Shown here: in pieces, positions 1-64,000 of the stretch | Position numbering within the stretch: the first letter of the stretch is position 1 | Layout: each line of letters begins with the position of its first letter | Source: a virus | Reading direction: 5' to 3' (one strand) | IMG/VR virus record: IMGVR_UViG_3300047160_006395 | Span: 39,398-103,397 of that record | DNA length: 64,000 nt | Made by a program: the position numbers and the translations under genes | Notes under the pieces: generated by a model | Databases searched by the model: none | What the model saw: only the letters and a program-made list of their open reading frames with translations | Told to the model about the DNA's origin: nothing

Positions 1-128
1 GTTGACTGAGCATCGTCAACCGGAGTCGTCACCGCGTTGGGGCTGCTCTTCTGTCGCCAGCCCTGTTCATACGATGCACGGGAAACCGGCCCAAACAAGG
101 GCTGGCGTCCCTCGCTATCATTAGCCAT
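1..128 (-). CDS. 5' end of a hypothetical protein (MANDSEGRQPLFG...), running off the window
   Basis: ATG at 128 with AAGGTGG RBS at 137-143; frame open to the window edge; directly downstream of the tail tube gene. Confidence 0.4.
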   Translation of the reverse strand, partial: MANDSEGRQPLFGPVSRASYEQGWRQKSSPNAVTTPVDDAQS

Positions 129-206
129 GACGCTGACCACCTTGCGGTGAGGTTATGGGCACTAAGGCCCGGGTGAATAGTGCTGGCGGCCGCCGCGCTA
201 TGAATG

Positions 207-818
207 CTAGAACGGCGCTGTTGGAGCAGGCACTTCATTGGCGACTGTCGTGGAATTTCCTTCCGTGTTGAACATCTGGACGAACATCAGCTGAAGTTGT
301 TCGTTGATCACCATATCTTGCGCGGCAACGCTGATACCGACGTTAATAAGTACAGCGAAACTGATGGTGAACTTGGCGTTACCGTACTTCGCAACTCGTC
401 CCGGGTTGTTATCCGACGAGTAACAGCCAGTACCGATGTAGAGATTCATCGTGTTGTTCTGGGCGTTACAGACATCGCCGAACGCAGTGTAAAAAGCTGC
501 CATGAGTACGGCCGGACCGATAACCCGGCCGATTGTCATGTTGCCCTGCACGCGACCACCAACGAAGTAGGTGTAGTTCGAGCCGATCTCATAAAGTCGG
601 GTAACTTGTTGCTGGTAACCAATGTTGACATTCTGCACGATCATTCCGGGCCCGAGCAGGCCACCGCTGCCGCGGCTAAATATGCCACCCTGTTGCGGGC
701 CAAGAGGAATTGACGAGGCACCAACCGTACCAGAGAAAGCAACGGCGGCGCCATCGGCGGACCAAGCTCCGCCCAGAACATTCATCGTCTTATTGAAAAT
801 ATCGGTGCCTGATGCCAT
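207..818 (-). CDS. putative tail tube protein
   Basis: 203 aa; follows the sheath gene; tube-like segment VQNVNIGYQQQVTRLYEIGSNYTYFVGGR; GGAGG RBS. Confidence 0.6.
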   Translation of the reverse strand: MASGTDIFNKTMNVLGGAWSADGAAVAFSGTVGASSIPLGPQQGGIFSRGSGGLLGPGMIVQNVNIGYQQQVTRLYEIGSNYTYFVGGRVQGNMTIGRVIGPAVLMAAFYTAFGDVCNAQNNTMNLYIGTGCYSSDNNPGRVAKYGNAKFTISFAVLINVGISVAAQDMVINEQLQLMFVQMFNTEGNSTTVANEVPAPTAPF

Positions 819-834
819 TGGTTAGACCTCCATG

Positions 835-3603
835 TCAGACAACGAGATGGACCTCGAGATTGTTCAACGGGTAAGGTAGCGTGACATCGATCACGCAGAC
901 CACCCGATCCGGGAGGATAGCGTGAGGTTGGAGACTGACGACTGTCGCAGCAATCAGCTGAGGACCAAGCCGGGCAATGGTCCCATTGGACTTCAGGAAG
1001 TTGATGCACGAATCGATCTCAACGCCCAGAATCATGAGGCCCGAAGGCGTGACGTTCATCAGACCGATAAAAGGAGCCAGCCGCAGGGCGAACAGATAAG
1101 AGATCGAGTCGAGGTTGGTCGTGACCATCTCTTCCGATGAATTCACGTCCGTGTTGTCGGTAGTCAAGGCATGACGAGTGTAAACCGTCCCATCCGGCGA
1201 CTGAGTCACAATCCATGTGCCAGCTCCAGCCATGACGTTGAGCTGGTTACCGCCGAAAAAGTTGGTGGTACGGGTCAAGTCATCGAATCCCGCGATCTGA
1301 AGATTGGTCATGCCTTGGTGGGGCAAGATGCCAGATCGCAAACCGGCCAGGGCACAAGCAAGGTAATATCCTTCCATGAGTACCCCGCCGCTGCCGACCG
1401 TGTCCGGCCAGACCATCTTCACGCGGCGGCTGCCAAAGCTGCCGGCTTGCTCGGCAAGGTCCGCGGCAATCTCATCCTTGCTCAGGTATCGCCAGACTTC
1501 GATCTTCTGTGGCGTCCCTATTTTTGCTGGCGGTCCAGACATCAGCAGGAGTGAGTCTTCCGTGAGCACTTGATCGATGATGTACTCATCATAGATCTCA
1601 TTGCCGCTACTATCGATGCCGTAGTCGGTCCGTACCACATCGCCAGGCTGCACCCTATTGGCGATGAAGTTGGAATTGCTAGGGGTAGGAACGGTGAGCA
1701 AGGTGTATTCAATACCCACCGCCGCGTTGTTCACGTCGATAGTAGCCATGACGACCTGGCCGTTCGACGAGTTAGCCTGGTCGACGACCGCGGCCTGACT
1801 CTTGGCCTGGATGGAGCCCCAAAGCGCGCGCCAACGCGCTTGTTCTGGCGACGATTCATCATTGACGTGTGCCGCGTACAGATCTTGAACCTGGCGGTCG
1901 AAGGTCAGCGGCACGAGGTTGTACACGTCAACGCGACCGACCAACAGATCCAGAACCGCAACCCAGGAATTAAGATCATCAGGGTTAGCAACAGCAGTGA
2001 ACATCACAAACGAGCCGTTGCTGTTGGAGAGCGCGTTGTAGACCCCCCACTTGAGCGGGTTATCAGGAGTGAGCGGCCCGCTGATAGCTTCGTCGATGGT
2101 GCCAACATCGTAGATCCCGTTGACGCTGTTAGCCAGGTCAGAGATCCAGGCACGGTACTCGACATAGATATCGCCAGAAGTGACCGTTAGCGGGCGAGGC
2201 TGGCCGCCGGCGGTGAATTCCTCGTCGTAAGCAATGATCCCGCCATTGACGATGATCTGGGTTCCGTTCTGCGTCCAGTTGGTGATGCCGTCAGAGATCT
2301 GATCGACCATAATGTTACGCTGCACAGACAGCGTCAGATCAAGATTGGGCGGCGTCGCCTGCCCCACCAACTCCGATGGCAGATTGTGACCCAGAACAAG
2401 GACAGCCATGCGACCTTCCTGTACGCCGGTAACGATAACGTAGAACTTATCACCCTTGCGAATACCGGTCGGGGCAGGGCTACCGCTGAACTGGATCAGC
2501 AGCCCATCCGTACCGACAGGGTAGGTGTTGGCAAGATTGTTGACTATCTGAGGCGGACTACTGTCAGTGCCGAGCGTAGTAATGGCACTGAACATGGGGT
2601 AGTCAGGACCAGCAAGATGCCCGCCCTGGGTGAATTCGATGATGTAAGTCGTCGACTGAGCACCACGGAAGCCGCCAACAACGGCACTAGAGGTAGCCGA
2701 GATTGCCGAGTAGGCAGACTGGACGGCTATCGTGAAAACTTGGCCCGAGATCAGATCGCCCGTTCCAGTGAATGTCAATGACAACCCACGGTTGCCTACC
2801 GTAAAAGCAGTACCTGACGCGGCACAAGGAACCCCCATGGCGCTGTCATGACCACTGGCCGTGGTGGCATTCACTGTGGCGGTCGCCAGCGTGCCTCCGC
2901 TCGACGAGTCTGCAATCGTGATCGTGTAGGTATCGTCCAACACACCATCAGCCAGCGCGTCATAATTGGTGATGCTGGCTGTCAGAGTCGGGCCGGTATA
3001 GCCAGTAGGCGGAGTAACGATCGCACTACCCGTCGGATTGGTCTTTCCGTTAGCGCCATCCGAACTCGCTGATCCAACGGACGCACCAGTTGGATCAGCC
3101 TCAACGGCCATGACGTAGGTATCGAGTTCGTAGTTCGTACCGCCAGAAGCACCGCGGATATGCACCAGGTCGCCGGGCTGCACATCGCGATCGAAAAGCA
3201 GCGGATAGCGAGGATAAGCGCCGTTGAGTGCGAAACCGCAAGTCGGAAGATTCGTATCGTCGCAACGAATCTGATTGCTGCTGTTGACGACCGGTGTGAC
3301 CTTGCTGGTACCGGTGCCGGCAGCGGTCAGATCCACATAGTACTCAAGATCGGCATTGTCGATGTAGATCTTGGTGTAATTGAAGTCGATGATGCCGCCT
3401 GGAGGCCGCTGCGGCCACTCACTAACAATGGTGTTGAGCGGATCATAGGCACCCAGAAAAGCCAGGAGCTTCTCATTAGGCTCCGCGTAGCGAAGCAGGA
3501 AGGCGTGTGGCCCGGAGATGTGTGCGTTCAGCGTGCCCGTCAGGGCAGCCGGGGCAATGTTGAACTCCTGGAACACCAGGACTTGCGGTACGATGTAAGC
3601 CAT
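835..3603 (-). CDS. contractile tail sheath protein
   Basis: 922 aa; sheath-like N-terminus MAYIVPQVLVFQEF; C-terminal YLACALAG...HQGMTN...VRHALTT-like segment and terminal VTLPYPLNNLEVHLVV. Confidence 0.75.
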   Translation of the reverse strand: MAYIVPQVLVFQEFNIAPAALTGTLNAHISGPHAFLLRYAEPNEKLLAFLGAYDPLNTIVSEWPQRPPGGIIDFNYTKIYIDNADLEYYVDLTAAGTGTSKVTPVVNSSNQIRCDDTNLPTCGFALNGAYPRYPLLFDRDVQPGDLVHIRGASGGTNYELDTYVMAVEADPTGASVGSASSDGANGKTNPTGSAIVTPPTGYTGPTLTASITNYDALADGVLDDTYTITIADSSSGGTLATATVNATTASGHDSAMGVPCAASGTAFTVGNRGLSLTFTGTGDLISGQVFTIAVQSAYSAISATSSAVVGGFRGAQSTTYIIEFTQGGHLAGPDYPMFSAITTLGTDSSPPQIVNNLANTYPVGTDGLLIQFSGSPAPTGIRKGDKFYVIVTGVQEGRMAVLVLGHNLPSELVGQATPPNLDLTLSVQRNIMVDQISDGITNWTQNGTQIIVNGGIIAYDEEFTAGGQPRPLTVTSGDIYVEYRAWISDLANSVNGIYDVGTIDEAISGPLTPDNPLKWGVYNALSNSNGSFVMFTAVANPDDLNSWVAVLDLLVGRVDVYNLVPLTFDRQVQDLYAAHVNDESSPEQARWRALWGSIQAKSQAAVVDQANSSNGQVVMATIDVNNAAVGIEYTLLTVPTPSNSNFIANRVQPGDVVRTDYGIDSSGNEIYDEYIIDQVLTEDSLLLMSGPPAKIGTPQKIEVWRYLSKDEIAADLAEQAGSFGSRRVKMVWPDTVGSGGVLMEGYYLACALAGLRSGILPHQGMTNLQIAGFDDLTRTTNFFGGNQLNVMAGAGTWIVTQSPDGTVYTRHALTTDNTDVNSSEEMVTTNLDSISYLFALRLAPFIGLMNVTPSGLMILGVEIDSCINFLKSNGTIARLGPQLIAATVVSLQPHAILPDRVVCVIDVTLPYPLNNLEVHLVV

Positions 3604-3650
3604 TGCTATCGGAGCCTCCGTGCGAGTCGAATGGTTTCGTCAGTCCGTTG

Positions 3651-4340
3651 TTACCCGATCCCGGGGCCGCAAACCCCGCAGAGCCGGCCGCCAAGATCCG
3701 TTGGCGAGAACATATTCGCCGATAGCACGAAACGCTTCAGCTTGGGCACATCCTGTTCGATGGTCCAATGCAACTGTGAAGCGTACGCGACGGTGATTGG
3801 AACGGCAAAATTCTCCGTCGCCTCTTGCAGCTCATTCACGGGGCCCAGTTCCGAGACACTGAAGCGCGTCAGGTTCAGCGTTCGACGAATGAGGGAGCTG
3901 AACATCAGCATCTCCCGGAACACTTCGGCACCGAGGATCTCGACCTCGCCGCCCTCGCCGGCCAAACAGAACAAAGTATGAGAGCCACGCATTAGCACGC
4001 AGTAGCGCTCGTATCCATCTGGTGACGGAGTTAGCCGATCGTCGATGGATAGACGTTCAGGCGTCCACGCATTTCGTTTGATAATGATGGCCGGCCGGTT
4101 TTCAACGGCGGCCGGTTTCCAGTCCGTAATGCTCGCGATCAGGATACCATTTCTGGTGTTAGCACTCCAGAGAACGTCGCGTAGCTCTGGATGCTCGATG
4201 TTCTGGCGCCGGGAGAAATGATCCCCGAGCCACTGAAGCAGGAAGCCAGTCATTAAGATCGGCGTGAGCCCGAATGAACACGGGTTCGAGTAGTGCTCGA
4301 TCCTCAGTTCAGGGTTGCCGTTGGAAGGGATCTCGTCCAT
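3651..4340 (-). CDS. putative tail terminator/completion protein
   Basis: 229 aa; lies between the neck genes and the sheath; RPAIIIKR motif and size fit that role. Confidence 0.5.
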   Translation of the reverse strand: MDEIPSNGNPELRIEHYSNPCSFGLTPILMTGFLLQWLGDHFSRRQNIEHPELRDVLWSANTRNGILIASITDWKPAAVENRPAIIIKRNAWTPERLSIDDRLTPSPDGYERYCVLMRGSHTLFCLAGEGGEVEILGAEVFREMLMFSSLIRRTLNLTRFSVSELGPVNELQEATENFAVPITVAYASQLHWTIEQDVPKLKRFVLSANMFSPTDLGGRLCGVCGPGIG

Positions 4341-4402
4341 TGCTGCCAGCTTCCTTGCCCGGAGGCCGCCCCAGGAGTTTATCGATCACCTCTGGGTCCG
4401 GC

Positions 4403-5365
4403 TCATAACTCATCATGTCCTTGGGAGTCATTTGCGGCAACAGGCGACCACCCCGCCATGGCTTGGTACGGCTCTGGTCGGGGCGCGCAGGGGTTTCTGA
4501 GTTGCTCACGAGTCAGTGGAACCTCCACAGTGTAGATGACATCGGTGAATGGTGCCAGTCGTAACTCAGCCTGAGACACCAAAGGAACTGAACGGATCTC
4601 GGCAACATGCTTGACCCGATGGAAGTAAAAACGCAAGTCAGATTGATCAGCTACGAACGCATCCCAGTGAGCCACAGGCGGGTCATGGATGATCCTGGCC
4701 TGCCGGACCAACGAATCATCATCGATCGTACCGCGGCCCTGAAGTTCATCACGTTGCTCGTAAAGCCCGCTAGGTTCGGCATCCAGATCGTAGGGAACCG
4801 GCGCGTAGAAACCACCAAAGAATTCAGTCCCGACAGTAGCCGGATCGACTGTCTTGGTGATCTCGCCGGTCAGATAGTCCGTAACAGAGTTACGGCGATC
4901 AGTCGGGTCAGGTGTTACCCCGGTCCGCTGCCGCTTCAATAACCAGCCTTGAACAACACCGGCGATGCGAAACCGCAGCCGTTCTTTCCTGACGATGAGG
5001 CGGGCCCTGACCCAGCCCCGACTATCGAGAGTGCCGAAAACACCCATAGGTTCTGAGGTGTACTCACCCACAGGTGTACGGAGTATGACACGAAAGTGCG
5101 TCGTCAAGTTGCGACCACCGGTCAAGATCGGGTCCATACTGATGACGACGGTGAACCAATTGGGCAACCAGTCGGTAAGGTCTGTCCAGATCGACGTATC
5201 GACACCGGTATCAGAAACCTGCGGCAGGAATTCCCAGGGCGGCGGATCACAGAACCACGGCGCCATCTCCCAGCTCAGTCGGCTCTGGCCTGCCACCATG
5301 TGGTCGATGCGCAGCCGCTTGAAGACTGGGTTCCGGGTGTAGGGGTTGAGCATATCCGGCGTCAC
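4403..5365 (-). CDS. putative head-closure/neck protein
   Basis: 320 aa; coupled to the upstream gene (GTGA overlap); synteny; GTEFFGGFYAP segment. Confidence 0.45.
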   Translation of the reverse strand: MTPDMLNPYTRNPVFKRLRIDHMVAGQSRLSWEMAPWFCDPPPWEFLPQVSDTGVDTSIWTDLTDWLPNWFTVVISMDPILTGGRNLTTHFRVILRTPVGEYTSEPMGVFGTLDSRGWVRARLIVRKERLRFRIAGVVQGWLLKRQRTGVTPDPTDRRNSVTDYLTGEITKTVDPATVGTEFFGGFYAPVPYDLDAEPSGLYEQRDELQGRGTIDDDSLVRQARIIHDPPVAHWDAFVADQSDLRFYFHRVKHVAEIRSVPLVSQAELRLAPFTDVIYTVEVPLTREQLRNPCAPRPEPYQAMAGWSPVAANDSQGHDEL

Positions 5366-6615
5366 CAGGTAAGCCCCCTCTGAGCAGGAATATAGATCCT
5401 CGAGTAGTCAGAAGGCAGCTCACCCCAGCCTGCTTCCAGGTTGGCCGAGATCTTGCGTTGCTGCACCCACTGCTTGTAGTCGGCCCAGATAGTAGCAGCG
5501 ACCTCTTCGTACTGCTGGGCCTTGGTGCCATGCTCATCGAATGAAACACCGCCGGCCGAATAAGCAACCTGGTTGCGGCGATGCCATTCGGCGGCCAGCC
5601 GGAAGAGCATGGCCTTGGCCCCTTGCTTCCACCAGTACCGATAGGGAAAGTTCTGGGTGGTGTAGCTGGGCGGAACTGGCGGCAATGCCTCGTTCCAGTA
5701 GTCAACGACACTGCGCAGCGCCGCAATGATCTCAGAGTTATCCCAGTACACCGAATCATCAAGCAGTTCACTCTCCAGCGGGGAGCTATCCCGCAGCTCC
5801 AGCCGCATCTCGGCAATCGAAGGTGGCCCGTGGTACTGGAAGGCGCCAAAGAGACTTTGCTCGACGACCAGGAAGAACTTGTTGCTGATGGCGACGCAGG
5901 TGCCTTCGGCATCAAAAACGCCCATCTCGGCGACGTAGATGCCAGGACCACCCAGCGCCGCAGGGTCGATGTCAGCAACCATCAACCCAGAAGATGGGTC
6001 ACTCGAGCTAGCTGCGAAGTCCTGGGAGTAGTTGTAGCAATCCGGCGCGATCCGCAACGTACCCATAACCAGGGCCTGGACACCGGCTTCACAGATGCTC
6101 AGGTCAACCGGACAACCCTGACCATCGACCATTGTCCAGGCGACCGACGGACATGGCGCAGCGCTGACAACGACGGTCTTGATACGCTGCGTAACGGGGA
6201 TCGTTTCGATCGTGGCGATGGTTGGCGAAGAAGGTGGCGTTTCACAAGGCTCGAGGATTGACCGCGGCGCCGCAATAGGTGGTGGGACAACGCGCACCCG
6301 CGGCCCGGCCCTGCGCGCTGGTTGAGCGGCCCGCTTTACAAGAGCGGCCGGACCAATGAGAACTGCACCCTGTTCGGGCGTAACCTCGAAAGCAACAGTC
6401 TGCGGGCTAGGCCCGCCTGTATCCCATACAAGCTGTCCGCGAAAGTGACTGGGATAGGCAATGGCTGCGCCGTACTGGCCGCTGCCCAGATCCTCGACGC
6501 CCTGAACAACCCTGGGACCAATTGGCTTGCCGGCTTTCACCAGCGTGTAGCCGATGGTCTTCAAACCGGCCTTGATCGGGCCGAAGTCAACTCTGGTATA
6601 GGGTTCAAATGCCAT
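5362..6615 (-). CDS. putative head-tail adaptor (neck) protein with N-terminal beta-rich domains
   Basis: 417 aa; C-terminal helical domain PSIAEMRLELRD...YWNEALPP...YSAGGVSFDE resembles adaptor proteins; AAGGAGG RBS. Confidence 0.5.
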   Translation of the reverse strand: MAFEPYTRVDFGPIKAGLKTIGYTLVKAGKPIGPRVVQGVEDLGSGQYGAAIAYPSHFRGQLVWDTGGPSPQTVAFEVTPEQGAVLIGPAALVKRAAQPARRAGPRVRVVPPPIAAPRSILEPCETPPSSPTIATIETIPVTQRIKTVVVSAAPCPSVAWTMVDGQGCPVDLSICEAGVQALVMGTLRIAPDCYNYSQDFAASSSDPSSGLMVADIDPAALGGPGIYVAEMGVFDAEGTCVAISNKFFLVVEQSLFGAFQYHGPPSIAEMRLELRDSSPLESELLDDSVYWDNSEIIAALRSVVDYWNEALPPVPPSYTTQNFPYRYWWKQGAKAMLFRLAAEWHRRNQVAYSAGGVSFDEHGTKAQQYEEVAATIWADYKQWVQQRKISANLEAGWGELPSDYSRIYIPAQRGLTW

Positions 6616-6645
6616 GGAACGAGCCTCCTTGCCGGTTTTTTGATC

Positions 6646-9600
6646 CTATCCCTCCGGCGCTGCTGGGTCTATCCCCCTGGTCGACGGTGGGTCCGGCGTC
6701 ATACCCCTGATTGGCTTGATCGTGGGATCAGTGGTCACATTCGCCTGCCATGCTACTGTACTGTCTTCGGCAAGAATGGCCATCGGCAGTGCCTTCGCAG
6801 TCTTGAAGTCCCACAGCGCCCGGGCCGCTTGAAGCACGCACCGCATGACGATACCAGCCACAGAAGTGAAAGCTCGGGTAAGAGTCAGGTCGGCTATCGC
6901 ATTGCGCTCAGTCGGGCTCAACCCGATACCAGAATACGGATCAGGAGCCACGACATTGAATTTGACCCATGCTGGCTCAGCTCCTGCTGCGGTGGCCATC
7001 AAAACGTACTCACCTGGCACGCTAAGATCCGCAGCGGTAGCTTGCAGTTCGTACCAACCATCGGCTACCTCGCTGACAACACCACTAGCCAGCGCCCAGC
7101 CAACCCCTGGCTTCAACAAACTGACCACCGGCGTGGCGCCAAGTATCGGATCGATCCGATCAGAGCTGGTCAACAAGAACCCAATGGGATATGGGGTATC
7201 GTTGCCTGCCTGTCGGGCCTTGATGGCGATCCCCGCCGGTATACGTGTTCCAACACGCTGAGTCGCCCAACGACCGAACAACGGAACCTTGAGGGTCGTG
7301 GTGTCGGTCGTATGCGTGATGGCCGTGGACTGACTGATGTCCGTGTCCGTCGTATGTGAGATCGGCAACACGTTCAAGAAGATCGAATCTGTGTCGTGCG
7401 TTACCGTTTGGGGTGCTGGCAGCCATGTATCGGTGGAATGGGCAATGGTCCGTACGATGTTGGCTATGGTGTCAGTGTTGTGAGAAAGGACGACGACGTT
7501 GCAGATCAGTGAGTCTGTCGCGTGTCTGACGGTATAGGTTCCCTGCAAGAACGAATCTACGTAGTTAGGTAGATGCCTTGTGCCACGAAGATCCGTATCC
7601 GTGGTGTGCCATACCTGCGGCAACGGCTCTACGTAAGCATCGGCAGTGTGTGTTCGGGTGAACGCTCCAAACTTCGAGGTATCGGTCGTATGCGCCTTGA
7701 TCCGGGTAGCGAGGAGCCTGCTATCGGTCTGGTGAATGATCGTGCGGATGTAGAGATACCGGGCATCGGTCGTGTGGGTCTTCGTCCGCGTCCCGCGCCT
7801 GTTCGTATCGGTGGTATGGGACTTGATGAATGTCTTCCCGTGCAGCATGTCGGTCGTGTGCGTCCGTTTGACCGTTCCCTTCAGCCGCGTATCGGTCGTA
7901 TGCGTCTGGGTCGCTACCCCGAACAGCCAGGCATCGGTCTTATGGGTGCGACTGACTGACCCTGCGATATCCGCGTCAGTAACGTGCGCCCGTGTGTAGG
8001 TGTGGAACACGGGTGATAAGTACGTCGTATCGGTGTGGTGAGTAACCTTATAAGTCTGGGCCACTCTACAGTCAGTGGAGTGCGTACAGGTCCCAGATCC
8101 CAAGAGATCAGACTCGGTCTCGTGAAGTACCGTGTAGGTAAAGACCCCTGCTGTCCACGAATAGGTGGTGCAGTCGGTCTTGTGCCTGACTCTGGGCGAG
8201 CCAAGAAGATCGGCATCGGTCCTGTGGTTCTGGGCGAACGTGGCACGAAGATTGGCGTCAGTCGCATGGGCACGGACGATCGTGCCACGGAGATTGGCGT
8301 CGGTCTTGTGATTGCGGCTGACCGTACCGAGAAGGTCAGCATCAGTCTTGTGCGTCCGGGTCATGGCCCCACGCAGATCGGCATCGGTCGTGTGGGTTAT
8401 GGTGTAAGTCGCAAAAAGCCCCATGAGCCGGCTGTCGGTGCTATGGGAAATGTAGTGCCACTTGATCAGTGTCGAATCGGTAAGATGAATGATGTTCTCG
8501 ACCAGGGTATGCAAACCAACACCGCCCAGCCAGATACCAAAGATGCCCACGAAGCCGGGCGTTTTGACCCCTGGCCGATCCGTGATAAACACGTCGGTGG
8601 AGTGAACCCGCGGGCTCGGACCCATCCACACGTCGGTCTTGTGGTTGAGGAGCTTGGTCTCTTTCAGGTCGCTATCAGTCGAATGCGCGCGGGTGAATGT
8701 TCCCTGAATCAAGGTTGACGTGCTGTGGATCTTGGTAACCGTCAGCAGTAGCCATGCGTCAGTCTTGTGGAATTGGGTATAGGTAGCGTTCCTGAGTGTG
8801 TCAGTGGTGTGTGACTGAAGATAAACGTGATAGGTGGTGGTATCAGTGCTGTGCTGCCGTACCTTCGTTGGACCTCTTGCGTTGAGCAGCTCGATAATGA
8901 TGCCGACTGATGGTGCAGCCAGGGTGATCGTCGCATTGGCCGAGTAGGTTCCGATGGCGGTAACGCTAGGATCATTGGCTGCCTGTGAACTGAGCTGGTT
9001 TCCCGTGGCGCCAACGCTCGATATCAGCGTGCCCCCTACGGCAACAAACGGTGGCGGTGTGATGCCGGCTATCGTGGTGCCCCAGCCGACACCCCAGGCG
9101 CAGACGATGACCTCGGTGTTGACCGGGCTCATCGTGATCGTGATGTAGCCGGTAGCAAGTATGGGGTTGGTGAGACCTGCGCAGTTGGTGGCGCCTATCC
9201 CATAGATCGCGTCGACGCCGGAGTACTCAATGAGATGGAGATTGCACTTGGTCGCCCCTGACGTGAGATTCCAGGTGCCCGTGGTCAGCTGCGACGCGGC
9301 ATTCAGATAGACATAGGCGGCGCCGCCAACGCTGGTGCCATTGATGATCGAGAGAATCTGAGCCCATGCAGGGCTAGGCGGTGTTGGCGTTGCATCCGCG
9401 CCACCCCGCCAGAAGAGAAAAGCAACCAGGGCATCACCGGGCGTGGTTGCGATGGGCCATGTCCCGGTAACCGTGTTGCCATCGGACGCAGTTCCAGTTT
9501 CTTGAATGAGGACGACAGGCGGAGTTGCCGCAAGAATACCTCGAGTGAGACTGCTGTCGGTGTTGTGCGTTATCGTTCTTGTTACCACTGCCGGCGGGGA

Positions 9601-10287
9601 CACAAGGTAACTGTCGGCCTTGTGAGTTATCGCCACCGTCGTCGTGATCACGCTTTGCAGCTGCATGATGACGCCGACTGATGCCGCCGACAGATTGAGG
9701 CCCAGCGTAGCCGAATAGGTTCCAGCAGCTGTGACGGTAGGGTTGATACCTCCTTGTGAGCCGACCCTGGCCTGCGGAATACCAGTACCGCCAGACTGCG
9801 CGCCGCCCAAATAAGAGAACGACGTCGGTGTGATACCAGTCGGCACGATACCGGAAGCAACGCCCCACCCGACGACGATGGCCTGGTTGTCAGAAAAGGC
9901 TTGCGGACATGTGATCGTCCCGGAGGTGGCTGTATTACCAGTCGCGAGTCCCGGGTTACTCTCACCTATCGGAGTGGTTCGATCGCAACCCGAAAACTCC
10001 ATGATGTGAAGCGTGACACCGTTTACCCCGCTGACAGTCCAGGTACCTGTCGTCGTCTGAGACGGTGCGTTCCGATAGAAATAGCCGTCTCCTCCGACAG
10101 ATGAGCCGTTGTAACCATAAGCATCCGAGGTCCAGTTAGGATCCGGTACCGCCGGTACTATCGACCCACCCTTCCAGAAAAGGAGCGCAATCAGGCAATT
10201 ACCGGCTGTCGTCGCAGCAGGCCACGTCCCAACGATCGTAGAACCGCTGGAACCAAACTCAGCATGTTGAACAAGTTGAACGGACAT
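6646..10287 (-). CDS. fibre/adhesin-like virion protein with HxTD repeats
   Basis: 1213 aa; two copies of an N-terminal beta domain (WP.ATT.G..L.A.LFW.GG), many ~16-aa HxTD repeats, C-terminal domain paralogous to 10300..10878. Confidence 0.6.
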   Translation of the reverse strand: MSVQLVQHAEFGSSGSTIVGTWPAATTAGNCLIALLFWKGGSIVPAVPDPNWTSDAYGYNGSSVGGDGYFYRNAPSQTTTGTWTVSGVNGVTLHIMEFSGCDRTTPIGESNPGLATGNTATSGTITCPQAFSDNQAIVVGWGVASGIVPTGITPTSFSYLGGAQSGGTGIPQARVGSQGGINPTVTAAGTYSATLGLNLSAASVGVIMQLQSVITTTVAITHKADSYLVSPPAVVTRTITHNTDSSLTRGILAATPPVVLIQETGTASDGNTVTGTWPIATTPGDALVAFLFWRGGADATPTPPSPAWAQILSIINGTSVGGAAYVYLNAASQLTTGTWNLTSGATKCNLHLIEYSGVDAIYGIGATNCAGLTNPILATGYITITMSPVNTEVIVCAWGVGWGTTIAGITPPPFVAVGGTLISSVGATGNQLSSQAANDPSVTAIGTYSANATITLAAPSVGIIIELLNARGPTKVRQHSTDTTTYHVYLQSHTTDTLRNATYTQFHKTDAWLLLTVTKIHSTSTLIQGTFTRAHSTDSDLKETKLLNHKTDVWMGPSPRVHSTDVFITDRPGVKTPGFVGIFGIWLGGVGLHTLVENIIHLTDSTLIKWHYISHSTDSRLMGLFATYTITHTTDADLRGAMTRTHKTDADLLGTVSRNHKTDANLRGTIVRAHATDANLRATFAQNHRTDADLLGSPRVRHKTDCTTYSWTAGVFTYTVLHETESDLLGSGTCTHSTDCRVAQTYKVTHHTDTTYLSPVFHTYTRAHVTDADIAGSVSRTHKTDAWLFGVATQTHTTDTRLKGTVKRTHTTDMLHGKTFIKSHTTDTNRRGTRTKTHTTDARYLYIRTIIHQTDSRLLATRIKAHTTDTSKFGAFTRTHTADAYVEPLPQVWHTTDTDLRGTRHLPNYVDSFLQGTYTVRHATDSLICNVVVLSHNTDTIANIVRTIAHSTDTWLPAPQTVTHDTDSIFLNVLPISHTTDTDISQSTAITHTTDTTTLKVPLFGRWATQRVGTRIPAGIAIKARQAGNDTPYPIGFLLTSSDRIDPILGATPVVSLLKPGVGWALASGVVSEVADGWYELQATAADLSVPGEYVLMATAAGAEPAWVKFNVVAPDPYSGIGLSPTERNAIADLTLTRAFTSVAGIVMRCVLQAARALWDFKTAKALPMAILAEDSTVAWQANVTTDPTIKPIRGMTPDPPSTRGIDPAAPEG
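7290..8850 (-). repeat. coding tandem ~48-bp (16-aa HxTD) repeats
   Basis: recurrent HTTD/HSTD/HKTD at roughly 16-17 aa spacing in the 1213-aa ORF. Confidence 0.85.
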
Positions 10288-10299
10288 TCATGCCGTCCA

Positions 10300-10878
10300 T
10301 TAAGAGAGCGGACTCTGACCAACGATCGGAGAAGCACCGTCCTGAGCCACGAGCTGTCCTGTCCAGGCCGGATGCGTAGTGTCATCGGTCTCGGTGCATA
10401 CAGTAAGCTGGCCGCTCGTTGGATTGACCGCCCACTTGTTGCGAAGCAACCGCATGGCGTTGAGCAGACATCGAGCCGGTATGGTCGAGATCTGGATCAC
10501 GGTCTGGGTCCAGTCTCGAGTCAGAATCACGTCGGCCATGGCCGTACGCTCGGCAGGTGATAGGCTGATGGCGGCGAACGGATCATACGCAACGATGTCG
10601 TACCGCTCGTCGTAAGGATCACAACTAGGCTCGCTGACGTGGATCTTCAGCTCGCCAAGAACACTCACATCGGCCACCTTCTGAGCCCAGCTATACCAGC
10701 CATTACCTGTCTCGGTGACGACGACAGGCCCAGCCGCGGCGGTAAACGGAGACCCATTCTGGGAGATCGTCAGTTGGAGCGTCCCGGCTTTACCGGTAGC
10801 ACCAGTGATATGGTCAGTCTTGAGCACCAGCAAAAACCCGATCGGGTAAGTGGTGTCGTTTTGCTTTCGTTCCTGCAT
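10300..10878 (-). CDS. virion structural protein (probable fibre anchor), paralogue of the C-terminus of 6646..10287
   Basis: NDTTYPIGFLL...GNGWY...ADVSVLGE...LSPAERTAMADVILTR matches NDTPYPIGFLL...ADGWY...ADLSVPGE...LSPTERNAIADLTLTR. Confidence 0.65.
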   Translation of the reverse strand: MQERKQNDTTYPIGFLLVLKTDHITGATGKAGTLQLTISQNGSPFTAAAGPVVVTETGNGWYSWAQKVADVSVLGELKIHVSEPSCDPYDERYDIVAYDPFAAISLSPAERTAMADVILTRDWTQTVIQISTIPARCLLNAMRLLRNKWAVNPTSGQLTVCTETDDTTHPAWTGQLVAQDGASPIVGQSPLS

Positions 10879-10881
10879 GGA

Positions 10882-13800
10882 TCAGTCTCCATAACCTAGA
10901 GTGCGCGTTCCCACGCGTTGAGAACGGGATCGGGTCATCACAACCTTGGAAAGAAATGATGAATCAGTAGTATGCGTCCGAGTCCTGGTCCACGGCGGCA
11001 AGAGAGTATCGGTCGTATGGGTCCGGGTACCGATCGATCGCGCCGGATCAAGGAACCAAGCTGAATAATAGGCTGCACCTCCAGTTCCCATGCCGATGTT
11101 GAACTGAACGTGACCGCTCACGTTCCAGACCATGTAAGCACCAACATTGGCGTTGGTATTCGTGTTCTGCCCTGGATCGATCAAGATGGGATTGCCAGGG
11201 TTGGTGATGTCATAAACGGTGATGAGTTCAGTTGGAACATCCGCAACGTAGATCGACACGGCGTGCACGAGATTGTCATTGATGACGATCGTGATATCCG
11301 TGGCGCCAAAGCCTACGTACATCCCGAGCCCGCCGTAACCCGGCATGATCGGAATCTGAAGATACATCGGCAAAGGATTGGTCTGGGGCGGCACATAGGT
11401 GCTGGTCACATTCCCACCGCTAAGCGTCACCGTAGCGATTAATGACGACGGCAACACATCCGGCTGCCCGCCCAGCTGCATGATCGAGTAACCTTGGCCT
11501 CCGTACGCACCGACCCAATTACCAAGCCGCCAGCTGTCTCGCTGCAAGAAGACCGCAGTCGACGCACTCCTTAAATAACTGTCGGTAATGTGTGTTCTGG
11601 TCTGTGTCTTACGTAGGCTGGCGTCAGTGTTGTGGGTCCGGGTATACGTTATCGGCAGCCCCGGCTTGAACAATAAACTGTCAGTGCCGTGCGTCTTGGT
11701 GGATGTCTTTCGCACCATGACGTCGGTGAAGTGCTCCTGGATGCGGGTCATGATCCCGCCCACCAGCCCGAACGTGACCATATCGGTGGTATGCTTCTTG
11801 GTCGTCGTCAACATGGGCAGGTTGAACCCGCCAGCCAGCGTCTGGATCTGGTCGTTGGTCAACGCGACGTTATAGATCCGGGCATCATCCATGTTGCCGT
11901 AGTAATACTGGCTGCCGACAGGAGCAGGGCCGCGGAGCGTGCCGCTGCTATAGCTCGCGCCAAGAAACGTAGGCAGATCCGGGCTAGCCTTGGCCAGGCC
12001 ACCGGACATGGTAGCCCCACCCGTGTTGACATAGATGGTCCGGGTCGAAGCAGTCGTGACCATGGCAACGAAGGTCCAGACTCCGCCCGGCACAACCATC
12101 CAGGGCTGCGTCGGCGTGAAGAGCTGGTTACTCCCGGAATTGCATGCGGTCGAGGTCAGCACGCCCGAATTGTTAGTCGCCATACCCCAGCCACGGTCGT
12201 ACGAAGAAACCTGGTGACCGATGAGTGGCTGGTTGGCATTGGAGCCCATAGTCTGAATCCACATCGTCACCGTGAAATTGGTGGCGAAACCATGAGGCGC
12301 CGCCGGTGTTGATGTGGCGAGGTAAGTATTACCGCTAAGCCCCCGTGGCTCGGCACCGGTCATAACAGGCGTACCGCCGAGTGGGAAGTTACGCGCATGG
12401 GGATTATAGAAGTGGAGCGGCGCGACCGTCGCAGAGTTTGTCGTACCCCCGTTGACATCAGCGGCATTGGCAGCTGCCCATCCCCAGTCGATCGCGAGCT
12501 GGCCACTCCCGACTTCGTCAAGATTCCAATAGCTAACGAGCGGGCTCTGAAGCAGAATGTCGGTACGATGAATCCTGGTCGACCAGACCAGCAAGGAGTC
12601 GGTCGTATGCGTCTTAGTTGTAGTTATGACCGCGAATGGATCGAAGCCGCCGGCCAGACTCTGCATCTCGTCAACGGTCAGAGCAGAGGCATAAATACGA
12701 ACATCATCGAGATCGCCCTGGAAGTAGTAGCCCGGGTTACCGCTGTAGTCGACGCCAAGCTGTGTGGGAGCGCTCGGATTGGATATCCCCAGCAAATTCG
12801 AGGTCACCTTGCTGCCACCCATACCGACATAGAGAGAGCGGGTCGTGGCAGTTGTGACCATGCCGACGAAAGTCCAGTACCCGGTCGGTACGGTCATCCA
12901 GGATTCAGTTGGTGTCAGCGTCTGGGTGTCCATGGTGGTGGGTGCCGTCGAGACCAGGAAGCCCTGGTTGTTGGTCATCAGGCCCCAGCCGCCATTTAGT
13001 GGTGCAGGTTGCCTGGTGATGATCGGCTGGTTGCTCTGGCGGATATGCAGCCGGACCCAGGCCGTTACCGTGAAGTTACTGATGAAGTCATGGGCAGGCT
13101 GAGGTCCCGCATCAAGGTAGTCGCCAGGAGGCCCAGGAATACTCATAGGCGGGAAGAAACGGCTGGCCGTGTTGGCGAAGTGAGTCGGCGCTGTGAGTGG
13201 TACCAGCGTAGAAGCATACGTGCTGCCTGTGTGATCGGTGGCGTTGGCGCCAAGTGGCTGCGAATCAATCGCAACCGGACCAAAGGACCCAGTCTCATCG
13301 AGCTTCCAGTAACTGACCAGCCTGCCGAGAAGGAAAGTATCGGTGCTGTGAACCTGGATCCTGGTCACTAGCGAGGGGAACGAGGTATCGGTGGTATGGG
13401 TCTGGGTTATTGTTTGCCGTAGGCTGGAATCGGTGGTGTGAATCCTGATAAACGTCTTGAGCAGGTTGCTGTCGGTGCTATGAGCCTTGGTTACCGACTT
13501 CACCAGGTTGCTGTCGGTGCTGTGAGCCCTGGTCATCGCCCCCTTCAGGTCACTGTCAGTACCGTGGGCCCTGGTCATCGCCCCCTTCAGATCGCTGTCG
13601 GTAGCATGAGCCTTGGTTACCGACTTCACTAGATCACTGTCGGTGTTGTGAGTCCTGGTTATGGACTTAACCAGGTTGCTATCGGTGCTGTGTACTCTGG
13701 TTACCGCTCCCTTCAAGTCGCTGCTGGTACTGTGGACCCTGGTGAACGTCGCGCGCAAGTTGCTGTCGGTGTTATGGGTCTTGGTTACCGACTTCACCAG

Positions 13801-16800
13801 ATCGCTATCGGTGCCATGACCCACGGTGAACGTCTTGCGTAGCAGGCTGTCGGTACCATGAGCCCTGGTTATTGCTCCCTTCAGATCGCTGTCGGTGTTG
13901 TGAACCTTGGTGAACGTCTTGAGCAGATTGCTGTCGGTGTTGTGAGTTCTGGTGAATGTCTTGAGCAGATTGCTGTCGGTGCTATGAACCCTGGTTACCG
14001 GCCCTTTCAGATCGCTGCTGGTGGTGTGGGTTATGATCACCGTGTTCACCGAAAGCACATAGCTATCGGCGGTATGAGCCCTGGTTTGTGTCCCCTTCAG
14101 ATCGCTGCTGGTGGTGTGGGTCTTGGCCACTATCAGCGGCAGCAAGGTATCAGTGGTATGGGCCTTGGTGTACGTCTTGCGAAGCAAGCCATCAGTGCTG
14201 TGATTCCTGGTGAACGTCGCGCGCAGCCAGCTATCGGTGTTATGGATCCGGGTGAACGTCGCTCGCTTCGAGGTGTCAGTCGTGTGCGTCTTGGTGAACG
14301 TCGCGAGCAAATTGGCATCAGTGCTGTGAGTCCTGGTGTACGTCTCGCGCAGCCAGCTATCGGTGCCGTGGGCCCTGGTAAATGTCGCGCGCTGCAAAGT
14401 ATCGGTGTTGTGCGTCTTGCCACCAACCGACTTCGGTGGATCGATGAACCAGGCCGAGAAGATAACGAAGTTGGTATTAGTTGGAACCCCGGTCATGACG
14501 ACCTTGATCCGGCCGCTCGCGTTCCAGACCATGTAAACACTGGTGTACTGCGGTAGCGGCGAGTACTCACCCGGATCGATCAAGATGGGGTTGTTAGGAT
14601 CAGTGACGTTATAGACCGTAAAAGTAGCTTGTAGGTTGTTCCCCGCGTTGGGCATCGCCGCGTAGACCGCTATTGAATGCGAACGGCCATCGTCAAGATC
14701 GAACGTGATGCTCACGGGATTGTTTTGCCAGTAGCCCGCAAGTCCGGCGTAGCCAGGCATACTGGGGATCGGAAGATAAAGTGGATTCGGGGTTGTCGTG
14801 GGGGGAATCCACGAGCTATTGAGGCTTCCATTAGCCAAAGTCACCGAGCATTTCGGCGGCAATACATCTGCCTGTCCGCCCAGGCCCAAGAGCGAATAAC
14901 CCTGCGTGCCATACGGGCCAACCCAGGAACCATTCCGCCAGGTATCCTGCTGCACGAATGTCGCGCTTGCCGTTTGGAACAGGTAGCTGTCAGTACTGTG
15001 GGTCCTGGTAAATGTCTCGCGTAGATCGCTATCGGTGTTGTGGGTCTTGGTAAATGTCTTGACCAGACTGGCGTCAGTGTTGTGTGTTTTAGCCGACGTC
15101 TTGAGTAGGTCGCTGTCAGTGCCGTGGGTCTTGCTAACCGTCAAGCGCAACCAACTATCGGCGCTGTGCGTCTTGCTATACGTCGCGCGTAGATTGGCAT
15201 CAGTGTTGTGAGTCCTGGTGAACGTCGCCCGCTTCGAGGTATCGGTCGTGTGCGTCTTGGTGAACGTCGCGAGCAGATTGGCATCAGTGGTATGTGTCCT
15301 GATGTACGTCGCGCGCAGGTTGGCATCCGTACTGTGAATCCTGACGAATGTCGCACGAAGTAAGCTATCAGTGTTGTGGGTCTTGCTGAACGTCGCGCGC
15401 AGATTGGCATCAGTACCGTGGGTCTTGCTGAACGTCGCACGCAGATCGCTGTCAGTGCTGTGTGCCTTGGTGTTGACCGACCGCACCGGATCGATGAACC
15501 AGCCATTGAGCACTGAATCCGGACCCGTCAGCGCGATCTGGAATTGAACCCGGCCACTTACGTTCCAGACCATGTAGACGCCGGTGGTGTTGATGTCACC
15601 CGAGTTCTGACTGGGGCAGATCAGAACAGGACTACCAGGACTGGTGACGTCATAGACCGAGACGTTCTGCGGACTGGAAAAACAGGCCGCGTAAAGTGAG
15701 ACCGCATGGATCTTGCCGTCATCAAGATTGACCGTGACGGTTAAATTCCCGGGACCGTAATAGAGCGAGAGCCCGGCCTGTACGTACGGGCTAGGAGGAA
15801 TCAGGAGATACCGCGGGTCGGCAGGAGTATTAACGGGGCCGTGACCACTCCAAGGATTGACCAGGCCACCGCCGGCAAGGGTCACTGTGCAATGCAGCGG
15901 TAGAACATCGGGCGTGCCGCTCAAACTCAGGATCGAGTAACCCTGAGACCCATAGGCATAAGGCCAACCCTTACCATTGCACGAAGCATCACGCTGCAAG
16001 TACGTCGCGCTTGCCGGGAAGAACAGGTAACTGTCGGTGTTATGGGTCCTGGTAAGCGTCGCATTCCGTAGGGTATCGGTACTGTGAGTTTTGATGAACG
16101 TCGCGTTCTTTAAGACGTCAGTGCTGTGAGCCTTGGTAAACGTCGCGATCAGTCCGGTATCAGTACTGTGAGTCTTGGTCAGCGTTATGAATGTCGACGT
16201 CAAGGTGTCGGTGCTATGGGTCTGCGTCACGACATTGACGAGACCTGGATCACCACCATTGGCCAAAGTGCTGATCTGGTCGAAAGAAAGCGGGACGTTG
16301 TAAAAGCGGATCTCGTCCATGTCGCCGATCATTCCGGCGGCAGTGGCATCGGTATATAAAGAATTTATGCGTGTCGGGAGATCCGTGCTGGCAGCCGGCA
16401 AAAAGGGCGAAGAATAGATCGATCGCTTACCGTTCACGTAAACGTAACGAGTGGTCGCTGTCACGACGCCCGCGAGATGGACCCAAGTATTAGCCGGAAG
16501 GGCACCCAGATCATTGCCTACCAGCGGGTTGGAAGCAGAACCCGAGCACGCATAGAAATTCAGCAAGTTACTGCCATCAGTCAGCAGACCCCAGCCGCGG
16601 TTATTTGTGGAGATCTGATGGCTTATGATCGGCCTGCCCTTAGATGAGCTGGAGAAGCGAACCCAGGCCGTGATGGAGAAGTTACTCGTGAGTCCGTGAG
16701 CCGGCAGTGGGTTAGCTGTCGTGAGAAAATTGCCACTGGCGCCCGAGAAGTTACGACCACGCGGGTTGTTGAGATAAGGCCAAGTTGGCGCGGAGATCGG

Positions 16801-19380
16801 CGCTGTTGACGAAGGTGTCGTGGTACCCAGGTTATCGGTCGCGTTAGCGCCAAGCGGCATGGAATCGATGGCGACTGCACCCGTCGCAGTTTCATCGAGC
16901 TTCCAGTAGCTAAGCAGGCCACTGCTGTTGAAAGTATCGGTGCTGTGAACCCTGGTTACCGTGCCTTTTAGAGCGCTGTCGGCGGTGTGGGTCCTGGTGT
17001 ACGTCGCTTTCAGCGTGGTACTGGTGGTATGGGTCCTGATGAACGTCGCTTTCAGCCAGGCATCAGTGTTGTGAGCCTTGGTGAACGTCGCGCGCTTCGA
17101 GGTGTCGGTAGTGTGGGTCCTGGTGAACGTCGCGCGCAGCCAGGCATCGGTGTTGTGAGTTACGGTGAAGGTCTTGCGTAGCGAGCTATCGGTATTGTGA
17201 GTCTTGGTGAACGTCGCTCGTCTCGACGTATCGGTAGTGTGGCTCTTGGTGAATGTCGCATATCTCAGCGTGTCGGTGGTGTGAGTTACGGAATTGACCG
17301 ACCGCGCCGCGTCGAGGAACCACCCTGAATAAAAGGACTGACCACCAGTTCCCATGCCGATGTTGAACTGGACGTTACCGCTTATGTTCCAGACCATGTA
17401 AACGCCGATATTGGCGTTGGTGTTCGTGTTCTGAACTGGGCCAATCGGGATGGGGCTGGCAGGAGCGTTGACGTCATAGGCTTGAATCGGTTGAGTCGGG
17501 ACAGTCGCGACGTAGAACGAGATGGCATGAACAAGTCCATCAGTGATATTGATGGTGAAATTGTTGGCACCGAAGCCCGAGTACACTCCAAGCCCGGCAT
17601 AACCAGGCATGACAGGAATCTGAAGATAAGGCGGAAGCGGGCTGGTCGTGGGAGGATTGTAAGAACTGTTGGTGTTTCCACCGCTAAGCGCCACCGTAGC
17701 AACCGTGGGCGCCACGTCTGGCTGCCCGCCCAGCCTCATGATCGAGTAGCCCTGGCCGCCATAAGCATTGACCCAGTTGCCGAGCCGCCAGGTATCGCGT
17801 TGCAAGAAGACCGCGGTCGATGCCTTCAGCAGGTAACTATCGGTGTTGTGGGTCTTGGTGACCGTCGTTACCGCCTTTGCCACCAGCGCATCGGTAGAAT
17901 GCGACCGAGTTGAAGTCGTAGTGGCAAACGGGTCGAGACCGTTGGCAAGGCTCGACATCTGGTCGTTGGTCAGCGCGACTCTATAGATCCGGACATCGTC
18001 GATGTCACCCTGGAAGTAATTGGCAGGGTTGGAGCTGTAGTCCGTACCTATTTGCGTTGGGAGGTTCGGGCTGATGTTGCCTAGCGCGGTCGAGGTTACA
18101 CTGCTCCGCTGCCCGTTGACGTAGAGGTAACGGTTGGTAGCGGTCACAACGGTAGAGACATGGGTCCAGACCCCGACCTGTATGGCGGCCCAAACCTCCG
18201 TCGCCGTCAGATCCTGGGTGCTCACAAGAGAGCCACTGGGCGCAGTCGAGTTCAAGAAGCCCTGACTGTTGGTCATCAGGCCCCAACCGTTGGCGATTGG
18301 AGCGACCTGGTGACTCACGAACGGCTGGTTGCCCTGCACGTTTTGCAGCCGGACCCAGGCCGCAATCGTGTAATTGTTGTTGAAGCCATGAGCCGGTATG
18401 GCGACCGAAGTGTAGAGATAGGTGTAAGGGGTGGTGTTGTTGGGAAAGTGCCGGCTGGCCGTACTAGAAGGAAGTAATGGCGGGGTAGTCGGCGCAAGCG
18501 TAGCCGCAGTTGTTCTGCCCTGCGAATCAGCAGCGTTGGTACTGACTGGCGATGAATCAATCGCGACTGCGCCCAGCGCGGTCTCATTGAGCTGGTAATA
18601 ACCAACAAGGGGCCCGACGAGAATAGAGCTGGTGCTGTGACTTACAGTCGATGTTTTCTTCAGATCAGAGTCAGTGCTGTGACTCTGGGTGCTCGTCCCC
18701 TTCAGACCGGAGTCGGTGTTGTGCTGTTTAGTCGTGGTATACGTGACCACGATCTGGAGCGCGAAGCCGACATTAGATGCTGACGCTGCAAATGTGTCTG
18801 TGCCGTTATAGGTTGTAAGGGTGGATTGGTTCGTGAGGTGGCCAGCTTGTGCCGTGGTGCCGCTGGTCGAGATAAAGGCGCCAGATATGGCGCCAGGGTT
18901 CGCCGGCACTCCCGAGTAAGAACTACTCGTGGTCGTTGTCGCAGTAGCCCATCCAAAACCAATTTCAAAGACAGTGCTGCCGGCTGGAGCCGCGCTGACC
19001 GTAAGACTTCCGCTACCGCACGCGGTGGCAGTTGCAGTAGCAGAGATAGACTGAATAACCGGGCCTATCCCGCCGCCAGTACCTTGGTACTCGATAACGA
19101 TGAGTGCACACTTGATTCCACCCTGCGCAGTGAAGGTGCCTACCGCAGTCGTCGATGGCGCATTTGCATAGACATAAGCTGCACCACCAATAGCAGTGCC
19201 GTTGTTGGCTCGTCTCAGCAGGACCCAGTTGGCTGGCGCCGACGCCGTTACACTCGATCCGCCTGCAAAGAAGAAGTAGGCAACGAGGCAATTACCGGCC
19301 GTGGTAGCGGTAGAGAACGTGGCGCTCGCTGTGGTGCCCACACCGCTACCAGTAGTACTTTGTATGGCACCAACAGCCAC
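10882..19380 (-). CDS. giant fibre/adhesin protein: four LamG/concanavalin-like domains, four 'QRDTW..GNW..AYG.QGYS' domains, HxTD repeat stalks
   Basis: 2832 aa; LamG signatures (YW.LDE...FT.TAWV...W.H...F.GD.DD.RIY..AL) four times; GGAGG RBS. Confidence 0.75.
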   Translation of the reverse strand: MAVGAIQSTTGSGVGTTASATFSTATTAGNCLVAYFFFAGGSSVTASAPANWVLLRRANNGTAIGGAAYVYANAPSTTAVGTFTAQGGIKCALIVIEYQGTGGGIGPVIQSISATATATACGSGSLTVSAAPAGSTVFEIGFGWATATTTTSSSYSGVPANPGAISGAFISTSGTTAQAGHLTNQSTLTTYNGTDTFAASASNVGFALQIVVTYTTTKQHNTDSGLKGTSTQSHSTDSDLKKTSTVSHSTSSILVGPLVGYYQLNETALGAVAIDSSPVSTNAADSQGRTTAATLAPTTPPLLPSSTASRHFPNNTTPYTYLYTSVAIPAHGFNNNYTIAAWVRLQNVQGNQPFVSHQVAPIANGWGLMTNSQGFLNSTAPSGSLVSTQDLTATEVWAAIQVGVWTHVSTVVTATNRYLYVNGQRSSVTSTALGNISPNLPTQIGTDYSSNPANYFQGDIDDVRIYRVALTNDQMSSLANGLDPFATTTSTRSHSTDALVAKAVTTVTKTHNTDSYLLKASTAVFLQRDTWRLGNWVNAYGGQGYSIMRLGGQPDVAPTVATVALSGGNTNSSYNPPTTSPLPPYLQIPVMPGYAGLGVYSGFGANNFTINITDGLVHAISFYVATVPTQPIQAYDVNAPASPIPIGPVQNTNTNANIGVYMVWNISGNVQFNIGMGTGGQSFYSGWFLDAARSVNSVTHTTDTLRYATFTKSHTTDTSRRATFTKTHNTDSSLRKTFTVTHNTDAWLRATFTRTHTTDTSKRATFTKAHNTDAWLKATFIRTHTTSTTLKATYTRTHTADSALKGTVTRVHSTDTFNSSGLLSYWKLDETATGAVAIDSMPLGANATDNLGTTTPSSTAPISAPTWPYLNNPRGRNFSGASGNFLTTANPLPAHGLTSNFSITAWVRFSSSSKGRPIISHQISTNNRGWGLLTDGSNLLNFYACSGSASNPLVGNDLGALPANTWVHLAGVVTATTRYVYVNGKRSIYSSPFLPAASTDLPTRINSLYTDATAAGMIGDMDEIRFYNVPLSFDQISTLANGGDPGLVNVVTQTHSTDTLTSTFITLTKTHSTDTGLIATFTKAHSTDVLKNATFIKTHSTDTLRNATLTRTHNTDSYLFFPASATYLQRDASCNGKGWPYAYGSQGYSILSLSGTPDVLPLHCTVTLAGGGLVNPWSGHGPVNTPADPRYLLIPPSPYVQAGLSLYYGPGNLTVTVNLDDGKIHAVSLYAACFSSPQNVSVYDVTSPGSPVLICPSQNSGDINTTGVYMVWNVSGRVQFQIALTGPDSVLNGWFIDPVRSVNTKAHSTDSDLRATFSKTHGTDANLRATFSKTHNTDSLLRATFVRIHSTDANLRATYIRTHTTDANLLATFTKTHTTDTSKRATFTRTHNTDANLRATYSKTHSADSWLRLTVSKTHGTDSDLLKTSAKTHNTDASLVKTFTKTHNTDSDLRETFTRTHSTDSYLFQTASATFVQQDTWRNGSWVGPYGTQGYSLLGLGGQADVLPPKCSVTLANGSLNSSWIPPTTTPNPLYLPIPSMPGYAGLAGYWQNNPVSITFDLDDGRSHSIAVYAAMPNAGNNLQATFTVYNVTDPNNPILIDPGEYSPLPQYTSVYMVWNASGRIKVVMTGVPTNTNFVIFSAWFIDPPKSVGGKTHNTDTLQRATFTRAHGTDSWLRETYTRTHSTDANLLATFTKTHTTDTSKRATFTRIHNTDSWLRATFTRNHSTDGLLRKTYTKAHTTDTLLPLIVAKTHTTSSDLKGTQTRAHTADSYVLSVNTVIITHTTSSDLKGPVTRVHSTDSNLLKTFTRTHNTDSNLLKTFTKVHNTDSDLKGAITRAHGTDSLLRKTFTVGHGTDSDLVKSVTKTHNTDSNLRATFTRVHSTSSDLKGAVTRVHSTDSNLVKSITRTHNTDSDLVKSVTKAHATDSDLKGAMTRAHGTDSDLKGAMTRAHSTDSNLVKSVTKAHSTDSNLLKTFIRIHTTDSSLRQTITQTHTTDTSFPSLVTRIQVHSTDTFLLGRLVSYWKLDETGSFGPVAIDSQPLGANATDHTGSTYASTLVPLTAPTHFANTASRFFPPMSIPGPPGDYLDAGPQPAHDFISNFTVTAWVRLHIRQSNQPIITRQPAPLNGGWGLMTNNQGFLVSTAPTTMDTQTLTPTESWMTVPTGYWTFVGMVTTATTRSLYVGMGGSKVTSNLLGISNPSAPTQLGVDYSGNPGYYFQGDLDDVRIYASALTVDEMQSLAGGFDPFAVITTTKTHTTDSLLVWSTRIHRTDILLQSPLVSYWNLDEVGSGQLAIDWGWAAANAADVNGGTTNSATVAPLHFYNPHARNFPLGGTPVMTGAEPRGLSGNTYLATSTPAAPHGFATNFTVTMWIQTMGSNANQPLIGHQVSSYDRGWGMATNNSGVLTSTACNSGSNQLFTPTQPWMVVPGGVWTFVAMVTTASTRTIYVNTGGATMSGGLAKASPDLPTFLGASYSSGTLRGPAPVGSQYYYGNMDDARIYNVALTNDQIQTLAGGFNLPMLTTTKKHTTDMVTFGLVGGIMTRIQEHFTDVMVRKTSTKTHGTDSLLFKPGLPITYTRTHNTDASLRKTQTRTHITDSYLRSASTAVFLQRDSWRLGNWVGAYGGQGYSIMQLGGQPDVLPSSLIATVTLSGGNVTSTYVPPQTNPLPMYLQIPIMPGYGGLGMYVGFGATDITIVINDNLVHAVSIYVADVPTELITVYDITNPGNPILIDPGQNTNTNANVGAYMVWNVSGHVQFNIGMGTGGAAYYSAWFLDPARSIGTRTHTTDTLLPPWTRTRTHTTDSSFLSKVVMTRSRSQRVGTRTLGYGD
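13360..14410 (-). repeat. coding tandem 48-bp repeats (T.TR.H.TDS.L)
   Basis: about 20 near-identical 16-aa units, e.g. gctgtcggtg...gccctggt recurring every 48 bp. Confidence 0.9.
14990..15460 (-). repeat. coding tandem 48-bp HxTD repeats
   Basis: ATFSKTH.TDANLR units repeated. Confidence 0.85.
16935..17285 (-). repeat. coding tandem 48-bp HxTD repeats
   Basis: ATFT.TH.TD units repeated. Confidence 0.85.
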
Positions 19381-19408
19381 AGCGCCCCTCCATGGGCTGG
19401 AGGGCCGG

Positions 19409-20245
19409 TCACGTCACAGGCACCGGCGCACCGACCTCCCGTTCATGTCCAGGCACCAGCGAGCCGACTTCACGATCATCGCCGGGACCGCGCACGATAT
19501 CGTAGAACCACGGATGCTTCGGCTGGAAAGCGCCGGCCATGACGATTGATTCATCGCCCATGGTGTAAGCGATGTGCTGGATGTTGCTATCCTCACCGTC
19601 TTGAGTCTGAGCCGTGAGCTGCCAGCCCAATAGGTTGACAACCGATATTTCACCCTGTAGCAATCCGCCGGCAGCCATGGCGCAGCGGCGGCGAAAGATC
19701 ACCCGCTGACCACGATCGAAGTACTGCTCGAACCAGGGCATGCCGCGGTTGCCGTAAAAGACCACGGACATCAGCCGGCTGAAGTCGAGGTGCCTGAAAC
19801 CGATCTCGTGGCGGGTAACCGGCTCGACCATGGGATCGGTCTTGCCGTCTTCGTAGTAGGCAACCCAGCTCAGATCCGGGAAACGATCATCGACTGGCCG
19901 GACCGTGGCAAACCAGGGCAAGGCTTCATCGTATCGGCCGGCCATGACGATCCGGCCATCTTCCGAAACATAAGCGATGTGCTGAACGCAGAGTTCACGG
20001 CCGGTGTGCTGAAGCGTCTCTTGCCAGCCCAGCATGTGGCAAGGAACGTCAGAGAGCGGCGTATGCGGCAAGACGTGATAGATCGCACGCTGCTGCGGCT
20101 CGAAGAGCTGCTCGAGGAATGGACGGCCTTCGTGATCCTTGAGCTGAATGCTCGCGAGCACCGAAGTGTCGAGGTGAAGTCTCTCGTTGCGGCGCTGCTG
20201 CGCAAAACCGCCATCTCGATAGATGGCAGTCCAGGTATAGGACAT
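19409..20245 (-). CDS. hypothetical protein with an internally duplicated domain
   Basis: 278 aa; two copies of W.A.Y.DG...EQ.F...QR.I...LGWQ...QHIAY...IVMAG...PWF; GGAGGG RBS. Confidence 0.7.
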   Translation of the reverse strand: MSYTWTAIYRDGGFAQQRRNERLHLDTSVLASIQLKDHEGRPFLEQLFEPQQRAIYHVLPHTPLSDVPCHMLGWQETLQHTGRELCVQHIAYVSEDGRIVMAGRYDEALPWFATVRPVDDRFPDLSWVAYYEDGKTDPMVEPVTRHEIGFRHLDFSRLMSVVFYGNRGMPWFEQYFDRGQRVIFRRRCAMAAGGLLQGEISVVNLLGWQLTAQTQDGEDSNIQHIAYTMGDESIVMAGAFQPKHPWFYDIVRGPGDDREVGSLVPGHEREVGAPVPVT

Positions 20246-20321
20246 TGTATTGCCCCTCCCAGATCGGACCTTGATGGCCGCAGCGATTGTATTCGGTGAC
20301 GGCCGGTCCTATGTGTAATGG

Positions 20322-20915
20322 TTAGTCTTCGTCTCCAAGTTCGAGCGTATCGACATCTTCACGCCCGATCGTCATCTGCTCGCGACCGCTTCCGTTCCCC
20401 CCAGGGGTCAACGGTGGGGCTTCCGTCGGGCCAACGGTCAGCTCATCCACTTCTTCCCACTGCGGCATCGAAGCCACTACCTCGGCCTTGCGCGCCTCGA
20501 AGAGCTGCTTGGCTTTGTCGTCGAGGGCCTGTTCGGCTCCGACGTAGAGGCAATGCCCCAGCTTGCCGTGCCCGTCGCAACTGTGGTTGACACCCCAGTT
20601 GTTGCCGCTTTCGTCGACGCCGCCGACTGGCTCCTCGAATTCGACACCGATTCGCTTGCCGGGTTCGTTGGAAAGCCGGATGATCTTCCCCTTGCGCGGG
20701 GCATCCAGATGCTCGTGGCCCACGATCCAGTAAACCTCGCCCTTGCGGAGCTTTCGCTGGTGTTCGAGGGGCGGAGCTTGCTCGTGCGGGGCAAGCATCC
20801 GGATTGGTCTGGCCGGGGCGGCTGGACTTGGAGTCTGGGCCCGCGGTGGTTGCGCTGCCGGCTGCCGCGCGGGCGGCATGGGCCGTTGAGGCCGCTGGTG
20901 GCGTGGATCGGGCAT
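20322..20915 (-). CDS. hypothetical protein with an SH3/CAP-Gly-like core
   Basis: 197 aa; KGKIIR...IGVEFEEPVGG...HSCDG..K.GH; AAGGAG RBS. Confidence 0.6.
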   Translation of the reverse strand: MPDPRHQRPQRPMPPARQPAAQPPRAQTPSPAAPARPIRMLAPHEQAPPLEHQRKLRKGEVYWIVGHEHLDAPRKGKIIRLSNEPGKRIGVEFEEPVGGVDESGNNWGVNHSCDGHGKLGHCLYVGAEQALDDKAKQLFEARKAEVVASMPQWEEVDELTVGPTEAPPLTPGGNGSGREQMTIGREDVDTLELGDED

Positions 20916-20954
20916 GATAAAGGCTCCTTTGAAGCAGGCTAATCCAGCAGCCGG

Positions 20955-21548
20955 TTAATTTTCATCGTACTTCCAGACCCACGTCGTCTGCGTGGTTCCA
21001 CCGGGCAAGGCCGAATACGGCACGGTGACCTGGTACACCACCATGTTGCCGAAGTCGTAGGGCGCGGTAAAGGCCATGACGGCTGAGCCGCCCACAGTCA
21101 AAGGACTGGGCGATGGGCCTACGCCATAGGTCCACGCGTCGAGCGGCGTCGCCGGCGTGAGCCCGGCATAATTGGCCGCGAGAAGTTGGGTACCAAGACC
21201 GGTCGAGCCTGTCGCCTGGACATAACCGGTGTTCGAGTTGTTGGTCATCGTGACTTGGCCGATCAACGCAGAGACGCCATTGCCCATGTTGTTGGAAGTC
21301 GATGATGGATACCAGCGCAGGTTGGCGATCTGAGTGGTCGGTAGGTTGCCGCCAGCCTGGATCGTAAGCCGGGTATTCACCCACCAGCTGTAACCAGTGC
21401 CGGAAGCCGGAATCTGAACCGGGCTGGTCGTATCGGCTGTCGTATGTTGGTCCAGTGCATTCGCCCGGGTGTTGATCGTGGTGATGATGCTCTTGGTTAT
21501 GGAACCGGAGGCACCCCACCAACGTGCAATATCAACGCTAGCTGCCAT
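20955..21548 (-). CDS. putative virion structural protein
   Basis: 197 aa; Thr/Gly-rich beta composition; ends WKYDEN; GGGAG RBS. Confidence 0.6.
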   Translation of the reverse strand: MAASVDIARWWGASGSITKSIITTINTRANALDQHTTADTTSPVQIPASGTGYSWWVNTRLTIQAGGNLPTTQIANLRWYPSSTSNNMGNGVSALIGQVTMTNNSNTGYVQATGSTGLGTQLLAANYAGLTPATPLDAWTYGVGPSPSPLTVGGSAVMAFTAPYDFGNMVVYQVTVPYSALPGGTTQTTWVWKYDEN

Positions 21549-21614
21549 GGTGAACTCCCTTTCGTCGGACGACCGTCCGTGTGGACAAGACCAGCCGCTG
21601 ATTCTACGCCAGGA

Positions 21615-22883
21615 CTATATCAGCTGCAAGCCTGGATGGCGTTGACCTTTCAAGGCGACAAGATCGGCATACACGTACTTTAACTCATTCCGCTTGTGCC
21701 AGTCACTCGGGTAGCACTCCCAAACCCGCGCCGCCTCGAAACGGCAACTGATCTCTGGCACATACGCTGCGTAACGCCGATCAGTATAGTACCGGAACGA
21801 GAGATCATTCCAGAAGGAAGCGTGGGTTGGGTCACAGAAGGCCCCCTTGCCGCCCGTGGACGGCGTGCGGCTAATGATCCAGCCGCCAGGTGCCAAACAG
21901 CGCCACAGCTCGTTCATGACGAAAACAACCCGCTCCCTGGGAATATGCTCCAGGAAGTCGGCCGCCCGAAAGATACCGACCGAGTCAGACTCGAATGGCA
22001 GCCCTCGAGCTACGTCGCAGATAACGTCGGCATCTAAAAGATCGACCGACTTATAACCTTCGGGGCAGCCGATCCGGCCACCCAGATCGTACATCGCCAG
22101 TTTGGCTCGCCGGCACCACTCATGGGCCAGCTTCCAGGTATACCTGTTCTGGTTCCGGTGATGAATCTTTTCCAGCGTACCATCACCATGAAAGCTGCGG
22201 AAGCTGTTCTGCGCCTCTGGGTTATCGGCACGATCCCGGTACAGGTAAAGTGCCTTGGAAATGTAATGGAACGGCACCTGGGCCAGATACATCCGGCAGA
22301 TCAGATCGTGGTCGTCACAAACAGGCAGTTCAGGGTCATGACCGCCGACGAGCGCGTAAGCCGCCTTGGTCCAGGCCCTGACATGGTTCGGAGACCAGTA
22401 GATCTGCCGCAGACTGGAAGCAGTCGGCTCGAACGCGCGTGTCGCCATGTACGATCGACCAGCATGCTCGAACGGGTATTCTTCCCATCCCTGCGCTGCG
22501 CCGAAAACATGGCTGCGATGATCGGGCCAGAACTGGACGAAGTCCGAATAAACGAACGCCGGCTGGAATGGGTCGGCTATGGCAGCGGCGATCTCAGCAA
22601 GACAATTGGGTGTCAGGATATCGTCGTGATCCAGCTCAACGATCACGGACCCGGAAGCAAGGTTGCAGAGCTGCCGTTTCAGCCCGCCCACATTTCCAGT
22701 CGTAGTCCAGTCTTCGGGCAGTACACGAACGCGATGCGACGTGGCAATAGCCGTAGGAATCGTGGCGCCACCGTTGGGCAGAAGCAACCAGTCCCAATCA
22801 TCATGAGTCTGGGCTTGCAGACTCGCCCACGCATCACCCAACCAGGTCACATCGTGCGTGGGCGTGATAACGGATATGTGCAT
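21615..22883 (-). CDS. GT2 glycosyltransferase fused to a class I SAM-dependent methyltransferase-like domain
   Basis: ISVITPT...SLQAQT..DW.W, ELDHDD, DDHDL (GT2); DLGG...LPF..DSV...DFLEH...NELWRCLAPGG...DPTH (methyltransferase). Confidence 0.85.
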   Translation of the reverse strand: MHISVITPTHDVTWLGDAWASLQAQTHDDWDWLLLPNGGATIPTAIATSHRVRVLPEDWTTTGNVGGLKRQLCNLASGSVIVELDHDDILTPNCLAEIAAAIADPFQPAFVYSDFVQFWPDHRSHVFGAAQGWEEYPFEHAGRSYMATRAFEPTASSLRQIYWSPNHVRAWTKAAYALVGGHDPELPVCDDHDLICRMYLAQVPFHYISKALYLYRDRADNPEAQNSFRSFHGDGTLEKIHHRNQNRYTWKLAHEWCRRAKLAMYDLGGRIGCPEGYKSVDLLDADVICDVARGLPFESDSVGIFRAADFLEHIPRERVVFVMNELWRCLAPGGWIISRTPSTGGKGAFCDPTHASFWNDLSFRYYTDRRYAAYVPEISCRFEAARVWECYPSDWHKRNELKYVYADLVALKGQRHPGLQLI

Positions 22884-22900
22884 CCAGCGCTCCGCGGGCG

Positions 22901-23338
22901 TTACCGCCGAGCAGTTACTCTTTCAGCCTCTTCCTGGTCGGGCAGTTCAGGCGGAGTAGTACCTGGCTCGAAGTAGACCGGATCGACCATGCCGATCCCA
23001 GTGCCCTTAACGCCGACCATCTGGATCTTGGCGCTGCCGTCATACACGAACTGACCAGGTGTGTAGAGGATGGTCAGGAGACCGGAGGATACGGCCCGCT
23101 CCATCGCCTTGAACTGGCGGTTGCTGGTCTTGACAGCAAGCCGGTCGATGATATTGCCGGCCACCGTCAGCTGCTCTCCAGCGGCCAGCCGCTTGCCGTG
23201 CGGCGGAATAAAGCTGAAGACCGTTTCCATCCCGCTGCTGTTGATAACGGTCGAATAGAGACTGTACTGCGTCGGCGCCGGATTGAGCGGAAACGTGAGG
23301 TTCGGCGGGCTGGAAGGCAGACCCGTACCAGCAGGCAT
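22901..23338 (-). CDS. hypothetical protein (probably virion-associated)
   Basis: 145 aa; AAGGAG RBS; within the head module. Confidence 0.6.
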   Translation of the reverse strand: MPAGTGLPSSPPNLTFPLNPAPTQYSLYSTVINSSGMETVFSFIPPHGKRLAAGEQLTVAGNIIDRLAVKTSNRQFKAMERAVSSGLLTILYTPGQFVYDGSAKIQMVGVKGTGIGMVDPVYFEPGTTPPELPDQEEAERVTARR

Positions 23339-23369
23339 GGTAATAACTCCTTATCCTTGGAACTCGAAC

Positions 23370-23774
23370 TCAGCCTTGTTGCTGAGTCAGGTGTAACTGG
23401 TATGCCAGGGCGGCTGCCCGGACGTAGGGGTTCCTGGTCAGCTCGGCCGCGGCCTGCTTGACCAGACGATCGTTAGCCGGAGCATTGACAGCCCGGGCGC
23501 TGGCCTGTTTGCCCAGAAGAACCTGAAGGCTCTGATGAGCCCCATTCAAGAAGCTGCCTTGAGCACTGGCCTGCTTCTGTTGTTCTTGCTGACCGGCCGC
23601 GAACAAGTCAGCACCCATTTCCAGAAGCTGGACAGCCTCGGCATCGTTGGCCGGAACGATGCCGTAGTCCTGGGCGAGCTTGTTGAAGAACACCGGGGCA
23701 TGGATCTGGCTGTACAAGAAGTCGTACGCCACATCCGGTGCCGGTACTTGAACTTGATCTTGGTTCTCGGGCAT
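23370..23774 (-). CDS. head-associated protein with three KQA motifs
   Basis: 134 aa; QKQAS, GKQAS, VKQAA; GGAGG RBS. Confidence 0.65.
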   Translation of the reverse strand: MPENQDQVQVPAPDVAYDFLYSQIHAPVFFNKLAQDYGIVPANDAEAVQLLEMGADLFAAGQQEQQKQASAQGSFLNGAHQSLQVLLGKQASARAVNAPANDRLVKQAAAELTRNPYVRAAALAYQLHLTQQQG

Positions 23775-23853
23775 GGCGCCCTCCGTGGCTCACGAGGAAG
23801 TTCATGACTAGCGCTAGCTTAGCGAATGGCGAAAGCAAGGGCAAGCCACACAA

Positions 23854-23888
23854 TAGCTAAAAGAAAGAGCCGGATGTAGGCAGCTCTT
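23854..23888 (-). terminator. intrinsic terminator with TTTAGCTA tail
   Basis: AAGAGC/GCTCTT stem followed on the minus strand by TCTTTTAGCTA; directly after the HNH gene. Confidence 0.65.
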
Positions 23889-23913
23889 CATGCTGATACG
23901 CAGCGTAACGGGG

Positions 23914-24636
23914 TCAGGCCAGCTTGCCGTTGGCGTGCTGACGGGCCCGCTCATGCGGACAGTAGCCGTAGCGGCCCTTGGCGTGGTTGCAGTTCGAGCA
24001 CAGCACCTGGAAGCCGGGTGGGTAGTTGTTGGCGATGAGCCACTTGTAGGTGTTTCCTTTACCGATCTTCTTGCGGTGAACTGCCCCGTCGTTGTTGATG
24101 TGGTCGATCTCCAGGAACTCGAAGGTCGACTCGCCGCAGCAGGCGCACTTACCGCCGTAGTGGGTGACGACAGCGCGGCGACGTTTGATGGCGAGCTTCT
24201 GGGCGCGACGGCACTGCTTCGCTGCGCATGCCTCGCCCGTAACCTTACCTGCGACCGCAGGCTCCTTGCCGCACATGACACAGAGACCAGCGGCCTCACG
24301 TTCCGCGTAGTGCTCCTGGATATATCGCTTGTGATCTTCCTTGGTGAGTGGTCGGCGCGCAGCCACAGCAGCAGCTTGCTTGTCGAGGCACTCCTGACAA
24401 CAGGTCTTGCCCTCGACGACCTGCTTGTCCGGGTTGCGGCAGAGCGGACAGATCACGGCCGCCTTGCGGGCCTGATATCTCTTGGCCGCCTGGTCAGAAG
24501 CGATCTTCATGTGGTCCTCGCAACGCCTGTTGCCAGGAACCGCTGGCTTGTTGCACGAGCAGCACAGGCCCTGTGCGGCACGTTCGCGAGCCCGTAGCTT
24601 GTTGGCCTCACGCTGCTCTTCGGGAGTTTTCGCCAT
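23914..24636 (-). CDS. free-standing HNH endonuclease with N-terminal CxxC Zn-finger repeats
   Basis: YGGKCACCGE...LEIDHINNDG...QVLCSNCNHAKG; start chosen at ATG 24636 because of the GAGGTGA RBS. Confidence 0.85.
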   Translation of the reverse strand: MAKTPEEQREANKLRARERAAQGLCCSCNKPAVPGNRRCEDHMKIASDQAAKRYQARKAAVICPLCRNPDKQVVEGKTCCQECLDKQAAAVAARRPLTKEDHKRYIQEHYAEREAAGLCVMCGKEPAVAGKVTGEACAAKQCRRAQKLAIKRRRAVVTHYGGKCACCGESTFEFLEIDHINNDGAVHRKKIGKGNTYKWLIANNYPPGFQVLCSNCNHAKGRYGYCPHERARQHANGKLA

Positions 24637-24690
24637 TGGTGTCACCTCGTGAAACGAGAACAGGGAGGACGGCACGGCGCCGTCTCTCCC

Positions 24691-24721
24691 TGTATATGAC
24701 ACGTTTAAGCAGAAAAGTCAA
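24691..24721 (-). promoter_or_regulatory. putative promoter TTGACT-N15-GTCATATA
   Basis: shares the GTCATAYA box with three other cassette promoters; upstream of the HNH gene. Confidence 0.55.
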
Positions 24722-24733
24722 GAACGATCGTGG

Positions 24734-25678
24734 TTACGCGAAGTCGGCGCGGGCCAGTCCGCCTGTGTGGCCGATCGTCCCACCCATCGTCTCGTAGGCA
24801 AAGAACTCGAGTAAATACGCTTCGCGTTTAATGTACATCGTAGTATCTTCCAATATGTACATTTTGCCTATGAATTTCGGATCAGCATACATGAATATGC
24901 TGTCGTTGGGCACGAGATCGTGCTTGATCGTGATGATCCACCGCTTGTCGAGGAAGTCGGTTTCAGTCCAGCCATTCCGAAGAACGTCCTGGCTGAAGTC
25001 GCCGCCCATCTCATCGCGGCCCCACTTCATGACCTCTTTGATGGTCACGTTGTTGATCAAAACGGTCGCGACTTCGAGTCGCGCGTCGGTACTCGGCATG
25101 ACTTTCAGCGAGTCAAGAACCGAGTCACGAGTGATGCCGCCGTGAATCGTCACCCACTGCGGGATACCCGACCAAGGCACTGCGGTATCGGCGCCAACCA
25201 GCGCGAGCACGGTCGCCCCGATTAGCTTGGAATCTTCCTCCGCTAACATATCCTTAATGGCATTGTCCGAAAGGACTTGCCGAATATCCATGATCCACGT
25301 GCGCAACTCGTCGACGTCCTTGGTGAACCGGGGCGTGACGATGCGGTCGAACGCAACGCGGTAACGCGGGCCGCGGATGTAGACGTTGGTGGGCAACGTC
25401 GCGAATGGGATGGAGATCGCAGCCGGCGAATCCGGTTCTTTGTCCACGATCTTCACCGGTTTGTCAGTATCGACCTGCCGATCCAGCTCGTCGTTGGCGA
25501 TCGGAAGCGGCGGCATGATGCGTCGGGCAAACCCATCTTCACGCATCTTTATGCGGGTAAAGTCATTGACCGCGTCGATGGCGGTCTTGATCATCCCAGG
25601 GTTCGTCAGGTGCGAGAAGAGCGTCTCGTTCATGAGCTGCACTTCGGACCTGGTCATGACGGCGTTGCCGGCTGCCAC
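24734..25678 (-). CDS. major capsid protein (HK97-fold inferred)
   Basis: 314 aa; last gene of the protease-scaffold-decoration block; strong GGAGGAG RBS; MREDGFARRIMPP...EEDSKLI signature. Confidence 0.7.
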   Translation of the reverse strand: MAAGNAVMTRSEVQLMNETLFSHLTNPGMIKTAIDAVNDFTRIKMREDGFARRIMPPLPIANDELDRQVDTDKPVKIVDKEPDSPAAISIPFATLPTNVYIRGPRYRVAFDRIVTPRFTKDVDELRTWIMDIRQVLSDNAIKDMLAEEDSKLIGATVLALVGADTAVPWSGIPQWVTIHGGITRDSVLDSLKVMPSTDARLEVATVLINNVTIKEVMKWGRDEMGGDFSQDVLRNGWTETDFLDKRWIITIKHDLVPNDSIFMYADPKFIGKMYILEDTTMYIKREAYLLEFFAYETMGGTIGHTGGLARADFA

Positions 25679-25734
25679 GTTTATCTCCTCCGTGAATGAA
25701 GGTTATCCTCGACGAACAGTTTGACGGTGGTCTC

Positions 25735-26361
25735 TCAGCCCATGGGCACGTAGACCGGCCAGAACGACACAACCATCACACGGTGATGGTTCTGGTGGCT
25801 GTGGCGGCTGCACACAGCGCAGATCGGAAAAGTTGCACGAGTGACCAGGGCGCCGGAACCGCCTGGCCATGTGGCTGAGGCGAATAGCTTGCCGGCAGCA
25901 GTGAGATCGGTCCCGGTGGTGATCGCCGATTGCGTGGGCGCGGTCATTTGCTGGCCAGGGGTGATAGCACCGACGCCAGCGGCGATGGCCGGGTCGAACT
26001 CGGTCGTTTCCAGCTCATAAGCACCGGTGGCAACGAGGCCCGACATCTTGCCGGTCGGCGCGATGGGGGTCCAGTTGTTGCCGCCATAGTTGTTCACGTC
26101 CAGTTCGTGCGAACCCTGGAGCAGGAAGATTCCCATGTCAGTGGGACCGACGCCGAGCATGAATTCGCCGGCCGCATTGACGTGAACGCAAGTTCCGCCG
26201 TAGACCGGGTCGACATCCACGCCTGGAACAACAGGAGGGCCAGTCTGGGTCGGGCCCGCCAAGAACGCATCGAAGTCGAGCGCAGATTCATCGGGCCACC
26301 CCTTGAGTTCATCAAGGCAGTGCTGAAACATCAGGGTTGGGCCAGTCAGCAGAGTAGCCAT
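25735..26361 (-). CDS. putative capsid decoration/cement protein
   Basis: 208 aa; immediately upstream of the capsid gene; LVATGAYELETTEF segment. Confidence 0.5.
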   Translation of the reverse strand: MATLLTGPTLMFQHCLDELKGWPDESALDFDAFLAGPTQTGPPVVPGVDVDPVYGGTCVHVNAAGEFMLGVGPTDMGIFLLQGSHELDVNNYGGNNWTPIAPTGKMSGLVATGAYELETTEFDPAIAAGVGAITPGQQMTAPTQSAITTGTDLTAAGKLFASATWPGGSGALVTRATFPICAVCSRHSHQNHHRVMVVSFWPVYVPMG

Positions 26362-26405
26362 GTGGTTTATCCTTGCCTCCGTGAAGGTAGTGTGGTTTCC
26401 GTCCC

Positions 26406-26828
26406 TTACCCGTTACCCATGAGCCGCTGACGGAAGATGCGGAAACTCTCGGGCTCTTCTCCATCGCCAAGACGACGCCCCGCGTAGGGGCCTGACCCGG
26501 CGTTGGCTCGCTTCTCGGCGTGGCCGTTGGTGGCCGGTGAACCAAGCGTGAACGAATTGTCGTCCGTCTTGGTTCGCGCGGTCTTGATCAGGATCTGGAG
26601 CGCACGCACAGGATTCTTGAGTGCGTCAAGCGCCGCCTGTTTTTCTTCCGGCTCGATGAGCTTGGCCTTGAGCAGCTCATCGACGGCCGTGGGAATCAGG
26701 TCGGCAGCCTGTTTCTCCATCTCTTCTTGCCGCGAAAGAACCGAGGCCGCCTTCTCTGCCATTGCGGCAGACATATCGACGAACTCGAGAACCTTCTCGG
26801 GCACAGTCTTTGATCGGGCTTGAGCCAT
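26406..26828 (-). CDS. head assembly/scaffold-like protein
   Basis: 140 aa; helical; EKAA, EKQA twice, EKRA; GGAGG RBS. Confidence 0.6.
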   Translation of the reverse strand: MAQARSKTVPEKVLEFVDMSAAMAEKAASVLSRQEEMEKQAADLIPTAVDELLKAKLIEPEEKQAALDALKNPVRALQILIKTARTKTDDNSFTLGSPATNGHAEKRANAGSGPYAGRRLGDGEEPESFRIFRQRLMGNG

Positions 26829-26845
26829 GAATGTATCCTCCGTGA

Positions 26846-28165
26846 TCAGGTGCCGAGAACTTCGGCGAGGTATTGCCGCATTTCGGCCCGAACCTGCTGG
26901 TCGTACGGGGTGCTGGCTACCTTGTAGCCGAGTTTCCCGGAACGCCGCTTGTCCTTGACCGCTTGGGCGATCTTCAGCAAGGTTTCACGTTGATCGGCAG
27001 CAACCTTGGGAGCAGCCGCCGACAGTTCGTCAGGCTGAACGCCCATCTCGTGCATGGCGCCGCTAAGGTTTTCGGTTGGATCGCCGCCGGTATCCGGAGG
27101 GCCAGCAGGTGGCCCGCCGCCGCCATCACCACCACCAGGAACGAGCCCACCCTGCTGAACGGCAGCAACAAGCTGCTGGAGAACCTCGGGCGGCAACTGA
27201 GCGAGGATCTCCATCGGGTCTTGACCGCCGCCATCACCCTGACCAGGAGCGCCAGGAACGGAATCGTCGCCGCCAGCAGCCGGATTGGCCCCGGACGAAG
27301 CATCGCCCGGGGCCGAATGATCCTCTGCTTCCGTAGCGGCTGGATCAGCAGCTTGCTTGACGGTCTTGGCATAAGCATCGATGAACTCAGCAAGACCGTC
27401 AGCTTGCATCTGGGCTTCTTTGATGATGGTTTCGACCATCGCGGAGATCTGGGCGTCGGTACCGCCGTCATCCAGCCCCAAGGCCGCAGCCAGCTTGTAA
27501 CCGGCAGCAGCCGCGGCTTTGGTTTCTTCATCAGGGGGCGCTGGCGCCGGTTCTGGTTTCCCCGGCTCAAGGTTGCTCACCGTGCTGGCCGGCTTCTCGG
27601 GAGTGGCCTTATGCCCACCACCCTGACCGGGAGCGCCGGCGACACAGCTGTCGCCCATAGCCCGCTTCTCGCCACCGAGTTTGCCCTGCCCCAGATCGGC
27701 CATCAGTTCATTACCGAGATTGCCGATCGCGGCGGCTAGTTTCCGGAAGTCCCATTCACCGTACTTCTCACCATCATCGGCCTTCATAACCGACGTGGTG
27801 CCGGGATCATCCTTGTCACCCTTGAAGTCATCCTCAACAGCTGGGTCCTCACCAGTCGGAGCATGCTTGACCCCGATCTGGGTCTCGTACTGCATCTGAC
27901 CCTTGGGATCGCCGGCGTTCTCAACCGATGGCGCACCAATCTCTTCCTTGACGTCGCTCGTATTCTCTTTGAACCGCGCGCCTTCCTGAAGTTTGATAAG
28001 GCCGTCATCGACATCCTTGGACGGATGCGTCGTCGGGCCACCGCGTGAGCCGGGCTCACTTAGCGGTTCAGCCTGCTTCTCCATGTCGATCTCGTCGAAG
28101 AACGAGCGAAGGCTGGAGAAGACAGCGTTTCTTGGCGTTTTCAAGGTCGACATGAGTGGGGTCAC
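26846..28165 (-). CDS. putative scaffold protein
   Basis: 439 aa; acidic and low-complexity with about 10 K-x-A motifs; between protease and capsid genes; the start may be ATG 28153. Confidence 0.55.
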   Translation of the reverse strand: MTPLMSTLKTPRNAVFSSLRSFFDEIDMEKQAEPLSEPGSRGGPTTHPSKDVDDGLIKLQEGARFKENTSDVKEEIGAPSVENAGDPKGQMQYETQIGVKHAPTGEDPAVEDDFKGDKDDPGTTSVMKADDGEKYGEWDFRKLAAAIGNLGNELMADLGQGKLGGEKRAMGDSCVAGAPGQGGGHKATPEKPASTVSNLEPGKPEPAPAPPDEETKAAAAAGYKLAAALGLDDGGTDAQISAMVETIIKEAQMQADGLAEFIDAYAKTVKQAADPAATEAEDHSAPGDASSGANPAAGGDDSVPGAPGQGDGGGQDPMEILAQLPPEVLQQLVAAVQQGGLVPGGGDGGGGPPAGPPDTGGDPTENLSGAMHEMGVQPDELSAAAPKVAADQRETLLKIAQAVKDKRRSGKLGYKVASTPYDQQVRAEMRQYLAEVLGT

Positions 28166-28208
28166 TCCTTTGACCGATGCGTCGCAGCCGTGCCCAAGTA
28201 TCTCTGAC

Positions 28209-29708
28209 TCAGGATACGTAGTTCTGTCGCACCAGTAAAGTGGATGTCAAGGGGAAAGTCCGTTCGTCGGTCGCCCGAAGCGCCGACGCTAATGCCAGTT
28301 TATAGAATGCGTACTGTCTGGCAAGCCTTTCAGCACCGCCCATATCAGACGCCTGCTTGAGCATTTCCTCACCCTGGCCGCGATGTCGCGGCAAAGGCAA
28401 ACTGCGGATCGCATGTAGGTGAACGCGGTCCTGAATACTTTTCGGGTGCAGCCCGTGTGCCGAAGCGAGCTTGGACGCCCAGGTCTGCATGGCCAGAGGC
28501 GGGGCAACCGCATGGCCATTGAAAACATAGATACTATCCCGCACCTGGGTATCCAGGGTCGGACTTCTGGTAAGCCTACCATAGATGCCCGGCAATTGCG
28601 CGGCTACATCTTCATAGGCATCTTCAGCCTGCTTCTCATCCCCGGCCACCAGAACCAGGAAGTCGCGAAGGGGCAACGCGATCTTCTCATGCGCAAGGGC
28701 CCCAAGCATGTGTTCGAGGCGGTTCCTGGTGTGCAGATCATCCGGGAAGTCCCGGACCGGCTCCTGTACCGCAACATCGAAAGCGCGATCGTTGTTACTT
28801 GAGCCTTCGCCCTCCACACGGCGCTCAACTTCAGCCAGTAGTTGAGCCGTCTTGACATGCTGGGTAACCCAGCTCGGCATGAACGGATCAACCATCAACT
28901 CGAGTGGCATCGTCAAGCCGATCTCTTCGGCCAGGGCAGCGCCACCCAAACCAACAACCCGGCCACCAGCGGCAGCCGCCTTTTCGAGACGGCCCAGGCT
29001 CCAGGCAATCCGGTCAGCCGGCTTGTGAACGTGCGAGTCATCAAACCAGATCGGGTTAGGATTCCTGGCATGAAGCATGTGGCCGTCATCGAACGTGCGG
29101 CCGATATTGTCTTTCAGTCCGCCGTACTTGCACAGAGCACCGTCGCAATACTCGCTGCGGGTTCTGGCCTTGTTGCCGCAGCCCGAGCAGATATCGTGAG
29201 CTACCTTGCAGGCCATGGATGTAGGGATATCCTTGCCCGCTTCTAGTAGCTCTATTTCCTTGTCAGCCACCAGGCCGCCATTAGCCTTGGCGGCTTTTTC
29301 ACTACCGTTCAGGCCAGCCAGCAACTCGATCCGCTTCATGGGCTCGTTGAAGGCCGTGTCCAGAAAACGCCCATAGCTCCGATCAGGATCCTTGTTGATG
29401 TGATTCCTGTAGAACCGGCCGAATTTCTGGAAGGTTCCGTGATGCGTCCGACACTCCTTGCGATCGAAGCCATCGCCATTGCGGTTCGGACCATAGTCTT
29501 CGGTGGCGCCCAGGCCGATGATATGCACCGGGACTTCATCTTCAGCCAGCTTGATGTGCCGGAGTCGGTCGGTAAACTCCACTCCAGCTCGCTTCTCGAG
29601 CACTGAACGGTCATTGGGCCCAAGCCGTCCATTGCGGCGGAGCCGGACCAATACCACGGTCGGTTCACCAAAGTCATAAGCGTTGATGCCGGAGCACTTG
29701 AGCATCAT
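28209..29708 (-). CDS. putative prohead (capsid maturation) protease
   Basis: NRNGDGF...FYRNH...TSMACKV..DICSGCGN...C pattern of phage prohead proteases with a Zn ribbon; synteny. Confidence 0.65.
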   Translation of the reverse strand: MMLKCSGINAYDFGEPTVVLVRLRRNGRLGPNDRSVLEKRAGVEFTDRLRHIKLAEDEVPVHIIGLGATEDYGPNRNGDGFDRKECRTHHGTFQKFGRFYRNHINKDPDRSYGRFLDTAFNEPMKRIELLAGLNGSEKAAKANGGLVADKEIELLEAGKDIPTSMACKVAHDICSGCGNKARTRSEYCDGALCKYGGLKDNIGRTFDDGHMLHARNPNPIWFDDSHVHKPADRIAWSLGRLEKAAAAGGRVVGLGGAALAEEIGLTMPLELMVDPFMPSWVTQHVKTAQLLAEVERRVEGEGSSNNDRAFDVAVQEPVRDFPDDLHTRNRLEHMLGALAHEKIALPLRDFLVLVAGDEKQAEDAYEDVAAQLPGIYGRLTRSPTLDTQVRDSIYVFNGHAVAPPLAMQTWASKLASAHGLHPKSIQDRVHLHAIRSLPLPRHRGQGEEMLKQASDMGGAERLARQYAFYKLALASALRATDERTFPLTSTLLVRQNYVS

Positions 29709-29709
29709 G

Positions 29710-31065
29710 TCAGTCGCTCGTCAGGTTACGCCAGATCTGAGGTACGTAAGGTAGCAAGTGCGGCAAAGCGTATAAGCCTGCTCGACCTGCGCTCCCACGA
29801 ATCTTTCCCCATCTGCCTGGACCAACTCCCGCCTTGAGATCAGCCGCGAATCCTTGCTGGCCCTTCAGTCCCAGCCTACTGATGTCCGCCGCAGTCATCG
29901 CTGGTTCTGTTACTGTCCCCGCCGTAGTGTGAGTGCCGCCGCCACGACCAGTCCTGGTGATCGTTGTCTGGGGAATTCCTTCTACACCACCAAGATCCAC
30001 CCCGGGAATGACCGACGGTGAAACACGTCGTGGGCCAGTGCTGGGTGTATTACGACCGGCTTGAATATCTTGTAACTCACGACCCAATCTGGCTTCATTC
30101 AATCTCCGGAATGGGTTCCAACCTCCTCGAAGCGGTATGCCAAACCTCGTTTCACCAAGACTTGGTTCAACATCCGTCAGATATCGCTTGAATCGCAAAG
30201 CCCCGGGATCGGATGAAGGCTTTTCAGGTGTAGGCGATATATCACGCATAGGATCTTGTCTGAACTGCGGTTGATACCCAGGATCACCAGGATTGCCCAC
30301 AGCCGGAATAGGCGGTTGCGGGGTTTCCTTGATCTTGTTAATAGCCGGCGTACCCAGGCTGGGATCAATTCCTTGAACACCCCGCTGTATATCCCGGAAC
30401 AACTGCCCCGGGGCCGTCCTATGGAGATACGCACCCTGAAGCCCGCCAACTCCGGCATGGTACGCAGCCGTGAGCGGGTTCTCCAAACCGGCGCGTATGC
30501 CGCCACGAGCTATCGCGCCAAAAGGCTGCGCAACTCCCTGCCCGATCAGCCCAACAGTAGAAGGCTCTGCCGCAGCGCGGTCGAGCGCGCTCTGCAAGGC
30601 TGGCGGGGGTTCACCGGCGCTGATCGAAGGTGCTGCTGCCCAGGGATTGAGTCGGTAGTGAAGTTTTGCCCAGGGCCCCCACTTCTGGTAAGCCTCAGCC
30701 TGCTGCTTATCCAGCGCTGTGGTCGCTGGCATCGTGTCAGCCCAGTGCTTGAGCCCCTGGTACGCGATGGGCAGAGTACCACCCAGAGTACCACCCAGAA
30801 GGGCACCGGTAAGCGCTGACGTCAGCGGGTTCTTCTTTCGCTTGGAGAACAATCCCATTCCGAGCCCACCTAGCCCGCCCACGCCAGCACCAATGGCGGC
30901 GTGCGTCAGAGCCTGTGATAGATCTGGCGTCCAGGATGGCGGCGCAGGCTGAGCCGTCTTGATGAATCCGCCTACAACACGGCTGGCAACAGCCGTGCGA
31001 GCCAGGAAGTCAGCGGCTTCCGCTGGATTCCTAGACAGCCAGTACGCTGGTTGGCGATGATCCAC
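29710..31065 (-). CDS. putative internal virion protein with glycine-zipper segments
   Basis: 451 aa; IKTA then GAGVGGLGGLG and GALLGGTLGG. Confidence 0.6.
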   Translation of the reverse strand: MDHRQPAYWLSRNPAEAADFLARTAVASRVVGGFIKTAQPAPPSWTPDLSQALTHAAIGAGVGGLGGLGMGLFSKRKKNPLTSALTGALLGGTLGGTLPIAYQGLKHWADTMPATTALDKQQAEAYQKWGPWAKLHYRLNPWAAAPSISAGEPPPALQSALDRAAAEPSTVGLIGQGVAQPFGAIARGGIRAGLENPLTAAYHAGVGGLQGAYLHRTAPGQLFRDIQRGVQGIDPSLGTPAINKIKETPQPPIPAVGNPGDPGYQPQFRQDPMRDISPTPEKPSSDPGALRFKRYLTDVEPSLGETRFGIPLRGGWNPFRRLNEARLGRELQDIQAGRNTPSTGPRRVSPSVIPGVDLGGVEGIPQTTITRTGRGGGTHTTAGTVTEPAMTAADISRLGLKGQQGFAADLKAGVGPGRWGKIRGSAGRAGLYALPHLLPYVPQIWRNLTSD

Positions 31066-32422
31066 CGGTTACTCCGGGGCCTGGTGGCGGCGTGGGGATG
31101 GTACCGACATCCCTCAACATCCGCTCGGTCTTGACGAGGTCACCTACCTGGAACGGATCGAGACTGCCTTGCTGGAGCCGTGTGCGCAATAGTGCGTTCA
31201 TCAACAAAGGCTGCTGGCTAGCCCGCGGGGCCAGCTGGCTGATCTGATTGAAGGCACCCAGGACATCTTCACGATTGTGCCCCTTGATGATCGGATCATT
31301 GGACAGCATATCCTCGATGTCTGCCCGGCTGGCAATATCGCGAAGCGCCTGCTCGTGCTGCGGTGTAGCGATGCGAGCAAGCTGCTTCCCGATGGCCTTC
31401 TCTTTTTCTTGCGGTCGCAAGTTCTCCACGATCGGTGATGCGAACTCACGAGCGAGCATCGCACTGACGCTAGGCAAGAACACTGGACCCGTAGCGGCTT
31501 CTTTGGTGCCCGGCGAGGATATCGGATCCAGTAGTGAAGGTCGCCGGGCTACGACGAAAGGGCGCTCCATTTCCTCCAGGGCGGTTGCCCGGTCAGCGGC
31601 TTGCTTCTCGTTGTCGACAAGCATCTGCCGAAGCCGGCCCGCCAGATCGACCAGATGGGCCACAGTATGGTAAGGCTCACCCATCGCCGAGTGGAACCGA
31701 CCGGTATAGGCCCGCTTCACCAGGTTCGGGCGGGTACGGTGTAGCTGCCTGAGCACCGCCATGCCCTCTTTACCGAACAGCGTTTCGACGTTCTCATGAA
31801 CATCGAGCAGCGTCAGGTTATCCGGCATGGCAAAGTATTCGGCCAGCTTGGCGAAGTCGCCTATGATCTGGTTCTGGATACGCGACGCTTCCAGCCGCTC
31901 TTCTTCATCAGCCCGTGCAGCTTTCTCGCGGGCCCAGATGAGCCGCTGGCCGGCTTCCAGGTCACGGACGGTCGTCGGGTAAGGCGTGACCGTCTTATCG
32001 GTTAGCTTCCAGTCAACAGCTTCAGCCGCCTTCTCCATGCCGGTCTCTTGAACAGACCGGGCATACCAGGTCGGGGCCATGGTATAGCTGTAATGCACCC
32101 CGGACTCGTGTTCGATCGCCGCGGCCGACTTGACGTGAGTAGGATATAGCCGCTCGAGGATTGACGGGGCATCAGCGATAGGAAAGTCGGCTGCCTTGTC
32201 CAACAACGAAGAATGCCCCTCACGCTGACGCGTGGTACGGCCCGTGTTATAAGCGGCCACCATCAGGCCAATCTGGCCAGGTGGGATAGCGTGGTCGGAC
32301 GCCACCTTGACTATGGCGTCATCCGGGGTATCACCCCCGTTGACCAGGTCGACGACGTCATCAAGCGCCGCCTTCAGCCGCGCTTCGCCTTCCTTGGTCA
32401 TTTTCGGCATCGTTCTGGGCAT
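31031..32422 (-). CDS. putative internal head protein, K-x-A rich
   Basis: 463 aa; KVA, KAA, KSA, KRA, KQA, KEA motifs; GGAGG RBS. Confidence 0.65.
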   Translation of the reverse strand: MPRTMPKMTKEGEARLKAALDDVVDLVNGGDTPDDAIVKVASDHAIPPGQIGLMVAAYNTGRTTRQREGHSSLLDKAADFPIADAPSILERLYPTHVKSAAAIEHESGVHYSYTMAPTWYARSVQETGMEKAAEAVDWKLTDKTVTPYPTTVRDLEAGQRLIWAREKAARADEEERLEASRIQNQIIGDFAKLAEYFAMPDNLTLLDVHENVETLFGKEGMAVLRQLHRTRPNLVKRAYTGRFHSAMGEPYHTVAHLVDLAGRLRQMLVDNEKQAADRATALEEMERPFVVARRPSLLDPISSPGTKEAATGPVFLPSVSAMLAREFASPIVENLRPQEKEKAIGKQLARIATPQHEQALRDIASRADIEDMLSNDPIIKGHNREDVLGAFNQISQLAPRASQQPLLMNALLRTRLQQGSLDPFQVGDLVKTERMLRDVGTIPTPPPGPGVTGGSSPTSVLAV

Positions 32423-32423
32423 G

Positions 32424-33395
32424 TCAGTTCTTGGCCTCCATAGTGTCTCCGTTCAATGATGGGGCCGGGAATGCCAGCAGCTCCAACATACTTTGCGCGG
32501 GGATCTCCTGACCGGCCGATATCGCCATAACTTCTTCGTAGCGAAGCTCGGCCGACAAGTCATCGTATCGACCCAGCGGTGGTGCGTCCACATGCCCAAG
32601 CCGCCGGCCGACCGTGAACGGCAAGCTGATGAGCATGGTATGAACATTCTGCTTGAGCGCCTCGGTGGCAACCCCACCAGCACCACCGCCGCCAGTCCGC
32701 TCAAGCTCGACCAGCTTGAGGAATCGGTCGATGATCTCCACGGCGTTGAAGTTATTGATACGGAGCGTCTTCAAGGCCAGCATCGCGACGCGGCGCAGAT
32801 CGTTCTGAGCAACATCGGCAACGAAGTACTTCAGATCACTGGCGCGCTCCGGTACGGCATGGCCGATCGACTGATCAACCATCAGATCCACAGCCAGTGG
32901 TCCGCCCAGCACCGCGAACAGCTTCCAGATCAGATCGTACTCACTGGCCTGGAAGCCCAGATGGATCGCCGGACCCAAGACGCAGTGCATCAAATAGCCG
33001 CGATTGGTAAGACGCTCACGGACGTTGAAAAACAATCGCTCGTAGGCTTCGATGACAGCAACTTCAGTTGCTACGCGCCGGGCGATGTTGTCGAGCTGGT
33101 CATCGGCCACGAGACGGGCCTCGACTTCGCTTCGGACAGGGTTGCCGGCGTCGCCCTGTGTGTGCCAGATATCGTGGGCCCAGTAAAGCACAGGATGCTG
33201 TTCTGACAGAACGGCCAGATCCAGCTCATTGTTGCAGTTATCCTGTTCTTTGATGAACTGAGCCGCGCGAGCGATCCATCCATCGTTATCGCGGCGCCGC
33301 GATAGCGGGTACTCGCCACTGGCGGCCAGCGAGGCGCGCTGCCACCGCCAGTCAACTGGTCGCCGAGGATTCTTGGGAGAGTACGTGTGGATCAT
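32424..33395 (-). CDS. hypothetical protein
   Basis: 323 aa; globular composition; 1-bp gap to the next gene. Confidence 0.7.
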   Translation of the reverse strand: MIHTYSPKNPRRPVDWRWQRASLAASGEYPLSRRRDNDGWIARAAQFIKEQDNCNNELDLAVLSEQHPVLYWAHDIWHTQGDAGNPVRSEVEARLVADDQLDNIARRVATEVAVIEAYERLFFNVRERLTNRGYLMHCVLGPAIHLGFQASEYDLIWKLFAVLGGPLAVDLMVDQSIGHAVPERASDLKYFVADVAQNDLRRVAMLALKTLRINNFNAVEIIDRFLKLVELERTGGGGAGGVATEALKQNVHTMLISLPFTVGRRLGHVDAPPLGRYDDLSAELRYEEVMAISAGQEIPAQSMLELLAFPAPSLNGDTMEAKN

Positions 33396-33413
33396 GGTCC
33401 GTTACGCAGCGTA

Positions 33414-33899
33414 TCAACCGCGGTAGTGCTGGATCCCCATGAAGATGCCGAAGGTCTTGGTACCAGTACCGAGCACAGTCAGTTTCATGTACAGCTTTGG
33501 CTGGGCGCTGGACAAGCTGCCATCGCGGTTGATATAGGGAATGCCGATCTGCGAGTAGGTCCCATCACTACCATCGGCCAACTCGACACGATCATTATTC
33601 GATGCTGCCACCTTGGTTGGCATAATCTGATGCTGGGCCTCGATCGCCGCATTGACGGTGGGTTCGGTACTCGTTTGGGTCACCCCCGGTGGACAGGCGA
33701 CGGCTGCATCGTAGAACGTATAGGAGAAGCCAGACAATAAGTTATTGGACGTGATCAAGGTTCCGTCCGCGTTGAGCTGGATCACCGAGAACTTCATGAT
33801 CAAGCCCATCGCTGGTGCGCCGAGCATGACGCGGACGGTCTGGCCGCCCTGAACTGTCAGGGGAAATAGGTTTGTCCCTTGGGAACTAGTATCGGCCAT
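33414..33899 (-). CDS. hypothetical protein (beta-rich)
   Basis: 161 aa; GGAGG RBS; operon packing. Confidence 0.65.
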   Translation of the reverse strand: MADTSSQGTNLFPLTVQGGQTVRVMLGAPAMGLIMKFSVIQLNADGTLITSNNLLSGFSYTFYDAAVACPPGVTQTSTEPTVNAAIEAQHQIMPTKVAASNNDRVELADGSDGTYSQIGIPYINRDGSLSSAQPKLYMKLTVLGTGTKTFGIFMGIQHYRG

Positions 33900-33907
33900 T
33901 GGGCCTC

Positions 33908-36517
33908 CTAGTCGTTCGTATCACTCTTGAAGTCGATCTTCTGGCCAGCCGCGCCAGGATCAGCCTCGATCGTCTTCTGCTTCAGGTCCAGTACGAGATC
34001 GCCAACATCCTCGAAAGAGTTCCTGAGCATATCTTCCAGCTCGGGAACGTGCTGCTTGCCGTACCGCTCCTCAAATGCCTCGCGGTGCCAGTAGAGCTGG
34101 AAGAGAACCCGGCCGATACGGTCCATGCCTTTCATCATGTCGCCCAGATAGCGATCAGTAAGCTGGTCATCTCGAGTCGTCTTGAGAAGTCCGCCCAGGA
34201 TCGACGTATCGAAGATCTCCCGCTGCCCCTTGGCAGCCGCCTGGGTCGCGGCATGAGCCGCATAGGGGTCAGGCTCGACGATAGGCCGGTACAACTCCTT
34301 ATTGGCCGGATCAGCCTGCATGCCATCGACACGCAGGTAGTCTTCCTGCGGATGCTGCGACGGTACGTACGAACCCAGGTACGAATCCTGGTCATAACGC
34401 GGCTCAGGAATGGAAGGTGCGATCGGGCTATCATCCAGCAGATAGGGATTGGCGGCGAACTTGACCCAGGGAGCGTAGTCGACACGAAACTCCTCGACAG
34501 GACCGCCTGTCTTGGCATTGTTGGCGTGGGCCAGTTTCAGCATGTCCCGGGCACTTTTCTCGCGAAAACCGAGGTTTTTGACCAGGCCAACAATCGCCTG
34601 TTTCTCGGTCATGGCTGGCCCATTATTGATGCGAGCCGTACTGCCGTCGAAGTAGATGTATAGCCGGCTATGCGGGATTGTCGAGCCGAGCCTATCAGTC
34701 CGTACCGCTGCCTTCTTATCGCCGACGTTCTCGGTCTTCTCATGCCACAACCCTAATTCGATATCAAGCAGGTGAGTCGGCATGATCGGCGGCGTTTTGC
34801 TCTCGCCTTTACCACCGGTCAAACTCTTGATCGGCCTGATGGGCTTCATCAGGTTCTCTTCCGGCGGCTCCCACTGGTCGTCGGGGTAATCGGCTTCTTC
34901 GACCTTGAGAAGGCCGGAACCTTCGGGGGTAAATACATCGCCACGACGGCTTCGCATCTCTGACCCAAGGCGGCCGCCAAGGTGAAGTCGCTCCCCGTCG
35001 GCCCAGCGATCATAAACTTCGGTGTTGTCCGTGATGCGCGCTTCATAATACCCCCAAAGAGTCATGCCGCGCATGGCCGCTGGACGCGGCCTTGCCGAAA
35101 ACATATCGTAACGGACGTTCAGGATCTTGTAGCCTTCGGAGCTGCCGATCGAACCTTCGATGATGAACGGCAAGGTAGCGTCAGGCTTCTCCCGGCCGAT
35201 GATCATGTACTGGCCATCGCTCTCACCGGTCAGCGAATCGGCATTGGGTAAACTTTCCGCCCAATCCTTCCACTCCTGATCGGGATACTGCTTCGAGACG
35301 ATGACGTATGATGGGTGGATGTTGATCCAGCCCCTGGGCTCATCGACCCTGACTACCGTGCAGAAAGTCTTGCGGCCATCGGCCCCATAGGGGCCGATGA
35401 TCACCGCCATCTTCTCGAAGACGTCGGGCTTGACCATGACGTCATAGAGACCGGTGGCGTCGGGATTGACCAGCCGGCGGCGTGTTCGCACGTTGTAGGG
35501 CACAGAGACGCCTTCATCCTGCTTACGCTCGTCCTTGATCAGGATCGCATCCCGAAGCAACTTCTCGGTATCCAGCTCATCCAGGCCCTGGGTAGCCTTC
35601 GTAACACCAGCAGAAGGGTCATAGTTATAGACCTGGAGCGAACCCATCTTGATCGGATTGTACGGTTCAAGATCCCCCAACACCGAGTGACCGCGGGCCC
35701 AACCGGGAACAGCTCGGCGCGGGGGAAGATTGAGTGGAGCCAGGACGCTGCTGTTTGCCACAGCCGCAGACTTCTCGCACTTGAGATCAAACAGCAAGCT
35801 GTCGATCATGTTCAGATCGTAAAACTGATCAAGGCCGCGCGCGATCCCTGGATATGCTTGTGCGTACTTCAAGAGCGAACGGACAGCGCGCACCCCGCCA
35901 TCCCGGAGTGCCGATGTCATTTCGCGCACATCCTTGTAGCGAGGATCGGTGAAGGGATTGGTCGTCGCGGCGTAAGCCAGCCCTGGTAGACCCTCCTGGA
36001 GCCATGCAGGGCTGGTCGAGGCGAACTTGGTCGGCGAGTGAACCAGCCTACCCAAGGTAGGTCGGCGCACGCCGACACGGCGAGTGTCTCGGTGAATACC
36101 TTCGCCCAGGCTCATCGGTTTCTTCTGGAGCAAGTAATTGATCCAGTTCTCCTTGAGCGGAACGAATTGATCGTCGTTCTTGATGTAAAGCAGCTCGTGT
36201 CCCTTGAGATCACCGTCGATGAAGAAGACAGGAGCAAAGAGGATCTGCGAGCCGACTTTGAAGCCGCGCACGCCGACCGCCTTGGTGTTATCCTCGTTGC
36301 GATCAAGCAGCTGGAACCCGACTTCGTAGTCGAGCAAACCTGGCGCGCGGTCCTTCAAGTAGGCATGGGCCAGATTGGCAAACGCCTGCTCGAACGCCTG
36401 GTCTTGGCCGTCCCCGGCCCCTTCGGCAGACTTGACATGGGATTGGGCCGCTTTACGCCAGTGGGTAATGGCTTCACGGTTGCGGCCAGGAATTGCAAGT
36501 GTCGGCATTGGCGACAT
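33908..36517 (-). CDS. large putative internal virion protein
   Basis: 869 aa; K-x-A motifs (VKSA, TKFA, EKSA, KKAA, VKFA) appear to separate segments. Confidence 0.7.
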   Translation of the reverse strand: MSPMPTLAIPGRNREAITHWRKAAQSHVKSAEGAGDGQDQAFEQAFANLAHAYLKDRAPGLLDYEVGFQLLDRNEDNTKAVGVRGFKVGSQILFAPVFFIDGDLKGHELLYIKNDDQFVPLKENWINYLLQKKPMSLGEGIHRDTRRVGVRRPTLGRLVHSPTKFASTSPAWLQEGLPGLAYAATTNPFTDPRYKDVREMTSALRDGGVRAVRSLLKYAQAYPGIARGLDQFYDLNMIDSLLFDLKCEKSAAVANSSVLAPLNLPPRRAVPGWARGHSVLGDLEPYNPIKMGSLQVYNYDPSAGVTKATQGLDELDTEKLLRDAILIKDERKQDEGVSVPYNVRTRRRLVNPDATGLYDVMVKPDVFEKMAVIIGPYGADGRKTFCTVVRVDEPRGWINIHPSYVIVSKQYPDQEWKDWAESLPNADSLTGESDGQYMIIGREKPDATLPFIIEGSIGSSEGYKILNVRYDMFSARPRPAAMRGMTLWGYYEARITDNTEVYDRWADGERLHLGGRLGSEMRSRRGDVFTPEGSGLLKVEEADYPDDQWEPPEENLMKPIRPIKSLTGGKGESKTPPIMPTHLLDIELGLWHEKTENVGDKKAAVRTDRLGSTIPHSRLYIYFDGSTARINNGPAMTEKQAIVGLVKNLGFREKSARDMLKLAHANNAKTGGPVEEFRVDYAPWVKFAANPYLLDDSPIAPSIPEPRYDQDSYLGSYVPSQHPQEDYLRVDGMQADPANKELYRPIVEPDPYAAHAATQAAAKGQREIFDTSILGGLLKTTRDDQLTDRYLGDMMKGMDRIGRVLFQLYWHREAFEERYGKQHVPELEDMLRNSFEDVGDLVLDLKQKTIEADPGAAGQKIDFKSDTND

Positions 36518-36544
36518 CCTTGTCTGTCCAGTAGTGCGGTTATC

Positions 36545-37072
36545 TCATGTTACGCCGGGCTTCACGCCGCCAATTTCTCCCGCCCCAAGACTCCTCATTT
36601 GCGAGCCGCCATGAAGGGCCAGATTCGACAGACCGGCCAGTCCCGCCATGCCAGTCGATCCTAACACCCCTTTTGTCATACCCGAAAGTGGACCGGCAGC
36701 CATCTGACCAAGGAATTGCGGTGTCATCGCACCGCTAACCGCGCCGCCGAGCATGCTGCCGATCCCACCGGCCGGTGGCGCCGGGCTGCCAGCCGGGGCT
36801 GTTGGGCGTGCCGTCGCGGGCGTTGGCTTGCCCAGCGTTCCTGGCGCCGCAGCCGGCTGCGGCGTGACATCCGGAACAGCGGGCGCTGCCGCGACATTCG
36901 ATGTCATCGGTTTGGCGCCGAAGTTACCCGCCGTAGCCGCGCCGCCGGGATTGCTGGGCTTGGTGCCGGCGGCGGCAGTGCTAAGGCTGGAACTCGGCGT
37001 CGATGATGTCGTCGCCTGAGCCATCTTCAGATGTAAAAGAGCAGCCTGCCGTCCCAGCTCTCGCGGACTCAT
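36545..37072 (-). CDS. low-complexity Ala/Gly/Pro-rich protein
   Basis: 175 aa; N-terminal LKMA; Gly-zipper-like C-terminus; GGAG RBS. Confidence 0.55.
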   Translation of the reverse strand: MSPRELGRQAALLHLKMAQATTSSTPSSSLSTAAAGTKPSNPGGAATAGNFGAKPMTSNVAAAPAVPDVTPQPAAAPGTLGKPTPATARPTAPAGSPAPPAGGIGSMLGGAVSGAMTPQFLGQMAAGPLSGMTKGVLGSTGMAGLAGLSNLALHGGSQMRSLGAGEIGGVKPGVT

Positions 37073-37086
37073 GAATCATCTCCATT

Positions 37087-37356
37087 TCAGGCTGCAACCC
37101 GAACTGGCGTAGCCGTGAAGGAGTCAGGATCGACAGCAGTATACATCAGAGCTGTAGGCGGGCTGGTCGTATTATCGACGACGATGCAGGGACCATTCGC
37201 TGCGAGATCATCGTGGACATTCTGGTTGGCGTTCTGGACATCATTCTTGAGGCTCTGAATGACTTCAGCCACTTTGTTCGCCACCATCAGGGCTTTATCG
37301 AGCGCTGCCTGGGCTCTGTGTGCGATGTCGATCAGCTGCTTGGTCGTCAGGGTCAT
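37087..37356 (-). CDS. small coiled-coil protein, paralogue 2 (MTLTTKQL...)
   Basis: ATG 37356 with GGAGG RBS; clearly similar to 37430..37735; the longer 205-aa ORF call is an artefact of upstream extension. Confidence 0.75.
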   Translation of the reverse strand: MTLTTKQLIDIAHRAQAALDKALMVANKVAEVIQSLKNDVQNANQNVHDDLAANGPCIVVDNTTSPPTALMYTAVDPDSFTATPVRVAA

Positions 37357-37370
37357 GGTTCCTCCAGTTG

Positions 37371-37406
37371 AAAACTCGGAGCCCGGCCTAAGCTCCGGGC
37401 TCCGAG
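37371..37406 (-). terminator. 12-bp perfect hairpin plus TTTT between the paralogues
   Basis: CTCGGAGCCCGG-N8-CCGGGCTCCGAG. Confidence 0.5.
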
Positions 37407-37429
37407 GCGGCCAGCACCCAAAACACAGA

Positions 37430-37735
37430 TCAGGCCGCGACGCGGATCGGCGTCGCTGTGAAGGTGTTGGGATCGGCCGCGGTGTACATCGTGACCGTTG
37501 ACGGGCTGGTCGAGTCATCGACAACGACACAGGCACCGTTGGCCGAAAGGTCATCATAGACGGCCTGGTTGGCGTCCGAAAGGACCTGCTGGGCCTGTTG
37601 AACTTGCTGCGCAGCCGCTTGGAACTGCTGCGAGGCTTGATCGAAAGCAGCCTGAGCCGCTTCGGCAGCTTGGATGAGCTGCAAAGTTGACATGTCCGAA
37701 CCATCTTTGTTCTTCGGTCGAGGTTTCTTGGGCAC
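37430..37735 (-). CDS. small coiled-coil protein, paralogue 1
   Basis: 101 aa; GGAGG RBS; shares DDL.ANG.C.VVD..TSP.T..MYTA.DP..FTATP.RVAA. Confidence 0.75.
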   Translation of the reverse strand: MPKKPRPKNKDGSDMSTLQLIQAAEAAQAAFDQASQQFQAAAQQVQQAQQVLSDANQAVYDDLSANGACVVVDDSTSPSTVTMYTAADPNTFTATPIRVAA

Positions 37736-37777
37736 GATCAGGTTCCTCCGTTGAGAGTTCAGTAAGATCCCGTCACA

Positions 37778-39772
37778 TCATACCGTCGAACCGCCATGCC
37801 AGATACCAGTCCGCACGCTAGCTGGCGTTTTGGGATGGAACTTGGGCATGTCGTCGTCGGCCATATTATCATCATCGTCGTCCCATGTATCCCCCCCAGG
37901 GTCCCAACCTTGAGTCAAGCCTTGCCGGCCGAAATGCGTGCGTTCAGCTAGGGCAGGAACGTAACTGGTACTGGCGATATCACTACTAGCACCCCGATGA
38001 GCCGCCTGCAAGGTAGCCTTCTCCAAACCTGAACCCAGATGTCGGGTCATCCAGTCAGGATCATGCTGAAGATTGTACATGCCCCGGACCATCGTTGGCT
38101 CGAACGGCGGCGGGGTGTCATGAACTTCCAGGTTGTTGACCCCGAATTCTTTGAGTTCGGGAATCATGCCCGGTCGGATCTTGGTACCGATACTGTGATG
38201 CAACACCGGGCGCTCAAGGTATTTACCCAGGGCCGACGACAAGCCAACCACTTTTGATCCAGGCCGCGGGGTCCAGTTCTTCTCGACGGTCGAGTACGGC
38301 ACGATGTCATCTTCAACATGATCACCGAACTCATCAGTAACCCGGACATGGTCGATCAGGCCCCGGGAGAGTAGCTCGACGTTTCGTCGGTGACTGCCCA
38401 TTCCTGAGCCCTTGAAGGCATCGCCGAATGCTTTGACGAAGTATCGGCGGCCCTCGCCGATGCCTTTGTGCTGGACCATCTCGGCGGGGTTGGGGATGCC
38501 GCCCGAAATAACATCGCCGGCCTCGACACTGTCGCCAACCTTGACGGTTGGATCAAGGCCATGCGGAACGTAGTGCTGCTGAGCACCGACCGAAACGTAC
38601 TTACCACCCTGGGGAGCGTCGGCGATTGTTGTGATCTTGCCGTCAATCTGGGCGTGGGTAGCTCCGCCTTTGAAGGTCTTGGGTACCTGGATCAGTTGGT
38701 TGATATGAGCGAATCCGGAGACTGCCTTGTCAGCGCCGGCGACGCCGCCGGTATGCCGGGCCGAAAGCTGGCCTTGCGAGAGCTTCTCAGACAGGGCCTG
38801 AGTTGCGGCCAGACCAACATAGTCGCCCAAGGGCGCCAGGCCACCACGTTCACGCACTCCGACATCTCGAGCATAGACACCGCCCTGCGGTGGTCCGCCG
38901 ATCATCGGTGATCGAACCAGGATGCGATTGAGCCCTTTGGTCTGGAGATCCTTGAGGATCTTGGGGGTCAGGACCGTGTTCCGCTTGTAGGGCCCGGCAG
39001 GATGGGCCAGCAAAGCTCCTTCGTTGTCAGGATCATCAGCCGTCGTTGGCAGCCCGCGGATCGATGACCTGTCTTCTTCCTCGGCATCATGGCCGGTAAC
39101 GACCAAGCGGTGACTGATCTGGTTGAGCTGCTTGGCCAGGAAGCCGGCTTCCTGGGTCGAGAACTTGGTGGCGGCAACACCCTTGCGAGCACCAAATGCA
39201 CTGGCCCAGTATTCGACTGGTGAAAGACCATGCGGGTAAGCGTGAAGGATCGGAACCGGGATCGGATTGTCATGATGATCAGCGTACATCAGGTCAGAGC
39301 CCAGGAGCGACTTCACGCTCAGCTTGCTACCTCGAGCGCCTGAGAGCACCTGATAAGCGAGTGGATTGCCGGCCTTCTTGGCCTCCTCGAAGACCGTGTC
39401 TTCCATCTCCTTGGTTCGCTCATGCAGTGCGGCAGTGATCGCATGCGCCTTTCGCTCATCGTCCATCCGGGTATCGGCCTGGATCATCTGGATGTGGCGG
39501 CGAAGCTGTTCCTTGATGCGCTCGCCAGCTGGGCTGGGCCGCAGATCTTCCAGGGAGGCAGAGTAACCACCTGTGGCATAGGCTGCATCACGGCCGACAT
39601 CGGAGAGCCGCTTGGCAATATCGCGGTACTTATCGGGATGTTTCTCGGCAATCTCCTGGAACAGCTTCTTGATGCCGCCGCCATCGAGAACGCGGGTATG
39701 GTCCCGCAACTCTTCAGGAAGAGCTTCGTTTATAGCCAGTTGCCCCAGCGTCGTTCTCAGCATCCGTGCCAC
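37778..39772 (-). CDS. rpoC: DNA-directed RNA polymerase beta' subunit, C-terminal part
   Basis: SGARGS; bridge helix EYW.SAFGARKG..ATK..T.EAG.L; trigger loop ATQALSEKLSQ..L...HTGG; HRRNVELL; the start may be ATG 39763. Confidence 0.9.
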   Translation of the reverse strand: MARMLRTTLGQLAINEALPEELRDHTRVLDGGGIKKLFQEIAEKHPDKYRDIAKRLSDVGRDAAYATGGYSASLEDLRPSPAGERIKEQLRRHIQMIQADTRMDDERKAHAITAALHERTKEMEDTVFEEAKKAGNPLAYQVLSGARGSKLSVKSLLGSDLMYADHHDNPIPVPILHAYPHGLSPVEYWASAFGARKGVAATKFSTQEAGFLAKQLNQISHRLVVTGHDAEEEDRSSIRGLPTTADDPDNEGALLAHPAGPYKRNTVLTPKILKDLQTKGLNRILVRSPMIGGPPQGGVYARDVGVRERGGLAPLGDYVGLAATQALSEKLSQGQLSARHTGGVAGADKAVSGFAHINQLIQVPKTFKGGATHAQIDGKITTIADAPQGGKYVSVGAQQHYVPHGLDPTVKVGDSVEAGDVISGGIPNPAEMVQHKGIGEGRRYFVKAFGDAFKGSGMGSHRRNVELLSRGLIDHVRVTDEFGDHVEDDIVPYSTVEKNWTPRPGSKVVGLSSALGKYLERPVLHHSIGTKIRPGMIPELKEFGVNNLEVHDTPPPFEPTMVRGMYNLQHDPDWMTRHLGSGLEKATLQAAHRGASSDIASTSYVPALAERTHFGRQGLTQGWDPGGDTWDDDDDNMADDDMPKFHPKTPASVRTGIWHGGSTV

Positions 39773-39776
39773 CTAA

Positions 39777-39805
39777 TAGCTAAAGAAAAGGGCAGGGCCC
39801 TTTTC
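39777..39805 (-). terminator. intrinsic terminator with TTTAGCTA tail
   Basis: GAAAAGGGC/GCCCTTTTC stem then TTTAGCTA. Confidence 0.65.
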
Positions 39806-39845
39806 CCACAGTGTATCACTGTGCGTTGCCACTTCAAACCATCCG

Positions 39846-40136
39846 TCATGCTGGCTTCTGCACAGCATTCGGAGGCGCGCCTTCTTTCAACATTAGGTTG
39901 CTTAACTTGTAAACGCCTATTGCCATCAATATCGCTGCGGAACGTCTAAACGTCCCAGGCTCGGCACCGCTGTTAATATAAAATGCCAAGCCCCATACGA
40001 CCACGTTGACCGTCAAGATCTGGGCAGCGAGTATCCATCGTTGCTGTCTAAGCGCGGTTATCGCCGGCCATCCGACATACGCCACCAAACCGACGACGAA
40101 GAGCACACCAACGAAGCTCATGAGCGAATCGAACAT
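39846..40136 (-). CDS. small membrane protein (about 3 TM), accessory cassette
   Basis: 96 aa hydrophobic; lower GC; has its own promoter and terminator. Confidence 0.7.
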   Translation of the reverse strand: MFDSLMSFVGVLFVVGLVAYVGWPAITALRQQRWILAAQILTVNVVVWGLAFYINSGAEPGTFRRSAAILMAIGVYKLSNLMLKEGAPPNAVQKPA

Positions 40137-40206
40137 TGTTTATTCCTTCCGGGCATCTAGCCCAATGGTCAGGGTGAAAACAGCCAGACATAGGCTGCCT
40201 TTCACT

Positions 40207-40237
40207 CTTGTATGACAAGGAAAAGCCCGAACTTTAG
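40207..40237 (-). promoter_or_regulatory. putative phage promoter CTAAAG-N15-GTCATACA
   Basis: minus strand reads CTAAAGttcgggcttttccttGTCATACAAG; very similar to 43290-43320. Confidence 0.7.
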
Positions 40238-40244
40238 CCCCGGA

Positions 40245-40295
40245 TAGCTAAAAAAAAGACCGGTACTGTGGGGCTCCGTCGCCCCGCAGTACCGG
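40245..40295 (-). terminator. intrinsic terminator with T8-AGCTA tail
   Basis: CCGGTACTG.GGGGC stem 40260-40295 then a T-run and AGCTA. Confidence 0.75.
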
Positions 40296-40328
40296 CCCTA
40301 ATCCAGCAAAGATGACAACAACGAGAGC

Positions 40329-41462
40329 TTATCGCCGCCGTCGCTTCCGCCGCCCCCTGCCTCTTCTCCGTCTTCTGCTCATCGGCTGCGAGTTAGCATC
40401 CGCGATCGCTTCCGCAACCGTGATCGGATCCTTGTAGATTGGCGTCATGACTACCGGCGAGTACGGTGATTCGCCCCTGACCCACGCGTGTATCGCATCC
40501 AAGGTCGGGGAAGACTTGGGGACCGACGTTCCGTTGACAACCAATCCCGGGCGTGTCGGTCCATGAGCTTTCAGCTCATTCGATACCGGCGCAGGCGGCG
40601 GCTCAGGAGAAGGAGGCGGCGGTTCCACAGGCGGCGGCTCCGGGGGAGCCTGATCAGAAGGCGGCAAGTCAACAGGCTTCTTTGCCCATCGACCGCCATG
40701 CACACCAGGCCCCTTCGGAGCTTTGTACGAATGCTGATTCTTATAGCGACCAGGATTCGCAAAACTCTCCCGATCTTCCGGGTCCTTGGCTCTGCTGCGG
40801 GCTCGAGACTCCTTCTTGGCCTTCGCGCGGTACGCTTTCTTCTCCTCTTCATTCATGCCGACCATGGCATTCCGCGTGATCGCAGCTCGGCGTGCCTGCA
40901 ATGACAGCAGTTTCTTTTCCTTTGGCACGGGCGCCGGCGCGTCTTCCACTGGTGGTGCGGCCGGCGGTGGTGGTGCCGCAGCTGGTGGCGCCTGTGGCGG
41001 CGGCGCGGCCGGTACAACTGGTGGCGGCATGGACTGACGCGCATGATCGGGCGTCGGCTTGGCTCGCGTCTCTCCGAGGGGCACATCCCATCTCTCGGAA
41101 GTCGCGGCTTCTCGCATACGCTCACGGGTACGTGAGGTATAGTTCGGGGTTTCCGGCAGGTCAGGAAACGGCTGGGCTACCAGCGGTTCCTGCGTCGCCG
41201 ATTGCGGCGGCTCCGGCGTGGGCATCGGTTTGGCTGGCTCCGGTACGGGCGCCGACTCCGCTTGAACATTAACGCCAGCATCCGGACCGGATGCCAAGAC
41301 CTGCTGTTCTTGCTGGTCAAAAACGAGTATCAGGTCCACAACGGTATCAGCTTCGATCTCGATCGAGCTGACCGCGATCTCACTATCTTTGAGCGAGACG
41401 CTTCGTAATTCGGAGCCATCGGCTCCGACGAGTCTGACACGGACATTTCGAGCCGCAGCCAT
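40329..41462 (-). CDS. Pro-rich, basic low-complexity accessory protein
   Basis: 377 aa; AAGGAG RBS; own promoter and terminator; Arg-rich C-terminus. Confidence 0.65.
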   Translation of the reverse strand: MAAARNVRVRLVGADGSELRSVSLKDSEIAVSSIEIEADTVVDLILVFDQQEQQVLASGPDAGVNVQAESAPVPEPAKPMPTPEPPQSATQEPLVAQPFPDLPETPNYTSRTRERMREAATSERWDVPLGETRAKPTPDHARQSMPPPVVPAAPPPQAPPAAAPPPPAAPPVEDAPAPVPKEKKLLSLQARRAAITRNAMVGMNEEEKKAYRAKAKKESRARSRAKDPEDRESFANPGRYKNQHSYKAPKGPGVHGGRWAKKPVDLPPSDQAPPEPPPVEPPPPSPEPPPAPVSNELKAHGPTRPGLVVNGTSVPKSSPTLDAIHAWVRGESPYSPVVMTPIYKDPITVAEAIADANSQPMSRRRRRGRGRRKRRRR

Positions 41463-41530
41463 TGGATACTCCTTTGTGCGGGCACGATGTTGTAGGTCAG
41501 GGCAGCATCAAACGTATAATGCTCCTCATC

Positions 41531-41562
41531 GATGTATGACACGAAATATCAGCTTCCTTTAG
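41531..41562 (-). promoter_or_regulatory. putative phage promoter CTAAAG-N16-GTCATACA
   Basis: minus strand reads GCTAAAGgaagctgatatttcgtGTCATACATC. Confidence 0.65.
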
Positions 41563-41620
41563 CTCATCCCTAACACCGAAAGTGAGAAAGTCAAGCTAGT
41601 AGGCAAGAGCGCACGGTGAG

Positions 41621-41680
41621 CTTGCTACGGTTTGCTACGGTTTGCTACGCCTTGTGTCGCTTCGTGTCGCTCACTGTCGC
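41621..41680. repeat. six phased 10-bp direct repeats (3x TTGCTACG, 3x TGTCGC)
   Basis: cttgctacgg tttgctacgg tttgctacgc cttgtgtcgc ttcgtgtcgc tcactgtcgc. Confidence 0.8.
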
Positions 41681-41697
41681 TAATTGGCACAGTTTGA

Positions 41698-41729
41698 TGG
41701 CTAAAAAAAGGGGTGAACGGCCCCCTTTT
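41698..41729 (-). terminator. intrinsic terminator with TTTAGCCA tail
   Basis: AAAAGGGG/CCCCTTTT stem then a T-run and AGCCA. Confidence 0.6.
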
Positions 41730-41732
41730 CCG

Positions 41733-42170
41733 CAGAGCATGGAAGCACCATGTTGCATGATCGGCTCGCTAGACCGATCGCCCTGTGGTCATGTTACAGG
41801 TAGCTTGGCCGTGGTTCTTCCACGGTTGAGCAACTGCCTCTGGGTATTTCGCCCATCGTAACGTGGGCGCGGACGCCGCCGTACCGGCACCTTCTCGCTA
41901 GTTCAAACTCACGTTCAACAATCACAGGAGGGAAGAAAAAGCCGGCGAGAGGACGTGAAGGGTGTTCCACCGACCGTCCCCACGCCGGCAACAGACACGA
42001 CTGAAGGAGTCGCCTCGCAGGGACGATTATCCGCGAGACTGGGGTAACATCCAGTACCCGTGAGCAGTCGTGCTGTGTAAGGCAGGGCGACCCACGACCG
42101 GCTCATGCAAACCGAAGTTGGTAGGCTTGGGCTTTTTGAACAGGAGCAGGTCGCCCTACACTTATATTTG
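41733..42170 (+). ncRNA. putative structured non-coding RNA (~440 nt), family unknown
   Basis: no credible ORF; series of stems with G-U pairs possible only in plus-strand sense; 9-bp long-range pairing 42084-42092 with 42149-42157. Confidence 0.55.
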
Positions 42171-42194
42171 ACGGGAAACGGGCCGAAGTTTAGT

Positions 42195-42449
42195 TCAAAC
42201 TTTCCAAGCAAAGTCTTCGATTCGCTTGGGTTTGAGCGTGTCGACTTTGACACGGTCGAGACCAAGGTTGGACAGGACCTGATTGAAGTTTGCGTCTTTC
42301 GCGTGGGCTACTGTGACGTGAGTTCCGTCGGGAGCGCCCACCCACTCCACGGCGACGGCCAGCGGTGTTCCGTTCGCGCTCTTGACAATCAAACGAGTGG
42401 CCGGGATAACCTGCGGCCGGCCCAGCCCGTCGATGATCTCCAGGATCAT
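42195..42449 (-). CDS. hypothetical protein
   Basis: 84 aa; ATGA overlap with the upstream gene. Confidence 0.65.
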   Translation of the reverse strand: MILEIIDGLGRPQVIPATRLIVKSANGTPLAVAVEWVGAPDGTHVTVAHAKDANFNQVLSNLGLDRVKVDTLKPKRIEDFAWKV

Positions 42450-43201
42450 GAAGCACCGTTCCTGAGTGACCGGGACAGGGCAGCCATGGCGGCTGCCTTG
42501 CTGCGAACTTCACGCAGCGAATCAAGCGAGTATTCCTGCCCGACATCGAATGACCGCCGGCTGCCTTCTTCCATCAGGTCGGAAAGGCTGCTGATGGCAG
42601 AGCCTGCCTTGGTGCCGCCGCCGATCGGACCTTGATCGGCGGTCAGCGGCGGGATCGGGCCAGGGCCAGCTGGCGCTCCCCCACCGCCGCCACCGGCACC
42701 ACCAGCTTCTGCTCCCTGAATATTGGCGCCGCCACCGCCGGCCTGAGCCTGCTCTTGCTGGGCCTGCTGCATCATCCCCTGATCGGGAGGCGGGCCAACC
42801 ACGATCGAAGGCGGTACCTGGACATTCATGGCTTCGCAGAGCTTCACCAGCAGGAACTGGATCGTCCAGAGCTTGGTATCGAGAAGCTGCTGCTCGGCTT
42901 TCTTGCCGCCACCCTTACCATGCATGCCGCCTTCGCCGCCACCGCCCGCAGCGTGAACGGCATGAGCCACCTGGGCCAGCATCGCCGGATCGACTGGCCC
43001 AGGTGGGGGCGCCGGTGCGCCGCCAGCGCCAGCTGCCATTGGATCAGGTATCGCCGCGCCTGGTGCGCCACCGCCGCCGGCGCCGGGGTCGGGCGGTTGC
43101 GCAGTCTTCTCCATATCGCCGTCGTCATCCAGTACGCCTTGGCCAACTCGCCATCTTGCAACGGCCCGTAGATGTGGGTTCAGAAGCGGTGTCACAGCCA
43201 T
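42446..43201 (-). CDS. Gly/Pro-rich putative head protein
   Basis: 251 aa; MEKTAQ motif; AAGGA RBS. Confidence 0.65.
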   Translation of the reverse strand: MAVTPLLNPHLRAVARWRVGQGVLDDDGDMEKTAQPPDPGAGGGGAPGAAIPDPMAAGAGGAPAPPPGPVDPAMLAQVAHAVHAAGGGGEGGMHGKGGGKKAEQQLLDTKLWTIQFLLVKLCEAMNVQVPPSIVVGPPPDQGMMQQAQQEQAQAGGGGANIQGAEAGGAGGGGGGAPAGPGPIPPLTADQGPIGGGTKAGSAISSLSDLMEEGSRRSFDVGQEYSLDSLREVRSKAAAMAALSRSLRNGAS

Positions 43202-43289
43202 GGTTCACATCCTTGTTAGATAGATCCAAGCGGGTGCCCTAGCGTTCATTATCTTAGCGTTGATTGCCTTGTGCGAGCAACGACTGGAA

Positions 43290-43320
43290 CTAAAGTTCGA
43301 GCCATTTCTCGTCATATAAG
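43290..43320 (+). promoter_or_regulatory. putative phage promoter CTAAAG-N15-GTCATATA
   Basis: CTAAAGttcgagccatttctcGTCATATAAG, 60 nt upstream of the plus-strand gene. Confidence 0.7.
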
Positions 43321-43379
43321 GATGATGAGCAGCCTATTTCTGTGCTGCCAGGAACTTCCCCAGGAATAGGACTACTGAC

Positions 43380-43646
43380 ATGACGACGTTCCAGGAACTG
43401 ATCACCCTGCCCAAGCACTGCAAGGCCATAGCCTGGTGCAACGCACCCGGCAAGGAGGCCGTATGTCTCACGTTCCGCACCCATCTCAGACACGGGCAAT
43501 TCCCCAACCCCGGGGAATGGGTACCGGCACGGGAGCACCATCACGGAGTGCTGGTCGCCGATACGCCCGAAGCCGCCCGCGCGGTCAAGGAATGGATCGA
43601 GCGGACCAAGCGGGCGTACAAGGCGTCGATATGGTCGCTTCCTTGA
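43380..43646 (+). CDS. hypothetical protein in an inverted accessory cassette
   Basis: 88 aa; fills the intergenic gap; flanked by a matching promoter and terminator. Confidence 0.7.
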   Translation: MTTFQELITLPKHCKAIAWCNAPGKEAVCLTFRTHLRHGQFPNPGEWVPAREHHHGVLVADTPEAARAVKEWIERTKRAYKASIWSLP

Positions 43647-43655
43647 AGTGCTTGA

Positions 43656-43704
43656 AAGGATGGGCGTGGCTTCGGCCCGCCCATCCTTCCTTTTTCTTTA
43701 GCTA
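43656..43704 (+). terminator. intrinsic terminator (cUUCGg loop) with TTTAGCTA tail
   Basis: AAGGATGGGCG...ggcTTCGgcc...CGCCCATCCTT then TTTTTCTTTAGCTA. Confidence 0.8.
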
Positions 43705-46700
43705 TCAGCGATCCGCCACGATCTCGACCGGCTGATCGACGTTGATCTCGCCGCGACGATAAGCAGCCAGAGCATCGGCCTTGGTGGCAAAGACCCGCGG
43801 CCGCTTGTTGGATCGTGTGGATGACGCTGCATACAAACCAGCCGCATATTCTCTGGATGGTAATTGATGTGCCTTAAAAGAGCTAGTGCTCATTAGGTTG
43901 CGAGAAGGCAGCATCTTCTCGTAGGCGTCCCTGACCGCCTCGTCGGTGACCGGAACGTGGTACTGCATGGCATCGCCATCGAAGTCAGCACCGAAGCCGG
44001 TTACGATCATCGGCGAAACGTGCAGGGTCTCACCTTGCTCCAACCGGGGCCGGAAAGCCATGATCCCATACCGGTGATGCACCGGGGCCCGGTTGATGAT
44101 CACCGGCCGGGCATCCATCTCGGTCACCATGGCCTCGCGGGCCACCGGCTGGCGGTCTCTGACGGCCCGTACGGCGTCGATGCGGTTCATGCCACGTCGA
44201 ACCAGCCGGCGAACGATGAAAGGCTGGTAGACGTCCCAGGCCCTGTTCTCGGGCAAACCAACCTGGTCCATGTCGAGATCCGGGTTGGGCACGATCGTCG
44301 CTCGGCCGACCAGATCGGTCGCACTGGCCAGCAGCTTGCGCTGGACCATGCCCGTCTTGGGGCTGTTGCCAAAGATCTGCTTGAGCACGCCCCGAACGCC
44401 CCGCTCGCGATTCTTGGGATGCAGCGGATCACCCAGCCCGGTGACTGCCTTGAGGGCGCCGTAGTGGGCAGCCCGCTCTTCCGAGATGTCGCTAACCCGG
44501 CCCGACATGTCTTTGAGATTATCCCGGGCTTCGATAAGTTCCTTGTAGAGATAGTTGGCATCGGCAACCATGGGCAGCTTGCTGCCGGCCATTGTTGATA
44601 CGGGCCGGAAAACGGGCGGCAGCACTGGCGCCCGATCGAGCATCCAGTCACGAGGATGCAGCCCATGCTTCTGGGCTGTCTTCAGAAAGCCGAGCTTGCG
44701 CACGGCTGCGTCCCGCGCTCCCTTGCGACCAGAACGAATGTCAGCACGGGCTTCGTCGATCGCCTTGTCGATGTCAATCTTGTCCAGCGCCTTGGCGATG
44801 GCGTCAGGCCCGGTACGGCCGTTGAGCTGCTCCTTGCCGGTCATGACATCCATGAACTTATTCTGGGTTAGGCCCAGCATCCGGCGGATCGGCTCTTCCA
44901 TGACAGGATTGGGCAGCGGCTCGGCCAGCCTGATCGCCGACCATCTGTTACCGCCGTGTCCGCCCGTCAGCGCCTCATCGAATAGCCCGCCCTTGAGCGG
45001 CTTGAGCCCGGTCTTCCAGTCCACTGTATCGCCGTGTGCGATCTCGCGGTCGCCAGCCAGCTCGTTGACGTCGTTGTTCGATAGAGCCATGACATTCAGC
45101 TTGGTGCCCTTGCGAACCACGTTGATGCCGCCGGCCTTGAGCAGGTTCTGGAACTTGTCATAGATCATGGGCGTCTTGGGCGTCGGCATCGGCTGGCCCG
45201 CCATGAACTGCTGCCAGAATTCAGGGTGCGCCTGACCCCGGACGGCGCCGGCATCACGAAGCACCTCGGTGGCGCCATGTGATAGCAGGGCGTTGATGTC
45301 CATCAGGGAGATCCGCTTCGAGCCAGCTTCACCGCCACGGGCAGGAGCGCCTTCCGCAGTATATCCGCCCGTGCCACGGCCCTGGCCCTTCGACTCGCTG
45401 GTATGGTGCAGCTTCATGAACCAGCGGTTGCCAGTGAGGATGCGGGGGATGTCCCGGTTGGCAACTGGATCGTGGATCGTCTCGGCCGACTTCATACCGT
45501 TCTTGGTCAGTTCCTGGATGACCCACTCGGTATAGTTCCGGTCGTTGACAAAGTCAGGAACACGGTAGGGCTTGCCCGTCTTTTCAGCGATCTTGCCCAG
45601 AGCGGCTTCCATCTTCTGGGCCGGGTTCGCTCGAGTGATGATACCCAGCGGGTTCACGAGCACCTCGAAGGGCCGGCCCTGGCTATCGTGCGGCATCTTG
45701 TGATCCGGGACGATGGCCGCGACGACGCCTTTGTCGCCGTAACGCCCGGACATCTTGTCGCCAACCTCCATCGGGTTCAGGCTCTTGACTGAGACGACGA
45801 TGCCCTTGGCTGTCTTCTCGACATCGGTGACTTCACCCGGAGCGTGATGGTTCCAGGTCTCTGAATGATCGGCCCAGGATGCCGAGCGGCCGCGACTGAT
45901 GGCGCCGTGAGTTCGCTCTCGTTCCTTGACGGCCAGGATCAGCGGATCGCCGTGGTTGACGATCGTGCCCGGCTTGACCACACCCTCGTGGTCGATCGTG
46001 CTGAGCATGTTGCGGTCATACTTGCCAGGAAAGATCGAAACATGAGCGTGCTTGCCAGCCTTTATCCCTTCCTCCATGTCGAGCGAGTGCTGGTACATGT
46101 GCTCCGAAGACAACCGCTTGGCCATCGACTCGCTGATGACGGTCGCATCCTCGAAGTTGAGCCCGTGGTACGGGATGTAGGCTACGCGGGCATTCTGGCC
46201 CAAAGCAGCGACGCCCTTCTCATCGGTATAGTTGGACCGGGCCAGTAGATCACCAGGAGCAACCTTGTCTCCTACTCCGACTACAGGAGTCTGGTGTATA
46301 TAGGTCTTCCGGTTGTAGGGATAGTTCACGTATAGTTCGTGCGTGTGTACTTTCCCGTCGCTGCCCCGGATCTTGATGACCCCGTTGGCTTTGTCCACTG
46401 CCGTCACGGTGCCGCCGGTATCACTGTGCAGAGCACCCATGTAACGACCGTAGCGGGCTTCGTAGCTGTCGGTGTCGCTGCCCCTGACGCCAGCCTGCAC
46501 CAGTGGGGACTGTGGATCTTTCAGCGGCAGGGCCTGAGTGATCATACGGCCGGCCATGACCGCGCGCTGGGCCTTGCCGGTCGACTTGGCCGGAACCAGG
46601 TTGCCGATGGCGCTGAAGGCGTCGTCCATCGAGGGTAGTTCGTACTGTACCTGCGACCTCGGTACTTCGCGGATCTTGCCAGCAACCAGCGCCGAGACGT

Positions 46701-49224
46701 ATGGCTTGCTCGAGCGCAGCTCGCCCGGGAAAGAGATCGTTGCATCGGCCAGGTCCTGGGCACTACGGTACTCACGCTTTCCAGTCTTCACATTATGGAA
46801 TGGTGCGTAGAGCCGGCCATCATCGCCCTTCATCGTCGCCTGGGCTACCCGGCTATCGACGCCCACGTGGAGACTTTCAGGAGTAACCACTGGATCGATC
46901 AACCCGAAGTGCGACGGCTGGACGTTGCGACTTTCACTCGGGATCGCATCGAGCGAGTTGCCACACCAACAGGTCTTGCCATTACGACGGATGAAGAGCA
47001 GGCCGCCCGGAACCGAAGCACAATAGACCTTGCCGGTATAGTTGATCTCCTGATATTGATCGCACTTCTTTTGCCGCACCACCAACGCCTCATCGGCGGT
47101 ACGGATCATGACTTGGTATTGCGGCCGCTCGTCGGCTTTATACCGTGTCCTATAGGTTACGGCATAACCCAGCGTGATCGCCAGAAACCCGACCTGTTCG
47201 GCGAGCTGGCGCGAGGCGGATGCGTAGAGGCGTCGCGTCGGCAAGAAGCCACTATTATCCATCGTGGTGATCACATCGAAGAACCGGCGGCGCGATGCCG
47301 GCGATGCAGTCATAACATAGTCAGGCACGAACTTGGCGGCGGCCGTACCGAATTGACGCAAGTAATATGCCAGATGTTTACCTGAGATCTTGAACCGCCG
47401 ATCTTGCTCATAGTGATGAGTGAAGCCGAGGCGCATCAGCAAGTCGGCGATGAACCCGGCTTCGACCGGGTTTCGCGATCGCCGCTTATTGAGTTCAACA
47501 CGATAGTCACCCCGTCGATAAATGCTGTTACCATCAGCCAGGTAACACGCGAGAAATTCCAGCCAGTCATCGAATGGGACTGCGATCGGCGTTCTAACCG
47601 CTGTCCCACAGTTCTGGCCATCGGCCGGTGCCGGCTGGATCATAAAAACGGCCGGCGACTCTCCAAATGTTGCTTGTGCAGCCGCGATCTTGTGTCTCGC
47701 CCGTTTGCCATGGACCTGGTGCGCAGCCACAAACTCGAAGGGACGATCCATAGGCTCACGACCAACCGTTGTTGTCGGTCGCGAAACGTAGAGCCGGTGG
47801 TCAGGGGTCACGAGATAGTCGATACGATCAGTAACGCCGCGAAGCATCGGTCCAGCGTAGTCAGTGACGTGGAGTGACTCCGCCCGCGCAAAGAAAAGTC
47901 GACCATCATCGGTACGACAGGCGAAATTGTCGTCGAGTGTTACTGTGGGCCACGGCTTCCAACCCGCTGCGGTGAGAACCTCGGTATCACTGGAGTAACA
48001 CGGGATGCCGCCCATCCCGAGCCGACTGATCCTGGCTTGCTGATCGAAGATCATCGCAGGGTTGATACCTTCAGTCGGCTGCCCTAGCCCGCTGGACATG
48101 ATCGCCGCGTTGATCCCTCGAGTAAGCAGGTCGGGTTGAACGTGCTTCAGCCCTTCGGTCATGGACGCTTTCCAAAGGGTCTTGCCCAGGAGCATGCGAT
48201 CTTTGCCGACCCGTTCAGCCAGCAGGTCTTCAGGCCCCATCGCCGTCATGTAAGCCAGGTGGTCACGATCATCAGGCTCGGCTTCACCCTTGTTGATCGC
48301 CATCAGCTTCTTGGTGGTATCGAGCATCTGATCCAGGGAGACACGATCGTATGGCTTGCCCAGGGTTCGCTTGGTCACCTCGGGGTCGAGCCCCATCTGC
48401 TCGAACGATTCACGAACTTCTTGTTCTGGTGCCTTGTTCGGGTCGGGCTTGCGGACCATACGGTCATGCAGCTTACCGATGACCGATGGATCGTCCTTGA
48501 GCATGTTGGGCTGATAGAGATCGCCCCAGGCTTCCTGGAGCTGCTTATCACTGGCGCCCATGGCCCGAAGCACACCCGTCAGCGGCATCTTCGACTGACC
48601 CACCTTGAGCCGGAAGACGCCTGTCTCGGGCTCCATGAAAATACGGTGTGCCATGCCTTTGCCTGGCATCACGTTGACGTGGGCTTCCAGCTCGCCGTTA
48701 GACTGGATACGGGTATAGACGCCAGGCCGGAGCCGGAGCTGATGCGATAGGGTGTACTCGGTGCCGTTGTTGATGAACGTGCCGTGATCGGTCAGGTAAG
48801 GCACCGTAGCGACAGTGGATCGCTTCTTGTCGATGATCTTGCCAGTCTCGTTCTCTTTCAGCACCCAGGTGCCACGGAGTCTGGTCCCCAGACTGCGGCC
48901 ACCCAGGATAGCTTTTTTCCAGTCAGAGATTCCATGCTGAACAGCGCCTTCGTACCCGACATCTTCGAGAGTCAGGGTGTGCCGCTGATTGGTGACCGGT
49001 GGGATCTTGGAAGCTGCTTCCCGAACTCGATCTTGAATTCGGGCCCGGATCGCCGCCGAGTCGCCAAATGGCCGGAGGCCCGCCGGCGCATGGAGAGGCA
49101 TGGCCGGCGAGCGCGGAACGGGACGCTCTTTCGGTGTCCCATCGTGGATCTGCCCGTCACCATCACCGTCACGTGGAATGCCATGTAACGACCCAAGTGC
49201 AGACTGTGAAAGTACACTGGGCAT
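43705..49224 (-). CDS. rpoB: RNA polymerase beta subunit fused to the N-terminal half of beta' (catalytic), intein-containing
   Basis: beta motifs FINNG.E...QL, SHFGLIDP..TPE, GDKMSGRYGDKGVV, KLHH; beta' motifs PVLPP.FRP, NRAP..H, GADFDGD. Confidence 0.92.
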   Translation of the reverse strand: MPSVLSQSALGSLHGIPRDGDGDGQIHDGTPKERPVPRSPAMPLHAPAGLRPFGDSAAIRARIQDRVREAASKIPPVTNQRHTLTLEDVGYEGAVQHGISDWKKAILGGRSLGTRLRGTWVLKENETGKIIDKKRSTVATVPYLTDHGTFINNGTEYTLSHQLRLRPGVYTRIQSNGELEAHVNVMPGKGMAHRIFMEPETGVFRLKVGQSKMPLTGVLRAMGASDKQLQEAWGDLYQPNMLKDDPSVIGKLHDRMVRKPDPNKAPEQEVRESFEQMGLDPEVTKRTLGKPYDRVSLDQMLDTTKKLMAINKGEAEPDDRDHLAYMTAMGPEDLLAERVGKDRMLLGKTLWKASMTEGLKHVQPDLLTRGINAAIMSSGLGQPTEGINPAMIFDQQARISRLGMGGIPCYSSDTEVLTAAGWKPWPTVTLDDNFACRTDDGRLFFARAESLHVTDYAGPMLRGVTDRIDYLVTPDHRLYVSRPTTTVGREPMDRPFEFVAAHQVHGKRARHKIAAAQATFGESPAVFMIQPAPADGQNCGTAVRTPIAVPFDDWLEFLACYLADGNSIYRRGDYRVELNKRRSRNPVEAGFIADLLMRLGFTHHYEQDRRFKISGKHLAYYLRQFGTAAAKFVPDYVMTASPASRRRFFDVITTMDNSGFLPTRRLYASASRQLAEQVGFLAITLGYAVTYRTRYKADERPQYQVMIRTADEALVVRQKKCDQYQEINYTGKVYCASVPGGLLFIRRNGKTCWCGNSLDAIPSESRNVQPSHFGLIDPVVTPESLHVGVDSRVAQATMKGDDGRLYAPFHNVKTGKREYRSAQDLADATISFPGELRSSKPYVSALVAGKIREVPRSQVQYELPSMDDAFSAIGNLVPAKSTGKAQRAVMAGRMITQALPLKDPQSPLVQAGVRGSDTDSYEARYGRYMGALHSDTGGTVTAVDKANGVIKIRGSDGKVHTHELYVNYPYNRKTYIHQTPVVGVGDKVAPGDLLARSNYTDEKGVAALGQNARVAYIPYHGLNFEDATVISESMAKRLSSEHMYQHSLDMEEGIKAGKHAHVSIFPGKYDRNMLSTIDHEGVVKPGTIVNHGDPLILAVKERERTHGAISRGRSASWADHSETWNHHAPGEVTDVEKTAKGIVVSVKSLNPMEVGDKMSGRYGDKGVVAAIVPDHKMPHDSQGRPFEVLVNPLGIITRANPAQKMEAALGKIAEKTGKPYRVPDFVNDRNYTEWVIQELTKNGMKSAETIHDPVANRDIPRILTGNRWFMKLHHTSESKGQGRGTGGYTAEGAPARGGEAGSKRISLMDINALLSHGATEVLRDAGAVRGQAHPEFWQQFMAGQPMPTPKTPMIYDKFQNLLKAGGINVVRKGTKLNVMALSNNDVNELAGDREIAHGDTVDWKTGLKPLKGGLFDEALTGGHGGNRWSAIRLAEPLPNPVMEEPIRRMLGLTQNKFMDVMTGKEQLNGRTGPDAIAKALDKIDIDKAIDEARADIRSGRKGARDAAVRKLGFLKTAQKHGLHPRDWMLDRAPVLPPVFRPVSTMAGSKLPMVADANYLYKELIEARDNLKDMSGRVSDISEERAAHYGALKAVTGLGDPLHPKNRERGVRGVLKQIFGNSPKTGMVQRKLLASATDLVGRATIVPNPDLDMDQVGLPENRAWDVYQPFIVRRLVRRGMNRIDAVRAVRDRQPVAREAMVTEMDARPVIINRAPVHHRYGIMAFRPRLEQGETLHVSPMIVTGFGADFDGDAMQYHVPVTDEAVRDAYEKMLPSRNLMSTSSFKAHQLPSREYAAGLYAASSTRSNKRPRVFATKADALAAYRRGEINVDQPVEIVADR
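46957..48000 (-). mobile_element. intein (348 aa) with a LAGLIDADG-type endonuclease in RNAP beta
   Basis: GIP|CYSSDTEVLT...VTPDH...FLACYLADG...VYCASV...CWCGN|S. Confidence 0.88.
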
Positions 49225-49241
49225 GGCCTGATCACCGCGCG

Positions 49242-50414
49242 TCAGTTAATGGGCAAATGGTTAGAAACGCCGTGCTTTTGATCAACCAGGCTGGGGAGCT
49301 TCGGCGGAGGTGGCGGCTCTGGCTTCTGCGACTTCTGCGGCTTGCCGTCGGTCGGCGTCATCATTCTGTCCCAAACGGCACGCTGATTGGCGTGGATTCG
49401 GTTCAGCACCTGATCAGCCGCCTGGCTGATGTTGGCAGTCTTGTGCTCACCGAACCGCATGGGTCTGTTGCCTTCCCCGGCTCCGCTACCTTCCTCTTCA
49501 TTCTCTGGACCATGAATCAGCTGATGCCAGGCTGATCTGTGAGGTGAATAGATCGGCACAGGCGTCGGGACCGCCATGATCGGACTCGGCGCCTGCTCGG
49601 CAATCTGGGCCTGCCGCCGCTTGATCGCCTCTTCGATGGCCTTGTCTTCGGCCAAAGACCGGGTCCACTTGTATGCGCCATAGCCAGCAAGACCTGCGGT
49701 GCCAAGGGCACCCAGCAGACCAAGACCCGTCGCCTCGTTGACCCAGGCTTGCTTCTCGTAAAGATCAGCCAACGCATCGAGCGGATCTGGATCAGTCGCC
49801 GCGATCTTGCGGCGCCCAGCCAGAGCGGCTTCGTACTCCTTCTTGGCCTGCTCCAGTTCACTCTCTTGTTCCATCGACTTAGTCTTCTTGAGCAGATAGT
49901 CGGTCGCTCCCCAGCCAAGCCCAAGACCGCCACCCAGCGCAAGCGCCGTGGCCGGATAAGCCCACGGCATCTGCTTCCAGTTTCCTTCACCCCAACCACC
50001 CAAGGCATTCTGGATAGCACCAGGCTGCTCGAACGGCTTGCGGAGTAGGCCACTGCCAGAAGCTATGTTCTGAGACAGCCAATCCAGAGCGCCTTCGGCC
50101 AGCTTCTCGAAGCTGGCTTCTTTCTCGACGGCGTTTTCTTCCTGGTCGGCCGCGAGCATGGCATCGCGCTCTGCCCGATTATGCACCTTGACCGGCACTG
50201 GAATTCGGACGAATGTCTGCCGCTGCGGGGTCTTCGTTGCGTCACCCACTTCGCGGCCCAGAAAACTACCAAGGCCAGTCAGACCGCGCAGCCCGGCGCC
50301 CGCCGCCAGCGCAGCACCGCCCCAACCAAGAATGTTCCTGACCGCATCTACCTGGGCCTGGTTAGCAGGACCAACCTGGGGGTCGGCCAGGAGCGAACCA
50401 ATCTCGTCGACCAT
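49242..50414 (-). CDS. putative internal virion protein with Gly-zipper hydrophobic helices
   Basis: 390 aa; three hydrophobic Gly-rich segments separated by KEA/KLA/KIA/KQA/KTA. Confidence 0.65.
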   Translation of the reverse strand: MVDEIGSLLADPQVGPANQAQVDAVRNILGWGGAALAAGAGLRGLTGLGSFLGREVGDATKTPQRQTFVRIPVPVKVHNRAERDAMLAADQEENAVEKEASFEKLAEGALDWLSQNIASGSGLLRKPFEQPGAIQNALGGWGEGNWKQMPWAYPATALALGGGLGLGWGATDYLLKKTKSMEQESELEQAKKEYEAALAGRRKIAATDPDPLDALADLYEKQAWVNEATGLGLLGALGTAGLAGYGAYKWTRSLAEDKAIEEAIKRRQAQIAEQAPSPIMAVPTPVPIYSPHRSAWHQLIHGPENEEEGSGAGEGNRPMRFGEHKTANISQAADQVLNRIHANQRAVWDRMMTPTDGKPQKSQKPEPPPPPKLPSLVDQKHGVSNHLPIN

Positions 50415-50426
50415 GATCTTCCCTCT

Positions 50427-50831
50427 TTAGTGCAGCATGTCGAAGCTCTCTCCGCGCGTCCGGGCCACCAGGCTATGGACACCATCTTCCGATTCGGCAG
50501 GAGCAACTCCGTAAACCTGAATCCACTCGAGGTAGATGCGATAATTCCGCTTCACAGGATCGTAGATCTTTTCGCGGTCCATGACTTTGAACCAACCGTT
50601 TACCACGCGGTCCTGAACGTAGATATATTCCTTGGCGTCATCCTGCTCCCACATCAGGAACCAGCGAGCATGGTAAGTGAACCTGTGATCCAGCTCCTCG
50701 TATTCCTGTTGCTTCAGCATCCCGGGAACCCGCCCCAGGATGGGAAACCCCGCATCAGTACCGGGCCATGTCAGATGATCGCCATGGTGCTCCCGCGACT
50801 GCTCTTTCCCGAACTTCTCGACCAATCCCAT
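50427..50831 (-). CDS. hypothetical protein
   Basis: 134 aa; tight operon packing. Confidence 0.7.
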   Translation of the reverse strand: MGLVEKFGKEQSREHHGDHLTWPGTDAGFPILGRVPGMLKQQEYEELDHRFTYHARWFLMWEQDDAKEYIYVQDRVVNGWFKVMDREKIYDPVKRNYRIYLEWIQVYGVAPAESEDGVHSLVARTRGESFDMLH

Positions 50832-50833
50832 GG

Positions 50834-51253
50834 TTAGATACCAAAGTGAGACTTGGGCCTGGCCTGCATCCGTTGCGCGGCATCCATGATCGCCTTGCGG
50901 CGGGCCAGTTCAGCCTGGTTACGGTAGGCAGCAATCAGCTCCTGCCGCTGAACTTCTTCGGGATCAGTGTCCCCCTCACGGAGCTTGGCGAGCCCATAGC
51001 CGCCCAGCGCGCCGGCACCCGCCGCGGTACCGATACCAAGAGGAATACCCCAGCTCAATGCTTTGCCGGCACCACCCAAGGCAAGATCCTTGAGCCCGCC
51101 GCCGATGCTCACAGCCGTATCCCAGGCGTCGAACCCGCCGTGCTTCTCGAGCGCGCGAGTAGCACGAACTTCGGCTTGCTTGACGGTCAGGCCCTCTTCT
51201 GCGCAGCGAAGAAGAAAGCCGTACTTGAACCCTTCCCTGGGCGTCATGATCAC
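50834..51253 (-). CDS. Gly-zipper putative virion protein
   Basis: 139 aa; GIGTAAGAGALGGYGLA; GGAGG RBS. Confidence 0.65.
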   Translation of the reverse strand: MIMTPREGFKYGFLLRCAEEGLTVKQAEVRATRALEKHGGFDAWDTAVSIGGGLKDLALGGAGKALSWGIPLGIGTAAGAGALGGYGLAKLREGDTDPEEVQRQELIAAYRNQAELARRKAIMDAAQRMQARPKSHFGI

Positions 51254-51678
51254 CCTCCTGGCAGGATGAGCTTTGGAGGCGGCGGGGCCGTGCGCCGCTC
51301 TTCACCACGATAGCTATACACGACTTCGGGCAGCAATATCTGCGTCGGTAGCCGGCGTACAGCCTCGGTCACGCCTTCCTGTGTATGCGGGTCAGGATGG
51401 GCCTTGGCCTGTTTGGCCACACGCACCATGTTCTCGACGAGCGTAATGAGCGCTTCACGTTCATCAGGATATTTCTCGCACCATGCTTGACGGGAAAGAG
51501 CCTGGGCTCGTAATAACCAGTCACGGAGCGAGCAGGTAGTGTACTCGCCCGTGACTTCATGAACCGTATGAACAAGCCCGCGTTCGGCCCAGAACTTGGT
51601 CTGCTTGTAGTCGAAGACCTTGCGGTTGGACGACGTCCGCACAGTCGGGGCCAAGGCTCGTCTCGCACGCCTGTTCAT
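51250..51678 (-). CDS. hypothetical protein (MNRRARR...)
   Basis: start set at ATG 51678 because of the GGGAGGA RBS, which also avoids overlap with the upstream gene. Confidence 0.65.
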   Translation of the reverse strand: MNRRARRALAPTVRTSSNRKVFDYKQTKFWAERGLVHTVHEVTGEYTTCSLRDWLLRAQALSRQAWCEKYPDEREALITLVENMVRVAKQAKAHPDPHTQEGVTEAVRRLPTQILLPEVVYSYRGEERRTAPPPPKLILPGG

Positions 51679-51733
51679 TCCATCCTCCCTGACGATACGC
51701 AGCGTAACGGGGCCGACGACCGCCGGCACGGGC

Positions 51734-52420
51734 TCAGTTGCAAGTGCCGCCGGCGCAGCCACCCATCGATACGCCGGCACTGAAGCCACCCATGACCGGC
51801 GATGCGCCATAGAACGATGACCCATAGGTCACCGGCGACGCCCCGTAGTACGCCGAGCTGAAAGCCGGCGAGCTATAGTATGACGATCCGTAAGTAGCCG
51901 GCACCACAGAGCTATAGGTGGCCGGCATAGATGCGTAGCTATACGTTGCCGGCATTGTCGTGTAGGTAACCGGCGCCCCGGTTGAATACGTAACTGGTGC
52001 TCCATAGGAGTAGGATGGGGCTGCTCCGTAGTAAGACGGTGCCGCCGAGTAATACCTGGGTGCTGATCGGTACGATCGGTAAACGGGCGGCTCATCATAC
52101 GCTGGTTCTGACCCATAATAGCCCGGGGTCTCACGCACTGTTACTGCCGGCCTCCAGGCACGACTACCTTCGATCCGCGAGCGCGGAGCCGGCTCATCCG
52201 TGACGACTTGTTGTGCCAGATCGGCAACCTGCGCGCGGGCATCTTCCAGCATTTGTTCGGCTGCCCGGACCTTGGCACGTGCATCGGCCAGGGCGGCAAC
52301 CTTGTCATCTCTGTATGAGCCCTTGGCCGTCTTGATTGTTGCTCTTGGTGCATTCTCTTCGATCAGATCGTAGCTGCCATTCTGGCCAAGCATGGCCAGA
52401 GCGATGATCAGCGCTTTCAT
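51734..52420 (-). CDS. secreted/periplasmic protein with a Tyr/Ser-rich tail and C-terminal CxGGxC
   Basis: 228 aa; signal-peptide-like MKALIIALAML; coiled coil; ends GGCAGGTCN. Confidence 0.7.
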   Translation of the reverse strand: MKALIIALAMLGQNGSYDLIEENAPRATIKTAKGSYRDDKVAALADARAKVRAAEQMLEDARAQVADLAQQVVTDEPAPRSRIEGSRAWRPAVTVRETPGYYGSEPAYDEPPVYRSYRSAPRYYSAAPSYYGAAPSYSYGAPVTYSTGAPVTYTTMPATYSYASMPATYSSVVPATYGSSYYSSPAFSSAYYGASPVTYGSSFYGASPVMGGFSAGVSMGGCAGGTCN

Positions 52421-52716
52421 GTTGGTTCCTCCGGTTGAGATAGGTCTTGCCAGGATGTCACGAGCGTATGCTCGGTGAATTCGAGGTTACGATCACTGTA
52501 CCCGGTTGTGATGTGCGAGACCACATAGGGATCGGCAACAGCCGTGGCGACATTGGCCTGGTTACAGTCAAGGAAAGCATCCTGGGGCTGTTCCGGTGGT
52601 GGAAGCGGCAGTCCTGGTACCGATGGCAGAAATGGCGGCGGATGCCGGCCGGTATGCACCTGGCGGGCATGACGGCGGGCCGTGAGATGGTTCATGATCC
52701 TGGGTGCGTCAGACAT
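52417..52716 (-). CDS. hypothetical protein
   Basis: 99 aa; ATGA overlap with the next gene. Confidence 0.5.
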   Translation of the reverse strand: MSDAPRIMNHLTARRHARQVHTGRHPPPFLPSVPGLPLPPPEQPQDAFLDCNQANVATAVADPYVVSHITTGYSDRNLEFTEHTLVTSWQDLSQPEEPT

Positions 52717-52727
52717 GGGCTAGCCTT

Positions 52728-54779
52728 TCAGATCAGCATGTACTCCAGACCACCTTGAACCGGGTAGCCAACGTAACCCGAAATGGCGAAGCTGTCTCCC
52801 TCGCCGAGCATGGAGTCGCAGGTCTCGGCATCAACCCAGAAGCTGCCGCCTGGTTGGTCGTGCCGCGTAGGCCCGGAGATCCAACCGGTATCGCCCCAGC
52901 TGTTGACGCACAAGAGACCAGGGCGCCCGAACTCGTCATCCACGCCGCAGAAGAGCATGCAATTATGCACCGCAACAACAGCCGCGATATAGCTGTGTGC
53001 ATCTTCCACTTCCAAATTATAGACCGGGCCGCAGTATGGTTCTTCTGTAACCTTGGAGATCGGCAGAACGTAGAAATTACCGATGTGCCGCCCACTCTTG
53101 CGCAATGGACTATTACGCCAATTGATGCGATAGCCAACCTTGGCGTTGGCAAACGCACCCGGACGGTTAGGCCGTGTCGTATGCGCCATCGGATAGAACC
53201 CGAGTGTTGCGAGAATGCGGAAGAACTGCGTAAAAAGCGCTTTACTGCTCGTATCAATGTAGTTGAACGCGATACCTCTTGGATCCCGTCCTTCGCCGCC
53301 ATCACCGTGTCTAAACCCAGCGACGACTTCGCGAAGATCCCACGTCAAAAGCCAAGGTGGTAGTCGTTTCTCCTGCTTGCGACCCCCACCAAACCAAGAA
53401 TGCATCGCATCGGCAAGGCCGGCATGATCGCCGATCACACGTACGTAAGTCCCATAGTCTTCGACACGAGGTTCAATACCAAAGACACGGAACCCCTCGA
53501 CGCATTTCCCGATATCATCAGTCGGAGTAAGCGTAAACCCGACTCTATGACCGGGATACGCAGTACCATCTGCTGCATAGAGTCCAAACCACCATGCCAA
53601 CAGAGCCGTAGCTTGCAAACGGTTTAGCCGACAACTACAGCGATCATGTTCGGGCCATTCCGGGATCACAGCATTAGCGGTCGCTGGGATCTTGGGTATG
53701 CAGAGATAGTCGCCTTTGGTCAACTCACCGGCTGGCACGTAAGCAAAAAACCCGCTCTTCTTAGTAGCTGTTGCAGTAATGATCGCTGAACGACCTTCAC
53801 CCGAAAGGTGCGGATCGTCCAATATTGGCAGCTCATGCCGCCAGCCGATAATACGCTGAGTGGGCCTATAGACGAGTATTGGATGCTCGTCACTCGCGCG
53901 GATGGCCGGCAGACCGATCGTCTTGATACGAATGAGCGCACCATCCAGCCATCGCTCATGCTTCTGTATCACGGTCCTTGCAATACCGTCAGCGCTGTAA
54001 ACAACCGAACCTGATCTGACTGCCTCAATGACATTAGGAACAGGTCCATCCACAAGCGTACCGGGCGGAAAACAATGCGGCCATTTGCCACCACGCCTGG
54101 CGAAGCCATCTTTGTCTCGAACAGTTGACTGACCCTGGTTCTCGAAGCCGACCTGTGAGCAAACAGGCACCGGATAACCATTGGCAATGGCATCCCGTGC
54201 TTCATTGTAATTGCGAACCAGCGAAGCGGTCTTGATCGGATGCTCCTTACAGAATGGCTCCATTGGATCAGGGACGCCGGCATTAGGCATGCCAAGTTTT
54301 TTGGCTGTCTGTCCGTTATAAGTTGTCAGATCGAGCACCGGATACTTATCTCTGATCACAGTCCCATACTTGGTCACGAAGCCAGCCGCCCAGGCGCCAA
54401 CTGACCCGTCTTGAGTACCACACTGACCATTGCCGATCTCGACGCGACTACCGGCATAGATGATCTCGGTGGCCGTCTCGCCGGTGAAGCTCTCCTTCGC
54501 GCCCGCCTGGATCTGGGCGGCTTTAAGTATGTCTACTCCTAACCCATGTCCATGTGAAACGCAGTCTCCTATCGTTTGTTTATGTGTTGGAAACTTGCCG
54601 CCGAAGTACTGCGTGATGAACTTGTAGAGCAGCACGACCTTGCCGGCGCCAGTGTCCTTGATCGGATAAGCGGCCGCATAGAAGAGCGGTTGGGGCAAGA
54701 AGCCCAGGACGCGATCGACTTCCCGGCGGACCACCGCCAGGTCTTCGACGCGGCCGAAATGTTTCTCGAAGTTCGGCAT
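52728..54779 (-). CDS. papain-like (C1) cysteine peptidase with an intein; possible endolysin
   Basis: QTIGDCVSHG (Gln and catalytic Cys), W-P-H|intein|CMLFCG (His), VNSWG (Asn). Confidence 0.85.
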   Translation of the reverse strand: MPNFEKHFGRVEDLAVVRREVDRVLGFLPQPLFYAAAYPIKDTGAGKVVLLYKFITQYFGGKFPTHKQTIGDCVSHGHGLGVDILKAAQIQAGAKESFTGETATEIIYAGSRVEIGNGQCGTQDGSVGAWAAGFVTKYGTVIRDKYPVLDLTTYNGQTAKKLGMPNAGVPDPMEPFCKEHPIKTASLVRNYNEARDAIANGYPVPVCSQVGFENQGQSTVRDKDGFARRGGKWPHCFPPGTLVDGPVPNVIEAVRSGSVVYSADGIARTVIQKHERWLDGALIRIKTIGLPAIRASDEHPILVYRPTQRIIGWRHELPILDDPHLSGEGRSAIITATATKKSGFFAYVPAGELTKGDYLCIPKIPATANAVIPEWPEHDRCSCRLNRLQATALLAWWFGLYAADGTAYPGHRVGFTLTPTDDIGKCVEGFRVFGIEPRVEDYGTYVRVIGDHAGLADAMHSWFGGGRKQEKRLPPWLLTWDLREVVAGFRHGDGGEGRDPRGIAFNYIDTSSKALFTQFFRILATLGFYPMAHTTRPNRPGAFANAKVGYRINWRNSPLRKSGRHIGNFYVLPISKVTEEPYCGPVYNLEVEDAHSYIAAVVAVHNCMLFCGVDDEFGRPGLLCVNSWGDTGWISGPTRHDQPGGSFWVDAETCDSMLGEGDSFAISGYVGYPVQGGLEYMLI
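52962..54074 (-). mobile_element. intein (371 aa) with a LAGLIDADG endonuclease
   Basis: H|CFPPGT...SDEHP...WFGLYAADG...AGFRHGDG...VYNLEV..AHSY...VHN|C. Confidence 0.9.
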
Positions 54780-54791
54780 GTCAGGTCTCTT

Positions 54792-55040
54792 CTATCCGGG
54801 TGGTATCCATCCTGCCCAGCGCTGTTCATCCAGGAACGGCATGTCCGCTTTGCGCAGGGTACACGACTCAACTTGCCTTGCTGCTGCTTCCCAAGCGATC
54901 TGGATCGGTCTCGGCAGATCACCCCAGGCTGGCATCTCGTTGCCCTGGAAGTTCTTGTTGCCGGTACTGGCAGCATAAGCCCGATAGGCACTGGCTGCGA
55001 TATCTCTCCACGCGTGGCCTGCTTCAGCTTCCGGTCCCAT
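54792..55040 (-). CDS. small hypothetical protein
   Basis: 82 aa; GGAG RBS; MPAWGDLP..IQ.AWEAAA. Confidence 0.65.
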   Translation of the reverse strand: MGPEAEAGHAWRDIAASAYRAYAASTGNKNFQGNEMPAWGDLPRPIQIAWEAAARQVESCTLRKADMPFLDEQRWAGWIPPG

Positions 55041-55058
55041 ATACGGCTCCGAATGGGT

Positions 55059-56147
55059 TCAAGGCGCAGCTGCCCGCAATCCGGCTGCAATGTCCTGCCA
55101 GGCTGAAATATGCCCGCCAGGCGTAGAAAGTGTGGTCTTCGCCAACGGTTTCAGGATCTCGTTTAATGCGGTAAAGAATGGAACGTACACATCACGGTCA
55201 GCCCCAATAACGGCCCGATTGGACTTCACCGTAGCGTCGATGATTCCTTGTGGCGTCGTCAGGTGGACAAAGGAAGGAACGCCGGCTACAGCCTGGGAGA
55301 TATCGCTAGCAACCTTGTCGAACGAATTCGCCAGGGCATGCACCTGGTTCTTGCGCTGCGTGATATCCGGGATCTTTGACTTGGCGATATCGTAGACCTG
55401 CTGCCCCAGGTCCGTCAGTGGCGTGACTGGCTGCGGTGGCGGAGTTGGTTCCGGTTGTGGCTCTGGCTGCGGTCCAGGCTCTGGACCTGGCGGAGGCCGA
55501 GGTCCTGGCTGTGGTCGGTCGTCATTACCTGGTTCGCTGGGATCGGGACGGATTGTAACCGTGACCGATGCCATATCGAACGTGTCGTCTTTGGCCACGT
55601 AAAGCGTGACCCGGATCGTCTTGGACTTGGTTCCGGTGGCGATCGAGACTTGCCGGTTGTTCAGCATCCGGCGGCTATACTTGTCGACCCACCTGGGCCG
55701 GATATCCCAGTAGATTGACTGGGGAAGATTACCTGCAACAGAGCCCTGGGATGTCAGGTCCATCGGCACCCCGGCCGGCCAGACCTTGGGAACTTCCTCG
55801 CCGTTCCAGGTCGTGATCATGGCCCTGGCTACCGGTCTGAGGTCATCAGGCGGCGGGCGGGATTCTACAGTCCGCGGCTGCAATGGAACCGGTTGTACCG
55901 CCGATGACTCAAGAGGGTGATCACGATCGTGATCACCAACCTTCGGCGTCGGGTCCGTCTTCGGTGACGGCGAGCGAGCATGATCATGGATAGCTTCCGC
56001 TGGCTTCGTGCCGGACTCGGCACGCTGGATCCCGGGATTAGGCGGCGGCGGAGCGTTACCATGATCCTGTGCTCCTTCCGGGTTGACGAACAATCCAGTT
56101 AGCGCGATCAGAAATACACCGACGGCCTTCGGGAACATCCAGTTCAT
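55059..56147 (-). CDS. exported protein with Pro-rich linkers (lysis-cluster candidate)
   Basis: 362 aa; N-terminal hydrophobic signal, beta domain, PGPEP linker, helical C-terminal domain. Confidence 0.7.
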   Translation of the reverse strand: MNWMFPKAVGVFLIALTGLFVNPEGAQDHGNAPPPPNPGIQRAESGTKPAEAIHDHARSPSPKTDPTPKVGDHDRDHPLESSAVQPVPLQPRTVESRPPPDDLRPVARAMITTWNGEEVPKVWPAGVPMDLTSQGSVAGNLPQSIYWDIRPRWVDKYSRRMLNNRQVSIATGTKSKTIRVTLYVAKDDTFDMASVTVTIRPDPSEPGNDDRPQPGPRPPPGPEPGPQPEPQPEPTPPPQPVTPLTDLGQQVYDIAKSKIPDITQRKNQVHALANSFDKVASDISQAVAGVPSFVHLTTPQGIIDATVKSNRAVIGADRDVYVPFFTALNEILKPLAKTTLSTPGGHISAWQDIAAGLRAAAP

Positions 56148-56230
56148 ACGAGCCTCGGCGGGTCGTTGTTGGACTTGTTCTGGTTGAGATTGCTCTGCTG
56201 GCAGATCAGCCGGTACCGCGACCGGCTTTG

Positions 56231-56794
56231 TTAGTCTTTGCCGTCTTCGCCTGTAGTAGGGTCCGCCAGGTCAGTCCCAGGTTCCTTGGCGAGCATGATC
56301 ACGGGGAACCACCCAGTCTTGTGTCCCCAGAGAGCGGCCCACAGCTCGTCATCCTTGACGGCTTCTTGCACTGCCGCGATGGCAGCGCGGGATAACCAGT
56401 ACCGGCCAGTATCGTCGAGTTGCTGCACAGCTTCGAGCGGCAAGCTGCGAGCGAACCGGCGACGCAGGATGCGGGCCTGTAGCGCTTCAGGCTTGCGGTT
56501 GATCTCCTCGAGTGTTGCCTTGACGTCGGCTTCTGCACAGCGGTTGACCACCGCGATGGCCAGGTTGACGAAAATGTCGAACCAGCTGCGATCGAACTTC
56601 GCAATGACTTCAGGAGCTATCTGCTTGAGTTTGTCCATGACCAGGACAGCGAATAGCTCCGCACCATCAGCCGGCGTCATCGGGCTTGTCAGATCATCGA
56701 GGATCTGCTTGATGACAGGCCCCATCGAGGGCTTTGTAAACTTCGGCGGCGGTTTCCGCTTCGCCGGTTTCGCCCCCTTGTCATCCTTTGGCAT
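56231..56794 (-). CDS. hypothetical protein
   Basis: 187 aa; AAGGAGG RBS. Confidence 0.7.
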   Translation of the reverse strand: MPKDDKGAKPAKRKPPPKFTKPSMGPVIKQILDDLTSPMTPADGAELFAVLVMDKLKQIAPEVIAKFDRSWFDIFVNLAIAVVNRCAEADVKATLEEINRKPEALQARILRRRFARSLPLEAVQQLDDTGRYWLSRAAIAAVQEAVKDDELWAALWGHKTGWFPVIMLAKEPGTDLADPTTGEDGKD

Positions 56795-56972
56795 TGGGAT
56801 CCTCCTTGGATGAGCTTCGTGGTGGAATCAAAGGCTGTGGATTCTCAGGCATGCTTGGCGGCGGAATCAAAGGCGAGCACTCCGCCGATTGCTCCGTCAT
56901 CAAGCGCCGGAACCAGGCAGTGATCTTCTTGATGATACCACGGAAGTGATAGCCCGGCTGATCGGTGGACAT
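56781..56972 (-). CDS. small hypothetical protein (MSTDQPG...)
   Basis: 63 aa; AGGA upstream; overlaps the next gene; contains a short duplicated PLIPP. Confidence 0.35.
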   Translation of the reverse strand: MSTDQPGYHFRGIIKKITAWFRRLMTEQSAECSPLIPPPSMPENPQPLIPPRSSSKEDPNAKG

Positions 56973-57169
56973 TAACTTGGTTCCTAAGTTAGTAGCCCAT
57001 CTTGCACGCACAGGACAGCAATCGGTGAACGCGCCACCAGCGCCAACCTGCCGTACCCAGCGCGGCTGGCCATGCCGCTTCTCACCATTATCCCATCTGG
57101 CCAGACCAGGATATGGAGTAGCTGGACGATGCAAATAGCAAGATACTGCGGCCGGCGGCGATACGCAAC

Positions 57170-58564
57170 TCAGCTGTACAGTGCGTTCGCCACGCCCGAG
57201 ATCAGCCCACCCCACATGCCATAACTCTGGAGCTTCTGTTGTGCTTCCGGTTTCAGTCCGGCCAAGGCGCCCAGCGTTTTGCCCACCGCAAGGCCCGTGA
57301 GCCAGCCCTTACCAGCACCCAATGCCGCAGCCGTCCCAACCTGCCACGGACTCAACACATCTGTCTGGGCCGCCTGCGAGGCACCAGACAGCAGCCCGCT
57401 GACGGCAGCCGCTGCATACGGCGGCGTGCCCATAGGCTGCTGGTTATTACCCCAGGGGCTCTTGGTACCAAAGGCGTTAGGTGGATTGCGCACGTCATTC
57501 CAGACGACCTGGTTGAATGCGTCGACCGGGATGGATTGAGTGAACATGGCACCAGTACCGGCGTAGTCCTGAGCTGCCTTACGAAACCACGGATGGACCC
57601 CGGCAAGTTTGGTCCCGTTTGCATCGAGCGGCGAGTTAGTACCGGGAGGCTCACGGCCCGGTTCTTCTTGCGATAGACTCGGCGGCGGCCATGGTAGGGT
57701 AGTGGGTTGGAAAGGCGGCAGCGATGGCCTGGGCGGCTCACCGGTCGATCCTGGCGGCAGGTTCCGGCCCCGCCACTCAGCCGTTGCGCGCCATAGCCCA
57801 GGCGCTGCACCCAGGGCGGCACCACCTAGCCCCAGGGTCCAGGGCAATCGTCCCTTGTTGACGGCTTCATCGGGCAAGAACTGGTCGGCGATCCAGCCGG
57901 CGCCATAACCCAGACCGCCGCCGATCAAGCTGTTGACGATTGCCGAGGTCAACCCGCTCGGGCCACCGATCGCCGTTTGAATGGCACGATGGGGCTTCGC
58001 AATCGGTTCCAGGTAGCCATCTGCTGCTTTGACGAGCACCCAACCTTCCACCGGCGGCGGTGGAATCGGTTCGATGAACAAGGCCATATTGGGCACGCCG
58101 GGGACGTCGGGAAGGCGCTCCCAATCAGCGCGTTTCTCAATGTCGGCCACTTCAGCCCACGCTGTCGAGGTGCCACCGTGCCACCAGAGTCGGTCTTCCG
58201 GGCCGGCGGCTCGATCCGCCCAGGCGGCGAGACGGCATGCCATTGGGGCGGCTTGCTTGTAAAGAGCAACAACCATAATGGGTACGCGTCGCCAACATTC
58301 GAGATCATAGCCATCAACAATCTCCCCGAGTTGGTCTTCGAGTCGGGCCATCTTGAGCCCCTGCCGCCGGTTGAACTCGGCTATCGCTTCATTCATGCGC
58401 TGCCCTTGCGTTCGCCACCTATCGCGTGAATCGACCTTGTAGGCAGCCCGGCCCAGATTCTGACCGATATTCGAGAGCAAACCCTGCTTCGGATCGTAAG
58501 TAGGCTCCTCGGCAAGAACATTCAGAAATGGCCTCTTGACAGGCGAGAACATCGTGTCGTTCAT
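57170..58564 (-). CDS. putative internal virion protein, K-x-A segmented, with Gly zippers
   Basis: 464 aa; KMA, KQA, KRA, KAA, KLA, KAA; several GGGLGYGAG-type segments. Confidence 0.65.
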   Translation of the reverse strand: MNDTMFSPVKRPFLNVLAEEPTYDPKQGLLSNIGQNLGRAAYKVDSRDRWRTQGQRMNEAIAEFNRRQGLKMARLEDQLGEIVDGYDLECWRRVPIMVVALYKQAAPMACRLAAWADRAAGPEDRLWWHGGTSTAWAEVADIEKRADWERLPDVPGVPNMALFIEPIPPPPVEGWVLVKAADGYLEPIAKPHRAIQTAIGGPSGLTSAIVNSLIGGGLGYGAGWIADQFLPDEAVNKGRLPWTLGLGGAALGAAPGLWRATAEWRGRNLPPGSTGEPPRPSLPPFQPTTLPWPPPSLSQEEPGREPPGTNSPLDANGTKLAGVHPWFRKAAQDYAGTGAMFTQSIPVDAFNQVVWNDVRNPPNAFGTKSPWGNNQQPMGTPPYAAAAVSGLLSGASQAAQTDVLSPWQVGTAAALGAGKGWLTGLAVGKTLGALAGLKPEAQQKLQSYGMWGGLISGVANALYS

Positions 58565-58567
58565 TGG

Positions 58568-61500
58568 TCAACCAAAGAGGTGCCACGGGCGCTTGTAGCC
58601 AGGTGACCCTACCCTGCGAAGGACTTCCCGGAACTGCTCGTTGAGTTCTTCCTTGCGCTGCGACTGACGCTCGAGTACTTCGTCAGCAGACGGTCGAGGC
58701 TTGGCGCCGAACATGCTACTGAGCCAGCCCGGCGGCGGCATCTTGGCAACGTATCGCTGTATCCTCACATTGCGTAGCTCGGGCGGCAAGCCCTCATGGC
58801 TGTCATACCGTAACCCGCGGCCCCTGGCCTGACCCAGACGAGCTTCGTTCCAGTGCGGATCGAGCAGCTGAATGAGTTGCGTACCCTTGGCTGAAATACC
58901 TTCGGCGCCAGCCGGCCCGATCAAGAGCACGCGCCGTTTGCCAGCGTTATACTCATCCAGCATCTGCTTGCGCTGCTCATCGGGCATCTCACCGTGGAAC
59001 TGGCCGTAGGGAATTCCCTCGTGTTCGAGCGCCGCCGCGTAAGGCGTCAGCCCGGCGTCGATGAAGTTCGAGTAGACCAGCGCCTTGGCCTGCGGGTTAC
59101 TGGCCAGGGTCTGCTTGAGATTGCCCATGGCAGACTGGAGTTTGGCCGATGTCTGGAAAGCGCGCATCGGATCTTTGGACGAGTGGTACGGGTAAAGCGA
59201 TAAGGCAGCCTGTCGCGGTCCAGTCATGAAGGCTGATAGATGACCCAATTCCTGCTTGGTGAGCGGGTAGTCGTTGGACAGCTTCCAGCGCATCAGCCAG
59301 GGCATCTTGCCCCACATCAGCTTGTAGAAGTCTTGCTGCTCCGGGCTCAGGTTGACTTCTACTCGTTCATCGTTGGTCTTGACCCCTTCAGGCGAACGTG
59401 ATGCCTGGTAGTCAACGTGCCCCTCGAGCAATCGCTCGAGGTCATCTTCGTTCTGGAGCGATGGCACCTTGACCGACTTGACACCCTGGAGCCAACCCAT
59501 CCAGCCAGGACTGACTGTCGTGCTGCCGACGAACTTCTGATTGAAGGCAGCAGGAGTCATTTCCTTGCCAGTAAGGATTGACAAAGGTACAGCCAGATCA
59601 CTGGGCTGATTGACAATCGGCGTGCCTGAGAGCAAGACCCGATGCGGAGCTGTCATAGCCAGATTCATCGCGGCGCGGGCGCCAGCCGACTCCGGGTTGC
59701 GGATGCGCTGGGCCTCGTCAAGTATAATGGTATTAGGTATGTGTTGAGGTTGCTTACCCATTCCAACCCCAGTATATGAAAGAATATCCGGAGCCGAACC
59801 TGGATCCCATCGCCCAACTTCTTTACGGAAGTTTTCCCGCAGCGATGCTGGAGTGATCGCCGCGTAAGGGCCGCCAATGGCTTTAGCCGCTTCGATCGCA
59901 CTCCGAGTTTTTCCAGAACCGAGGCCGTGATAGACAAGAAGCCCATCACCGTGCGCTACTCGTCCGGCAACTCGGCGTTGGTAGGGCTGCATCTCGACGT
60001 TGAGTTGCGCGAGCTTACTCCTAAGATCTGTTCGATCGGCCAACCACGTTGATGTCGCATGTATAGAGTGAGATAGGCAACTTGCAGCTTTTCTGCCCAG
60101 TCCTTGAGCGAAAGAGTCTCGCCCTGATGCGTCAGAATGATATTGTTTTTGCGGCTGTAACGCCTGTCCAGACTGCCGGACGGACATGACAATACATCCG
60201 CTATCGCCATCCCTTTCTTGATCCTCGCTTTGATCATGGTCGGCGACACGCCCAGCCGTCTTGCCCATTGCCTGATGTTCAGCCGCAGCCCATCGTGTTC
60301 CAGGAACTTGGCCGCCTTGTTCTCCGTCCCGGGCGGCACGGTGAGCGCCTGTTTGACCGACCAACCCGCATTGAGCCGACCCCGCAACGTCATGCTGGCA
60401 ATGCCCGTCTCTTCCGCCCACGCGTCGAGCAGCTGCGTCTTTCCGTTGAACGTGATCCTGCGGCAGTAACGCCGGTTCTTGGCTTGTTGCGCCCGCGACG
60501 CCCAAATGCAGTTGCCCGGGAAGTAACCCTTGTCGTTGTCCTTCCGCTCGATCGTCAGTCCGGGTGGGCATTCGCCCATATCGGCCAAGAAGTTCTCGAA
60601 CTTCAGCCAGCGCCGGCAGACCTTGATCCCCCGACCGCCATAGTCCCCGTACTTCTGGTTTTTCGGGTTCTCGCACCGTTGCAGCATGGTGCCCCAACTG
60701 CGATACGTCCGTGAACCGCTCTGCCCGTGTGTCCTGGCCATTTGCGCCTCTCGTGTGAACTTCGTTGTTCCTTTCATTATACGAGAGGTCCGGGGAAGTG
60801 AAAGATGCCGCCTTGGTGAGCCGGCTTCCGACCACCTTGCGCGGGGCGTGGATCCGGAAGTTGGTCCCGATGTGGGTCAGGCCCACGATGCCGTCCTCGG
60901 CCGAGTCCTGGATGAACTCATTAGGGCGTTCGCTGAGCAGCTTCGCGAGGATCGCGTGCTTGGCCGAGTAATTCTTTCTATCCGACTCGGCCTTAGCACG
61001 TTTCAGGTCGGCCAAAATGGGATGGGGCGCAGCGGCTTTCTCACTCCAGACATGACCGCACCGGTTGCACTTGCCAGTACGGGGATCTTGCTCGAGCCGG
61101 GCTCCGCATTTCGGGCAGCATTCGCCAGGCGGACAAGACTCAATCCTCATGCTGCGCGCCAACTTGTTTAGACCTTCGGCCGCCCCGGTTGTCGGGATCA
61201 TGCCGGCTCCATCCTGCGGGCCTGTCGTGGGCAGCTTGCTCACCCATGCCGGCGGCGCAGGCTTGCGCTGCTTGTCCTCGGCGATCAGATCGTCAGTGCT
61301 CTCGCCCACGTTGGGGCTGCGCTCCGGAATGCCGTCGACTGCCGATGCCTCATTACCAAAACCAGCGAGGCTGGCCAACTTGGCAATCGGATGTGTCTTG
61401 AGCGCCTTGAGTGCGGCGATACGCCCTGTATAGAAAGGCTTGGATTCATCCTCGGGTTTGTACTGACGAATTCGCCTGATCGCTGTGTCGAGATGCCGTA

Positions 61501-64000
61501 GCTTGACCTGCGTGAGGCCGCTAGGCTCACTGAGTGAAGGCGGCACGTACGGATCATCGGTTAGCCGGCCTGCTGTGAAGAAAGTGCGCGTGCCACGATA
61601 GGTCTTGGACCGCTCGGCCTGTTGTGGCGTCCTGTACGGCGGCTTCCATTCGTGGAGCACTGGCGGCACGGGCAGCAACACAGGGTCAGCCACAGTCCGG
61701 CCTGACTCTTCAAAGAACTCACGCGCTCCTGCGGCAGCTGGATCTTCACCAGGATCGATACCGCCGCCAAAGACGCCATGGGTCCGATCTTTATCATAGA
61801 TCCCGCCATAGACCTTGCCACCGCTCATGGCGTACATCTCGGCCCGGTCACGATAGGGCTTTTCATCCGCGGTCTTCAGCCCGGCAGGTTGCACCAGGCC
61901 GATAAGCTCGCCCAGCCGTATAACCGACCCTGATAGATCATCCCATCCCAGCACTCCCCGACTTCGGGGTAATAAGTTCTCATGTACTGTGGGATGCGCC
62001 ATGCCACTCTTGGTTGCGGGTTCGCCGTTGTGGCCTGGATGATACAGGTTGCTCTGGTCGCTACTTGCAACGTGTCGATCGTCATGGCTGGCTACCTTGG
62101 TGGAGATGTTCCATTGCGGCCTTTGAATGACTTCGGCGATACTGCCTCTGAGTCCGAAAAGCCGCGAGATAGTCTGGTAATGATCGTGTCGAACGGCACC
62201 TTGTTTCGTTCTGCCCAAACCGAAACTGGCAGTGCCAGCCCATCGACGGTTAATATCCGGTTGTTCCGTCTGTTCCTTGCTTGTGCGGACCTGGTTGCCC
62301 AGTAGCAGTTGTCCTTGCAATATGGGCCTTTGTTGTCCCGCCGTTCGATAGTCAGACTTGCTGGTGGTAGCCCCATGTCCCTGAAGAAGACTGTGAAGTC
62401 CCGCCACTCCGGACAAACCGTTATGCCTCGACCACCCCACTTTGGATAGTCCTTGTGGCCTTTGTCTGTGCACCGCTGGATCATGCTGTGCCATACCGCA
62501 TAAACCGGCGTCTTCGACATGCCGTGTGTCTGGAGCTGTGCTCGCTTCTGCTCGCTTCGCAGACAACCGCACGACTGAGTTCTGCCCTTCGTCTTTGCAG
62601 TTAGTCGCGAACTTCTGATGTCCTTCACTTTTCCGCAGACACAGCGGCAGGTCCACCAGCTGTTCCGGTTCGGCGGTCTGTTCGGCGCGCGAACGATCAC
62701 TTCCAACCTTCCGAAATGGTCCCCCGGGCTTATTTGGGTAGTCTTCATGGAGCCCTATGAATGAAGGCACACGCAGCGCGCCGCTGGGAAGCTGCTGTTG
62801 TGTTTTGACTCTTGCGACCCGCCCGATATAGGCCGATGGATCACGGGCAATATCCTCGAGAGTCGCATCAGAGAAGCCAGTTCCGATCTTGCCAACCGTT
62901 GGCCCACCTGCCGTGCGCGCGTATGTGAGGCCACCGACAGTACCACGCCTTTTCCCTTCACCTGGGAATGTACCCGTGATAAAAGCATCAACATCTTCCA
63001 TGAGCTTGGCCTTCGATGGTACTCCATGTCGAGGCCAAAAAACAGCTCCCTCCTGAGTTAGTGGGTGCGCGCCCCCACGAACCATGTTCCAGAGCTTGGT
63101 TGCAGCTTCAGAGCCATGATGCTCCTCGGAAAGGTGGAACTTATCCTGGGGCAGGTGAGCCAGGATCTCCTCGAGCATCCGCCGCCGCTCGGCCCGCGGC
63201 GTGACGGACGGATCGATCGGCTTCTTACCATACTGCTGGACGTCGTAGAGCATGTTGCGCAGGGTCAATCCACGCTCTTTCTGGAGCTGGAGGCTGCGCG
63301 CAATGCTGGAGTTGAGTAGAGTCCCAACGTCCTGGGGTCCAAGTCTAGCTCTGCCCGCAGCACCGCCAGATGCAGCATCAGCATCGCTTGTTTGCGGCTC
63401 AGCTTCGGCTCTTCCTCCAGGGCCAGCTGCCATACCCGCAGCACTGCCATTTGTTCCGCGACCCGTCCTTGCAGCATACATCTCACCTTTCAGGATTGAT
63501 CCCTCAAGGTGCTTGGGCACTGGTATCTCAGGCCGGCCACCGAAGAAGCGCTCAGTGTGGAAGATCGGCCGGCCCGTCATCTTTGACGTCCTGAAACTTA
63601 ACATCTCGGCATGGTTCTTGGCCAGCTGCACCAGCTGGCTGGCACCATCGACCTTGGCCTCGACGGTATCACCTTCCTGCATCTTCTGGAGATGGGGCTC
63701 GATAGCTTCGGGAGGGATCTTCTTGTAGTGGACCTTCCCGTAAGGCACTGGATCCCGTGGCGTGGTATTCATCAAGAGCCAGTTCTTGTTGCCCCAGCCC
63801 TTGGGCCTGGCCAGTACGAAGCGCTCTGGGTGTCTCTGGTGAGCTGTCGTGAAATGGACCGATTCCGGCGTGGCTTTGGTAATCAGGACCTGGCCTTCTT
63901 CATGCTTCTTCACCCGGCCGGCGCCATAACCGGATGGGATCACGCCCTCGAAGTCCTTGTACCCGTGGCGATGCACAGGCTGCTGCACAGCCAGGTGCTT
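58568..64000 (-). CDS. polyprotein (5'-truncated): LigD-type 3'-phosphoesterase, ATP-dependent DNA ligase, NUDIX hydrolase, Zn finger, SNF2-family helicase
   Basis: KHLAVQQPVH...FEG.IP.GYGAG (PE); EAKVDG, GEMY, YDV, EGAV, GTGFSD (ligase); GGIDPGED...AREFFEESG (NUDIX); GLGSGKT, LDEAQ, LSGTP, QARGR (SNF2); frame is open past the window edge. Confidence 0.85.
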   Translation of the reverse strand, partial: KHLAVQQPVHRHGYKDFEGVIPSGYGAGRVKKHEEGQVLITKATPESVHFTTAHQRHPERFVLARPKGWGNKNWLLMNTTPRDPVPYGKVHYKKIPPEAIEPHLQKMQEGDTVEAKVDGASQLVQLAKNHAEMLSFRTSKMTGRPIFHTERFFGGRPEIPVPKHLEGSILKGEMYAARTGRGTNGSAAGMAAGPGGRAEAEPQTSDADAASGGAAGRARLGPQDVGTLLNSSIARSLQLQKERGLTLRNMLYDVQQYGKKPIDPSVTPRAERRRMLEEILAHLPQDKFHLSEEHHGSEAATKLWNMVRGGAHPLTQEGAVFWPRHGVPSKAKLMEDVDAFITGTFPGEGKRRGTVGGLTYARTAGGPTVGKIGTGFSDATLEDIARDPSAYIGRVARVKTQQQLPSGALRVPSFIGLHEDYPNKPGGPFRKVGSDRSRAEQTAEPEQLVDLPLCLRKSEGHQKFATNCKDEGQNSVVRLSAKRAEASTAPDTRHVEDAGLCGMAQHDPAVHRQRPQGLSKVGWSRHNGLSGVAGLHSLLQGHGATTSKSDYRTAGQQRPILQGQLLLGNQVRTSKEQTEQPDINRRWAGTASFGLGRTKQGAVRHDHYQTISRLFGLRGSIAEVIQRPQWNISTKVASHDDRHVASSDQSNLYHPGHNGEPATKSGMAHPTVHENLLPRSRGVLGWDDLSGSVIRLGELIGLVQPAGLKTADEKPYRDRAEMYAMSGGKVYGGIYDKDRTHGVFGGGIDPGEDPAAAGAREFFEESGRTVADPVLLPVPPVLHEWKPPYRTPQQAERSKTYRGTRTFFTAGRLTDDPYVPPSLSEPSGLTQVKLRHLDTAIRRIRQYKPEDESKPFYTGRIAALKALKTHPIAKLASLAGFGNEASAVDGIPERSPNVGESTDDLIAEDKQRKPAPPAWVSKLPTTGPQDGAGMIPTTGAAEGLNKLARSMRIESCPPGECCPKCGARLEQDPRTGKCNRCGHVWSEKAAAPHPILADLKRAKAESDRKNYSAKHAILAKLLSERPNEFIQDSAEDGIVGLTHIGTNFRIHAPRKVVGSRLTKAASFTSPDLSYNERNNEVHTRGANGQDTRAERFTDVSQLGHHAATVREPEKPEVRGLWRSGDQGLPALAEVRELLGRYGRMPTRTDDRAEGQRQGLLPGQLHLGVAGATSQEPALLPQDHVQRKDAAARRVGGRDGHCQHDVAGSAQCGLVGQTGAHRAARDGEQGGQVPGTRWAAAEHQAMGKTAGRVADHDQSEDQERDGDSGCIVMSVRQSGQALQPQKQYHSDASGRDSFAQGLGRKAASCLSHSIHATSTWLADRTDLRSKLAQLNVEMQPYQRRVAGRVAHGDGLLVYHGLGSGKTRSAIEAAKAIGGPYAAITPASLRENFRKEVGRWDPGSAPDILSYTGVGMGKQPQHIPNTIILDEAQRIRNPESAGARAAMNLAMTAPHRVLLSGTPIVNQPSDLAVPLSILTGKEMTPAAFNQKFVGSTTVSPGWMGWLQGVKSVKVPSLQNEDDLERLLEGHVDYQASRSPEGVKTNDERVEVNLSPEQQDFYKLMWGKMPWLMRWKLSNDYPLTKQELGHLSAFMTGPRQAALSLYPYHSSKDPMRAFQTSAKLQSAMGNLKQTLASNPQAKALVYSNFIDAGLTPYAAALEHEGIPYGQFHGEMPDEQRKQMLDEYNAGKRRVLLIGPAGAEGISAKGTQLIQLLDPHWNEARLGQARGRGLRYDSHEGLPPELRNVRIQRYVAKMPPPGWLSSMFGAKPRPSADEVLERQSQRKEELNEQFREVLRRVGSPGYKRPWHLFG
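59956..60741 (-). CDS. nested +1-frame HNH-family endonuclease (YGGRGI type) with repeated C-terminal DNA-binding modules
   Basis: THGQS...W..MLQRC.NP....Y.DYGGRGIKVC..W..FENFLADMG..P...TIERKDND.GY.PGNC.WA; ATG 60741 with GAGG RBS. Confidence 0.85.
   Translation of the reverse strand: MARTHGQSGSRTYRSWGTMLQRCENPKNQKYGDYGGRGIKVCRRWLKFENFLADMGECPPGLTIERKDNDKGYFPGNCIWASRAQQAKNRRYCRRITFNGKTQLLDAWAEETGIASMTLRGRLNAGWSVKQALTVPPGTENKAAKFLEHDGLRLNIRQWARRLGVSPTMIKARIKKGMAIADVLSCPSGSLDRRYSRKNNIILTHQGETLSLKDWAEKLQVAYLTLYMRHQRGWPIEQILGVSSRNSTSRCSPTNAELPDE
60776..60803 (-). promoter_or_regulatory. putative internal sigma70-like promoter of the nested HNH gene
   Basis: perfect TATAAT at 60776-60781; TTCACT/TTTCAC 15-16 nt upstream; located inside the polyprotein coding frame. 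Confidence 0.5.
61876..62085 (-). CDS. nested +1-frame small ORF (69 aa)
   Basis: starts 6 nt after the HNH stop with an AAGGT RBS; its stop overlaps the Lys codon of the KTA site before NUDIX. Confidence 0.5.
   Translation of the reverse strand: MTIDTLQVATRATCIIQATTANPQPRVAWRIPQYMRTYYPEVGECWDGMIYQGRLYGWASLSAWCNLPG
62092..62748 (-). CDS. nested +1-frame HNH-family endonuclease
   Basis: G.HFGRLEVI...W.CRC.CG...SCGC...THGMS...W.SM.QRC....WGGRGITVC.EW..F..F..DMG...TIERRDN..Y.KDNC.WAT. Confidence 0.88.
   Translation of the reverse strand: MKTTQISPGDHFGRLEVIVRAPNRPPNRNSWWTCRCVCGKVKDIRSSRLTAKTKGRTQSCGCLRSEQKRAQLQTHGMSKTPVYAVWHSMIQRCTDKGHKDYPKWGGRGITVCPEWRDFTVFFRDMGLPPASLTIERRDNKGPYCKDNCYWATRSAQARNRRNNRILTVDGLALPVSVWAERNKVPFDTIITRLSRGFSDSEAVSPKSFKGRNGTSPPR
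63265..63477 (-). CDS. nested +1-frame small Leu-rich ORF (70 aa) inside the ligase
   Basis: AAAGGTGA RBS 5 nt before ATG 63477; coincides with a ~40-aa low-complexity insertion in the ligase frame. Confidence 0.45.
   Translation of the reverse strand: MLQGRVAEQMAVLRVWQLALEEEPKLSRKQAMLMLHLAVLRAELDLDPRTLGLYSTPALRAASSSRKSVD

Follow-up and report, generated by a model that had tools for sequence, protein, structure and literature searches.

HNH-like nuclease genes overprinted on an open reading frame at module junctions of a phage polyvalent protein gene

How can two nuclease genes lie inside the coding region of a giant phage gene while the reading frame of that gene stays open from one end to the other? 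The question is raised by the window, a 64,000-nucleotide stretch of the virus record IMGVR_UViG_3300047160_006395, where two HNH-like genes, HNH-A and HNH-B, are nested in a large minus-strand ORF (Table 1). The explanation that we prefer, and to which we assign a probability of about 0.78, is that both belong to read-through cassettes situated at module junctions of a polyvalent protein, which would be translated in the host frame with no splicing, while the nuclease would be made from an internal start.

Table 1 Features of the host gene, the nested genes and the inserts (positions of the window).
Feature	Positions	Strand	Details and basis
Host ORF, phage polyvalent-type protein	58568..64000	(-)	1810 codons; 5' end lost at contig end
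LigD 3'-phosphoesterase and ATP-dependent ligase module	62741..64000	(-)	last residues L-H-E-D; Pfam and PHROG matches
HNH-A gene	62092..62748	(-)	218 aa, +1 frame
Insert A	62099..62740	(-)	642 nt = 214 codons; codon alignment with empty allele of L002
Host-frame spacer	61877..62089	(-)	about 71 codons, window-specific
K-T-A junction (61868-61876), then NUDIX module	61391..61876	(-)	Pfam NUDIX
Zn-ribbon module, then small helical module (ADLKRAKAESDRKNY...)	60806..61141	(-)	finishes T-K-A-A; BLAST segments against L002 and L003
Insert B	60008..60805	(-)	798 nt = 266 codons, finishing S-K-L-A; codon alignment with empty alleles of L003 and L002
HNH-B gene	59956..60777	(-)	273 aa, +1 frame; likely start ATG 60741
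SNF2 helicase module and stop codon	58568..60007	(-)	

The host gene and its inserted cassettes

Polyvalent proteins are recognised by their many unrelated enzyme domains, and the window ORF joins LigD_N, ligase, NUDIX and SNF2 in one chain; it is a phage polyvalent protein sensu Iyer et al. 2017. Its orthologues (1293-3084 aa) are built from 2H-SAK, InPase, GNAT, LigD_N, ParB-like and SNF2 modules and also contain LPD1 and LPD38. Iyer et al. 2017 (PMC5512222) predict virion delivery and proteolytic processing for the class. The protein of the window is probably packaged into the virion; in one polyvalent homologue the chain also includes a Mu-type portal (Portal_Mu), and the polyvalent gene is situated in the virion/RNAP region of the genome. 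The ligase module is 72-80% identical to those of the relatives L002 and L003. Among cultured phages, blastn and tblastn found nothing closely related to the host gene, the top helicase matches being 31-32% identical. A metagenome scan with the ligase alignment returned a single 2-kb contig only, and a second viral scan, run with a helicase alignment of 10 sequences, gave nothing new. A promoter/terminator scan found no terminator-like sites on the minus strand within the gene and promoter-like sites in numbers at or below chance.

Both nested ORFs match PHROG HNH endonuclease families (PHROG 374/3377, E 1e-62 to 1e-67), and neither matches a Pfam HNH model at E < 0.01. The start codon of HNH-A spans the host codons CAT GAA (H-E of LHED), with no strong Shine-Dalgarno sequence upstream, and its TAG falls inside the host codons AAG GTA GCC (K-V-A). 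In HNH-B, ATG 60741 is preceded by GAGAGG, a better Shine-Dalgarno sequence than that of the start at 60777, and the gene runs into the helicase module with its final 17 codons. HNH-B shares 45% identity with gp70 of Arthrobacter phage Tiff81, whose gene stands immediately ahead of the helicase gene gp71 and probably corresponds to the free-standing one listed under the draft number Tiff81 gp75 in a comparison with the insertion in Pacc40 (PMC11855218). The AlphaFold model of HNH-A (pLDDT 90.6) has strands at 133-136 and 148-151 and a helix at 153-158, and among Protein Data Bank structures it matches best that of the HNH enzyme PacI (3m7k; Z 6.2, rmsd 2.8, 76 residues aligned). Foldseek with this model gave no Protein Data Bank match at E <= 0.001, and the profile of the nuclease family gave no credible match to the sequences of solved structures. 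Across a 59-sequence alignment R136 is invariant, by eye in the place of the HNH_3 D-H (the catalytic His of HNH_3), N147 is likewise invariant and N159 almost so. Judged from these comparisons the nested genes are HNH-like mobile genes encoding predicted nucleases, HNH-like only, and in the phylogeny nested genes have arisen several times out of free-standing ones.

The limits of the inserts were set by comparison with relatives in which the sites are empty, and at both sites occupied and empty alleles give junctions that are exact to the codon. Where insert A stands, the empty allele of L002 has only the two codons I-N (LHED-IN-KVASH); insert B lies between ...TKAA and the helicase module, and at this second site the empty allele of L003 reads KAA-DLLPWV. 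Among close orthologues 5 carry the insert at site A and 6 do not; empty sites are found in L002/P0008 and P0009-P0012, while site B is empty in L003 and L002. Altogether there are at least 14 cassettes in at least 10 polyvalent proteins, all at module borders and up to three within one gene, those of P0007 and P0013-P0015 being known from the host-frame peptide alone. A preliminary description made from the window sequence had reported two HNH-family ORFs on the same strand in the +1 frame within one ORF of more than 1800 aa, which is confirmed (the host ORF is stop-free), and it had correctly placed the inserts after the ligase and between a small domain and the helicase. The alignment with homologues that it proposed as a check has yielded insert-free alleles at both sites and also revised the sizes: the insert of about 290 codons claimed after the ligase proves to be insert A followed by the spacer, and the one before the helicase keeps its position with 266 codons instead of about 263. 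No homologue of the spacer was found; it holds an in-frame ATG (62002-62000), and a 69-codon ORF crosses it in the HNH frame.

Phage group I introns often carry HNH genes, and related nucleases of the same family nest in true inteins elsewhere, so the inserts could be supposed to be self-splicing group I or group II introns, or an unrecognised protein-splicing element, removed before the protein functions. We consider this highly improbable. An Rfam cmscan of positions 58000-64000 at E <= 10 gave no intron match, and since the nuclease ORFs overlap both insert junctions there is no room for a ribozyme; moreover, an intron would not require an open exon frame. At the protein level, Pfam has no Hint or intein match in the window protein (P0001), and the inserts run Y...T and S...A, lacking the C/S start and the HN end of an intein, in contrast to the clear inteins (C...HN followed by C/S) carried by L003, L034 and L043. 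The same reading of the inserts, with no intein motifs and no space for a group I core, had been given in the preliminary description. One hammerhead match (HH9, 23.6 bits against a gathering score of 52) lies inside the ligase coding region and was taken as chance.

The open host frame

Across both inserts the host frame contains 0 stops and is back in register afterwards. When the two window genes were shuffled synonymously, the host frame, at -1 to the nuclease genes, stayed open in 0-0.04% of the shuffles (0-2 of 5000) and acquired 6-7 stops on average; with genome codon usage the figures were 0 of 5000 and 12-14 stops, and three more nested ORFs in relatives (five nested ORFs in total) behaved in the same way. 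It is clear from these results that the open host frame is not due to chance. The other forward frame has 9-10 stops, and in 80 homologous genes elsewhere the frame corresponding to that of the host contains 15 stops on average, the only two without stops both being nested in inteins. The trace of the purge is seen in the codons that precede AA, AG or GA, none of which (0 of 372) ends in T, against 219 of 1201 elsewhere. At +1, the host would read positions 3-1'-2' of the nuclease codons, and the arrangement is explained by the fact that in no other overlapping frame can all stops (T followed by AA, AG or GA) be erased by synonymous changes of NNT to NNC; in the other frame, 0-3 stops per gene are unavoidable.

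Cassette A could be compared between the window and L003, where its dS of 1.1 shows it to be as diverged as the host gene (dS 1.2-1.5). Omega is 0.12 in the nuclease frame, 1.56 in the host frame and 1.89 in the unused frame. The nuclease frame is thus conserved and the host-frame peptide is not, which means that in the host frame it is the openness alone that is under selection. The shuffling and the two-frame dN/dS estimate had both been suggested in the preliminary description, and they bear out its claims that the host frame is kept open (0 stops where 6-14 are expected) and that it translates across the inserts as non-conserved junk. We infer that continuity of the frame is selected because the downstream modules must stay physically linked for synthesis and delivery.

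Strong purifying selection on a cassette that dates back to the divergence of the two phages would also be expected if the nested genes had been domesticated, their products working for the phage as nucleases or DNA-binding proteins (against competitor phages, for instance), and the invariant Arg where the catalytic His is expected would suit such a role. Against this, a given site may be filled in one close orthologue and empty in another, several different sites carry cassettes, and the phylogeny gives them several origins from free-standing genes; this pattern fits mobility, and we regard domestication as unlikely.

A different view of the open frame is that it is incidental to a split gene, whose ligase, NUDIX-to-small-module and helicase parts are made separately from ATG 62002 and ATG 59992. 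The preliminary description had held that the NUDIX domain has no start codon of its own, which is not exact: ATG 62002 follows AAGAG and there are in-frame GTGs, and an in-frame ATG (59992-59990) also stands ahead of the helicase module. A gene of its own encodes the ligase-bearing protein of L006, which terminates straight after HEDI, and certain homologues start a few residues ahead of the helicase module. Judging by these start sites, some independent initiation may occur ahead of NUDIX and helicase. As an account of the whole locus, however, the split gene is very unlikely, since incidental openness is rejected by the shuffles of all five nested ORFs, the frame has persisted open through a dS of about 1.1, the free-standing homologues carry many stops in that frame, and, with no stop codon at its end, translation of the ligase would still enter the insert.

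Under the read-through explanation, two mobile HNH-like cassettes would have inserted at junctions, one after the ligase LHED and one before the helicase module, each with a whole number of codons, a nuclease gene at +1 and a host frame purged of stops. Ribosomes on the host frame would read through each cassette, adding a peptide of about 210-265 residues with no conserved sequence, and would continue into the next module in register. The nuclease would be produced separately through weak internal initiation, and splicing would take place at neither the RNA nor the protein level.

K-x-A motifs and the fate of the read-through peptide

The five K-x-A/G motifs named in the preliminary description (62702-62710, 62090-62098, 61868-61876, 60806-60814 and 60008-60016) are all at the positions given there. 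The one on the 5' side of insert A, the KVG at 62702-62710, mirrors in the host frame the conserved N-terminal sequence of the HNH protein (FGRLEV) and is not a linker motif of the host. With no K-x-A between the ligase and insert A, the junk would remain as a tail on the ligase if the protein were cut at these motifs.

Elsewhere K-x-A begins nearly every module. K-x-A/S stands ahead of the helicase module in 113-116 of 117 homologues, even at 5-12 residues from Met1, and the motif is likewise found before the NUDIX, PE, ParB and Zn-ribbon modules; NUDIX modules of distant polyvalent proteins, too, start with K-[QT]-A. The motif marks the points at which module order differs among orthologues, and the BLAST segments that L002 and L003 share with the Zn-ribbon/small-module region break at it. 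The ORFs that surround the head-protein gene, at 25735-33395, are enriched in K-x-A (z 4-6), and most tail genes lack it. As a sequence pattern K-x-A fits the code of a maturation protease, which makes proteolytic trimming plausible; it could alternatively serve as a structural N-cap or as microhomology for module shuffling.

For the fate of the junk two outcomes may be envisaged. Cutting at K-x-A would release the downstream module and leave the junk as a tail or a free peptide, an outcome to which we give somewhat less than an even chance; if K-x-A is not cut, the junk would remain as an inert spacer. The more specific proposal that the cassettes specialise in K-x-A-bounded spacers, and that the maturation protease of the phage takes the place of splicing in separating modules from junk, we put forward only tentatively and hold to be rather doubtful. 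The odds are close to even for read-through in which the junk is kept as an inert disordered spacer, with K-x-A acting as a module N-cap or recombination junction. In agreement with retention, the host-frame peptide evolves neutrally (omega as above), PHROGs and Pfam recognised no prohead protease gene among the genes around the head-protein gene, retention is the published model for the ShiLan domain (PMC11855218), and according to PMC5512222 the vRNAP of phage N4 and some plasmid polyvalent proteins are delivered unprocessed. A purely structural role, however, explains poorly why conservation in several unrelated modules begins with K-x-A and why the motif is enriched around the head-protein gene. 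We also modelled host residues 330-870 (ligase OB, insert A, spacer and NUDIX) with AlphaFold from an 18-row alignment, which gave a mean pLDDT of 42 and values of 30-40 in the insert; as NUDIX was also below 50, this model cannot tell junk from domain.

Comparison with known systems

The preliminary description saw here a previously unknown third strategy of harmless insertion besides introns and inteins. Unspliced read-through of a hidden HNH gene has, however, been proposed for phage methylases by Arsenault, Gosselin & Gogarten (2025, Genes 16:178, PMC11855218), who describe hidden out-of-frame HNH insertions, the ShiLan domain and Pacc40 gp60, in mycobacteriophage DNA methylases. As in the window, a same-strand, out-of-frame HNH-like ORF fills a stop-free in-frame insertion that is absent in some orthologues, intron and intein features are lacking, and by the similarity of HNH-B to its Tiff81 relative the nuclease family looks common to both. 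The host differs, being here a polyvalent protein with many modules from an uncultivated jumbo phage, and so does the placement, with up to three cassettes per gene at K-x-A module junctions instead of an internal loop of one enzyme. Selection for openness has been quantified here, and removal by a protease is a new, putative possibility. The polyvalent protein gene is a new host for an overprinted-HNH layout that is itself already known, and overprinting with read-through is not confined to two mycobacteriophage methylases, as it recurs at many polyvalent junctions in this jumbo-phage group. The polyvalent proteins of Iyer et al. 2017 (PMC5512222) have in common with the present one a giant chain that combines 2H, InPase, GNAT, LigD-PE/ligase, NUDIX, ParB-like and SNF2; that paper is not known to describe the K-x-A junction motif, and the words 'intein' and 'homing' occur nowhere in the text of that paper.

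Out-of-frame homing endonucleases have been reported in inteins (Gosselin et al. 2025, bioRxiv 10.1101/2025.01.02.630785), among them a cyanobacterial dnaX intein (preprint 10.64898/2026.09.14.751524), and they resemble the present genes in being overprinted on an open, unstructured stretch of the host frame. The difference is that their junk is removed together with the intein by protein splicing, while the window inserts have no splicing domain. We find the same HNH-like family nested out of frame in PolA and SNF2 inteins, and in L003 a Vsr-like (DUF559) ORF lies at +1 inside the helicase intein. A profile of the read-through peptide collected 470 protein clusters, mostly PolA and SNF2 inteins; a crude regular expression for intein C-termini counted 86 intein-like cases against 41 without such an end, a rough division that undercounts inteins (P0126 and P0127 were missed). 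Such a shadow-peptide profile is a search tool, with hundreds of further cases, mostly inteins, within its reach.

Free-standing homing endonuclease genes also split phage genes, as in Aeh1 nrdA with mobE and in T4 genes 39/60 with mobA, and 'fractured genes' with split inteins were reportedly described by Dassa et al. in 2009. The window shares with HEG-split genes a nuclease gene of the free-standing type placed in a coding region at a tolerated boundary. In those genes the upstream frame ends and the halves are made separately, whereas here the frame is open and in register.

What the polyvalent cassettes add to these systems is a simple coding rule, by which the nested gene is always at +1, and a measurable selection against stops that has held the cassettes through saturating synonymous divergence. 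For annotation it follows that long low-complexity 'linkers' of giant phage proteins can conceal genes. Were K-x-A to be a maturation-protease site, the polyvalent proteins would be true polyproteins and their selfish inserts would use proteolysis in place of splicing; the harmlessness of a selfish gene within a coding region would then depend on a protease of its host.

The polyvalent host gene and its nested nuclease genes

The host gene P0001 lies on a 103 kb contig, of which the window forms the final 64 kb and for which CheckV estimates ~50% of a genome, and it is open to the contig end. Four modules were assigned in it with Pfam and PHROGs. Relatives drawn from IMG/VR and a set of 5.8 billion proteins are giant (1293-3084 aa), in several cases encoded on 200-230 kb contigs, with 2H-SAK, InPase, GNAT, LigD-PE/ligase, ParB-like, Zn ribbon, NUDIX and SNF2 modules. 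The 2H-SAK, InPase and LPD domains were described for "polyvalent proteins" by Iyer et al. 2017 (PMC5512222), who predict that such proteins accompany the DNA and get processed into units. Elsewhere the window carries a head-protein candidate, a tail-sheath-like protein and a multisubunit RNA polymerase, and no close cultured phage was found. The polymerase is oddly split, one ORF holding beta (Rpb2 domain 6) and then the beta' N-terminal domains (Rpb1 domain 2), with Rpb1 domain 5 on a separate ORF.

Features of the host gene, its inserts and other regions of the window
Feature	Position	Strand	Remarks
P0001	58568-64000	minus	1810 codons
LigD 3'-phosphoesterase fragment + ATP-dependent ligase	P0001 residues 1-420		Pfam, PHROGs
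NUDIX	P0001 residues about 712-870		Pfam, PHROGs
Zn ribbon + small helical module	P0001 residues 954-1065		Pfam, PHROGs
SNF2 helicase	P0001 residues 1332-1810		Pfam, PHROGs
HNH-A	62092-62748	minus	218 aa, +1 to host frame
Insert A	62099-62740		642 nt
HNH-B	59956-60777	minus	273 aa, +1; better ribosome-binding site at ATG 60741
Insert B	60008-60805		266 codons
Small ORF after HNH-A	61876-62085		69 codons, nuclease frame
Hammerhead HH9 match	63240-63310	minus	inside ligase coding region
RNA polymerase ORFs	43705-49224; 37778-39772		1839 aa; 664 aa
Head-protein candidate	24734-25678
K-x-A-rich regions	23370-36517; 57170-58564

The preliminary description placed two same-strand HNH-family ORFs in the +1 frame inside one uninterrupted ORF of more than 1800 aa, and this is confirmed by the length of P0001 and by matches of both genes to PHROG families annotated HNH endonuclease (E 1e-62 to 1e-67). 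HNH-A folds confidently (pLDDT 90.6, 59-sequence alignment); the model places a Cys4 module at the N-terminus and a helical, DNA-binding-like module at the C-terminus, with a beta-beta-alpha core between them. The insert-free alleles sought by aligning homologues were found for both sites, with codon-exact junctions. At site A the empty allele of the relative L002 reads LHED-IN-KVASH where the window has LHED-[214 codons]-KVASH, and this alignment defines insert A. The ATG of HNH-A is formed from host CAT GAA (His-Glu of LHED; CAC in the empty allele), and its TAG lies within host AAG GTA GCC (K-V-A), where the empty allele has GTG. Empty alleles of site B read ...KAA|DLLPWV..., and the additional window codons follow ...TKAA and end in SKLA; the HNH-B ORF extends 17 codons into the helicase module. 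The small ORF directly behind the HNH-A stop runs across a host-frame spacer, and no homologue of either reading was found among the sequences compared.

It is very unlikely that the inserts are introns. Each nuclease ORF extends across both ends of its insert, so that there is no spare sequence for a ribozyme; a scan of 58000-64000 at E <= 10 gave no Rfam intron match, and an intron would have no reason to maintain an open exon frame. Inteins are excluded at sites A and B, as the Hint signal and the intein terminal residues are both lacking, so the original statement that there are no intein motifs and no room for a group I core was borne out. The hammerhead HH9 match (23.6 bits, E 0.019) scores below the gathering score of 52 and is probably due to chance.

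Openness of the host frame and selection on it

Both nested genes were subjected to 5000 trials each of synonymous permutation or of resampling from the phage's own codon usage. Permutation left the host frame open in 0.04% (HNH-A) and 0% (HNH-B) of the trials (6-7 stops on average), and resampling in 0/5000 (12-14 on average); the third forward frame has 9-10 stops. The shuffling check thus rejects chance (at most 0.04% of trials open). Openness is likewise non-random in the nested genes of L003 at site A and of L002 at a third site, which follows the 2H domain, and for a Vsr-like ORF in an L003 intein. In a comparison set of 80 homologues on unrelated viral contigs, the host-equivalent frame carries 15 stops on average (1-11 at G+C >= 0.55) and is stop-free in only two, L034 and L043, both nested +1 in inteins. 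It is confirmed that a stop-free host frame is far beyond chance.

The inteins in question (L034:1815-4247 and L043:813-3950; G+C 47% and 60%) belong to an SNF2-like helicase and a DNA polymerase. A helicase intein of L003 (C...HN|S, about L003:7090-8010) carries at +1 a 222-aa DUF559/Vsr-like ORF (L003:7336-8004), across which the intein frame has 0 stops against 7-11 expected.

Independent initiation of the NUDIX (ATG 62002) and helicase (ATG 59992) modules is possible in part, but it leaves the purging of stops unaccounted for. No terminator-like site was found on the minus strand within the host gene, where promoter-like sites are at chance level.

All nested genes verified at the DNA level (7/7) are at +1, where each host codon is made up of nuclease-codon positions 3-1'-2'. 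A host-frame stop then needs an NNT codon, and since NNT is always synonymous with NNC, every stop is removable. Codons before AA, AG or GA end in T in 0/372 cases in nested genes versus 219/1201 elsewhere. The other overlapping frame has 0-3 synonymously irremovable stops per gene (Met followed by an obligate A-starting codon).

Between the window and L003, cassette A (the inserted element at site A) shows 77% DNA identity, with omega 0.12 (dS 1.11) in the nuclease frame, omega 1.56 in the host frame and omega 1.89 in the unused frame. Purifying selection on the nuclease is as strong as on the host modules (ligase omega 0.10, dS 1.5; helicase omega 0.07, dS 1.2), while the read-through peptide is free of constraint except for the ban on stops, in agreement with its earlier characterization as non-conserved junk. 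As dS is similar in cassette and flanks, the age of the cassette is close to that of the phage split.

K-x-A junctions and possible proteolysis

The total K-x-[AG] count in three polyvalent proteins shows no excess over expectation, and K-x-A alone is in mild excess in P0001 (15 observed vs 8.9 expected, z 2.2). Nearly all homology start and stop points between orthologues fall at K-x-A. In 117 homologues the helicase module starts K (113) - x - A/S (116) - [D/A/E] - L - L - P, with no conservation upstream, and in 12 of them this start lies within 40 residues of Met1 (several only 3-12); NUDIX modules of distant polyvalent proteins likewise start K-[QT]-A. The three closest orthologues (window, L002 and L003) differ in module order, and since the break-points fall at K-x-A it appears as if modules had been shuffled at these junctions. 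The ParB-like, Zn ribbon, small helical and NUDIX modules are those that vary in order, despite 70-80% identity within modules. In L006, which is more distantly related, the protein with the ligase terminates "...HEDI*".

K-x-A counts of all contig ORFs were compared with per-protein shuffles. The excess reaches z 4-6 in ORFs 26846, 28209, 31031, 33908 and 23370, around the head-protein gene; the head protein has a single K-x-A, near its N-terminus, and the majority of the contig's tail and baseplate ORFs have none. A motif recognised by a prohead protease would be expected to be distributed in this way, and K-x-A may serve as the code of a maturation protease; PHROG and Pfam searches of the genes around the head-protein gene revealed no protease. 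Counts are 3- to 5-fold up (z 2.6-6.1) in ORFs 23370, 23914, 26406, 26846, 28209, 31031, 33908 and 57170. ORF 23914-24702, directly downstream of the head-protein candidate, has seven such motifs, and its C-terminal half matches phrog_2255 "HNH endonuclease" (E 5e-9), which is distinct from the HNH-A/HNH-B PHROGs.

In the first ten cassettes examined, the K-x-A of the next module follows in 10/10, and one lies directly upstream in about four. The upstream KVG, formerly listed as a boundary motif of insert A, is only the shadow (the host-frame reading) of the nuclease's conserved FGRLEV. Proteolytic separation of the junk from the modules, as opposed to its retention as a spacer, is tentatively given a probability of about 0.4.

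Spread of the cassettes and known systems

Because the nuclease frame is conserved, shadows of different cassettes resemble each other (27-42% identity). BLAST with shadows against the closest polyvalent orthologues revealed further cassettes in P0007, P0013 and P0015 and three in P0014; five close orthologues carry a cassette at site A and six have the empty site, and three are occupied at the pre-helicase site. A six-shadow profile searched against 1.84 billion representative proteins matched 925 at E <= 1e-3, of which 470 pass E <= 1e-10. The 48 long top matches include 28 family-A DNA polymerases and 12 SNF2 proteins, in whose consensus classic intein blocks flank the shadow. A minority are polyvalent proteins with neither intein match nor motif beside it, such as P0129 with two cassettes and P0153 and P0238 with one each, 10-19 residues past the InPase domain. 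P0238 (2315 aa) has a portal domain of Mu type at its N-terminus (Portal_Mu, E 8e-30) and then InPase, the shadow and LPD1, a predicted fusion that physically links the polyvalent class to the capsid.

P0015 and P0016 have Arg/Gly/His-rich junk-like stretches after K-V-A at site A (LHED-INKVA / MHED-YNKIPKVAS); these gave no match to the present HNH shadow and may represent a different family of overprinted elements. In Staphylococcus phage vB_SauM-T-SE-E1 (OR640346.1 27216-27854) an HNH-like homologue annotated dUTPase is free-standing and hence not judged nested; the label looks like a mis-annotation.

In a quick maximum-likelihood tree the nested state requires at least 2-3 origins, and the sister of HNH-B is a free-standing gene with 20 stops in the host-equivalent frame (SH-aLRT 96); on this quick tree, the nested state therefore arose repeatedly.

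The preliminary description proposed a new harmless-insertion strategy. This reading is supported in part, and the protease link is plausible from sequence, but the layout was published earlier: Arsenault, Gosselin & Gogarten 2025 (PMC11855218) reported this arrangement from mycobacteriophage methylases (ShiLan domain and Pacc40 gp60), with a proposed model in which the insert is retained and nothing is spliced. HNH-B shares 45% identity with gp70 of Arthrobacter phage Tiff81, which is encoded immediately upstream of a helicase gene. This is probably the draft-numbered "Tiff81 gp75" compared with the Pacc40 insert in PMC11855218; if so, the window and the Pacc40 insert have a nuclease family in common. 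Out-of-frame endonucleases within inteins appear in 2025-26 preprints (bioRxiv 10.1101/2025.01.02.630785; 10.64898/2026.09.14.751524). A full-text literature search found no such cassettes in polyvalent proteins or tied to proteolysis. The layout itself has thus been known since 2025; polyvalent-protein hosts are a new host class, and the junction preference, several cassettes per gene, the quantified selection on openness and the +1 coding rule are new features, to which a link with maturation proteolysis may plausibly be added.
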